In this document: piece after piece, positions 1 to 64,000 of the stretch | Layout of the letters: every line of letters begins with the position of its first letter | How positions within the stretch are numbered: position 1 is the first letter of the stretch | From: Octopus sinensis | Lineage: Eukaryota | Length of the DNA stretch: 64,000 nt | Direction of reading: 5' to 3' | Assembly: GCF_006345805.1 (NCBI RefSeq) | Contig: NW_021832226.1 | Span: forward strand, 1-64,000 | Notes under the pieces: model-generated | The model's database searches: none | The model's input: the letters and a program-made list of their open reading frames with translations, nothing else | Told to the model about the DNA's origin: nothing | Translations under genes and position numbers: made by a program

Positions 1-135
1 AACAGGACCCAATGGGTCTCCTTGTTGAACCCCAGAGGACGAGGAAATATGGTAAGGGCCATGGACGAGGGTGGATGGTTTCGTGTATGAGCTGAGTACA
101 TAGTTGTATATTTCGGGACAAAATTCAAGACAGTT
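1..135 (-). mobile_element. CRE-like non-LTR retrotransposon, RT fragment running off the window edge
   Basis: Minus strand translates ...YHISSSSGVQQGDPLGPV, the GVQQGDPLGP RT motif typical of CRE-clade RLE elements. Confidence 0.7.
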
Positions 136-699
136 CTCCAATATAGAGTCGCGGCGAATGGTGTTAAATGCATTAGAGATGTCCAATTTAACAATAATTG
201 TTTGTATTTTTTAATATACAAATTTTTTCAGTTTATTGTATAGACATAAGGGGTGGTTCAAAATGTATAAATTTATAAATTTTTTTGTTAATTATTTTAT
301 TGTAATAAATAAAGTTCATTGTTTTATACAAATAAAATTAAATAACGTGCTGGTTTTTTATTTTTGTGTGTGCTTATTGGCCAATGATTATATATCATAT
401 TGATACAACATGATTGCAATTAAATTACGAGAATGATGGCCACTAATTTAATAAAATGTGAAAATTCTCTAAGGAAATGATAAATCCCACATTCTGGAGA
501 TATGATAGTTAAGGAATAATCATGCGAGTTTTATTTTATTATAAAGAACACGAATTTTTGTGCACGATCCGAAATGCTGAATAGTTTATTGTCTGATTAA
601 TTATTATTTTAATCATTTATTTATAAATTTTTAACAAAGAAATGCTACTTATGCACATAAGTTTTAAATCTAGGTTTTTGCTTTTAATTTGGAGTGTAT

Positions 700-1330
700 T
701 AACCAAGGAAATAATCGATTATTTATAATGTAAGTTACGACAATTATGACAGAAACAAAAGTTTAATGCAATAAACCAGATATTTTAGTTTACGACAAAA
801 TTAAACAAGAAATAATTTTAATCCAAGTTGGCATCATTTCACAAGATCGCCTCAAACAAGTCGAGATCGAGAAATTTCATAAATATGATTTGCTCGCAAA
901 CGAACTTTCGTTACTTTATGATGCAAAGGTAAAGATTATCCCGGTTGCCTTGACGTGGGATGGCGTTGTTTCGAGATACAGTGAATACTTTCAAATTTGC
1001 CATTCTTAAATTCGCCAATTCTTAGATTCGCCTTTTTTAAAAAAATTCTAGTTTCAATGGAAATTCGCTATTTTTGGTTCCGTCATTTTTTGCGGCGTAT
1101 TTGAGAGTTTTCACTGTACTTCAAAAACTATATGGACAAATTATCCATTGAAAAAGCCACAAGAATTTACATTCAGTCTGTTGTTCTAAAAAGGACTCTA
1201 GAAAGCATGGTAGTTGAACACAGACATGGAGTGAGAGTATCTCCCGAAGAATACACCTCCGCTGCTTACCAGCTTGTAAAAGTGGCATGCTGCCGTGATA
1301 CGCCGCTGAAAGCTACGAGACAAATATAAA
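700..1330 (+). mobile_element. Degenerate R4/NeSL-like (RLE) non-LTR retrotransposon 3' end, interrupted by a MITE
   Basis: Translates (N)KPDILVYDKIKQEIILIQVGIISQDRLKQVEIEKFHKYDLLANEL...IIPVALTWDGVVSRY|FKNYMDKLSIEKATRIYIQSVVLKRTLES, a PD..(D/E)xK restriction-like endonuclease; frame is restored on removing 979-1116 plus one TA. Left boundary approximate. Confidence 0.7.
979..1116. mobile_element. Tc1/mariner-type MITE (138 bp)
   Basis: Imperfect TIRs CAGTGAATACTTTCAAAT / ATTTGAGAGTTTTCACTG; TA target duplication at 977-978 and 1117-1118. Confidence 0.85.
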
Positions 1331-1489
1331 GTTTATCTGACGGGGAGATGGAGAGTTAGGAGGAACTGGTTTCAAACTCTTCTCCTAAAGGGAGGAACGA
1401 GATTTTCAATAATTGGGACTGAGAATCTAAATTAAATAGTCTAGCTTAATAATATATCTAGCCAAAATGGTCAAATACAATAACTAACA

Positions 1490-2190
1490 TACAAATTATC
1501 AATTACTGAGAAATTGATAATACTCACTATGGATTATTCATGCTAAGATTTCTATACTTGCTGCGAACATCAAACTGCTCAATGCAATCTGACATGCTTC
1601 AATTTCTTGATACTCCTCTGAAGTTGGCCGCTGAAAACATATGCTTTGATAAGCTGGATGGACTTATTGCAAATTACCTCTACGCCTTGGCAGAGTCAGA
1701 CTACGTTCGCCACTGGGCATGGCCCTTCTTGCGTTTCTCTCCTTATGCGCTACTCCCTCATCACCCAAATCCTACGTTACTCTCGCGGATTGGAAAAGGA
1801 CCGAGTTTTCTTTGGAGCTTGCAAACTCTGGAAGGAATACGGATTGGCCATTCCATCTAACGCCAATGGGATGATATCTCCAGTAAAAATAAAATTGACG
1901 CAATCAGACCTACATTGGATCAGCACCGCCTCACTTGTTTCGCTGCCGCTACTAGGCCTGAAAGTGATGGTGGCTTAATGCCTTTTTTCCTTCCAGTCTG
2001 GAACTTTTCTCAATACTGATTGTGAGGATTGGTGTAGCAATGCGCTTAAGACTTAATGCATGTAAGGAGGGCCAATGCTGATGTGGTAGTAAAGTCGATA
2101 CCAAAGGATTACACCCCCTTTCATGCAGAAGGAGCGCTGGCCATGCACCCAGACACTCCGCCATCAACGAGATCATTTTGGCTGCGTTAA
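1490..2190 (+). mobile_element. CRE-like retrotransposon remnant (post-RT region and Zn-knuckle)
   Basis: LYLLRTSNCS motif; 2085-2190 (CGSKVDTKGLHPLSCRRSAG...HSAINEII) is near-identical to 54762-54870. Confidence 0.75.
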
Positions 2191-2402
2191 AAGAAAAAAA
2201 TTTATAAATTTTCAATCAAAAAAAATCACTGTCAAACTCACTTTGACGCACGGATTTAAAATCGAGAAAATACGGTACATTATTAAAAAGTAATTTATTC
2301 GATAACCGCAGTGATTTTAAAATAGGGATTTTAATGTTAAATTCTATTGTATTTAGCGGCGGTTTTTTAATTTTATGTATGCGGTAACATAACAAAAAAA
2401 CG

Positions 2403-3125
2403 ATGATTGCTAGAGAGAGGCTGTTTAGTGTATTTGTACAATTAAATTCATTAATTTTTTTGGTTTTTATCCGGTAATAAACTCGCTAGGCAATTTCAGG
2501 ATTGCTCTATACTTTGTCTATCAGGTTGGACTTATTGAACACAATTTCTGCAAAGGAGATAAATTCAGAGTTTTATTTGCATTTTTCGTGTCTACCGCAC
2601 TTTCATCTGCCGCAGTGGCTATCCACGGACTTCATATACTCGGAACCAACAGAGTACATCATAAAGTCATCGTAAATAATAAAAATGTATTTTATTTATA
2701 TAGTTGGGAGTTTTTTCTATTCTATTTATTGCTGGATTGATATTCGCTTCGTATAAAATGAGTGGTAAAAGGTAAGCACATAGTAACTAATTTAGAATTC
2801 AAATTATCAAAGGAAATCAAACCCAGTTCACCAAGAGTTGTATCATAGCAATGTATTTTAAAACAAATGTATAAATAATAATGATAAAATAATAGTTGAG
2901 ATGTGATTTTTCGAATGTTCGGTTCAGAATTGCTCATATAAAAATTGGTATACTTTGTATTTCTATATATAGAATGTGTCATGTGCTAATTATATTAAAT
3001 TGGATAAAAAATATTCCATATCGATAACGACGGTCATTGCAGTTATTATGTTATTAGGAGTAATACTTCTTCCATTTACAGGAAAGGATGAGACTAAATA
3101 TTATAACTCTAATCTCATTTATTAA
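2403..3125 (+). CDS. Putative small four-TM membrane protein (tetraspanin-like topology), spliced
   Basis: Manual splicing gives hydrophobic segments LFSVFVQLNSLIFL/AISGLLYTL, VLFAFFVSTALSSAAVAI, ILGVFSILFIAGLIFASY, a Cys-containing loop, and ISITTVIAVIMLLGVILLPF, ending TAA at 3123-3125. Exon boundaries uncertain; no CCG motif seen. Confidence 0.35.
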
Positions 3126-3344
3126 AATAAATACTTGTTTTTGTTGTAATAAGACATGAAAATATATTTTTTTTAATGTTAGAGTTAATGTAAATAATTT
3201 TTGGCTAACAACAATAAATATAAATTCGATTTTAACGAAGGACACGAAAACGCATTCAGAGTTAGATACGAGTTAAACAAAAATGATTTTTTCCATAAAA
3301 CTACGCGGAATGATAACACTAAAAAATAGTTATAGATTAATTAA

Positions 3345-3500
3345 AATATGTCGCTTTGTTTTTTACGTGGTTTGGGGAGAAGAATCGACAAAAGAAGGGA
3401 CGACTCGAGAGAGTACTTTTGGCTTCTTCAACGTCTCGCCTCTGTCTTGCAATCCGCGAGGCTGAGAGGGCGTCATAAACTGCGTAGTCTTGTTCCTTAA
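3345..3500 (+). mobile_element. CRE-like element extreme 3' remnant
   Basis: Homologous to 51590-51735, sharing CTTCTTCAACG, TGCAATCCGCGAGGCTG and AAACTGCGTAGTCTT. Confidence 0.7.
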
Positions 3501-3508
3501 TTTTATTA

Positions 3509-5354
3509 TGTGACATGGTTTGCGCGATACCTATGGTTTGCGCGTTACCTGACGTGACCTTGAAGCTTAACTTAATGTCAATATTGTAATTAATATTAAA
3601 CTTCAAAGAATAATAACTTGTTAATTATTTTTTAAGTCTGGACATTGGCACAATCGAAATTTCGCTCATCGAATTTTTTATCTATTAAATTTAAATGTTT
3701 AAACTACCTCAACGCGATTGTTCGATAAAATACTGATAATTTCTGCAGATGGATAATATGGAGATTCAAACTTATCTAGTCGCAACGAAGGATTTGTTCC
3801 AAAGTCTTTTTTAACTCGAACCTAAACATTAATTTTTATGCATACCTTATCACCAACACTAAATTCATACTTACTATTGTGAACATTCATTTTTCTGTTC
3901 ATCGCTTTGTAATAATTAGAATTAGGATCAATGGGGTTGATTTCGAACTGAAATCTTTTCGGACTTGTAAACGAATAATTACAATCATCTACATATAGAA
4001 ATTCAAATTACATGAATTTTCAATTGGACTCGGACAATTGTTTGCATCATCGACTTGATCAGGACTCAACAAATCATTACTTGAATTATCTAAGGAATAA
4101 TTTTATAATTACAACCATAAAATATTGTATTTATTCCACTTATTCCCCGGTATCTTTCAAAAGGCTCTCATTAGAAGATGAGTGGACAGAAATGTTATAA
4201 CTGTACACTGCATTTTCTAATTTTTCCAGCCACTTTTTATTATCATTGTCGATCATTTTTGCCATTTTTCTTGTAATTGACTGGTTGAAGCGTTCGACAA
4301 TCCCTTGTGAGCGGGGATTGTTTGGCCTTCCGTGAATTCGTTTGATATTGAATTCCTCACATAGATTGGTCATTTCACGATTCTTGAATTCAGTCCCATT
4401 ATCGGACTGAAGAAATTGACACGGACCATTTAAGAAAAATAATGATCTAAGGTTTTCACAAACTTCATTTGAGGACTTAGTGTAGAGCGGCCTCGCAAAT
4501 GCAAATCTATAAAAATTGATAAAAAAACTAACCTGCTATATACGTCAATGACCGTTAAAATCCATTTAAAATTTTTATTTATAGTAGAAAAACTTTTCAG
4601 ATCTATAAGATCTATCTGAAATCTTTCATTTGGGCAAGATGCAAAGACATGGTTATTTATATCTCCAATCTAAGATTTAAAAAAGTTAAAACTTTTAAGG
4701 GTCGCGCAAATTTACAAATTTCACAGTTTCGAATGACTTTTCGAATAATCTCGTTTTTAACTGTGAAATATCGTTGTCGACATTCATATTCAATTTTGTT
4801 AACTCCTCCATGCGAGAAGTCATGCAAACTTTTAGCAACGATCTCCATTTCGGGTTCATTGTCTAGACAAATCACTAGCTTGTGATCTGAATTCGCACAT
4901 TTAAGATACAATCTATACATTTACAATTTGTATGATACCTTTCATTAATTACAGTAAAATTTTCAATTTTCTTAACTAGTCTATATTTTTTTTGCTTTGT
5001 AAGATATTCAGGAAATTTATCCTGTAAAGCATCTTTTAAAATTTGATATTCCAACTATTCTTTACATAACCTTTGTACGAGGACATTGCTGCAAATATAC
5101 TTGCACGCTAGAAATAATTCAAGAAATTTAGGTTTTCCACAAAAAAAAATAATTTCTGATAATTAAATTCCTAAATATAATTTTTTGTCAAAATGAGAGA
5201 GTCTTTAGCTAATTTAGTAAATTATTAAATGATAAGAATGAGTCGCGGTCTAATTAAAAGATTTATAATTTAATCCCATCAATGTCATAATTGTACATTT
5301 CAAGGTCACGTCAGGTATCGCGCAAACCATAGGTATCGCGCAAACCATGTCACA
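3509..5354 (-). mobile_element. Ginger (Gypsy-integrase-related) DNA transposon, full length
   Basis: ~56-bp TIRs with TGT...ACA ends (TGTGACATGGTTTGCGCG...GTGACCTTGAA); 5-bp TSD TATTA at 3504-3508 and 5355-5359; internal integrase gene. Confidence 0.9.
3625..5060 (-). CDS. Ginger transposase: H2C2 Zn finger plus rve DDE integrase, at least 7 mini-introns
   Basis: Spliced translation has HDFSH...CEIC, QIDLID, QSDNGTEF, QGIVERFN. Introns at 4913-4938, 4670-4692, 4507-4532, 4090-4112, 3989-4011, 3822-3845, 3682-3707. One 1-bp deletion near 4165; start codon unresolved. Confidence 0.8.
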
Positions 5355-5656
5355 TATTAACATTAATAAAAAATAAAATGGTATTGTATTAAAATATGAG
5401 AATACGATTTTTGACTAAAAAGTCACGAAATATGAGAATATACTAAGAAAACACAAAGATAAAAATTATAAGTACATAGATTGTGGTCAGCAAAAAACAA
5501 GAAATTGTAGTCTACAAAAAGTCATAAAAATTATTTCCCTTAAAAAGAAATAAATCTAAGGTTGTTTTCTGTCTAAAAAGGATGGAAAAAAGTGAACAAT
5601 AATTAAATGAAATAAGGATAATGCAGCAGTCTAAAATATAAAGGTAAAATGAGAAT

Positions 5657-5727
5657 GCGCCAGTTGTATAACGGTATTATACCTGCCTTCCAAGCAGGCG
5701 ACCCGGGTTCGACTCCCGGCTGGCGCA
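5657..5727 (+). tRNA. tRNA-Gly (TCC)
   Basis: Acceptor stem GCGCCAG/CTGGCGC, anticodon arm CCTGC-CTTCCAA-GCAGG, T arm CCGGG-TTCGACT-CCCGG. Confidence 0.95.
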
Positions 5728-5920
5728 TATTTTCTATATTAGTTGGGAACTATACACTATTATTTTACAATTTTGAAAATTTATTCCTGCGAGCTCAATC
5801 GGCTTTTTAAGTGTGTATCAATAGGAGTTCTTAGGGGTCACCGATTCTTAATTCCCTTTGCGGGTAGTATCTGATTGCCTTCTGCTTGGTATTTAATAAA
5901 AACAATTTGAATGTATAAAT

Positions 5921-7199
5921 ATGAAAAAGTCAGAATGTATAAATATGAATATATTTCTCTTGGAAGAAGAGTTATTATTTGCAAAATCTTTAGTCACGGA
6001 TACTACAGGATTGTCAATATTCAAAATGTTTGAATCTTATTTATTCTTAAATGATATTCTATTTGAACATATTTTATCGTGCGCGACTGATGGCGCAATG
6101 GCTATGGTTGGAAAATATCGTGGTTTTTTAGCTTTTCTAAAACAAAAATCTCCAATGTCCACTTCAATTCATTGTATTTTACATCGGCATCATTTAATTG
6201 CAAAAAAATTATCTGAAGAATTGAATGCATCAATGCAAATTGTTATCAAAGTTATCAATAAAATTAGAAGAAACAGCAAGTACGATCGTATTTTTCGTGA
6301 ATACTGCACTAATCAAAATGAAGATTATGTTAGGTTACTTTTACATACCGAAGTAAGATGGTTATCCAAGAAAAGATTTTTTAAGATTACAAGAAGAATT
6401 TAAATTGTTTAATTCCTGCAAAATTCATAAAAAAATATTTTTTATTTAAATTGGATTTTTAAAAAATTAAATGAAGTTTCATTGGCTTTACAAGGAGATT
6501 ATGTTAATTTAATTGATTGCAAACGAATTATAAATACATTCATTGAAAAAATTCAATTTTACAAATTTAATTTAAGTAATAGAAAATTTGGAAAATTCGA
6601 TTTTTATGACCACACTTTTGATTACAACGATCTGAAAATTTATGAATTTCATTTAGAATCTTTGGAACAAGATTTGAAAAAAAGATTTGAAGATTTATTA
6701 ATTTAAACTTTTCTGATTGGATGATTAATCTTGGTTGCCCATTCATTATGATTCTGATGATGAATGTCAAGAAGAATTAATAGAACTAAAAAACGACGAA
6801 GAACTGAAAATAAAATTAAAAATGAAAACCTGACACAATTCTGGGGAGAAAAATCTATAAAAATGAAATTCCCGAAATTATGGGAAAAAATGATGCCAAT
6901 AATATTATGTTTTCCTACGTCATACTGCGTAGAGAGAGGATTCAGCACTCTGAATAGTATGATCGGAAAAAAAGAAACAAACTAAATATAGAAGAAAGAG
7001 GCGACATTAGAATTACACTTACGAAAAGAAGTACAAATTTTGAAAAACTTGTCAATCTTCATCAACCACAAGGATCTCATTAAAACTCTTATTTTTTAAA
7101 TAAAAATTTTTACTAATGAAATATGGGGGCGATATAAAAATTGGAGGGGCGAAAAAAATTCCAAGGGGGCGATACAAAAATAAAGGTTGAGAACCACTG
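5921..7199 (+). mobile_element. hAT (Buster/Charlie, ZBED5/SCAND3-like) transposon, 5'-truncated and frameshifted
   Basis: CATDGA, HCILHRHHL, LLHTEVRWLS, FPTSYCVERGFS motifs; right TIR GGTTGAGAACCACTG ends at 7199, followed by GTTTATAG (nnnTAnnn); no left TIR found. Confidence 0.85.
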
Positions 7200-9150
7200 G
7201 TTTATAGCATGAAATTTCTACTATTCTAACTATTCGGGTAATTAAAATTTTTTGATAAGTTATTTTTTCAAATTAAATCTTAGTTATGTGTTTAACTAAA
7301 AAAATTTATTGTCTCGATTTTTGGTTAAAGTATGGCTGACGGACAATGAAGTATATATTTTTTTAATTTATTTTTTAATGAAATGAAATCAGAAACTAGT
7401 AGAGATATATCTGAGAGTCATGAAGTATATTAATTTTGATCAAAGTAAATTATTGATTTCAACTTAAACTAATCGGGCTTTCGGCAATTACTCACACCTT
7501 GACTGTTTAATTGTGTAAAATTTATTATTTGTAAAATTTGGTACTATTATTCATTTTTTAGTTTTTTTTAATTATGAATTGATTTAAGGAGCTAAAATTT
7601 TTTTATTTTCTATCTTTGCTGAATTTTAAAGTTTTTGTAGAAACACCCGAACAATTATTAAAGATTTCAATCTTTTTTGTTAATTTATTATTGTAAATTA
7701 TCTCATCGTGATTATTTCCCATATGAAATGGATAAATTCCATATTGATCTGTACTGGCATATTAATCTCAATTTAATTTAATGATTAAAAAAAATTTAAT
7801 AAACATTTATAAATTTATAAATATTCAACAAAAATTAATATTTCATTAAAAATTATTTTTTTTCTTTAAGAATAAAGATTTCGAAATTTGTGATTTCCAA
7901 AAATTGGTTTTAGCATTGGAAAATCACTTTTGAATCTAATTTTTATTGCAAAATAAAATAATCCTTTTCTCTTTTTATTTTCGACTTTGCTTCAGCACAT
8001 AGTTACAATATTAAAGTCTCGTTTTAATAATGAATCGTGCTATTTGATGAATGTTTAAGTCGAAATAAATTGATAAATTAAGAGGAACATTAAGTTGATT
8101 TTTTTTGTTTCTGGATGACTAAAGTGCAAATTATTTTAAAAGTCATTTAGCGTAAATTTTTTATGGATCGAATAAAGCACATTTGTTGTCTGGACATGCT
8201 GCTTTTTTCTCTTTATAACCGATCTGGCACATAATCATTAACACATTTATAGGTTTGGTATAATAACTAAGTTATTAAATTGAGTGTCAAAACTAATTTT
8301 AATTTTATAGGACTTACAAATTATTTTTGTTGCACAAAGAATATTTTTTAAAAAATTAAATGAACATGTGTTTACTTTAATTGCCCTGTCATTATACATT
8401 TTTTAAAAGGAAGTACCGGTTTAAAAAATTATCGATTGAGATTGCTATTTTTAAAAAGAAGTTGAGAGAATTTCCCCCATTAAATCCTCTTAATTTTCAA
8501 TATTTTACTAATTATTTATTCTGAAATAATGAAAATATTATTCTTATTCTTCTGAAAAGTCCATATGGCAGTTATTCTCTAATTTCCTTGATTAATTGTG
8601 TTTTTAATTCTAAAATCGAAATGAACAATTACTTTATTCAAAGGATTATTTTTTGTTAATCTTTAAATTATTCAATTGTTTTTAACTACCAAATCATCAA
8701 AGTTAAAGCTAATCAACTATTAATATTAAATTTTAATCTTTTTGAAAACTGTCTACTACAATTTTAAAAAAACGGAATCATCAGAAATGACAATATCTGT
8801 CATAAAATTAAACATTTGCTGAATAAAATTTATTTGATTAAAATTTTTTGCCAACTGAGCGTATATTTATTGTCTTTTAAGTGTCGGTCTATGCAGACAC
8901 ATTTTAATTTTAACAAAGGCGAGTGCGTGAACGTTAAATAATATAGATCCCATTCTTCGTTAAAAACACAAATTATGAACTACATTCCAATTATTTCCGA
9001 ATCGCTTCTATTCCGAAAGCAATTCAAAATAGTTACAGTGATTTGAAATTCTGCCAAAATATTCCAAAATTATGTAATATGCGAACAGAATTCAAGTTCT
9101 TATATTTATTTTAAAATATTTGTAGTAATTCCAATGAAACAAAAGGCATA

Positions 9151-10537
9151 ATGAATTCTGAACATTATCTTAATGAAGGGTCTCCATTCATGGTAATGCT
9201 TAAATTATATAGTGTCAAAAACAATATCAGTTCATTTAAATATTGATAAAATGAATTAATTAGTGTATTAATTAAATGAGAAAAGTATCACGTCACGCAC
9301 CTGCATTGAAATTGTAGTTTAATGCATAGAATAACGCAGGTGCTTTGGGCTGAGAGTTACTTGAGAATTTTTTTATTAAAAAAACTGAATTAATTGTGTT
9401 TAGATAAATGGAATCGACCAGCTACCAGCCCGTAATATTAACATCTCTCCAAATGACTCTGCTCAATATTATCAAAATTCTTATCCGCTTTATTACCCAG
9501 TTTTTGTATATTTTTAAAGTGACAGCTTTCCTATGATCAAACTCGACAATATGGTCAAGCTACTATGGAAACTCCCGAAATACCCTCCACGTAAAAATAC
9601 TTGTGATAATGGTAGAACATGTTATTCTGGGATTTATGAATTTGAAGTCTCGTTTTCACAGCCCGAAAAGGAAACAAAGTCTACAAATTGGACGGTAAAA
9701 ACATTAGATTTCTGATTTGAATAGTATTCGAAATTAAATCATAAAGTCTATGTTCGTCCATTTTGCCAATGTCCTGTGAGATTTCGCTGCATTTCATCCA
9801 TACCAACTGGATTTGTTATTCGGAGTATGGCAGTGTATATGAAACCCGAACACGTCAAAGAAATTGTAACAAGATGCCCAAACCACGCTTCTTCAGATCA
9901 CAGTATTGATCATATTTATTTAAAAATTATAGGTCACATAGCCCCTTCGCATTTAGTCCGATGTAGTGATAGAAATGCATTTTAATCTGATGATAATAAA
10001 AGAGAAAGTGTTATTGTCCCTTTCTCAACTCCTCAACGTATTATTTAAATATGACCTTATAGCGGGCTGCGAGTGGCTAACTTTTTTATATCAGTTTATG
10101 TGCTATGGTTCATGCACAGGTGGACTCAATCGCAGACCAATACAATTAGTCTTTACTTTAGAAAACGAGTATTTAAAGTTTTAAAATATATTTAAAGGTC
10201 TTTTGTTGTGGTTGGAAGAAAGGTGGTTGAAGTAAGAATATGTGCATGTCCCGGTAGAGATCGGAGATCTGATGAAAAAACATCTAATTCTTCTGATAAT
10301 AAAAAAAGAAAGAAAAATATACATCCATCTTCTAAAATACCTCGAAATTCTCCAAATTTGGATAAAAATGGCCAATTTATTTTAAACGTAGTTCCCGATT
10401 GATGATTATTTCAGGTACAAGGAGAAAGTAATTTTCAACTACTGAAGACTATCCGCAACTATCTTTACTTTATTTCCAATTCTAATATCAATGATGATCA
10501 AAGTTACATAGAGGAAGGGAAAAGTCCTTTAGAGTAA
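9151..10537 (+). pseudogene. TP53: p53/p63/p73-family gene, copy A, with in-frame TAA in the DNA-binding domain
   Basis: Spliced DBD ([50 protein letters not shown]) plus tetramerisation-like segment; TAA at 9983-9985 where copy B has TAC. 5' exon (9151-9192) is inferred. Confidence 0.75.
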
Positions 10538-11237
10538 TTCTTGTTTTTTAATTTAGTTGAGCGAGAAAGGCGTTGTAAAAGTATTTGGTTTCGTTAAAAT
10601 GCATGAATTGAATTTTTTTAATATTAAAATTAAAAAATCTTATTAGTTTTTTAAAAATTTTGTAATCTATAACAACAGACATTCATCTTTAATAGATTGG
10701 AAATTTTAATTTATTTTTTTGTCCAAAGTGTCAATAAAATAATATTTGATTGATTTATTAATTTTTTCCAAACTCAATTAAATGATGAGAAATTTCATTA
10801 AGCCGGTTATGATTCTAATTTGCTCTCAATAAAACTTGTCTGGAAATAAATATCTCATCATTATACTGAAACAATAACTATTAACCTAGTTATGTTAGTA
10901 ATATAAAGAAAATAAATTGTCCTTAACTAGTTTGTTTAAAAAATTTAGAATTTCAAAAGTAAATATTACAAATCCAATTTTTTGTCAGGCACTGCAGTTT
11001 GTTTTTAAAATTTGTAAAAATGCACGTTGTTTCTAATTTTGATCGTTGGACTTTTTTTCAGGACAAAATGACTTTCAAATATTCAATGAAGAATTTAAGA
11101 CGATGAGGCCGATTAGCTTTGAAAAATTTCTTTGCAGATTTTGGAAGTCCGTAACATATAAACATAAGTTATTAGAATGTTGTATGGTTCATTTAGAAAT
11201 GATAATTTTTAAACATTATAACAAGTTCTTACAAATT

Positions 11238-11770
11238 TAGGCATCGGCATCTATGCGTTTTGCATAGGTTAAAAGCATCTGGTCGTCTTCGGATATTCCC
11301 ATTGAGATTGCCAAAAGATGCGTCTTTGAGTGAGCCCCAAACCCCACTTGCCTAGGATTTAGTCAATTTTGTCAAAACTCATATATTGAGAATCGATTCT
11401 GCTGACAATTCCAAACTACTCGAAATTTGAGAGGAGACTGGACATAAACCTTCAAAGCCACCGCAGCTAGTCTTTCAAAACGATCTAATTTGCCTCTTGA
11501 TGTTTTCTTCAGTTTCACAGAATAGACGCAATCTTTCGGGAAAATAAAAAGCCAGATGTCATTGAAGGGTTTGCTGAAAAAATTAGTTTCAAGCTCTGTA
11601 AGTGATTCGCCTCCAGTAAGTGAGAGTAAGAAGAAGGTGTCAAAACAATGTCGTGGTATATGGCAGTTAAAATAGGTTCTCCGGATATTTCCTTCAGCAA
11701 CTGTATAGCTGACCTACTTGTGAGTGCGTCCAGAATCACTGGTGACACGGAGGAGAGCGCTTCTATTTTA
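11238..11770 (-). other. Unidentified coding-like segment (also in copy B, ~35680-36210)
   Basis: Long open frame VSYTVAEGNIRRTYFNC...VYVQSPLKFRVVWNCQQNRFSIYE and a terminal ...RQVGFGAHSKTHLLAISMGISEDDQMLLTYAKRIDADA*; family not recognised. Confidence 0.35.
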
Positions 11771-12499
11771 AATAAAGTATGTCGCGAGCGCAGCGCGCGA
11801 CCGAGCGCTAGACGCGACTTTGACACCTAACAAGCCTATCATCAACAAATATATTTATTAAATTATTTAAAATTTTAACATGATTTAAAATTAAAATTGA
11901 AATAACTTAAGTTTTCCATTGAATCCATAAAATAATTTATAAGTAGACCTTAATAGAAAAAGTAAAATCAATGAATACTGAACGCTAATTTGGTTTAGGT
12001 TGTGAGGGGGGTAATAATTTGACAGATCTCATTGCTATTTTTTCGTTTTAATCTCACATTTGCAACAAAAAAGCTCAAATTCCTGACAGGTTTCTTCTTT
12101 CTCAGCTTTTTAAGTTAAGGTGGTGAGGTGGATCTTGATTGCTATGTCTGGAAAATACAAGAACTATTGTACTCACATATAAAATCACTTTTAAATAAAT
12201 TTTAGTAAAAACTAAGAAAAAATTCATTTTTAATAGGATTGGTAGCAAAATAAGAATAAATTAAACAAATCGGCGAGCAATAGACATTATTTTGGCGTAT
12301 TGGGGTCCCATTTGGCCTGCTTCCCAAGGTCACTGTTTTCCACCACTCGCATTTTGGTTATATTTCGGAGGCGGAGAGGTTCTATTTTGATTAGTCACTG
12401 AATATTAACCCTATAAATCTTTGAGGTTGTACAAAATGACCCCACATGAGTGATGTGAATAAATTAATTAATAATTATTTAATCACTTCCACTTCCTCT

Positions 12500-12750
12500 G
12501 GCTAAAGTGACCATCCCCTCTAGGGGTGAAGCAGCCTCTCTCATACGAATGGGGTTGAAAATTGGTTTCCGCGAAATTTTCTGTAGTTGGTACAAGCAAC
12601 CAGACACGCAATGTTTCCGCTGCCAGCGTTTCGGACATATCTCACGGTTCTGTAAAGAAAAAGTGAGATGTCTCATTTGTGAGGGCCCACATACCCGTTC
12701 GGAATGTCCTCTGATCATCATTCTCAACTTCATAGTTGTCGCCATTCTGT
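12500..12750 (+). mobile_element. I/Jockey-group LINE ORF1 (gag-like) fragment
   Basis: CFRCQRFGHISRFC and CLICEGPHTRSEC CCHC knuckles; related to ORF 18148-19104. Confidence 0.8.
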
Positions 12751-12976
12751 TTCACAACTTTTGTCGCATGATAAAATTGCAACTTTATCCCAAAAGCTAA
12801 CCTAACTTCAACCTTATCCCTAACCCTAACCACAACCTTATCCCTAACCCTAACCACAACCTTATCCCTATCCCTAACCTTATCCCTATCCCTAACCTTA
12901 TCCCTATCCCTAACCTTATCCCTAACCACAACCTTATCCCTATCCCTAACCTTATCCCTAACCCCAACCTTATCAC

Positions 12977-14854
12977 TAGGGCAATTTTTTGCCTAAAATG
13001 CCTTTTTGCACCAAAAGGTCTATTTATTTAAATAATTAATTTAAGCTATAATTTAATTAAAATAGATTTATCTACAACGAGTTATAAATGCCTTAAATGC
13101 TTAAAAAATTGTTAAGGTCCTAAAAAATTTTTTTAAGGTCCTAAAAATTTTTTTAAGGTCTTAAAAATTTTTAAAATAAATTATTTTTAAATGTTACAAA
13201 AAATATTTTAAAAATAACAAATTAGGCACGCTATAAATTACTTTTTTGTGTTCAAATGCCACGTGTACGTTCTACAATAAAGTCTAAAGCTCTAAAAGCC
13301 TATGAAACTTACGTAAAAGAATTCACAGTGATTAAAGGCAGTCTATATTGTAAAATATGTATGATCTACGTCAATGCATCAAAAAAATATTATATTGATC
13401 AGCATAGACAATCTACAAAACATCTAAAGCTTTTGAGTAATTTAAAATTATTTTTTTTAGATAACAATGAAGGATTCCAACAATCCTTAGATTCCCTATT
13501 CAACGGTCAAACCGAAACGGAAGACTTTCAGAGTATGCCGATGGAAGTTGCCAAAGCCTTTTCTGAAGCAAACATTCCTCTTCATAAGCTCAATAATCCA
13601 AGCTTAAAGGGATTGTTTGAAAAATTGAATATTTCGCTTCCTTCCCAGTCAGCCTGTCGCAATTGTATTCCTGCAATCAGTGAACAAAAATTATCCAAGT
13701 ATAAAAGTGATCTAAGGTTAACAAATGATTAATTTTTAGATCTCAAAAGATTTTTATGGTTGTTGACGAGGGTGACGTAAATGGACAGAAGTTTGTAGTT
13801 GTTCTCATTGGGAATATCGCTTATCCAGAGAAGACCTATTTAATTTCGTGTGAACCTTTATATGAATCTGTAACTGCTAACACAATTCTTCAGATTATCG
13901 ATGAAGAGATTAAAAAATTCGAGATTATACGCAATAATTTTCTTCTTTTTCTTTCTGATGCAGCCCCGTATATGATTTTGGGTAGTTTGTTGAATTATTT
14001 TTAGCCGGAAAAACATTGAAAATGCTTTATCCTAGGATGTTCCATGTAACATGTGTTGCACATTTGTTACATAATTGCTGTCTCAGAGTAAAGGCGTATT
14101 ATTCGGACGTTGATAATCTTATTGCGACTATAAAGACATCAATAGTGAAAAACAAAACTAGAAAAAAAATGTTTTCTACAATTGGTTATCCGCCCGACGT
14201 CATCATAACTAGATGGGGTAGTTGGCTGCAAGCAGCATACTATTATGCAAATAATTTTGTATCAATTGCTGAAATTGTGGAGAATTTCAAAGACGACGGA
14301 ATATTAGTTAAAAAAGTAAAACAAGCAATTGAATCGCCAACCTTAAGAAAAAGTCTAATGGAAATAAATGAAAATATCAGATACTTAATCAAATATTGAA
14401 AAAAATGGAATCCACAAGTTATACAATAAATGATGCACATTCAGATCTTTGTTTGTTAAAATTTCCGTCTGATAATGCAGAAATAAATGAATACATACAA
14501 AAAAGATTACACAAAAATGACATAGAATCAATTATAGAAATGGAGAAAAGTAATATCTCCCCTGAAGAATATGGACTAATAAGAAAATGTCAGTGTACAT
14601 CATCAACCGTTGAAAGAGCATTTTCTATGCTTAAAAAATTAATTACTAAAGATAGAGGTTTCAATGCGGAAAATGTCAAAAATTATTTAATACCTTACTA
14701 TAACAAATAATTTTTTACGACTTTTGATTTAATACCTTATTAAAATGTGCCTAAAAATGTAGAATAAAGTCCTAAAAATTAAAAATAAAGTCCTAAAATG
14801 CCTATTTTTAAGGTCCTAAAAATAAATTTTAAGTGCCTGAAAAAAATTGCCCTA
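12977..14854 (+). mobile_element. hAT DNA transposon, full length (1878 bp)
   Basis: TIRs TAGGGCAATTTTTT / AAAAAATTGCCCTA; 8-bp TSD CTTATCAC at 12969-12976 and 14855-14862; subterminal GGTCCTAAAAA repeats. Confidence 0.92.
13256..14710 (+). CDS. hAT transposase with BED-like Zn finger, spliced
   Basis: CKIC...HRQSTKH, VVDE, LSDAAPYM, CVAH, TRWGSW, VERAFS. Introns 13717-13739 and 13982-14004 (23 nt each, needed for frame), probable 13437-13460 (24 nt). One 1-bp slip near 14372. Confidence 0.8.
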
Positions 14855-15289
14855 CTTATCACTAACCTAACCTTTTCCCTATCCCTAACCTATCCCTAAC
14901 CCTAACAAAAAAAAAATCATTATTTTTGAAAGCCGACGATAGCGGACTCTTTTCGATCGATCTATGTCTTCCGTGAATTCTCCGAATCGTTGATAATTTT
15001 TGATTAAATCAGTTTCAGCATTCCAGAGGGTAACCTTCATGCCCACACAAAAATAGTAATTAAATAGTATTTTATAATTTTTAAAAATAAATATCTATAT
15101 AATAAAAAATAATAAATTAGTTTTAAAATTGCATTCTATGTTGTTTTATGCTAAAAGACTCTAGATTGGAAAAAAATAGTTGATAATTTGGAAAAAAATT
15201 TAAAAATCGGTTTAGCAAATAAAAATAAACCACCAAGTAAATTTTTATGAAAAAAATTGCACACCTACGGCATAGGCACACCACTGGAC

Positions 15290-16050
15290 CGTGACATATT
15301 TCATTCCAAACCTACAAATCCACAATCCCCTGATTATAGAACAAGAATTACGTAAATTTATATTTTTAGAGATAAAAATCACAACTTCTGGATAAAGGCT
15401 GGAGAGATATATTCAACAAAACCTTTCCATATACGGAGAATTAATAGAAAACATTCTTCTCAACTCTTCTCACTGTTTTGTCATTGGTGATCTTGATGCG
15501 AAAAAACATTTTTGGGCTGCAAATCGACAAATAAAAAGTACCAATGACTCCATAACACAGTCACCATCAGATAATCACTGTCGCATCGCGATCCATGAGA
15601 TAATCTGGGTCGTAAGTTCGGTAGGATATGACAAAATTCTCATGAAAATGTTCAAGAGGGAGGTTTCGATCATGGCTCTTTTCATAAAGTTTCCGGTTAA
15701 GCCACTTTACGGACGCTTGGAAGATCTCAGAAGTTCAAATGATTAAAAAATTCTCAAAACCTATGAATCTACTCATAAGCTTCCATGCGATCAGCTTTTT
15801 CCTCAAAATTTCGAGAAACCCTGCCTAACTAGAAAAAACTGGGACTATCTATTCAATCTAATACAACTCGTCAATCACAATTGACATCGCTAGTAAGAAA
15901 AACGAAATGAGCAGATAGACAAACGCAAACTGCCCTGGTTGACTCACATATGAAGAAAGTTACCGGCAACTCTGAGCACCCATATTTAGAAGAGCAGGTG
16001 TAATGCCTGGCTATTGTCTAATAACCTATCAAACTCTATTAATACAAAAA
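15290..16050 (+). mobile_element. Highly degenerate LINE ORF2 remnant (APE and RT start)
   Basis: IGDLDAK (APE) near 15485 and DAWKISEVQMIKK (RT) near 15715; many stops. Confidence 0.55.
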
Positions 16051-16473
16051 GTAGTGAATATTAAAATTTTTGAGAACAAGCAGGATAGAGGGGATTAAGA
16101 AAATGTTATTAATATCCATTGTATGCATAAATAAAACAATACATTTTTAGATTAATCAACCAATAAAGCCATTGTACAGTATCTTAAAGGTTGAAGCTTT
16201 AAAATTAAAATTTTTCCTATCCTAATTAGTACTTACTAACTGAATCAAGCTAGCAATCGAATTCTTTCAATATTGATTCGAGAATTTTTTTTGATTGTAA
16301 TAAAAAAATTAACCATTATATATACAAATCATGAACCTTAAATTTGAAAGAAAGAATTTTTACACGACAAATATTACACATCCAATAGGGTATAAATATA
16401 AAGTTGTCTACTTTTAAATTAATTTTACACTAAGAAAACTAAACATTTCCAAATAAAAAGTTTGTAGGAAAAT

Positions 16474-17532
16474 TTAATGTAGCTGACCACATTCAGCAAC
16501 GGTAATCTTTTTTTTAGGCCTCCCGCTTTTAGTTCCCAATGACTATCAAATATAAAACACTCCATACAGCTATTTTATACAAAATATTCATCCCCCCTAC
16601 GACATTCCCAAACACTACATTCTTCCCATCCAACCACTGTGTATTCGCAAAAGTTATGAAGAAATTGGAAGAATTCGAATCCTTTCCCGAATTAGCCATC
16701 GACAATGTCCCAGGAGCGCTATGCTTCAATTCAAAATTCTCGTCGTTGAATTTCCTTCCATAAATCGACTTTCCAAAACTCCCATCGTTGTTAACAATAT
16801 CTCCAGCCTGACACATAAAGTCGGGTATAATTCTGTAAATGACCATCCCCCTGAATCCAAATCCTTTCTCATGAGTACATAAACATCGAAAATTCTCTAC
16901 CATAATAAATACCCATCAATCATACCACAAGTAAGAGGTACTATATCTGTCCTCAACTCCATAATGATTCTACCAGACCTAACACCACCAATGGCTATTT
17001 CAAAGAACACTTGAGGATATCGACTCTGAGAGTACATAGGGACCGTCTCCACAGTCTATGGATAACTTTTAAATATAACTTTAAGCTCTTTTTGTTCATC
17101 CCTCTCTTCTTCCTCATTTTCCGGAGGAGGTGCCTCGGCGTACTTCTCAAACCATGTTTCATCCGTCCAAACTATATTAATAATAAATATATATAACCTG
17201 GTCGACTTGTTATTTCCCCTCGCTTCCCTGGATTACTGTAGTGGACCTTGAGAGTTCTCCCATATAGTTCTGAATCATTCATATTATCTACAGCGGAAGC
17301 GGCGTCTTCATTGCATTCAAATTCAACAAATGCAAATCCTCTATTTTTTTCTGATGGTGAAGACATGATATATTACGGGTTTTAAAGTCTAATGGGATTT
17401 GGACATCCAGAACATCTCCAAACGGAAGGAAAATTGATTCCACTAGTTTTTCGTCTGCTTCTTCTGGAATTCCTCCTATTGATATTATTCAGTGATTTTT
17501 AAACCGACAAATAACTGTTTTTTTACATTCAT
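16474..17532 (-). CDS. PPIE: Peptidyl-prolyl cis-trans isomerase E (cyclophilin 33; RRM plus cyclophilin)
   Basis: RRM ([15 protein letters not shown]) followed by VFFEIAIGG...[14 protein letters not shown]...[12 protein letters not shown]...LSMANSG; several 23-30-nt introns. Confidence 0.92.
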
Positions 17533-18129
17533 TTTGAAATCAACGTGTACCAACTTAATAGATATTTAAATAAATATTTTACAAATCAATTAATTATTGT
17601 ATATTTAAGATTATTAATTTAACTTTTATAAACCTGGTAGCTATTAAACATTTTAAAGGATTAGCTGGGTATTTTCATAAATTCCATAGACTGATTTTGA
17701 AATATTTAAATCGGTCCAAATTCAAAATAAAAGAAAAAAATCAGTAATGAGCTAAAAACATCATTTTCACAAATTTTTGCAACTGGTTCTTGAGTATTAT
17801 CAGTTATCAATTATCTTAGCTTTCAAGTTTTGTATCTCAGGGACCAATCAGTATTTTTCTTAGAGATTTTACCAAAATTTATCTTCAAAAATATTTTAAA
17901 AAAAGCGGTTATTTGAGATTATGGCTGGTGGGGCATTTATCTCGACTTTTCTGACTTTGTATCTCTTTCGGGATCCAACGGCCTATAGAAACACAAAATT
18001 GTAGTTCTAATGCATATTGTTCATGTTTTAAAATCCAAGATAATGGAATAAAACTGAAAATGAAATCTTTACACTAATAGAAATAAAATAAATAGCACTA
18101 GATTTTATCACAATTTAACACTGATTTTA

Positions 18130-19800
18130 CCAGACGAGTAGACTTTTGTGGATCTGACAGTCACCCTCGGAGAACTGATTTCGGATCAGGTTTTCAGGCT
18201 GCTTAGGCAGGACCCGATCATGAACGCGGGCCATCCAGGAGCGAGGATTTCTCGACGGCATACTGGCGATTTTATTCTGCAGTTTAAGAATTTGGACGAC
18301 CTTGAAGAGTTCAAACAATCTTTGGAGGTTAGTAGTCCCTTTGGACAAGGTGGACATGAGGGGGCGGAAGTTAAGCTTCCTCCTTCCTCTATTATTCTAA
18401 AAAATGTTCCGACATGGATAGAGATGGATGAATTAAGAGATTTTCTCAAAACAAAATTTCTTGTCCTAACAAGCAGGGGAGAGGCAGAATCCATAATCAG
18501 ATTGGGATTGATTATTGGATTTTTAAAGATAAAGGCAGAATGGTTCATAAAACGAGAAATTCAATGTTTTCGTTGTCAGCAGTTTGGACACATTGCTCGG
18601 TTTTGCAAGAACTTGGAAAAATCGGAATGTAAAGAACCATGTGATTTGAGAAAATGTGTTAATTGTGGATCGACTACACATCTGGCAAATTATGGAGGCT
18701 GTCCGAAAGCATTAGAAGCTCGTCGTGAGAAGATGAAGAAATTTGTGAAGAAGCCAAGAATCTCACATAAAGAAGATAAAGAACCTGCCAGATTAGGAAA
18801 TAATAATATTCCAAAGAAAGCTAAACTTGATTTTCTAAATGGACGGACTAGTTGGAATACTGCAGCGGTCGAAAAGAAGGCAGAAAATGCTACTACGCAG
18901 ACAGAAGAACCTGCAGAAGAGGACAAAAATAAAATCTCAGCACAGATGATAAGTACGAAATGTCAGCTAGATTACTCACAAAATTTGGAGAAATTAGAAA
19001 AAAGCATTATAGAAGTAACGAAAACAAAAAAGGATACGAAGCTTTTACTGGATTTGGTGGCGATTCTAAGAAAAGGGATCAGCCACCAAAAAAATCAGAA
19101 GTAATCAGGATAACCCTGATCAATGCCCGCTCTCTTAGAAAGCGGGCCTCAGAGCTGACTGCATTGGTCAGCACAGTGTGTATGGATGTTTTGATAGTAA
19201 ATGAGACAAAGATCAAGAAGGGTAGTTCCTTTAAACTCAATGGATTTTCATCAATTGATATTCCATGGAAGGATGGTTCTATTTCTGGAACTGGAACTTC
19301 AATTTATTATAGAACTAATTTGAAGACAAAGAGGGCTAGAATTATTGAAGAAGATGTATGTGAACTAGTCAGCGTTCAAATACAAACAAATATTGGATGG
19401 ATAACAATTGGAGGTATTTATTCGAAGAAATTACGTAAATACCCATGGATTATTGATGAATTCTTTAACAAAAACGTGAATCCGATTTTAGTTGGGGATT
19501 TGAACTCGAAGCATGTTGATTACGGGTGTGTTACAACAAATCAAGATGGAAAATGTCTTGTAAAGTGGATGAAATCAGGAGAACTGAAAATATTGACGTC
19601 GGCAGAAATAAATCACTATGCAACTTATAGTGGTGATAGACTTGGACTGTTCATAATGCCTCAAAAGATGAGTGAAATGTGCAATCCTCCATATATTGAC
19701 AAAATCGAAGATGCTTATGACGCTAAAGTCAGAAAGATAGAAGATTTGTTACGTCACTTATGGAAATTATGATGTAATTCTTTAGGGTATATGCGAAGAA
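18130..19800 (+). mobile_element. I/Jockey-group LINE: ORF1 (gag, CCHC) plus APE part of ORF2, 3'-truncated
   Basis: ORF 18148-19104 with CFRCQQFGH and CVNCGSTTH; ORF 18960-19772 with INARSL, NETK and GDLNSKH APE motifs. Confidence 0.88.
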
Positions 19801-19942
19801 GAGACATGTGGTGTCTCATAAAATGACCCTATACAATGAAATCAAACCCACTTTAATTAGTTTCTTGTTCTGCTCTTGGCTTTCTTCCTAACTTTAATTT
19901 ATGGGTTTGTTGGGAAATAAAACTTTCTTGTCTTGTCTTGAC

Positions 19943-21327
19943 CAGGGGTTCTCAACCTTTTTAGCTCAAGGGCCAAATCGATAATTAAGATTAGCTTCGC
20001 GGGCCGCACAAAAAATATTTTATATATTTTTATATTTTCCAAGCCGGTAACTCGCTTGCAATCCGAAGTGCAGCCACTGCTGATGGTAATGAGTTTTTGG
20101 ACTCTGTTTTTTCTTTTTTTAATTTCCATTTCCTTTATAAAGAATTACAAGCTAAAAAATCTAAAAAAAGGCGTTGTAACTAAAAAGAAAGTATTATTTG
20201 TTATTAAGTTTTTGAAATCCGGAATAAGTAAAGTCGAAGAAGTTCGTAAAAGCTGACTCGAGTGATTATCCGTGAGATTGTTACGATATTTATTTTTTAT
20301 GCGAATCATTTTCCTAAATATTGATTCGCATAAAAAGTAGATCCAAACATTGATATATTCATATATGCATTGTGTGTTATATTTTTGAATTGTCTTGAGG
20401 AATTAATTCGTAAAAATTAATAATGGACGCTTTTTTGAACAATGCCGCCAGTTCTATATCATGTTGTAAATTAATGAGTTCTAGTTGAAACTTTGCAGGC
20501 GCATCCTTAATTTCCACGCTGAATGGAGTTGCGAATATTTTCATTAAAGGAAGGAATTTTTTAAAATTCTAAAAATTAAATTTATATAAATGTACCCCAA
20601 AACGTGCTTCAAATTGATTAATTAAATCACCAATTATGGATATGTATTTTTCATAAGCAGCGCCTTCGTTGTTTTCAGATAGTGAATAAAAATGAGATGT
20701 ATCTCCCTCTTTAAGGGAAGTCATCCATAAATATAATTTTTCGATAAACAAGAAATATATCCATATACCTGATAACAGAGTTTGCCTTTTCCTTGTAATT
20801 CAACATTGAGATCCGACAAATGCGTGGTTAAATCAACATAAAAAGCCAAATCGGCAATCCATCTTTCATCGTAAAGTTCATCGAAAATTACTCTGTCTTT
20901 GGTAAACTCCTTAATTTCTGGAAGCATTTATAGAACCTTTAATAAAATATTAAGGCATTTCGAACGACTTAACCACCTCACTTCAGTATGAAAAATAACA
21001 TCTCCATACTCAGCATCAACTTCTTCCAAAAAAGATTTAAAATATCGGTGATTGAGCGCTTTTGAGCGTATCCAATAAACGATATTAACGACTTTTTTGG
21101 AAACATGTTCCATTTTAATGGACTTGGCGATAAGATTTTCTGGTGAATTATGCAGTGATGCCATATTAATTGATCGAAACTATTTTCGGTTATATCTTTG
21201 GAACAATCAATAAATAATTAAATTTTAACATTATTAAAAAATTAAAAAAGTTAGTTACTCTAGAGGGGCCGCAAAAAAATCCTGCGGGCCGCATGCGGCC
21301 CCGGGGGGCCGCATTTGAGAACCGCTG
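19943..21327 (-). mobile_element. hAT (Buster/SPIN, GTF2IRD2-like) internally deleted transposon
   Basis: TIRs CAGGGGTTCTCAA / TTGAGAACCGCTG; 8-bp TSD GTCTTGAC at 19935-19942 and 21328-21335; FHTEVRWLSR, LAFYVDLTTHL, FQLELINLQ; 27-nt intron at 20569-20595. Confidence 0.9.
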
Positions 21328-21790
21328 GTCTTGACCCTCGAACTTGGCGTTTACTATTGGCAGGTACAGAAATAAGTAATCAAAAAGTCTTTTGAAATAG
21401 TTTTTCAGTAAAGACAGACCAAAATGCAAACCAAAGTGATAAATGCCGCTAATAGCGACTTTAGCCTAGAAAGTTTATTTTCTAACAATCCTTAAGAGTT
21501 ACTTGTGTTTCCTGGTAATCCCGGATTCGTGGCAAAGTTATGATATAAAAAAACTAGAGAGGGACTTCAACAGTTTAAATAATAAAAAGAAGGCTAAACA
21601 CTAAAAATTTTGATGCCCACCGATTTTTTTAGAGGTGGCCATATCTTTGAAATCCTTAGATTGGAAAAAAGTGACGAATCGGTTTCAGTGAAATTCAGAT
21701 AAATTATGCCTAAATATTTATAAATAGTCTGTTAAATAATGATTTATTTTAATATTTTTTATTCAATCTAATTTAAATTTTTTCATTGTG

Positions 21791-22956
21791 ATGTCTAATG
21801 ACCCTCCTGCAATAATATACGGACTAGAAAAAAAGGTAAATTATAATTTTTAATATTTTAAAGGCCAGAGCTCTAGCGGCTGATCAGGTCGATACTGACA
21901 ATATACGCTTTATCGTCGGCACTCAATCTGTTAACTCTAAAAATGAGGTATTTAAGCAAATAAATACGTAGATTCATATAATAACTCTTAATGAGAGATG
22001 TGATACTGTCGCTGGCCAGGCAATTACTTTTGAGAACGGGGAAATTTGGCATTTGGCATCTTCACCAAATGAAAGTATTTCTATTACATACAGAGAAGGT
22101 TTTATTATATTTTATTATACCAGGTTTTTCTGAAAACTACCATTCTTCTCTTTACTCACTTTATGAGGAATCTGGCAAATTTGGACTTTCTTTACAGACT
22201 GACATTTTTAAATCAGAAAACAGAATTATAAGTAGCCACTGGGACCCTTCGTACGAACAATTGCTGTGTTTGACCAATAACCAGATAAATATATTTGATA
22301 TATCATCAAAATCCCTTAAAAACGTCAAAAGTGGAGACTTTTCTTCTGCGACGTGGATACAAACAAATTCCGTCGTCGTCGCTGGGGATTTGTTTTTAGG
22401 AGGAATTGATTTGCGTTCTCCGAAAACTTACGACTGGCATGCAAACGAAACAGTTGAAATATGTCAATATTTATAGGCTAAAATATTATGTGTTGAATCC
22501 AATCCAAATCGAGAGGAAATGGTATTGAGTTGTGGAGATGACTGTCGACTCCACATATGGGACATTCGTAATCTTTTCAAGCCAGTTATAGATCTGAAGC
22601 AGCACTCCCATTGGTTATTTGCTATTGGTGAGTTTAGGGTATGGATGGCACAGTTTAATAAGTTCCGTGACCAGCTGGTGATTTCTGCCAGTTCTGACGG
22701 GCTTGTAATCCTTAATAATTTAGTATCAATCTCATCTGATGCTGCGAATGAGGATCATCAGTTAAGTGAATTGAAGGCGATATAGAGTAGGGACATGGGC
22801 GGAGACCGTCTTCTTGTCACTTATCAGGAACACGAAGACAGTGTATATTGTGTCCAATGGTCTTGTGCTGATCCTTGGATGTTTGCTTCTTTAAGTTATG
22901 ATGGTCGAGTAGCTATAAATCGAATATCTGATGTTATAAAATTGGAGCTCATTTAA
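21791..22956 (+). CDS. EIPR1: EARP/GARP-interacting WD40 protein (TSSC1)
   Basis: [21 protein letters not shown]...IRFIVGTQS; WDPSYE; [14 protein letters not shown]; HSHW; HEDSVY...WS...FASLSYDGR; multiple mini-introns. Confidence 0.9.
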
Positions 22957-23319
22957 GAATATTAAATTTTTATAAATTCTCAATTCATAAAGTTTTTTAA
23001 TATTAACTTATATCTTTTCTATTTGCTGCAATTTTAAGCTAATTAATGAAGGCTGATAAGATCTTTATTGGTTGATTAATTTTTATAAATCATTGCAAAG
23101 CCTTCGAGAATCTGTCGGTGAGAAAGTCCTATGTGACCTTAAAAGCAATGGCTTTTGATATGGATTATGTGGAGGAGGACTTTGAGGATCCGAGTTTTGT
23201 TTTTTACAACATTGGTGGCTAATAATTTGGGATGGAAAGCTTTTGTGTTTCTAATATTATATTTTTTGTTAAAATAAATTTTAATTCAAATTTCAAAGGA
23301 TTACAAAATTTTCCGGGAT

Positions 23320-24926
23320 AAAGAAAGTCCACTAGGTCCCCTTCTCTTTGCCTTGGGAATAAATGGAATAGCTCGGTCGGTTTCTTCCGAACTGAATATT
23401 TGGTATCTGGACGATGCCACTATTGGCGGCTCCCCAGAGACGATTTTAAGAGACGCTTTGTCGTTGGCACCTGCACTTCTGAGGATTGGATTGGAGATTA
23501 ACCCCACCAAATCCGAATTAGTCGGTCTCAACATTCCTGATAAACGCCTTGACGACCTTTCATCGTCCCTCCGCACTGGTCTTGGCCAAGTGCGCGCGAC
23601 TGACGTAAATGATCTCCGGATCCTTGGATCCCCCATCCTGCCGACTGCTATTAAGACTGATCTTCTTACCAAACATTCCACGTTAACTATTTTGCTGGAC
23701 CGCCTCACGTTTTTGGACAGCCACGTCGGCCTGTTTCTTGCGAGAAACTTTTTCGCCCTGCCTAAATTACTCTACTCCCTCAGAAGTGCACCTTGTTACC
23801 TACATGAGGACATTCTCACTGATTTCGGCGACTCCCTTCGTTCGAAGATCGAATCAATATGCAATGTCGAGTTCGACTCTTTGGGGTGGAGTCAAGCTTC
23901 ACTCCCCGTACGCCACGGAATTCGGTGCCCGAATGATGTTGCACTGCCTGCCTACCTGTCGTCACTTTCTTCATGCCAGAAACTCATGGGCACGGTTCTT
24001 CCAACCGATTTTGAACATTACGTGCCCTCTGAGTTATCATCGGCGGTCGTAAAGTGGCACTCGCTAGGACTGGAAATCCCAGAGGATCAGCATAAGCAAT
24101 TTGTTTGGGACGAAGTCCGCCTACAATCCCGAATCCAATCTTTACGTACATCTCTCGACCAACACCGCTTGGCCTGCTTTGAGACGGCATGTCGCCCTTA
24201 CAGCGGAGCCTGGCTAAATGCCACTCCACTGCCGAGCATTGGGAACCTTCTGGACTGCGAGTCCGTACGCACTGGAATCTGTTTACGTCTCGGTCTTCGC
24301 CTATGCGAGCCACATGTCTGCCGCTGTGGCGCGAAAATCTGTCGCTTTGGATTGCACGCTCTATCGTGCAGACGCAGTGCTGGCCGCATCCCGCGTCACG
24401 CCGCTCTTAACGACCTTATCAGGAGAGCCCTGGAAGTCGCCGGAATCCCCTCCCTGCTTGAACCCACTGGGATCGATCGGGAGGACGGAAAAAGGCCTGA
24501 CGGGATCACTGTGTTTCCTTTCAACAGGGGGAAGCCTCTCACCTGGGATGCCACGTGTGTGGACTCTTTCTCGCCTCAGAACCTGCTGATGTCCGCCTCC
24601 GCCCCTGGATCTATTGTCACAACCGCGGAATGCAAAAAGATGCGGAAGTACTCCTCACTTACGGAGAAGTTCCAATTCCTTCCATTCGCGGTTGAGACTT
24701 CCGGTTCCTTGGGCAGTAAGGCAATCAGCTTCGTTCAGGAGATCGGATCCCGCATGTCTGCCATCACAGGCGACGCCCGCGAATCGAGATGGTTTTTTGA
24801 GCAGATATCCCTTGCGATAGTACGCTCTAACTCTTTCTCGATCGCGTCGGCTTCCCGCCCTTGAAGCTTTTAATTAATTAACTTGTAGTTATTGGTTGGT
24901 TTATTGTTTTATTCAAAAAAAAAAAA
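23320..24926 (+). mobile_element. CRE-like RLE non-LTR retrotransposon, 5'-truncated, with poly(A) tail
   Basis: 503-aa ORF with WYLDDATIGG (RT), CRCG...HALSC...RH (Zn knuckle) and KRPDG...WDAT (RLE); A12 at 24915-24926. Confidence 0.9.
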
Positions 24927-25133
24927 GAAAGTTGTTTTATGAACGATGAAAAAATTTTAAATTGTTTAAAGTTTTTTGTACCATATAGACTTAAAGTAGC
25001 AATATCCCCCAAAAAATGGGAATTAAATAAAAATAGCTCGAGTAAGAATAATACATTTTAACGAAAAATTAAACTAATTTGTATAAGTCATTAATAAAAT
25101 TTCGTTGCTACGTATCTATATTAATAATACAAA

Positions 25134-28100
25134 ATGGAAGCAAGGTTAACTAAATCTGATTTGGAAACTCTGGTCGACTCTTTTAAAGTTAGCTAAAAAC
25201 TTTTACATCAAATAAGTTAAAAGGAAAAAATTCTTTAAAGTTGTCTAAAACTGAATTTAAAAAATCATTACGAAAAGTTCTATCACACGGGACTGAAGAG
25301 GAGGTAGACTTAAATTATCAACAAACAGTACATTGAACTTTTTGACAAAATCGACATTATGAGAGAAGGAAATGTGGATTGGGAAAAAATGGCGACTTTC
25401 CTTTTAAACTCATTTTATGACAAAGAAAGCAGAGAAAAATTAGGACAGGCCGCAGAATGGGACGAAGTGACAATTCTTTACAAGTTAAAAATCACGACTT
25501 TAGTTGATTTAGAGTACATAAAGATATTATTCAATCACTTGTACAATTTGGGTCTGCTCACCGATTTCTCTCTGTTTCACGGGTTTTAAAATTTTGTTTA
25601 TTTGTTTAAGGACGGGTTTGCTAATGTTTGGAATAATAAAAAATTAATAAACAGCTGTCGTTTTACTTCAGATTTATGCCAACACGCGACATCAGGGTCA
25701 CTGCCATCGAATATATGAAGAACATAAACAAAGTCGCAGTGGCTTTTACTAGCAAAGAAATTGCGATCTACGAAGGCTCTTTGAAGCATGAATTCTTGTG
25801 CCAATACAGAATCCAAAAGCTACAACACATTCCAATGTGTTTCTTCTATTGGTATAAATGCATTAAATATTGCAGTTCTCAGCCCTCAACACAAAATGAC
25901 GGAATTCTTTTGTTTGGGGACACCGAGGGGTGTAACTGGGGACTTTATTTTGAGAACCCAGGACTTTTACTTTTTGAAAGATCAGTCACAAACAATGATG
26001 GATCAAAAGATAAATCTGATTTATGTACAAAAATCTTAATGACAGATATTCTTAACAACAAACACAGCTCGTGTAGTTTTTTTAAATACTGCGCACATGA
26101 TACTAATGTAAAACAAAGTTATCAACGTTGTTTTTTACATAATAGTCATGTTTACATCACAGATTGAGTTGGTGATCAGCTGTTCAACCTCCTGGACTAA
26201 ATCATTGGCAGTTGCTTGGTTGGATAAGGCCTTTCTTCCCCAAAGACGTTATAATGTGGCCCGAATGTAGTTCCTGAGAGTGGTTAATTCTAGAAATGTG
26301 ATTTCAATTTATCAAGGCATAAATGGATTTGACTACAATCCTCTGACAAACATGATTGGTAAATATATATTTCTATAATTTTTCAATAGCCACAGCAGGA
26401 ATTAATTATAGGATAACATTGAGATCATTTTATATTGACTCAAAGCCCAGTAACGTAAGGATATGTTGTATTTAATATTGAAAGGTGTTTTACGGTCATG
26501 TCGCCCCAGTTTTACATGTCAAATTTTTGATGGAAAAAAATCAACTTTTGAGTGTCGGTAAGGACAGAATGTTGAGGATTTGGGATTTATATTTACTCAC
26601 ATGTATTCAAAGGGTTGCTTCGGTATTTCCCCGTTCTCATGAATGTTTATTTTTTTCACCATTATAGACTTTACTTGCATGTTATTTGAAGAAGAAACCA
26701 ACCGGCTTGCTCTTAGTTCAAATACGGCCCTTATTCTTACCGAAAGAGAAAAGGAAACTGAGGATAAAATCAAATCTCATAATAAGGCAGTAGTGGCCGT
26801 AGAATACGATTTTGCTACAAACCAAGCAATGTTTGTGAAATACTATTTTTAGCTTATTTCGGTATCTGTGGATGGCTCGGCTTCCATTTGGATTATAACA
26901 AATGGTCAGCGAATTAAAAAGTTTGAAGCTCTCCACGGAACTGCGGAGATCACCGCCTTGGCCATATACGAGCAAACTCCTGGGTTTTTAACAGCTGCTT
27001 ATGACGGGCTTGTAAAAGTAGTTTCTTTTACAAACTATATTAGGTCTGGAACTACAACGGATCTTGCCTTTTCACGCTTGAGTGCTGTTCATCAGTTCAT
27101 CAAGAAATCAAGAATATTGTTGTTTTGAGAAGATTTATTTGTGTTTATGGATGGTCAAAGTATTGATTCAATGATTAAAGTATAAGTTCTTTCGCAATGT
27201 TTTCTTCAGTCGATTTCGAAGGCCATCGAATTAAACCAACAAATTATAGAGAAAATAACGTTAGTACCATAAAATCAGTATATAAAGTATCATAAGGACG
27301 ACATTATATCGTGTGATTATATTACTCAAACAACCATTCTTACAGCATCACAAGAAGGGCTCATTGTGGCTTGGAATATTTTTTCTGAGCAAGTAATTAA
27401 AATTATGAGAGTCATCGACGGGACTACCCAAGTAAGTGTCGTTTTTAAAACCCCAGAGCAGACCTACATCCAAAATTCACGCTAAAGTGCAAAAATTAAT
27501 AATTTTTTTAGAGATTTTCACCTAGACAAAGATATTCAAATTTGGGATCAAAAAAAGATGAAGTTAATTCTATGTTTAAATTTAAGGCTGATTCGATTAT
27601 TCAAATTATATTTTTAAGAAAACGAGGAAACAAGATGGGAAATTTAATTGTCATTACGGCAAATCTATGGGTTTATTTCTGGAATTTTCAAAATGAAACT
27701 TTGATCGGGCAATTCAGAGGACATGAAAATGGCAATTCTTAAAAAAATTCTTTAGTTGAGTCAATAATTTGTGCTGTGGATGAGGATAACAAGTACTTTG
27801 TTATTGGTGATAGCGATGGAATTGTAACGCTCTGGGACATTTCAGAATTTTGTATAAATAAGACTTTGCAAGAGTCAACTCCCAGTAGATTTTAATTTGT
27901 TTAAATATTAGAATTATTACATATGTTGCAAAAACAAAGTGATTCGATAACAAGTTTGAGAATACTGAAACATTTTGAAACCACTGTAATTGTTTGTTCG
28001 AGTATTGACTGCTCTGTCGTCCTCTATAACATTCAAGGACAACTGATTGGGATATTCGGTCAGCCGGACTATTGGAATATCAATTATATTCCACAAGAAA

Positions 28101-28650
28101 TCAAAGAAACTGAAATTTGGGTAATTGTTTTATTTTCATATTTTAGAATTTTGATCAACAAGAACAGCAAATAAGAAAATTGAGCGTTAAGACAAGTTTT
28201 GTAAGTGAAAAGGAATATGACAAAGAATATGAAGTTTGGGGGCAAACTATTTTGGGTATAGTTCCAACAAAACTTCTTTAGGGAAACAATACCAACAACA
28301 TTATCAAGAAAAGGATTCTCCTAATCATAACAAACACAAAATACAATTTTACGACAAAGCATATAATCATTCTACTGCATTTTCTGTTAACTAAATCAAA
28401 AGATTTTAGGGACTTGAATTAAAAGAGCTGGAGAACACACCGACAATAAGCAAACCAAGACTTTCTATAAGATCCCTCACTCGTGAATCCCTTTCAGATC
28501 ATCAAGAATTTATTAAATCAGGTTTTTTTCTCGTATAAATAATTCTCTAGAATTAAAAAATGTCATTACAGAAAAAATGTTATTTCCAAAAATTACGACT
28601 TTTAAATGACTAAATACTAAAATATTGACTCAGATAACAAAGTTTATTTA
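25134..28650 (+). CDS. EF-hand plus WD40-repeat protein (WDR49/WDR64-like), many mini-introns
   Basis: N-terminal LFDKIDIMREGNVDWEKMATFL, then WD repeats (GHVAPVLHV...LRIWD, SHNKAVVAVEY, YHKDDIISC, FRGHEN); 3' end approximate. Confidence 0.7.
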
Positions 28651-28759
28651 GTCTAATTGGAGGAATAAGATCCTCCATACAAAAAAATATTCTCTATAAA
28701 ACATCCTTTATAAGTAATTTTATATGATCAGAGTTTCCTTGATGAATTCAAAAGTTGCC

Positions 28760-29460
28760 GAATCATCTTGATTGAAAAAACAAAATATTTGTTGTCTCCT
28801 TTAATATTTTGAATAATTATATTGAACTGATTAAATTTTAGAATGAGTCGGAGATAAATATGAAAATAAATTTATTTTTAACTAAAACCTGAAAAGATAC
28901 AACTCAGAAATGTCCACTAACACAGGGTTTCCAGGTTTTTCTCTGCTACGAGTCATATAATGAAACGCATGTGTCTTTACATCTTTAATTAACCTAATCT
29001 ACAACAAGTAATTCAAAAGTTTTCTCAATAGATTTTTTACCGGTTTTGAATACTTATGAACTAAGATATTCGTTCTTAGACCAATACCGTGCAGATTTTT
29101 AACTTCATATCATCTCATTTTGTTTGACTTCTTTATATACTTATTTTATCTTACGATTTAAACAATGCTTAATTCAGAAAAAAATTCGATGTTTGTGAAC
29201 AAAAGTACATAAATAAAAGTTTCCGGATCTATATGAAATCGTATTTGAACGTTAACATCCCCGTTCAGTTGATCACAAACAAAAGATGAAGTTAGCATTT
29301 TCCCAGATAAAAATTATTCTGACATAATTCGATCCTCGAGGACTCATTTTCCAACGAGAATCTTGTAAATGAAAATTAAAAAGCATTCAGACATTCAGCC
29401 AGTTTGAAATTTTGTAGATTATGGATAAATTATTGAGGTTATAAAATAATTACCATCTCG
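28760..29460 (-). CDS. Putative unidentified spliced gene
   Basis: Open exon-like stretches (FHLQDSRWKMSPRGSNYVRIILSGKMLTSSFVCDQLNGDVNVQIRFHIDPE; LIKDVKTHAFHYMTRSREKPGNPVLVD) separated by short AT-rich GT-AG segments; boundaries uncertain. Confidence 0.3.
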
Positions 29461-29861
29461 TGTTCTGATTTATTTAAAAAAAACTTTTAAAAACATAATT
29501 ATTCAAAAATTAGTAAATTGCCCATCAAAATTTAATAGAAAAATTCTATTTTTATATCCTAGTAAAAATTACAAATAAGAAAAAAGACACAATCAGTTAG
29601 TTAAATTTTATTATGAATTTATTAAATCAAAGTGTTTTCAATGTTCAAGAAAAACTAAAAACCCAAAAAACAAGGAAAAATCATTAACGGAGAGATAAAA
29701 GCAAGGCACCGAAGTGTCTCTTTCCATGCTAAGCAAAATTATAACTACTTAACACAACTTTTAAATTTATAAAAAAATCTAATACAAAATATTGTATTTT
29801 TAATAAATTATTCATAATTATAAATTTTAAATAGATATTAACCTAATAAATATTCATATAC

Positions 29862-31062
<1,201 letters not shown>

Positions 31063-31844
31063 AATTATTTATTTTAACTAATCAGTTTATTTAATTTTGA
31101 GGAAATAAACAAGAGTTTTTTATCAAACATTTGAATTGAAATATTTTTAGATAGTTTTTTTATTGTAGTATTATAAAAAGCAAGGTCTCCAAGAAGTTTT
31201 ATTTTGCAAGTTTTTTGTTTAGTGGAAAGTTTTAGTCGATTAAAGAAGTTTTTTTATTGACATAGATAGTTTATAGCATGAAATTTCTACTATTCTAACT
31301 ATTCGGGTAATTAAAATTTTTTGATAAGTTATTTTTTCAAATTAAATCTTGGTTATGTGTTTAACTAAAAAAATTTATTGTCTCGATTTTTGGTTAAAGT
31401 ATGGCTGACGGACAATGAAGTATATATTTTTTTAATTTATTTTTTAATGAAATGAAATCAGAAACTAGTAGAGATATATCTGAGAGTCATGAAGTATATT
31501 AATTTTGATCAAAGTAAATTATTGATTTCAACTTAAACTAATCGGGCTTTCGGCAATTACTCACACCTTGACTGTTTAATTGTGTAAAATTTATTATTTG
31601 TAAAATTTGGTACTATTATTAATTTTTTAGTTTTTTAATTATGAATTGATTTAAGGAGCTAAAATTTTTTTATTTTCTATCTTTGCTGAATTTTAAAGTT
31701 TTTGTAGAAACACCCGAACAATTATTAAAGATTTCAATCTTTTTTGTTAATTTATTATTGTAAATTATCTCATCGTGATTATTTCCCATATGAAATGGAT
31801 AAATTCCATATTGATCTGTACTGGCATATTAATCTCAATTTAAT

Positions 31845-32213
31845 CTCCTTAAATCGGTTCAGACACCTGGAGCAGCTGCCTCAATCGCGGAAAACCTTAA
31901 AACCAAAAAATATTCCTTCCTCGGGGACCGCTACAGATTCACCCCTGTTGCGGCTGAGTCATCAGGAGCTGTTGGCCCAGCGACTGCCGAGTTCTTGCGC
32001 GAACTCGGAAGAATGCTCGCCACAAAGAAAAATGATCCTCGTGAAGGAGTATGGCTAAGACAAAGGATCGGAATAGCCATACTCCGAGGGAACTCGCTTT
32101 CCATACAGGCAGCGGGCTTCCTCAATTGATTTCTCAAATCAATCTCTTCTCTGAATTTATTAACTGACATTATTAATAATAAAGTTTTTATTTTAAAAAA
32201 AAAAAAAAAAAAA
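31845..32213 (+). mobile_element. 5'-truncated CRE-like retroposon specific to copy B
   Basis: Encodes PGAAASIAENLKTKKY...AAESSG...RIGIAILRGN*; A19 tail at 32195-32213; copy A has the empty site near 7784. Confidence 0.9.
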
Positions 32214-33588
32214 TTTAATGATTAAAAAAATTTAATGATCATTTATAAATTTATAAATATTCAACAAAAATTAATATTTTATTAAAAATTATTTTTTTTC
32301 TTTAAAAATAAAGATTTCAAAATTTGTGATTTCCAAAAATTGGTTTTAGCATTGGAAAATCACTTTTGAATCTAATTTCTATTGCAAAATAAAATAATCC
32401 TTTTCTCTTTTTATTTTCGACTTTGCTTCAGCACATAAGTTACAATATTAAAGTCTCGTTTTAATAATGAATCGTGCTGTTTGATGAATGTTTAAGTCGA
32501 AATAAATTGATAAATTAAGAGGAACATTAAGTTGATTTTTTTTGTTTCTGGATGACTAAAGTGCAAATTATTTTAAAAGTCATTTAGCGTAAATTTTTTA
32601 TGGATCGAATAAAGCACATTTGTTGTCTGGACATGCTGCTTTTTTCTCTTTATAACCGATCTGGCACATAATCATTAACACATTTATAGGTTTAGTAGAA
32701 TAACTAAGTTATTAAATTGAGTGTCAAAACTAATTTTAATTTTATAGGACTTACAAATTATTTTTGTTGCACAAAGAATATTTTTTAAAAAATTAAATGA
32801 ACATGTGTCTACTTTAATTGCCCTGTCATTATACATTTTTTAAAAGGAAGTACCGGTTTAAAAAATTATCAATTGAGATTGCTATTTTTAAAAAGAAGTT
32901 GAGAGAATTTCCCGCATTAAATCCTCTTAATTTTCAATATTTTACTAATTATTTATTCAGAAACAATGAAAATATTATTCTTTTTCTCCTGAAAAGTCCA
33001 TATGGCAGTTATTCTCTAATTTCCTTGATTAATTGTGTTTTTAATTCTAAAATCGAAATGAGCAATTACTTTATTCAAAGGATTATTTTTTGTTAATCTT
33101 TAAATTATTCAATTGTTTTTAACTACCAAATCATCAAAGTTAAAGCTAATCAACTATTAATATCAAATTTTAATCTTTTTGAAAACTGTCTACTACAATT
33201 TTAAAAAAACGGAATCATCAGAAATGACAATATCTGTCATAAAATTAAACATTTGCTGAATAAAATTTATTTGATTAAAATTTTTTGCCAACTGAGCGTA
33301 TATTTATTGTCTTTTAAGTGTCGGTCTATGCAGACACATTTTAATTTTAACAAAGGCGAGTGCGTGAACGTTAAATAATATAGATCCCATTCTTCGTTAA
33401 AAACACAAATTATGAACTATAATTCCAATTATTTCCGAATCGCTTCTATTCCGAAAGCAATTCAAAATAGTTACAGTGATTTGAAATTCTGCCAAAATAT
33501 TCCAAAATTATGTAATATGCGAACAGAATTCAAGTTCTTATATTTATTTTAAAATATTTGTAGTAATTCCAATGAAACAAAAGGCATA

Positions 33589-34977
33589 ATGAATTCTGAA
33601 CATTATCTTAATGAAGGGTCTCCATTCATGGTAATGCTTAAATTATATAGTGTCAAAAACAATATCAGTTCATTTAAATATTGATAAAATGAATTAATTA
33701 GTGTATTAATTAAATGAGAAAAGTATCACGTCACGCACCTGCATTGAAATTGTAGTTTAATGCATAGAATAACGCAGGTGCTTTGGGCTGAGAGTTACTT
33801 GAGAATTTTTTATATTAAAAAAACTGAATTTAATTGTGTTTAGATAAATGGAATCGACCAGCTACCAGCCCGTAATATTAACATCTCTCCAAATGACTCT
33901 GCTCAATATTATCAAAATTCTTATCCGCTTTATTACCCAGTTTTTGTATATTTTTAAAGTGACAGCTTTCCTATGATCAAACTCGACAATATGGTCAAGC
34001 TACTATGGAAACTCCCGAAATACCCTCCACGTAAAAATACTTGTGATAATGGTAGAACATGTTATTCTGGGATTTATGAATTTGAAGTCTCGTTTTCACA
34101 GCCCGAAAAGGAAACAAAGTCTACAAATTGGACGGTAAAAACATTAGATTTCTGATTTGAATAGTATTCGAAATTAAATCATAAAGTCTATGTTCGTCCA
34201 TTTTGCCAATGTCCTGTGAGATTTCGCTGCATTTCATCCATACCAACTGGATTTGTTATTCGGAGTATGGCAGTGTATATGAAACCCGAACACGTCAAAG
34301 AAATTGTAACAAGATGCCCAAACCACGCTTCTTCAGATCACAGTATTGATCATATTTATTTAAAAATTATAGGTCACATAGCCCCTTCGCATTTAGTCCG
34401 ATGTAGTGATAGAAATGCATTTTACTCTGATGATAATAAAAGAGAAAGTGTTATTGTCCCTTTCTCAACTCCTCAACGTATTATTTAAATATGACCTTAT
34501 AGCGGGCTGCGAGTGGCTAACTTTTTTATATCAGTTTATGTGCTATGGTTCATGCACAGGTGGACTCAATCGCAGACCAATACAATTAGTCTTTACTTTA
34601 GAAAACGAGTATTTAAAGTTTTAAAATATATTTAAAGGTCTTTTGTTGTGGTTGGAAGAAAGGTGGTTGAAGTAAGAATATGTGCATGTCCCGGTAGAGA
34701 TCGGAGATCTGATGAAAAAACATCTAATTCTTCTGATAATAAAAAAAGAAAGAAAAATATACATCCATCTTCTAAAATACCTCGAAATTCTCCAAATTTG
34801 GATAAAAATGGCCAATTTATTTTAAACGTAGTTCCCGATTGATGATTATTTCAGGTACAAGGAGAAAGTAATTTTCAACTACTGAAGACTATCCGCAACT
34901 ATCTTTACTTTATTTCCAATTCTAATATCAATGATGATCAAAGTTACATAGAGGAAGGGAAAAGTCCTTTAGAGTAA
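33589..34977 (+). CDS. TP53: p53/p63/p73-family transcription factor, copy B, apparently intact
   Basis: Same exons as copy A with TAC at 34423-34425. Zn ligands (C/H in RCPNH, two C in MCYGSC) and DNA-contact Arg equivalents (NRR, VRIC, GRDR) are conserved; stop at 34975-34977. Confidence 0.88.
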
Positions 34978-36140
34978 TTCTTGTTTTTTAATTTAGTTGA
35001 GCGAGAAAGGCGTTGTAAAAGTATTTGGTTTCGTTAAAATGCATGAATTGAATTTTTTTAATATTAAAATTAAAAAATCTTATTAGTTTTTTAAAAAATT
35101 TTGTAATCTATAACAACAGACATTCATCTTTAATAGATTGGAAATTTTAATTTATTTTTTTGTCCAAAGTGTCAATAAAATAATATTTGATTGATTTATT
35201 AATTTTTTCCAAACTCAATTAAATGATGAGAAATTTCATTAAGCCGGTTATGATTCTAATTTGCTCTCAATAAAACTTGTCTGGAAATAAATATCTCATC
35301 ATTATACTGATACAATAACTATTAACCTAGTTATGTTAGTAATATAAAGAAAATAAATTGTTCTTAACTAGTTTGTTTAAAAAATTTAGAATTTCAAAAG
35401 TAAATATTACAAATCCAATTTTTTGTCAGGCACTGCAGTTTGTTTTTAAAATTTGTAAAAATGCACGTTGTTTCTAATTTTGATCGTTGGACTTTTTTTC
35501 AGGACAAAATGACTTTCAAATATTCAATGAAGAATTTAAGACGATGAGGCCGATTAGCTTTGAAAAATTTCTTTGCAGATTTTGGAAGTCCGTAACATAT
35601 AAACATAAGTTATTAGAATGTTGTATGGTTCATTTAGAAATGATAATTTTTAAACATTATAACAAGTTCTTACAAATTTAGGCATCGGCATCTATGCGTT
35701 TTGCATAGGTTAAAAGCATCTGGTCGTCTTCGGATATTCCCATTGAGATTGCCAAAAGATGCGTCTTTGAGTGAGCCCCAAACCCCACTTGCCTAGGATT
35801 TAGTCAATTTTGTCAAAACTCATATATTGAGAATCGATTCTGCTGACAATTCCAAACTACTCGAAATTTGAGAGGAGACTGGACATAAACCTTCAAAGCC
35901 ACCGCAGCTAGTCTTTCAAAACGATCTAATTTGCCTCTTGATGTTTTCTTCAGTTTCACAGAATAGACGCAATCTTTCGGGAAAATAAAAAGCCAGATGT
36001 CATTGGAGGGTTTGCTGAAAAAATTAGTTTCAAGCTCTGTAAGTGATTCGCCTCCAGTAAGTGAGAGTAAGAAGAAGGTGTCAAAACAATGTCGTGGTAT
36101 ATGGCAGTTAAAATAGGTTCTCCGGATATTTCCTTCAGCA

Positions 36141-37993
36141 ACTGTATAGCTGACCTACTTGTGAGTGCGTCCAGAATCACTGGTGACACGGAGGAGAGCG
36201 CTTCTATTTTAAATAAAGTAATATTATCAAAAGTTGTTTAGATATAGCCGACAATCTTGTGGGTGCGTCCAGAATCACTGGTGACACGGAGGAGGGCGCT
36301 TCTATTTTAAATAAAGTAATATTATTAAAAGTTGTTTAGATATAGCCGACAATCTTGTGGGTGTTCATGTGTTCCTGCAGAAATCCAGAAGCGGTGATTA
36401 TGTTTTGGTGGCGGGAGGCAAAAATTAAGTCATCAGCGTAGGAGAGAAGTAGAGTATTATGTTCGTCGGGATATTTGACAGATGTAAGTTAAATAAGGCA
36501 GGTGAAAGGACCGAGCCTTGGGGAACTCCGTTAGGCAAGTATTTGTAGCGTGAGTAAGAAGACATGATTGTGGTGCGACCAAGACGCCCAGAGAGAAAAA
36601 GAGTAGCCATGACTTTATTTGGTGGGGGAATTCCGTATCGGTTATTTTCCTACACAGAACGTTCTTGACGTTCTGTCAAATGCCTTTTCAATGTCGATGG
36701 ATGCAATAATTGTTCTTTGAGGTGGCTTATGATTGTTAAACCCATCCGCATGAATTGTGTCAGTTTTGAAAGATGGGTGGAAGTGGAATGCAAAGAACGA
36801 AAGCCATGTTGAGATTCAGCAAGTGGGAGGAAAGGTTTTATGATGCTCAATACAACTCGCTCTGTTATTTTTGAAACCACTGAGATCAAAGAAATCACTC
36901 TTTCGTCCTGGCTGAAATGCAATCTTTTAACCTTCTCCTTCCAAATCATCTGTTACGCTATTCACAACTGACCGCCGTCAGTTCAACTTAGAGCCTAAAC
37001 TATTCCTAGACAACACTCCACTCCCAGTTGAAAAATCCCCCAAAATCTTGGGTCTGATATTTGATTGCTGTTTGTCCTTCTCGAAACATGTTTCATATAT
37101 CTGTGGAAAATCCCAGAAAAAACTCAATGTGCTCCGAGCTATTGCGGGGACTTCATTTGGGCAGGATAAGGAAAGTCTAACAACTGTATACAAGCAGTTT
37201 ATAGAACAACTATGAACTACGCCATCCCTGCTTGGGGTTCCTGCTTATCTAATACAAACCTTGAAAAACTTCAGAGAACTCAAAACTCAGCATTACGAAT
37301 TATTACCGGCTGTCTAAAAACGACACCTACGACCACCTACATTGGGAATCGAAAATCCTTCCAATCAGTGACCATTTTGAAATGCTCGGGCTGCAATTTC
37401 TTAACAAATGCCGAACCCTAAATCACCCTGGCTACTTCCTCTGGCACCACTAACAACAGGAGAATAGTTCCGACCCTCGCGGACAAAGTCCGCAAGCTTA
37501 TACGATCCCCTCCGGACATTAACCAGAAGGGGATTCACGACCTGGTGGCTACGAGGGCAATCAGATGTCTTGGAATAAACAAGCTTCTGGGACGCCCTCC
37601 GCCGCCAATTAATAAGATCGAATCCTCCCTCTCAAGAGAAGCCCGAGTGAACTTGGCTCGTCTCCGCTGTGGCCACCATACTGGCCTACACGATTATCGC
37701 ATAAAAATCGGTCTTGGTGAAATAACCCCTTCCTATTCCCTCAACGACCTTTTCTCCTGTCCAGGCCCGCCTTCTACTTCCTCGGAACACCGGATCACGA
37801 TCGGGGATCTTTGGGAGCGTCCGACATTGGCCCTAACGTTCTTGTTAGCCACCGGCTTCCTTCAATTGAAGGGGCCGGGGGTAAATAAATAAATAAATAA
37901 TAAATCTTGTGGGTGCGTCCAGAATCACTGGTGACACGGAGGAGGGCGCTTCTATTTTAAATAAAGTAATATTATCAAAAGTGGTTTAGATAT
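36141..37993 (+). repeat. ~98-bp tandem repeat (about 3 units) interrupted by a LINE
   Basis: GTGCGTCCAGAATCACTGGTGACACGGAGGAG(A/G)GCGC...AAATAAAGTA recurs near 36166, 36264 and 37913. Confidence 0.85.
36364..37902 (+). mobile_element. I-group LINE with 5' inversion
   Basis: 36364-36899 is RT on the minus strand (RVISLIS, QHGFR, GVPQGSVLSP, YADD); 36900-37902 is the C-terminal part on the plus strand with a (TAAA)n tail; 13-bp TSD AATCTTGTGGGTG at 36351-36363 and 37903-37915. Confidence 0.9.
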
Positions 37994-38459
37994 AAAAATC
38001 CGATTAGTTTTTGAATCCAGATTTTGATTTTTAAATGCTATCCTCCGGAATCTTCAGCTCTGATATGACCTCTCATCACAAAAAAGGACTTGAACGGGCT
38101 CGCCAGAGCATTTAATGAAAACTCCTGTCGTTTTCCTGTCCGGGTTATTTCTGCGGAGTGTTTACTTTTTTTCTTTTTCAAAAAATATGAATCTGAATCA
38201 TGTATCACGTACAAGGCTTTCAATACTCTATGTGTCCCCAATCGAATATAAGCCTTAATTTAAATTTTTCCTTAAAATTAAAGGTAAACGAATATAGTTT
38301 ATCGTATAATATAAGCCCTATCCATTTTTATACAGCTTGATTGCCAATTTTAAATGTTTTAAAAGATATGATTTTTTAGTCGGTCTCTCTGGCGTGTTTT
38401 ACGTTCTCAACCAAAAAACATACAAATATGCTCTTTCGTTGGGAAATTTTTAAAAGAAC

Positions 38460-40902
38460 TTTTTTGCCGATAAACACAGGACTTTTTTGCCGATAAACAC
38501 AATCATTTGTCAATACTCCTCGGGGATCTAAATGCCAAATGCACATCTTTTGGCTGTCTGAGAACCAACAGGGATGGCATCATTCTTAAGAAGCTTTCAG
38601 AATCTCTCAGTTTCTCGGTCATCACATCAAAAACCCCAAATCATTACTCACCAGGAGGGTGGGACTATTTGGGCGTAGCATTGGTCTCTATGTCTACTCT
38701 TCAATTTATGGAACAACCGTACACCTTAAATGATATTGGAAGTGACCATCTACCAATTTTATACAAACTCAACCTTGGACCTTTAAAGGGTAAACCAACT
38801 TTTATACGATATAACCTCTCGACTATAAACTGGGAACACTACCGAAAATGTTTTACACTTTATCTGAGCAATTTCGCTCCTAAACTTGACGAAAATTCTT
38901 CATCTGAGGACCTCGAGAAGTCTAGCAATTCCCTTATTGGATACATAAAGTCTTATCTGGAAACATATTCTACAAAAATCGTCTCAAACAATAGGAAAAC
39001 TCACATGCCAAACATGAATGTTGAAATCCTACTAAGGAAAAACAATGTCTAAGGAACAAACTCCGGCGCTGCGCAGATTTTCGTGACCGGTCCGTTTTGG
39101 AAAGTGAAATCTTCACCATTACGGAAGAAATAAGAAAATCGGCGAAGGTGGCGAAGGATAAAAAATGGAATACTGAGTGCAAAAAGCTACATAAAGGAAG
39201 TCCAAATTTTTGGAAGGTCTACTCGAAATTAACCTCGACGTCTGAGAAAACTATACCTAAACTGCTAAAACAAGATGGATCCCCTGCATCTCATGAAGAA
39301 ATCCCGAACATATTTGCTGATAGTCTCAAAAGAATACAAGAAGTCAATCCGGATACAAATCTATCTGATTCAGCTTTGTTTGATATGGAAAAAGAGTTGG
39401 AAGACAATCTTAGCTCATTACCAATGTGCTCGGAATCTATAACGTGCAAAGACGTGGAAAATGCAGTTAGATACTCCAAAAATAACGCTCCGGGAAAGGA
39501 CAAGATAACCATGCGCATGTTCAAAGAAGCTCCCAAGCAACTTTACGAATATTTGGGATGTCTCTTCTCCCGCAGTGTGAGCTTGGGATACGTCCCTTCT
39601 TCATGGAAACTGACGGAGGTAAGGATGATACGGAAGCCTGGAAAACCTGGTTACTTGGCGACAAGTTATAGGCCTATAAGCCTAATTCCTACCATCAGTC
39701 GAATAATGGAAAGGGTAATGTTTGAACGACTCTCTGAACACGTCGAGAGAAATGGTTATCTCAAAGACGTGCAGTGGGGCTTTCGGAGGGGTCGTTCCTG
39801 TGCTGACTGTCTTTATACACTCAATTCGTCGATTGTAAAGGCTCTGGATTTCAAAGAGTGTCTGACAATTGTGTCTCTAGACATCTCAAAAGCCTTTGAT
39901 ATGGTTTGGCACCTCGGTCTCCTTAGACATCTGGCGAAGTGTCACATAGACAAAGGACTATTCCTATGGCTAAAAGACTTCCTCCGCGACAGGCGCTCTG
40001 TGATAAGCTTTCTGAACTATGACTCGGATGAACTGAAACTTAAAAGAGGCGTCCCTCAAGGATCAGTCCTCAGTCCTCTATTATTCAACATTGTGATGAG
40101 CAATCTGCCGTCTCCTGTCAACACACGGACGGAAATTTTGATATACGCCGATGATGTTGTAATCCTTGACATTTCATCGAAACCTGCCTTATCCGAACAA
40201 AGGATTATATCATATATGAATACAGTGGAGCAATGGTGCGATGAAAATATGTTCATTATTGCGCGTGAGAAGTCCGCATTACTGAGAATCACAGAAAGCA
40301 GAAATTTAATAAATTTACCGTGCCTGATCAAGAACATACCTCGACAAAACTCAATTAAATATCTTGGCTTGTTCATCGATGAAAAGGGAAACTATCTCGA
40401 AAACGCAAAATTAAGTAAAAGGAAAGCAACTAATGCTCTGTTCTGCCTGAGGAAGTTAAATTTGGAGCCTGATACTTTCCTCTACGTTTTCAATACGGTG
40501 ATCCTACCGGGACTACTATACGGAAAAGAGGGATGGTACTTCTCTAAAAAGAAGGACACCATCTTAACTAAATTTGAAAAGTCTCGCAGGCTCGCTTTGA
40601 AGCTTGCTTACCACCAAAAAGTTGAAGATCCAATCCCCCTGTGGCTTGAAAGTAAATCCTCCATGGTCGGTGAAACTGTCGAAAAAGCTATAAGTGGTTA
40701 TAAATCCAACTCAATTGTCACTGGGACGTACCTGCAGAGGTAGAAAAGAAAAAAAAAAAAAAAAAAAAAAATTTTACTTGAGGGGGTCTCTTTTTTTTTC
40801 TGGGAAGAAGTCGATAGGGTAGTCCTATTGTTTCATTATACAAACTCCCCCCTAACCTTTAACCCTTCTCTGTTTCCAATAAAACTTCCTATTCCTATTC
40901 CT
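38460..40902 (+). mobile_element. I/Jockey-group LINE, 5'-truncated in APE, RT ORF open
   Basis: GDLNAK...GSDHLP (APE); 548-aa ORF with YRPISL, QWGFR, LDISKAFD, GVPQGS, YADD; internal A23 (40749-40771); (CCTATT)n end; 40-bp flanking direct repeat. Confidence 0.9.
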
Positions 40903-41317
40903 ATACAAATATGCTCTTTCGTTGGGAAATTTTTAAAAGAACGTCGGGTTTCAAGTATTATTCTGATGATATTAGTTTATCACGATAACTCAGTCAGTTC
41001 CAGTCAACCTCCGTATTTATAGGAGAATTGTGGCGTTTGATCATGTCGGAACATCTTCACATTTACATCTCATCCACCAAATATGATTCGATACGTTCAT
41101 CTAACCGTCTTTACACTACAAGCAAATTCACAAATTATTCCACAACTTATGTATTGATTAATTTACAAATATTTAATTCCCCCACGAAAAGCTCGACAAC
41201 TAAATTAAGTAACAAAATTGATAAGAGAAAGTAATTATTTAATTAAAAAATTCAAATTTAGAATTATATCGAACCATCAATTCCTTAAAGATAAAATCCA
41301 CCGTTAATTTCCAAAAA

Positions 41318-42508
41318 ATGGATTTGGTCACTGCTTTAAACAAATCGAGTAAAATCTAAGAAAAATGACGATTTCTATGGAAAATTAAATCATTATTATG
41401 CAGTAACTGTTTTAGTTCTTATTTCCGTCATAATTTCAACCAAGAGTATGGTTGGAAATCCCATCAACTGCTGGTGTCCACCCCATTTTACTAGTTTATT
41501 TCAAAAAATACCAATTTTTAGAAGATATGGTCAAATATGCCGAGGAAACATGTTATTCTGGTGATAAATTTTTTACTTTGTCAAATAACGGAAATGACCA
41601 AGAAACAATACATATTCCAACTGCTGGAGTATTTCACATAATTCATCTAGCTTCTTTGCTTCTCGCATTAATATACAGACTACCATATATATTATGGTCA
41701 ACAATTTGCAAAATGAGCGATCTTAATATCGAACAGTTAATCGCTATGACTTGAAAATGCGAAGATATCGACACTGAAAAAGACAGAAATAAAAACCTAG
41801 ACAATTATCTTTGTATTTTAACAAATACAGAGCCATGAAAAAACAGTTAAGAATCGAAAATAGTTCTTCCAATTTGTGTATTAATTTTTTTCCAAATTTC
41901 ATACAAAAATTAAAATCTCTATCGACCATGTATATCTTGATAAAGTTTCTTTACCTTGTAATTTCAATATCACAAATAACTTTAATGGAAACTTTTATTA
42001 TCAATGAAACTAATGTGAGCTTCAGTCAAGGATTGTTTAAAGATATTCTTGGCGAAATTAAAAACATGGAATCCGTATATTTCCCAAGAATTGTGCTTTG
42101 CCAATTTAAAATAACAGAAATGGGACATTGGAACGAACCACATCTTCAATCAGTAGAATCCATTCTCCCAATAAACAAATACGCAAATGCATTATTTGGA
42201 TTTTATTGGTTCTTTTTGTTAACAGTGGAAATTTTTAACGTAATTGGACTTTTAAAATGGATCTGGTATATGTATTTTCGATTTGTTCACGAAGGATACA
42301 TACTTTTTATGATAACACCAAAAGATTCTACAGAAAAGAAAAAATACTTTATTAGACATTATTTGGAAAACGAAGGAGTTTTTGCAATTCGTTTAATGGT
42401 TGATAATTCAAGCGATTATGTGGTCAAAAAGTTTTGAATAAACTTTATGCACAATTTAAAATACAAAATCCTACCACTCACGATAGTTCGAACGTTGCTT
42501 TCTTATAA
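41318..42508 (+). pseudogene. Divergent innexin with frame disruptions
   Basis: NDDFYGKLNHYY...VGNPINCWCPPHFT; YFPRIVLCQFKI...SILPINKYANALFGFYWFF; in-frame TGA at 41752-41754 and about three apparent frameshifts. Some lesions may be assembly errors. Confidence 0.65.
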
Positions 42509-44311
42509 TTCTAATTTTGACTTGAAAAATTCATTTATTTTTATTTGAACGTTTTCTTAGTAGAAATAATCTAAAAAAGACCCAGATACCAACAACAATA
42601 ATTTTAGATACTCTTAAAAACTACAATGTTTTATCTTTAACCGAATCCTTGCTTCCTTAATAGTTTGTTGCAAAAAAAAGTTTGAATACATTAGGATTTG
42701 ATGTCAAGACAATAAAATAAAATAAAAAATGGTATTTTAAATTTTTTTGTGAAATTGTTTCTTTTTGTAGTGCACGCATGTATGCTTCTTTAAAAATAAT
42801 GAATTATTACTATTAAAGCTATCTACAAATCCCCTTGGAAGACAAACTGTAATAAAGTAGACTAAATAATTCATGTACTGTGTGAAGCGCAAGAAAGAAT
42901 TCCACCACGTTTTCAATCCACTACTAGATTATCAAGCCAATTTTATATCCTTAAAAACTCTAATCGATCAAATGAGGCAGGACGACAAAGCCAGTTAAAG
43001 TCATAAATTCTGCAAAAACAAAATTTGCTTTAATACCTCGAGGACGGTGTTCTCTAATAACGCAAGCCTTTAGAAAAAGTTCAATAAAGTCAAGTCTGTG
43101 AAGAATATGAAACCAATGTGATCAACTTAGTCTGTGGAGAATTCCTGTTTCAGACAATGTTAAAATAAATTTTATTCTCAAGTTTAGCAAGTAACGCTAA
43201 TTCCTCGTCATATGCGGAAATAGACAACTTTGGAAGAAATAAATTTTATCTACACTAAATAAAGTAATAAAATACATTAACTAGAAAACATATGAAAACG
43301 TTGCGAATTGTCTTTACCGGTAGTGCGCTTTTTTCAAAGGCCTTGTGTGGATTAATAACTGATTTTCTTGGTTATCTTCGGGATAACTTAAAATAGTCTG
43401 ATTTGACTCCCTCATAAGATTTTCTTTGGCTTCATTTATCTCAGTAAAACTATAATCAACAAATTCTGTTTGTTTTATCGAATCCAGGATTTTAGGCCTC
43501 GTGATCAATTTATCGTAATTCTTAATTTTTTAAATCTGTTTATTGCGTTTGATCTTCACAAGTAATCCATTTGCCATGTTTAAAACGACTCGCAATTATT
43601 TGCTGATTAACATTTATCCATCTATCCATTTTTCTTTTGAAGATCACGATTTCACAAAAAGTTATTTGTTGAAAATTTTGCTAGACATCCACATTAAAAT
43701 TCTTAAATTATCTAAGTTGCTTAAATTTTCCAATCATCAATGGACTTGTTTTATTTGTCCTCGTCACATTTGTAAACAGCAACAAAGAAAATCTAAAATA
43801 TAAGACATAAAATAAACCGGTCCTTTAACATTTTTTGTCCTGAGCAAATTTTTTGGACAAACACTTTTTCAAGATATATTCTTGTAGAATATTTTTGTTT
43901 CGTCGCCATTACAAATATTTCAGGTCTATATTCTTGCAATTTTGTGCAAATTATTAAAAAAAATTCGCCTCCAAGTTTACGTCGGTCATATAAGATTCTC
44001 TGTGAAAAGTTCTTAACTTGATTTTTTCGGCTTCTCAAATTTAGAAAGCTAGCCATTGCTAGTCTTGAAATCAATAATTCGATGTAGATCAGGAACTTTT
44101 TTTCCTTTAAATGAATTAGATTGAATAGGATCACTATCAAGTATTTTTGTTAAAGCCTGAGATCAGATTGAAAAAAACAGCGGTTATATGTTCCATTGAT
44201 CTCATTTGAAGAAATAGAAAAAGAAAACTTTATTGGATAAAATTGTTTATATATTTTTAAATATTTTAAAATAAATAGTTTAAATTTTTGCTAGTGATTT
44301 AAGTGTGGAAT

Positions 44312-44713
44312 ATGGAGAAAGATGATATAGACGAAGTTTTAGAAAACTTATTTATGCACAGCGATATATGTTTTAAAAAAGGTTATGAGCAAGGCTACAT
44401 TCGTGGCTTAAATGAGTCTATAATCTCTGGTTATAATGATGGATATATATCCGGAAAGGAATATGCAATAAAATTGGCATATTACTTAAAAATGGGGCAA
44501 TTTTGGAAGAGCTATATAGAGTCGTATCCTATAGAAGAGGCTACTTCTAATAAACTACAGAATTTTATTGAAAGTTGTCAAGAAATTGTGAATTCTCAAA
44601 AATTAGTTGAATTTGAAGAAAAATTCGAAAAAATCTCGATTTTATTTAAATTTTTATCATCCCGTTTTGCTCACAAAAATGAACATTTGTCGATAAATAA
44701 ATATTCTTTTTGA
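44312..44713 (+). CDS. Yae1_N-domain protein (LTO1/ORAOV1-like)
   Basis: Intronless ORF with repeated GX3 pattern KKGYEQGYIRGLNESIISGYNDGYISGKEY after an acidic DDIDEVLENL start. Confidence 0.65.
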   Translation: MEKDDIDEVLENLFMHSDICFKKGYEQGYIRGLNESIISGYNDGYISGKEYAIKLAYYLKMGQFWKSYIESYPIEEATSNKLQNFIESCQEIVNSQKLVEFEEKFEKISILFKFLSSRFAHKNEHLSINKYSF

Positions 44714-45164
44714 TACATTTTTTATTTATAAATATTTAATATTTCCTTTTATTGTCTTTAGAGTATTCAAAAAAGAATTTTTAATTACAGAATTTCATAA
44801 TTTATTAATTCTTGTAAAATAATGTGATCAGAGAAGGTATTTTTTATTGTAAAAAAACTGTGGAAACGTTAAAAAACTTAAATCTAAGGTCTAGGAAGCT
44901 AGCGCATGATAATAATTTGTGCATTAACGCTGTATGTATAGTTCCTTCACTTGAGTCTGTTTCAGACTGTGTATCTGTTTTTATGGTAGGCATTATTTGA
45001 TCTACCCAGTTGGAAATATGATCCTTTAGATTGACCTTAAATGCTAATTTCAGCAGTGAGTCTTTTTTTACTTCTTGGAGTAGTACCAGACTTTAGGTCA
45101 ATGGTTGACAGGGGTTCGGAAATTACCATAAATAGTATAAATTACAGAAAGATAAAAATAGAGC

Positions 45165-45595
45165 ACCGAATGTATTTCCCTTGCATTTTAAATATATTCG
45201 ATGATATCTGAGGATATAAAATATTCAGAAATACGAATGACGGTCAATTTTACCACTTTCTCTGTAACTTTTCTAGAGACGGCGTTGGATTCGAATTCTG
45301 TTTATCCACAACCGCATTTGCAGTTCTCTTGCGTTTTCCAAGTCCACGATGACGACCCTGCCTTCTGGCTTCCAGTTATTCATGGATTCGGCCATGTGAC
45401 TGGACCTTTACTTCTTGCAAGAATATTATTCCATTTTTTATCATTTTTCTGACACTTTGTCCTGGTTGAGATATTTTTTGTAAAGTATACTTGAGTTGGA
45501 CTAGATATGTGCTGGGCCTCATTTGAATCCAACCAGACACGTTTTTTCCCACATTTAAGTATATCAGCTGCCAATCTTCTTTATAGTCTGAGCAT
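45165..45595 (-). pseudogene. RPL19: 60S ribosomal protein L19 pseudogene (intron-containing, 3'-truncated)
   Basis: MLRL*RRLAADILKCGKKRVWLD...GRHRGLGKRKRTANA...KIDRH.YHRIYLKCKGNTF; in-frame TAA at 45581-45583 and 45376-45378, plus frameshifts. Confidence 0.8.
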
Positions 45596-45678
45596 TTAGT
45601 CTACTATAAGTACTAAATGTTATAAAAATAGACAAGAAAACTACAAACGTGTTATAAAATTTGAATTATATTAAACTA

Positions 45679-47525
45679 CTAGCTCGGCAGCTCGCTTCGC
45701 TCACCGCGACCTAGCTCCTGCGGAGGGCCTGTTTCATCAAACCACTATAAGTTTATGTAGATGTATAAAACTACCTGGTTAAATGTAACCCTTCTATCGC
45801 CTGTTAATAAACGATGTTTGTCGTCCGTCCTTCCTTGGCATATATGAATAAATTTTTCTTCTGCCTACCCTCGAGCATCCCACATACAGCTGTCCATGTG
45901 AAAAGCACTCACTCTCTAAAAAAACCCAACTACCTTTAATGACTGTCCCTGGGCCTTGTTTATTGTCATTGCACACTTTTTTTTCATTTTTTGTGGTTTA
46001 TTTTTTTTATATTTAATTTTTTCATTTTTCCTTTGTAATTTCCTTTTTTTTCTTTTTTTTTTTTACTGGCGGAAATGGGCAGGGGGAGATGCGGCAGGCG
46101 GAAATGCGGCAGGCAAAAAGCGACACACAAAAAAGCGACACACAAAAAGATTTAATTAATTACCTTATTAAGCTGACCGTTTTTTTCTCAGCTTCGTTTT
46201 TCCTCCTTCGGTTATCTATTAAAAAATTATTTTGAATAATATAAAAAGTTTAGGAAAAGAGGCATACCGAAAATAAATTCTATCTTTACGAAAAACTCAA
46301 GTAAATAGTTAATATTTTTACGCAAATTCTTCTGATTGCGCTGTCAATTGGTGGTAAATTGTGTTAATGGTTGTGCTAATGTGGTTTCAACTATCAAAGT
46401 GTTTTTCAAAATCTGTTAATTGCAACACTCTATTCAAGGTCGTGCGTCAATTGGTGGTAATTGTGTTAATGATTGTGCTAATGTGGTTTCAACTATCAAA
46501 GTGGTTTTTCAAAATCTGTTAATTGCAACTCTATTCAAAGTCGTGCAATCTGTGATTGCACATTCTGTCAAAGTCAAATATGATAATAGCTTTAATTTTG
46601 ATTCATGGTCGATAATGATATATGCATTTAATTTTAAGAGAAAAAACATAGGATGAATTGAATTTCTTTATCGCGAATAATTGGGAGTTCATCATTGTTA
46701 ATATTCTCGCTGTCGTTTTCATCAAGGATATTCTTAATACGTGAGATTTTTGCCTTGAAGGTTTTAATGGACCTCATCATGAATGTCGAGGACATTCGCG
46801 TTGTTCATTTTAATCAAAATGCAGAAATAATTTTTTGATTTTTTTGGGGAAAGGTTTTAAGGACTTCATCATGTAAGTCGAGGACATTGTAGTTGTTCAT
46901 TTTAACCAAAATGCAGAAAATTTTTTTTTAATTTTTTTTGGGGGGAAGGTTTTAAGGACTTCATCATGTAAGTTGAGGACATTGTAGTTGTTCATTTAAC
47001 CAAAATGCAGAAAATTTTTTTTTAATTTTTTTTGGGGGGAAGGTTTTAAGGACTTCATCATGTAAGTCGAGGACATTGTAGTTGTTCATTTTAACCAAAA
47101 TGCAGAAAATTTTTTTTAATTTTTTTTGGGGGGGAAGGTTTTAAGGACTTCATCATGTAAGTTGAGGACATTGTAGTTGTTCATTTTAACCAAAATGCAG
47201 AAAAATTTTTTTTAATTTTTTTGGGGGGGAAGGTTTTAAGGACTTCATCATGTAAGTCGAGGACATTGTAGTTTTTCATTTTAACCAAAATGCAGAATTT
47301 TTTTTTAATTTTTTTTGGGGGGAAGGTTTTAAGGACTTCATCATGTAAGTCGAGGACATTGTAGTTGTTCATTTTAACCAAAATGCAGAAAATTTTTTTT
47401 TAATTTTTTTGGGGGGAAGGTTTTAAGGACCTCATCATGTAAGTCGAGGACATCGTATTGCCAATTTGAAGTTGGTGTGCACACACAGACAGACAGACAC
47501 ACACCATACCATTTTATTATTAAGA
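45679..47525 (-). mobile_element. Non-autonomous Helitron (~1.85 kb)
   Basis: 5' TC after A at 47525, followed by a (TGTC)n-like tract; 3' GC-rich hairpin then CTAG before T at 45679; Pif1-helicase C-terminal remnant CFSHGQLYVGCSRVG. Confidence 0.88.
46760..47455. repeat. ~93-bp tandem satellite (about 7 units) inside the Helitron
   Basis: Unit CATTTTAACCAAAATGCAGAAAA(T)nAA(T)n(G)nAAGGTTTTAAGGACTTCATCATGTAAGTCGAGGACATTGTAGTTGTT. Confidence 0.95.
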
Positions 47526-48642
47526 TAAGGCTACGAAAAACCAAATAAACCCATTTACCAAGGAAAATTGGCCCCCTTAAAAATGATAGCCAGTTCCTGA
47601 GCAGTGCTTGGTTGGAATGTAACCTTTGTAGAAATCTGGCTGCAGCCTGGACGACAAATCTGCGAGAATCGAGGTCTGCTTGCACCTTTACCTGCCAGTT
47701 TTGGCTACACCTTCTTCTCTTGTCCTAGCAAATTTGAACGCTCCTTGAGCTAAACGAGATTATCCAATGGTTTCTCAAAATGCTGGATTTCACTTTCAAC
47801 TGGACCATGGCAAGATTTTTGCCAAGGAAAGCAAAAAACGCAATTGGATGCTCATTTTTTAGAGGAGAGTTTCTGGAATTCCTTTTCCGTCCAGAAAATG
47901 AATTATTGTTCAAAATCCTAGAGCCCTATCTGAACGGATTTAGGGAGAAAATGTAAAAAATACGCTCGAATCACGAAAGTCAGAGTATTTAACCTCCTTG
48001 CTAGCAAAACGTCGGAAATTCAGGGACCTCCATTTTAAAGAGTGCAAAAAAACAGCTTTAAGTAATTTCCTGAATTAATGAACTTAGGAGAAAGGTCTAA
48101 TCTCAAAAATCTGCAAAAAAAAATATCCAATTTCGCAAAGAAATTTAGAAACAATCTGATTGTAGAATAAATAATTCAATCATATATTTAAAGAGTTGTT
48201 CCGTTTGATTTGATAAAAACGGAAAAAATTGAGTAGGAAGATACTCACAAACGTTCAACTCAGAATAGTCTTGCAATCTGTACATGAAGCCAATAAATAT
48301 TGCAATAGTGGTCATATTTGTTTCTAAAATTTCCTTTGAGATCGTCTGGAACACAATACCTTTTTTGCGAGTGTGCGTTTTAAAAACGCTGGTACCGATC
48401 TCTATCAAAAGTGTTCTTTCTTCTCACCTATTAGACCGCTCGTCTCTAACGCCAGAACAAATTACACACTGCTAAGAGTAGTTTACTTTGATTTTTTTGA
48501 GCTCAAACAAAAGAACGGCCATTTCCGGTAGCCATCGCCAAAAAACTCAAAGGGCATTAACTAAAATTTTTATGAGCAACAAAATTGTATTAATAATGAA
48601 TAAAGATAATATTAATATGAAAATAAGTTAATTGATTAAATT

Positions 48643-48714
48643 TAGCGGAACGAGGTTTCGATCCTCGGACCTCTGGGTTATGGGCCCAGCGCGCTCCCAC
48701 TGCGCCATTCCGCT
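48643..48714 (-). tRNA. Initiator tRNA-Met (CAT)
   Basis: Starts AGCGGAA (A1:U72); anticodon arm TGGGC-CCATAAC-CCAG; GGATCGAAACC T-loop characteristic of eukaryotic tRNAi. Confidence 0.95.
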
Positions 48715-49050
48715 GAGTTTTATTTTTGTAGAATTTATTATTTAAGATTTTAGTTATAGTTTTCGTCAATAAAGTGTTTCCTATTTTTTTCTATAACAGG
48801 ATGTAAATCTTCCAGAATAATTATATATTATATGAATCATAAGGACAACTTTAATAAGAAATTTTTCATCGTTTATCAGTAATTAATAATTATTTAATAA
48901 TCGAGTTATTCAGTTTGTAAAATTTTGTTTTATGATAATATCTTCGGAATGTGCATAAATAGAAATAAAACATTTCTTATTTTGGATTTTAACATTTGTT
49001 TTTAATATAAAATCAAATTTACTGCTAAAATAAAGCTTAGAATTCAACCT

Positions 49051-50697
49051 ATGGTGTTCGCTGCAGACAAAATTTCAAATCTTCTGCAAACTCTTTCAGT
49101 CCCTTTCAACAAAACTATTCGTCCTATAGAGGCTTCCTCGGGATTTAACATGCACTGTATGGGAACTATCAGTTCAACACATCTTGAACAAAAACCTTCA
49201 GTCCTCTTCATGGGTTCCTACTCTTCTGGAAAGACATCTGCAATAAAATACTTACTTCAAATTGATATTGCCGAACTTCGAGTTGGTCCCGAACCAACAA
49301 CAGATATATTCCATGTTCTGACATATGGAGAGAAACAAGTCACTGTTGGCGGAATAATTCTGATGAATGATCCACATTTTGGCTTCCAGAATTTTTTTCC
49401 TCATAATAAAGATATTGCCCGCCAATTTCAGTTGACGCGGATCAACAATATGTGTCTGAAAGCCATGGACATAATCGACAGTCCCGGATTTCTTAGTGGG
49501 GACAACATGGATGTACATCGAGGATACGATCTCCCAGGAGTATTAACAGAGTTGGCCACGAGAACAACCAGGATTTATATGATGATGGACGTTTTCAAAG
49601 TCGATTTCTCCTCTGAATGTAAAGATACGTTAAGACAAATGAGACCTATGCTGGGGAAGATGAGATTAATTTTCAATAAGGCAGACTATATTGATGAAGT
49701 AAATTTGATGCGCCTTTATGGAGCTTTCATGTATCATTCAGGTAAATTTGTTATTTGATATCAAAGGAATGACATTTGGGGCCCCGGAAGTTCCTCGTGT
49801 TTTTATCTGCTCTTTATGGGATAAACCCTATAAACACGACCCCTATAGAGACTTGTTTGACAAAGAAAAGCTCGAGTTGATGAATGATTTACAAAAATTA
49901 CCAGTATACCATTACCCACATATAATGGGTAATTTAATTGTGCGTCTGAACTGCTTTTTGGTAAAGTTTAGGAAATTACATGTAGAGATATTTGGTGACA
50001 ATTAAACAATTTAAGAAAGTAATTCCAGTTTTCAAAAAAGAGAAAAAGAAAGAGGAAATACTTCTAAATTTTAAAAACTTCTACAATGATGTTTTGATTG
50101 AAGAAGAAATAGTTACAGGTGATTCCATAGTCTACAACCAAATTTTCGAAGCTGTGGTTAGTTTTGAGCAAATTTGAGTAGTAGAAAGTTTTAGATGTAA
50201 ATAATCTTCCTGCCACCTGCAACAGAAAAAGTATTGACGCGGTCAAATTTCTATTAAAAAATGTTGTTCCAAACGTATTGGGGAAACTCAACGCCATTCT
50301 CAACGAGTTTGATCAAGATAAAATAGAAGGTGGGGTTTTTGGAATTGTTAATGCTTCAAACAAACTGATTGAGAAAGAAGTGGAAAATAGTCTGTGTATT
50401 ACAGCAGAACATATTGAAAAAGCAGACAAAATCTTCGCTACATTCCAGATAGTGGATGGAAGAGCTGATTCAGCACAAATCAAGCCGATTATGATGGAAT
50501 CTAAACTGCCTTATGAGTCATTGGCGAAGATTTGGGAGCTTTCTTGCAATACGTTCGACGGGAAAATGGATATTTTTGAATGGAGAATAGCCAGTTTCCT
50601 TATTTTCCATTTGACGAATGGAAATGTTCTTCCGGCTACACTACCAGTGAATTTAAGAGCATCTTCAATGCGTTCTGAAGCAGATTCGGAAAATTAA
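49051..50697 (+). CDS. EHD1: EH domain-containing dynamin-like ATPase (EHD/RME-1/Past1 family)
   Basis: GSYSSGKT P-loop, VGPEPTTD, IIDSPG, FNKAD, APEVPRVFICSLWDKP, C-terminal EH domain (ESKLPYESLAKIW); 25-nt intron near 49742; one 1-bp slip near 49992. Confidence 0.85.
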
Positions 50698-51220
50698 ACT
50701 AAACTAGCTTAAAATTAATATTATTCTATTTTAAATAAAACAAGAATAAACTTAATTTATAAATTTAGCGGAATAAGTTTTCAATCTTTAGTTCTATTAA
50801 ATTTGCTTAACATAAAAATTTTTATTGAAAAACATTTCAATTATTACGAGAATTTATATTTAATTGTTAATTTACAGGTTGTTGATCACGACTAATTTAG
50901 AGGTAGAAAAAAATTAACAAATGAAAGATTCTGTCAATCTGATAAAATGACTTAAAAGGTTTAAAGATGAGATAAAGAATTTAACACAAATCATTTCAAA
51001 CTTGTGACGACGATTAGAACCTGTGAAATCATTTTGTAATAATTTTTAAGTAGAATGTAAAATTTTTTTACCCAAAAACTATTCACGAACATATAGCATG
51101 AATGGTAAAGAAATTCCTCAATGATACCAAGAGCCTTGAAGATAACACCTCAAACAACTATTTATTAATCGTTTGTAACAAATTTCAAATTTCAGATGAA
51201 GATGTCGCTGTGGTGGAACT

Positions 51221-51740
51221 ATGGACGAGTTTGAATTACATCCCCTCTCCTGCCTCCGTAGTCCAGGCCATGCGCCTCGCCACAGCAAAGTGAATGACAT
51301 TGTGAGGAGTTCCTTCGAACCTGTCGGTTTGGACAGAGGTGACGGCAAACGCCCTGACGGCTTAACTACATTCCCCTTCGAGCAGGGAAAATCCCTTATA
51401 TGGGATTCTACCTGGTGTGAGACATTCTCCAACGGGAACCTAGGAATGTCGGCCGTCAACCCAGGCTTCGCTTTCAATCGCGCTGAAGATCTCAAAATTC
51501 AGAAGTACGGTCACCTTTCTACTTTTGTTTTCATGCCCATCGCCATTGAGACTTCTGGGGGTTTTGGCCGCAAGTCGCTTTGTTTCCTACGCGGTTTGGG
51601 GAAAAGAATCGCCAAAAGGAGGGACGACCCGAAAGAGTCTTTTTGGCTTCTTCAACGCCTCTTCATTGCCGTAATCCGCGGGAACTGTTTTGCAATCCGC
51701 GAGGCTGGGAGGGCGCCCTAAACTGCGTAGTCTTAAACAA
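51221..51740 (+). mobile_element. CRE-like element 3' fragment
   Basis: HPLSC...RH, DRGDGKRPDG, LIWDST, IAIETSG, IRGN. Confidence 0.85.
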
Positions 51741-51810
51741 TTTTTCTCCTTTTCTGACTGTCTTTTTCAATAAAAGTCAATTAAAAAAAATTCAGAATTT
51801 CCTTCGACCA

Positions 51811-52340
51811 ATAATAATTATTATTTTACCACATTCCGTAGTGACATAAACAGAGAAGAGTTATATTCTTACACGTGCCACACATGACACGTACTTCTGT
51901 ACCAACGATTTCCAGCTTCCGCGGTTTTGGGTCAGTATCCGAAGTTCGTCGAGATCATCACAGGTCTTCAGGGTTTTCTTTAAAAGCCTCAAGTAGTCTT
52001 GCAAAACAACCGGTAGGGTTGTTCTGGGTCGTCCTCGGAATTTTACGTCATCTGATAAGAAGTATTCTTCCATGGTCACGTAGAGAGGTGAAGTTGGATC
52101 CATCCTCAGGATGTGTCCAAATAGCCTCCAGAGACCATTGACGATGTCCCGGCTAATTGGCCCCGAGTTGCTGATCTTGTAAATAGTCGAGTTGCTGATT
52201 TTCTTCGGCCAGTGTAGGCAGTTCAGATAACAAAGCTAGTTTCTGTGAAAAGATATTTTTGTGCCACTTTGCTTTGGATAAGATCCACCTTAAACCTGAA
52301 ATAGCATAGTTGGAGAACACACAACACCTCATTATTATTA
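51811..52340 (-). mobile_element. RTE-clade LINE 3' fragment
   Basis: WRLFGHILRMDP...FRGRPRTTLP, homologous to 56970-57332; (TAA)n-like tail near 51811-51825. Confidence 0.8.
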
Positions 52341-52557
52341 CTTTTAAGGCATCCAAAAAAGAAACTTAAGCTAACTAGTTTAGGTAACCCTGGCTTCCAA
52401 AGTGATAAAATTCTACTTGCACGCTATTCTAACTATCCTTTACTATGGATACCGACGTCTTTATGTGTAGAGGAATTCAATTGGATTAAAAAAATTTTTA
52501 AAAATGAACAAGTTTAACAACAATCGATCAAAAATTGAAAATTATAAAACTAAGAAA

Positions 52558-54060
52558 TTATGAAAAGGTAGTTCTCTTTCCCCTTTCACCACCTCGAAAA
52601 CCACGGCCTCGATCATTGCCACGGAAACTTCCTCCACGGCCTCGATCACCACCACGGAAACTTCCTCCACGTCCTCTATCACCGCCACGGAATCCACGTC
52701 CTTGACCTCCTCTAAAGCCTCCACGAAAACTGTCAGAATCTCCTCTGAAACCCCCTCTGAATCCACCTCGACCACCTCCAGTCGACAACCTCTGACCTAA
52801 AACATCAGAAAAGAATAATATAACTTGTAGCAAAATCAGTAGTAATATACCGACCATCAACCTCAAAAACAGACTCCATGGCCTTTTGGGCACTTTGTCG
52901 GGAAGGAAAGTCCACATAACCAAATCTATAATCAAAAAAGCCAAAAAAACCCCTTGGAATTGCCACTCTCTCTGTCATAGATTACTCTGGCAGAAGATGA
53001 ATTTGGAAAAGCTGCTTGGAGTGACTCCATTGTTGTGTTATAGTCGAGATTTTTGACAAATAAGGTGGCATTCTCCCCTGTTGCCTCCTCCTCTTGTTGT
53101 TGTTCTTCATCCGGTACAATTATCGACAATTTCCTCCCTTTTAATAGACTTCCCACCAAATCAAGGGCATTTGGCAACATTCCTGTTCCCACCATAGCCG
53201 TGGCAGTTCTATATGACCTAATTTCGCCAGATAAACCTTTTCTGCTTTTTAATTCTAGATACATTGACTCCATTGGACTCAAAGAACATTTTGATGTCAC
53301 TCACTGTTACGTCAGAACCCAGGTTCCCTATCATGACAGAGACAGGGGACTCTAAATATATATTTCAAAGTCACTAACCGTTGGGCACATCAGAATTTTC
53401 GTCATCACTTTCCTCTTCTTCACTTTCTTCGTCGTCCTGAAAAATGTTGCCAACTGCTGGAGTCCCCTTTTCTTCGTCAGATTCTTCTTCAAACTCATCG
53501 GTTTCATCCTCATCATTTTCTTGTAGATTTTTCTGAACGTTTCCGACAACATTTTCTTCTTCATCATCAGAATCATCCTCGCTGTCCGACTCTTCAGTTT
53601 TTTGTGGAGCATCCTCGACTTCCATATCAGAACTGTCCTCTTCTTCCTCAGAAGACTCCTCTGGTTTCGCTTGGATTGGGGTTTTGTCAATTTTGTACTG
53701 AGGTTCCTCATCACTTTCAGATTCCTCTGATGAAGAATCCTCTTTTTCTACAACTTGTTCGACCTTGGGTGTTTCTGGGATCAATTTCACTGTCGATGAA
53801 TATTATTTAGTACTTTTTTTGCTGTTTTGATTAGTTAGGGGTGTGGTTTGCTTGTGTTTTTTTAAGTTCGTTTTTATGACTGGCATTTCCTCTATGGGTT
53901 GGTAAAATCGGTCTTAGTACCTTCTGAGGATTCACTTTCCTCGAGGACAACTGGTTCGGGGACTTTTTCTTTCTTTTCTTTAACAATTTGTTGGTCTATT
54001 AATATAATTGATTCATTAAATATTACTTTTAATTTTCTTCGACTTAACAACTTTCACCAT
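52558..54060 (-). CDS. NCL: Nucleolin-like protein (acidic tracts, two RRMs, RGG tail)
   Basis: MVKVVKSKK start, Asp/Glu-rich tracts, LFVKNLDYNTT...SKGF RRM, RGGFRGG repeats; spliced. Confidence 0.85.
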
Positions 54061-54719
54061 CAGAGAACTAACGTGTATAATAACGTGAAATGATAATTTA
54101 ATATCTTTTAGCTTTACCAAATATTCTTGCAAATAAAATATTTTAAATTGTAAATTATTAATAGTAATTGAAGTAAAGAAAAGGCTAGATGCTAACTAGA
54201 GTAGGTAAATGAAAGAGTAAACGAGAGCAAGGACTTTGCATTGCGAATTGAATGGCAGTTTCCACGGAAAACGGCGACCGAGTTTTGCTGAAAGAGCCAG
54301 CTTGTCTCTTTCCGGTTTTTTGTTTTCGAGAAAATTCTCCTACCAATGTCTGTGATGAGTTGAGTCGCGGTTTTGCCGACAATTCCTGAAGATTTGAAGA
54401 CGAAAGTGGCAAATATTTTATATAGACATGTATTAGAAATGAATGATTTGAAAACATTTTATTTTATTGATATTTTTGTGATAAATATTTCCACGCAAAT
54501 GGTTTTTATATTCCAAAATCGTTCAATAAAAAGTGACTAGAATTAATAATTTGTGGCCAAAAATAATATTCCTTGTATTGCTAATATCGATTCTTGGATG
54601 AAGTTCAAAATTTTTTTCAAAATACCAGGTTTTATGACAATAAAATTTTTTCATGTTATTTTTGAGATATTTTGAATTTAATTTTCTAGAAACAGTTTGA
54701 AAAATAAAATGTCACCGGT

Positions 54720-55310
54720 TTTTGCCTGGACCCGGCATCTGCTCGGGGGGCCAATACCGATGTGGTAGTAAAGTCGATACCAAAGGATTACACCCCCTTT
54801 CATGCAGAAAGAGCGTTGGCCGTGCACCCAGACATTCCGCCATCAACGATATCATTTTGGCTGCGTTCAAGCTGCTGGATTCCTCTCCGAACTGGAACCT
54901 GTTGTGCTTGACCGTGTAGACGGAAAACGTCCTGATGAAGTCGCAGTTTTTCCGTGGATTAATGGGAAATGCCTCGCGTGGAACTCCACGTGTATGAACA
55001 CTTTCTCAAGGACGAATTTAGTCAACTCAGTCCAGAGTCTGCCGCTAAAAAAGCTGAAGAACTCAAAAATCTCGAAATACTCTAACTTGAAGGACAACGT
55101 GATCTTTTCCCCAATCTCCGTAAAAACATCCGGAGCCATGACCAACAAATCTCTGAAGCTTGTTGCGAGAATCGGGCAACTAATCTCCAGAAGAGGACGA
55201 GAGCCTCGGGAGAAGCAATCGCTGTTCCAAAGAATCTTCATTGCGATTCTAAGGGGTAACGTCTTCTCGATCATTTGTAGTTTTAAATCAAAACTACCTT
55301 AATCTTATTC
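54720..55310 (+). mobile_element. CRE-like element 3' fragment
   Basis: CGSKVDTKGLHPLSC...RH, DRVDGKRPDE, LAWNST, ILRGN; same subfamily as 1490-2190. Confidence 0.85.
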
Positions 55311-56917
55311 CTAACATAAAATATTAAAGATATAACTCCTTTTCTTGTCATTTAGACCCACTGTGAGTTGTTTGTTTATGCACGGTATTATAGAATTTTG
55401 CCATCTCTGCTGATTTTCGTTCTTCGTCGAATGTGGGATGTGAGATAGAAATATTTTCAAAACCAAACTGTATTCTACAATATTTCATATTCCTTTTTGT
55501 GAAGGCATGAGGTTTCAAGCAAATGTAATTATACCATTACAAACGACCTACCTGTGAAAAATCTCAAAGAAAACCAGATGAATTTTAATCACATGTTTTC
55601 CGTCAATAGCCAATTTTAAAAGTATGCTTACAGCCATGAGTTGAAATTCAAAGGTGAACTTCAAAGATGAAATAGACAAGGGGCTCATAGGGCAGAAGTT
55701 TCGACAAACAGATCTGTTATAAAGGTAAATTGGAATTATTCGATTGATTTAAAAAATTCAAGGAAACCTTATTAAGACCTCAAAAAATTGACATAAAACC
55801 GATGGATTTTCAGAAGATTGACAAAAATGTGCGGAAAATTGTCACTGACAATCAGATTAACATGACACGAGATAACAAGAAAAGACTGTACTTAAAAGTA
55901 ATACACTTATAGGGGAACTTGAATTTGTCGAGTTGAAATCTGAACAAATGTTGACCCAGTTTTTAAATGACGTAAAATAAAAGTCAGTATACTGGCTGTT
56001 AGGCACGATTGTAGAGTGTGTTAGTCAAAAATATAGTATCTAAACTTACTTAGAAATAGCGTTCAGACTCTAATGAAGATGCAAAATAAATTTTTGATAG
56101 AACGCATTAACAAGAAATCAATTCATTCTGTTTTATTCAATTGTCTGAGTGAGCCTGGAGTGTACACATCCAGCCCTGATAATGGTTAAGGCAACCAGAA
56201 TTCCCTTAAAAACTGACTAAACTTTTGGTCCCGATTCACCTCATAGACCATCACTGCCATTTTATTTTCGATATACGGAATCTCTCCATTTCGAATACCG
56301 GCCGTATTTTGTAATCCCAATTTGAATTTTTTGGGCCATAAGCCGGCCTTTTGACATCAATCATTGATCCTATTAGCCGTCTTTAACCTTGAAATGCGAA
56401 CAACGATAGATATATATTGCAAAAACTTGACAAAAAATCAAAAACTACCACAAAATCGATCAAGTTGCGAATTGTCTTTAAAGAAGAAAATTCAAATAAT
56501 AAATCAATCGATACCATCCAAAAATTTATCTCTTAGATGCTATTCGGTGGATTAGCACAGCTTGGATGGACGTGAAATCAAACATCCTACTAATTTGCGT
56601 GGCACTCCAGTAAAAATATATGATATAAATGATAATCTTGAACAAATTTACTGTTCACACCCTTTATGAATAGACTAGTCGATCAAACAGTTTCAGTTTC
56701 TGTAGATAGTGACAGTGACTTGGATTCTGATAAGCAAACAGAGCCAAAACATGGGAAAATGTAAAGTTAATTTATTCGTGCGTGTCTATAGTTTACCAGG
56801 CGAGAGGCTATGGAACAATTAACACGCATAAATCTTCAACAAATGCTATACCAAAACTGCCACTTTTCTTGCACTCAAAAATTTGCATCACTCGATTTTG
56901 TCAATAGACTGATCTAT

Positions 56918-59900
56918 TATTATTATTATTAGCACTTCCCGTAGGAACATAAACAAGGAAAGGAGAGAGTTATATTCCCACACGTGCCACACACGATACA
57001 ATCTTCTTAACCATCGTTTGCCATCCTCTGCGGTTTTGTGCAAGCCATCGCAGTTCGTCCAAGTCCTCGCATTTTTTCAGGGTTTTGCCCACGTGTTTCA
57101 GATCGTGTTCCAGCGCAACCGGCAGTGTTGTGCGTGGACGTCCGCGAAACTTTGGGCTATCCGAGAGAAAGTACTCTTCCATGGCTTGGTAAGCAGGTGA
57201 GGACGGGTCCATTCTCAGGACGTCCGTCCGAAAAGCCTCCAGCGGCCATCTATGATGTCCTGGCTGACTGGCACCGAGTACTGAGTTTGTAGAGCGATGA
57301 GTTGTTAATTTTCTTAGGCCAATGCAGACCATTTAGGACGCGAAGCTGTTTTCTGTGAAACGAGTCAAGATTCTTTAGTTCGGTGTCAGAGATGCCCCAT
57401 GTAGATGAGTTGTACAATAGTACCGGTTTGACAAAAGCGTTGTAGATTCTAGAGCGTAGTGATGGGTTCCCGGGGCAATATCGTAGCCAATCTTTCATGA
57501 CGGATTTTAGAGCAACAGCGGCCAGTAGCTTTCTCCGCATGATGTCTTCTCGGTCTCCAAGCAGAGAGCCAAGCTTCTTCGAAAGTCTCCATTTTTCCAT
57601 AGTTTGGGTATCCGAGCGTGATACATCGACCACGTCAGTCTTGTCCGTTGAGGTGGCGACGTACCTCTCTTGCACAATGTCTAAAACACACACAGTACAA
57701 CCGGACAGGCTATCAATTCTATCCTTTAACGTTCGTGGACTCTGCCAGACCTGGAAACAACAAGCACTCTGTAATGACATGGATAAATATCGTGCGGACA
57801 TCGGCTGTCTACAAGAGACCAAACAAAAATCTGGAATGGACCTAACCTATGGAGATTACCGAATGATCTTGCTACCCTCCGACTGCAGACACTATGGACA
57901 AGGTTTTGTGATTCACAAGAGGCTCGGTGTCAAACGCTGGTGGAGAATTACAGATAGGATTTCAGCAATCCAAGTACAAATCGGCGGTAAAGGCAGGCCC
58001 AATGCAGTCGCAACGGTCATTAACGTATACGCCCCGCACAGTGGCAGAATCGTCAACGCTCCTGAAGAAATCGATGAATTCTATGAGGTACTGACCCGGA
58101 CATACCTATCCTTACAATCGTCTACCCTCCTGCTTGTCGTCGGCGACTGGAACGCCAAGGCTGGCATCCGTCGAGGCACTGAAACTTTTATTGGACGGAA
58201 GAGGGTATAGAAACCTCCCAGGAGCCCTATTGGCTAATTTCTGTAAAACACTCGGGCTATTCCTATGCAACACGGCCTTTGATCACCCTGCTCGGCACAA
58301 GTCTACCTGGACTGGCAGGAGACGTGGTGAAGACGGGAACTTTGTGTGTCGCCAAAGAGACACATGGCTTCTACAAGACTCTTGTTCTTACGGGGGCTTG
58401 GTCGTTGACAGTGACCACAAGATAGTCATCGGCAGATTCAATCTGAAGAAATTATATGTGCTGGATAAAACAAATCGTCAATTCCCTCATAAATCGGACA
58501 GATACCTGACAGAAAAACTGGCTCCCTCACTATCGACTCGAAACCTCTATAAATCATCCATCGATGAATCCCTTAAAAACATGGAAACTGGACTTATGCC
58601 TTCAGCCGCTTGGAAGGCAATGTCAGCCAACATTCACTCGGCGGCAAATAAATATGTTGGAAAGCAGCCAAAAAATACGCACTTTATCGGGCTGTGTCAC
58701 CCGGATGCTCTTGCCTTGTCAGTTGTGCAAAAGGAGCTTAAGCTGAGGACTGAGAACACCAAAGATATGGATACCAAACTCGCACTGAAAGGCCGGCGTG
58801 CTGCCATCCAAAAACAAATAAAGACCCTAAACCTCCAATATGGCCGGGATATCCTGGCTTCCCGTCTTGGAGAACTGGAAGCCCTCAAAGATAATGCACG
58901 CACGTTTATGGCTTTACGGTTGCTTAAGAGGAAGAAAAACTGCCCCAAACTTCGACTCCAAACCAGTAATGGGGTTCAAATATCTGACCCGGGAGAACAG
59001 GTGGGAGTCATTGCGGACTATTTTGAACAACGATTTAACGCTAACACCGAACAAATCTCGCCTTTCTCTGGCCCAGCACGACGACTGAAGAATACAATCT
59101 CCTTGAAGGAAGTTACAAAAGCTGTTAGCAGGCTCAAGAATATTAATGCGGAGCTGCTGGAATACGGGCCCGAATCTCTTCTATGCAACATCACGAACAT
59201 TCTCAACGATATGTTTGCTACAAAGACTCACTCCCACTGGGCTCTGGAGTTCTCATCCCTATTCAAAAGCCGAACAAAACCTCTTGGTCCAGTAGAAAAT
59301 CTCCGCCCAGTCATTTTGCTAAACTCCCTGAGGAAGGTTCTCTCGCTGATGTTCTGGATTGGAGACAAAGTCAATGACTTTCTGTCACCGAGTCACAGCG
59401 GATTCAGAGAAGGACGTTCAACCGCAGATGTTCTTTGGGGCCACCGATGGCGGTGTGCAACCCACCAAAGATACAAAAGTGCCACGAGAATCCTGGGTAT
59501 CGATATGTCAAGAGCTTTTGATTCCATCCATCGCGATCTCCTCATGAGGGTTCTACGGAGTTTCTTAGATGAAGATGCTATCAGAATGATACAGGTCTTA
59601 TTGGCAAAAACGGACCTCACTGTTCGCCTTGGGACAACGTCGTCCAGATCCTTCCCAACAAATGTGGGAACCCCCCAAGGAGACTCTCTCTCGCCTCTGT
59701 TATTTGTGATCTACCTTGAGGCTGCTTTACGAGAGCTGAGAGGTCTATATGACAAGTCAATAACTGAAGTGATTTACGCTGACGACGTCGACTTTGTGTC
59801 CACTGACAAATCCGCCCTACTCAGACTATTGGAGATTGCACCGGACTTGTCGAAGTGGTCGAGTTTTTTTTTAGAAGATAATTAAAAAATTAATTTTTTA

Positions 59901-60555
59901 GTGAAAAATAGATTATTAATTTAACCCTCTATCAATAATTTAAATGGTTATTAAAATTATTTAAAAATTTATTTAACCAATTTTTTAGTCATTTTTAGTA
60001 CGCGGCATCCAAATCCAGACTGTAGAAGGAATTTATGTTTTTACAATTCTGTGCAAAAAACATCCTTATAGTTCTGTATTTGTTTTCGCCACATAAATTC
60101 TGAAAAAATAAATAACTAAAAAAACTGCGAAAATAAGATCCCAGATGATGTCTTACAGCTCCTCTTTGAGGATTCGGTCCCAAGACTAATTCCATCTGAT
60201 GTCCCTTCGGACATATACGGATTTGAAAGGATATCCACATTTTGCAGAAAATGCACTGCATCCTCTTACTTATGGGAGCTGTCGGAATTTGATGTTGATA
60301 AGTCCACAACAGAATTTTCCATGTGACCATAGTGCCAGTTTATATCAATATTAGGTACCATGCTCGCCAAATATTAAAAAATTAGAAAATAAATTAGTAA
60401 AAAATTTAATCATAAGAGTTAATTTATTGATAGAGCGACTTAAATAAAATAATAATATATTCCACCTCAAAAATTATTAGATTTTTAAAAGGCCTAAAAA
60501 AAACTGCGACCACTTCGACAAAGTACCAAACTTGGAGAAGGTTCTTAATCTTAAG
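56918..60555 (-). mobile_element. RTE-clade LINE with large 5' inversion (and nested Merlin)
   Basis: 56918-57652 is the 3' part on the minus strand with a (TAA)n tail; 57653-60555 is APE plus RT on the plus strand (SFNVRGL, LQETK, GDWNA, SDH, GTPQGD, YADD); 11-bp TSD GACTGATCTAT at 56907-56917 and 60556-60566. Confidence 0.9.
59843..60527 (-). mobile_element. Merlin (ISXO2-like) non-autonomous element
   Basis: Inverted copy of 62837-63551; right TIR nearly intact, left TIR degenerate; TSD not recognisable. Confidence 0.8.
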
Positions 60556-62117
60556 GACTGATCTATCTGAACAAAAAAAAAAGCGATTGGTGATGAATCG
60601 AAGCTAGATACAAGGTAATCTCTATTGCAGATTTCTATTAATTTTATTTTTTCAATTATGGTGTATAAGTAAATTTAAGGATTGTTCAATATAACGAGAT
60701 TCTCATCGTAATGTGATGGGTGTAATGAAGATTTGGAGGCTAATGTTGATCGGCACAAGCAATCCCTTCGTTCCTTGCTCCTTCATTTGATTAGTTAGTT
60801 GTGACTGTTTGTGCTGGGTTTGCCATGTTGTGCAAGCTTGGGGGTTATAAATAAATAAATAATATAACGAAATTCCCTCTCTGGAAGCGACCGGCCCACA
60901 CTGTCCACCGTTTAATAGTCGACGGCTTCCTTCATGTCAGGGAGTTCGGAGTTACTAACTAACTGGAATTCACTATATACCGGACAATTCAATCGGTTCC
61001 ATGAGGAATTGTTTTAAACGGGTTTGAGTGTAATTCCAAAAATTTCCTCACACGAAAAAATCATTCAAATTCATGTCGTTTTTCTAAAAAACTAATTCAT
61101 TGCTACTGTTATAAATCTCTCAAAACGTAGAATATTTATCAAACACGGAGTAACAGGATTTATTTTTAAGTAAGTTTTAGCCGATAACAGGAACCGTCCA
61201 AGTGGGATCAAATGGTTTCTTTTGAGACATTTAAGTGAAATTAGAATTTAATTCTGAAACTCTCAAGAGTAATTCCCTGGTTAAGTTCGATCTGTTCAAC
61301 ACAATAATTTCTATGCTGATCAAGAAATTTTTTTGCTTTTGATCCCTCTCGCTGATCAGGTTTATCCTTCTTTTTCAACCAAAGATAAGTAGTAGTTTTC
61401 GGAACATCAAGATATTTGCAAGTTTCTTTTAGCTACTATCTCCCTCATAGGTCCCGACAATAAGATTTTTCTTAATTGCAGCTTTAGACTTTTTTATTTG
61501 TGCAGGTATACAAATGAAAAAATGAAATATTTGGCAAACATGCAAATATATAGATTTTTGCTTAGTCATTTTTGCAATTGATCTCGGCACTTTTGAATGT
61601 TGTTTAGTCACTTTGTTTAAAAGAACAGAAATTATTTTTTGTACGACTTTGCTTTTGGTAAGACCCAATTTAAACCTGAAATTGTATAGAGTCGCTTCAA
61701 TATCAAATAATATTAATTAAATGTCAAAAATATACCCAAGACTTCCTAAAAAGTAAATATGCTATCTTTGAAATTACAAACAATTTGTGAATTTATCAGT
61801 TTTATTAACAATTAATATTTTTCATTTTTTCAACAAACTGAAATTTTTTAATTAGATCTTCAGCTGTAGTGAATTCTTCTTTTATACGGAGATTTTTTGA
61901 ACTTTGTTATCAAATAAAATGCACAAATAATAAAAAATTGTCAAGCACTAATGTAATCTTTTGGCAATAGATTATAGTCTAATTCTGAATTTGATTAGTT
62001 AAGCAATTTATTTTTGAAAAATAAAATAAGGACATTTCCGACTTAACTAATATATGGTAAATTTTAACATTTTAAGAAAATTATATTAAAAAGTCTTAAT
62101 CATCATTTATAAATTCA

Positions 62118-64000
62118 CTAGCTCGGCAGCTCGCTTCGCTCACCGCGACCTAGCTCCTGCGGAGGCCTGTTTCATCAAACAACTATAAGTTTATGTAGAT
62201 GTATAAAACTACCTGGTTTAATGTAACCCTATTCTATCGCCTGTTGATAAACGATGTTTGTCGTCCGTCCTTCCTTGGCATATATGAATAAATTTTCTCT
62301 TCTGCCTACCCTCGAGCATCCCACATACAGCTGTCCATGTGAAAAGCACTCACCTCTAAAAATAACCCAACTACCTTTAATGACTGTCCCTGGCCTTGTT
62401 TATTGTCATTGCAAATTTTTTTTCATTTTTTGTGGTCTATTTTTTTTATATTTAATTTTTTCATTTTTCCTTTGTAATTTCCTTTTTTTTCTTTTTTTAT
62501 TTTTTTGTTTTTTACTGGCGGAAATGGGGCAGGGGGAGATGCGGCAGGCAAGAAAGCGACCACAAAAAAAGATTTAATTATTACCTTATTAAGCTGACCG
62601 GTTTTTCTTCAGCTTCGTTTTTCTCCTTCGGTTATCTATTTAAAAATTATTTTTGAATAATAAAAAAGTTTAGGAAAAGAGGCATACCGAAAATAAATTC
62701 TATCTTTACGAAAAACTCAAGTAAATAGTTATATTTTTACGCAAATTCTTCTGATTGCGCTGTCAATTGGTGGTAAATTGTGTTAATGGTTGTGCTAATG
62801 TGGTTTCAACTATCAAAGTGTTTTTCAAAATCTGTTGGTACTTTTGTCGAAGTGGTCGCAGTTTTTTTAGGCCTTTTAAAAAATCTAATAATTTTTGAGG
62901 TGGAATATATTATATTTTATTTAAGTCGCTCTATCAATAATTTAAAATATAGTAAATTTTTTACTAATTTATTTTCTAATTTTTTTAATATTATGGCGAG
63001 CATGTACCTAATATTGATATAAACTGGCACTATAGGTCACATGGAAAATTCTGTTGTGGACTTATGCAACATCAAATTCCGACAGCTCCCAATAAGTAAG
63101 GAGGATGCAGTGCATTTTCTGCAAAATATATTCAGAAAATTCTTTGTGGATCCCAACGACGGGAGTGCACACCCAGACAGTAGAACGAATGTGGGGAAGT
63201 GCAAAATGCAAGAATAAAGCTCAAAGAGGAGCTGTAAGACATCATCTGGGATCTTATTCGCAGGTTTTTTTAGTTAGTTATTTTTTCAGAATTTATGTGT
63301 GGCGAAAACAAATACAGAACTATAAGGAATCTTTTGCACAGATTGTAAAAGACATAAATTCCTTCTACAGTCCTGGAATTTGGATGCCGCGTACTAAAAT
63401 GCTAAATGGTTAAATAACATTTTAAATAATTTTAATAACCATTTAAATTATTGATAGAGGGTTATAAATTAAATAATCTATTTTTCACTAAAAAAATTAA
63501 TTAATTTTAATTATCTTCTAAAAAAACTGCGACCACTTCGACAAAAGTACCAATCTGTTAATTGCACACTCTATTCAAGGTCGTGCGTCAATTGGTGGTA
63601 AATTGTGTTAATGATTGTGCTAATGTGTTTTCACTATCAAAGTGGTTTTTCAAAATCTGTTAATTGCACACTCTATTCAAAGTCGTGCAATCTGTGATTG
63701 CACATTCTGTCACAAAATGCAGAAAATTTTTTTTTAATTTTTTTGGGGGGAAGGTTTTAAGGACTTCATCATGTAAGTCGAGGACATTGTAGTTGTTCAT
63801 TTTAACCAAAATGCAGAAAATTTTTTTTTTTTTTTTGGGGGGGAAGGTTTTAAGGACTTCATCATGTAAGTCGAGGACATTGTAGTTGTTCATTTTAACC
63901 AAAATGCAGAAAATTTTTTTTTAATTTTTTGGGGGGAAGGTTTTAAGGACTTCATCATGTAAGTCGAGGACATTGTAGTTGTTCATTTTAACCAAAATGC
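62118..64000 (-). mobile_element. Second Helitron copy (runs off the window) with the ~93-bp satellite
   Basis: CTAG plus hairpin at 62118; near-identical to 45679 onward; lacks ~245 bp present at 46570-46815; satellite from ~63712. Confidence 0.88.
62837..63551 (+). mobile_element. Merlin (ISXO2-like) non-autonomous element (715 bp)
   Basis: TIRs GGTACTTTTGTCGAAGTGGTCGCAGTTTTTTT and its reverse complement; 8-bp TSD AATCTGTT at 62829-62836 and 63552-63559; remnant GVHTQTVERMWGSAK...RGAVRHHLGSY. Confidence 0.9.

Follow-up and report, generated by a model that had tools for sequence, protein, structure and literature searches.

A base-exact, TSD-flanked 5'-inverted LINE outside the L1 lineage in Octopus sinensis and its probable origin by twin priming

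How does a single retrotransposon copy come to lie with its two parts on opposite strands? The question is raised by a locus in Octopus sinensis, within a 64,000-nucleotide stretch of contig NW_021832226.1 (assembly GCF_006345805.1) that was analysed as a whole and is referred to here as the window. The segment at 36364–37902 is a single decayed non-LTR retrotransposon copy of 1,539 bp, truncated at its 5' end and composed of two arms on opposite strands, with a G+C content of 45% vs 34% across the whole window. The original prediction, made from the letters alone, had described it as one LINE with a precise 5' inversion, and the present analysis bears this out: the RT is split between the arms, which meet to the exact codon. 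The mechanism considered here is known from other systems, and what is new is its probable occurrence in a non-L1 LINE of a cephalopod. The features of the locus, together with a second inverted LINE in the window, are collected in Table 1.

Table 1. Positions of the element arms, their junction features, the host target and a second inverted LINE in the window
Feature	Position	Strand	Description
Host target, left	36158-36363	.	2.1 units of a 98-bp tandem repeat
Left TSD, AATCTTGTGGGTG	36351-36363	+	13/13 direct repeat; 3' end ..GGGTG-3'
Inverted 5' arm	36364-36895	-	532 nt; RT from (RP)ISL to YADD...FLQEHM(N)
Sense 3' arm	36896-37881	+	(N)TLSSWL, KSSVTLF, KILG, thumb region, RLRCGHH, decayed Cys/His motif; from translations
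CAC microhomology	36896-36898	+	Complements the GTG-3' that closes the left TSD
ORF at end of plus arm	37545-37892	+	Stop codon at 37890-37892, within the (TAAA)n tail
3' tail, (TAAA)4TAATA	37882-37902	+	Read from the sequence
Right TSD, AATCTTGTGGGTG	37903-37915	+	Initial AA(T) equally assignable to the tail
Host target, right	37916-37994	.	Remainder of the third 98-bp unit (BLAST of flanks)
RTE-like inverted LINE	56916-60555	two-strand	Endonuclease and RT to YADD on plus, remainder of RT on minus

Read on the reverse complement from 36895 to 36364, the inverted arm encodes ISLISVVSK, QHGFR, IDIEKAFD and GVPQGSVLSP in succession and closes with YADDLIFASRHQNIITASGFLQEHM(N), its final codon extending into the left TSD. 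This translation upholds the earlier claim that the minus arm ends in FLQEHMN(T) at the left TSD. The plus arm then reads (T)LSSWLKCNLL and, including its tail, covers 36896–37902 (1007 nt). The same opening, LSSWLKCNLL, had been predicted for this arm and stands as a reading, with the start moved from 36900 to 36896 on grounds given below. When the two arms were stitched into one protein, Pfam RVT_1 was matched at E=2.1e-25 over profile positions 10–203 of 205, and 691 database homologues were retrieved, the top match reaching E=2.5e-101 at 41% identity over 98% of the query. The tblastn matches of the inverted arm fell on the minus strand and those of the sense arm on the plus strand. The minus arm is 45–49% identical to four homologues (P0001–P0004), and the sense arm is 35–36% identical to two of them (P0001 and P0002) over 340 aa.

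The copy has accumulated at least seven frameshifts and several stops, distributed as at least three frameshifts and one stop in the minus arm and at least four frameshifts and several stops in the sense arm. The truncation lies within the RT, so the copy has neither an endonuclease nor the N-terminal portion of the RT. Because it lacks these parts and is also inverted, the copy could never have been functional; it is a copy that decayed after insertion and affects no recognisable gene. Full-length homologues (P0011, P0013, P0017 and others) carry an EEP endonuclease (PF14529), and their domains are ordered as EEP endonuclease, RT and a short C-terminal RLRCGHH...Cys/His motif, without RNase H. 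Judged from these homologues, in which the endonuclease itself is seen, the element would be a non-LTR retrotransposon of the endonuclease (APE/EEP) type. The copy itself displays two LINE features, a LINE-type RT and a simple-repeat tail beside a TSD. At 37878–37902, the element ORF closes with a stop codon inside the (TAAA)n tail, about 8 residues past the ends of the homologues, which leaves essentially no 3' UTR in the copy; either the 3' UTR of the element family is very short or absent, or the native stop codon was lost.

The central observation concerns the contiguity of the two arms. In 14 of 15 homologues, separate BLASTP searches with each arm placed the two on neighbouring subject residues, leaving a gap of 0, and the join FLQEHMN–TLSSWL is gap-free in the multiple alignment. 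Of the two ends of the inverted arm, the one from which the protein continues into the sense arm adjoins the left TSD, not the inner junction. An uninverted relative at 18875–19957 of another Octopus sinensis contig (L001) keeps both parts collinear, preserves the LQ(8 residues)WL spacing and shows 50% amino-acid identity to both arms. This locus, which encodes homologue P0066, was considered as a copy of the same family and rejected, being at 50% amino-acid identity a member of a different one, and it is useful only as an uninverted comparator. Searches by blastn revealed no other copies of the element family in the 64-kb window. Among the close relatives in a set of 5.8 billion proteins, identity reaches at most 41% over the full length and 48–50% over the RT core, so distant that a family consensus is impossible from them.

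No sequence common to both arms was detected by blastn or by a repeat search, and a fold-back or inverted-duplication model was rejected on this ground. The minus arm also has neither its own 3' tail nor its own TSD, which, together with the lack of sequence shared between the arms, excludes both a pair of independent insertions and a fold-back duplication. The placement of the contiguous end beside the left TSD is a topology that arises only through twin priming or through an inversion broken precisely where the element ends.

The target of the insertion is a tandem repeat, with a period of 98 and 97% matches to the left of the element (Tandem Repeats Finder), and its repeat unit is interrupted exactly after GGGTG. 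A repeat search found the TSD to be identical at 13 of 13 positions and to enclose the whole two-arm structure; a 13-bp TSD around the whole had been foreseen, with its right-hand copy misplaced by 1 nt. When the flanks were joined with one copy of the TSD, the result was 99/100 identical to the intact border between unit 1 and unit 2, and this match defines the ends of the element to the base. The left end is thus fixed to the base, and the right end to within the AA(T) common to the tail and the TSD. The intact border thereby serves as an empty site of paralogous kind. With a target that repeats every 98 bp, a 13-bp duplication is formally indistinguishable from an 85-bp deletion of the target; the duplication is preferred, being the usual outcome and of typical length.

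Beside the insertion lies the edge of a 4.6-kb direct duplicate (7200–11779 and 31269–36220). Its two copies lie 24 kb from each other and match at 99.3% identity, and copy B contains about 367 extra bp at 31845–32211. The duplicate stops inside the first 98-bp unit, 143 bp leftward of the site at which the LINE was inserted. A segmental duplication, a long repeat and an assembly duplication are all conceivable origins. Copy A was considered as an empty-site allele and rejected, as it stops 143 bp short of the insertion point. The duplicated block includes, at 34216–34624, a pair of overlapping ORFs with Pfam matches to the p53 DNA-binding domain (P53, E=1.4e-14 for positions 46–129 and E=5.7e-12 for positions 119–164), with homologous sequence at about 9780–10190. 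The two ORFs are contiguous apart from one frameshift and have no intron between them, a structure that points to either an exon of the p53 family or a processed pseudogene.

The two junctions of the inverted arm were then resolved at the level of single bases. At the outer junction, ..AATCTTGTGGGTG is followed directly by TTCATGTGTTCCTGCAG, which on the reverse complement reads CTGCAGGAACACATGAA followed by CACCCACAAGATT; at the inner junction, ..GATCAAAGAAAT abuts CACTCTTTCGTCCTGG. The interval between M and L at the join is exactly two residues in all homologues, and the minus arm supplies only the AA of the first codon in this interval, so that the CACT at 36896–36899 is needed to complete it and these are bases of the plus arm. 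The initial base of the plus arm is accordingly placed at 36896, with the start CACTCTTTCG. On this assignment, the inner join is blunt, with zero element sequence lost or gained.

The opening CAC of the plus arm forms three perfect pairs with the GTG at the end of the left TSD, and extending the comparison to GGGTG and CACTC gives five pairs with one G·U, in agreement with the primer microhomology of 3–5 nt that had been proposed for the end of the TSD. A 3-nt match would arise by chance with a probability of about 0.015–0.02 for this base composition; the complementarity is therefore consistent with priming, weak when taken alone and not a proof of it. As deduced from the plus arm alone, the RNA at the priming site would have read ..AUGAA-CAC-UCUUUCG.., and the microhomology is conditional on 36896–36898 belonging to the plus arm. 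An assignment of 36896–36901 to the minus arm, which would then read R-V-ISL, is possible in principle and would imply a loss of 4 nt at the junction and put the microhomology beyond testing. It would, however, set Val at the Pro of YRPISL, a residue that is invariant across the aligned homologues, and we consider it unlikely.

The locus very probably records one retrotransposition into a 98-bp minisatellite of the octopus genome, completed by twin priming. It shows three of the features expected of this process, namely opposite arms of which the sense one is tailed, an inverted upstream arm with its 3'-most end at the 5' TSD, and a single TSD flanking the whole. We infer the succession of the nicks, both primings and the joining by repair from the anatomy of the element and the published model (Kojima 2010, PMC2912911). 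The element endonuclease would have nicked the bottom strand at 5'-..AAGATT^GTCGGC-3', and the ..ATT-3' end thus released would have annealed to the (UAAA)n tail of the RNA, priming a first cDNA, which would have become the plus arm and extended back to the CAC at 36896. The top strand would have been cut 13 nt downstream, after ..GGGTG. The resulting 13-nt 3' overhang may then have paired through GTG (perhaps GGGTG, with one G·U) with CAC(UC) in the same RNA and primed a second cDNA, copying the 532 nt directly upstream to give the minus arm. Host repair would presumably have joined the cDNA ends between 36895 and 36896, and gap filling would have yielded the 13-bp TSD. Published data on 5'-inverted L1 provide points of reference for these steps. 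Microhomology at the outer junction is the commonest feature of such copies (PMC2912911), and in human L1 5' inversion goes with TSDs of 10–20 bp (PMC4245944), a range into which the 13-bp TSD fits. An overhang of about 5 nt, as generated by ZfL2-1, was accompanied by zero 5' inversions (Yamaguchi et al. 2014, PMC4245944).

Among the alternatives to twin priming, the one that fares best is an ordinary 5'-truncated insertion of 1.54 kb, followed by a later 532-bp genomic inversion of its 5' part through two breaks and end joining or through a replication error. The final sequence would be identical to that of a twin-priming product, and a copy with at least seven frameshifts is old enough for secondary events. 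Nevertheless, one breakpoint must hit the border between element and TSD within 0–3 nt, for which the odds are about a few in 1500, and the repeat search detected no inverted repeats at the breakpoints that could drive recombination. The second inverted LINE in the window has the same coincidence at its border, and we regard a later inversion as very unlikely.

An assembly artefact, in the form of a local mis-join or an inverted patch in a repeat-rich region, appears slightly less plausible again. The codon-exact join, the breakpoint at the TSD and the intact tail and TSD would all be unexpected from such an error, and the arms are unique within the window, which leaves no partner for a mis-join. 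The context is error-prone all the same, as the locus lies in a tandem repeat at 143 bp from the edge of the 4.6-kb, 99.3%-identical duplicate, and indel errors could account for some of the many frameshifts. Two element ORFs, including the junction-spanning one at 36650–36949, were searched for an independent assembly and gave no exact match on record. Finally, two independent insertions of the same family abutting in opposite orientation, or a copy of an already rearranged master, may be given the least credence of all: LINE pieces are dense (about 7 in 64 kb), yet the minus arm has no 3' tail or TSD and the arms abut to the codon, and in the case of a rearranged master the 5' truncation would still need to hit the contiguity point exactly.

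In I, Nimb, Ingi, LOA and Tad1 elements, an RNase H domain separates the RT from the C-terminal Cys/His motif; Vingi is an RNase H-less lineage within the I group. Pfam detected no RNase H (PF00075) in this interval in either the copy or its 60 best homologues. The stretch from the RT thumb region to RLRCGHH is only about 75 residues long, whereas in RNase H-bearing homologues such as P0063 the RNase H domain fills that interval; RNase H-bearing homologues begin at rank 63, with 34% identity. The absence of RNase H indicates that the element does not belong to the I clade proper; an I-group lineage devoid of RNase H, of which Vingi is an example, and a lineage of the CR1/Jockey group are both possible. 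In a neighbour-joining tree of 95 RT cores, rough in that it was built without labelled Repbase references and without support values, the nearest outgroup consists of RNase H-bearing proteins, and 'jockey'-named proteins lie further away. The label of I group that had been given to the element thus fails for the I clade proper and may hold for the wider I group, since an outgroup of this kind is compatible with an RNase H-less lineage of that group. Database sequences are only 32–49% identical to the element. The nearest named protein is C31C9.5 of C. elegans, which is basal to the clade of the element in the same rough neighbour-joining tree and of which no mention was found in the literature searched. 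The LINE classes of C. elegans are RTE, LINE2/CR1 and Vingi ('I-Jockey') (PMC11662393).

A second inverted LINE of a different clade had also been claimed for this stretch of DNA, and one is indeed present: an RTE-like element with a 9-bp TSD. Its plus strand encodes an EEP endonuclease and an RT that runs to YADD...LLEIAP at about 57677–59846 and resumes at 60528–60555, with Pfam matches to Exo_endo_phos (E=2.7e-8) and RVT_1 (E=6.8e-22), the latter ending at profile position 181 of 205. On the minus strand, the remaining part of the RT runs from about 57700 to 56934, and an (AAT)n tail comes after it. The TSD, GACTGATCT, at 56907–56915 and 60556–60564, became evident only once a nested element of about 680 bp at 59847–60527 was recognised, which breaks the inverted arm; beyond it, the arm resumes in frame as PNLEKVLNLK. 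An ORF at 58134–59885 is still open over 583 aa. Projection onto distant homologues leaves a gap of 16–26 residues between the arms, a figure obtained before the addition of the 10 residues past the nested element. The nested element has a further copy at 62837–63551; the two copies are about 680–715 bp long, about 91–94% identical and in opposite orientations; their terminal inverted repeats measure about 25 bp (GGTACTTTTGTCGAAGTGGTCGCAG), and they have a MITE-like look.

The window thus holds two TSD-flanked 5'-inverted LINEs of different types among about 7 LINE pieces in 64 kb. From this pair, the original prediction had derived a host-determined propensity for 5' inversion, a step that the data do not sustain: two of about 7 pieces are far too few to attribute inversion to the host, and host and element effects are inseparable in such a sample. 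An explanation based on TSD length fits the 13-bp TSD equally well. It is doubtful, though conceivable, that twin priming is frequent across unrelated LINE clades in the octopus or in cephalopods and that inversion is set mainly by how the host handles the integration intermediate; the candidates would be the RNase H-less lineage, with its 13-bp TSD, and the RTE-like element, with its 9-bp TSD, which lie 19 kb apart. If this were true, 5' inversion would not be a peculiarity of L1, and the octopus would offer a natural system in which to separate host from element determinants.

Several other retroelement pieces and repeats were recorded in the window. Another LINE, seemingly 5'-truncated, lies on the plus strand at 38507–40743, 600 bp beyond the right side of the studied copy, with a partial EEP domain (PF14529, E=2.1e-8), an intact-looking RT (RVT_1, E=1.8e-39) and a 548-aa ORF; it belongs to a different family, with about 29% identity to the homologues of the studied element. 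Three plus-strand ORFs (23353–24864, 51221–51721 and 54802–55302) have a C-terminal GKRPDG...W(D/N)(A/S)T after a Cys/His motif, the first of them additionally with an RT YLDD region. By eye, they resemble the 3' parts of restriction-like-endonuclease (R2/R4/Dong-type) LINEs; they gave zero Pfam matches. In the 5' part of a LINE at 18148–19772, an EEP endonuclease comes after a gag-like ORF that bears a CCHC knuckle (zf-CCHC, E=4.2e-5); this part is 92–95% identical at the DNA level to positions 8493–12180 of the Octopus sinensis contig L001. An Rfam scan of the window returned only two tRNAs, at 5657–5727 (+, 63.7 bits) and 48643–48714 (-, 61.6 bits), both far from the element; each may be either a gene or the head of a tRNA-derived SINE. 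A repeat of about 94 bp is arrayed in tandem at 46757–47460 and at 63713–64000, the second array overrunning the window end, with copies 91–97% identical. An exon-like ORF at 49051–49755 is 99% identical to an EH-domain protein of Octopus sinensis.

Twin priming is documented almost only for mammalian L1; among the papers listed in a literature search on it, all concern L1 or mammalian genomes except for one on R2 integration in vitro and one on transgene insertion with retroelement proteins. A base-exact, TSD-flanked inverted non-L1 LINE in a mollusc suggests that priming of the second strand is open to other RTs and other hosts, and the second example from another clade nearby joins with it to warrant a genome-wide census. 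Twin priming itself was reportedly put forward by Ostertag and Kazazian in 2001 for 5'-inverted L1. In L1, small deletions or duplications are often present at the inner junction; the inner junction of the octopus copy is exact, unlike that of many L1 cases. The octopus copy further differs from L1 in its RT lineage, in its (TAAA)n tail in place of poly(A) and in its cephalopod host. In overall architecture, it resembles 5'-inverted mammalian L1 (PMC2912911), in which a TSD, an inverted upstream segment, a sense 3' segment, a tail and a second TSD follow one another, the inverted segment is the sequence directly 5' of the sense segment, the outer 5' junction shows microhomology, as it may in the octopus copy, and the TSD measures 10–20 bp.

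Outside L1, RNase H-less APE LINEs (Vingi and the CR1/Jockey group) share with the homologues of the element the order of EEP endonuclease, RT and Cys/His motif; the octopus copy differs from their full form in that its endonuclease part is missing. Nimb-type elements carry RNase H, and the octopus copy, which has none, is unlike them in this respect. A further parallel for 5' inversion is a single 5'-inverted insert of the I-group element Nimb-2_DR recovered from chicken DT40 cells (Yamaguchi, Kajikawa & Okada 2014, PMC4245944). Like the octopus copy, it is a non-L1 LINE with a 5' inversion, its TSD being about 12 bp long, and it differs in having arisen de novo in a cell-culture assay, whereas the octopus copy is an old germline insertion. 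In the same assays, the L2-clade ZfL2-1 gave zero inversions; across the LINEs compared, inversions were obtained only for L1 in human cells and in the single Nimb insert, and 5' inversion in these retrotransposition assays depended on both the host and the LINE (PMC4245944). That study also poses the question of host versus element for 5' inversion.
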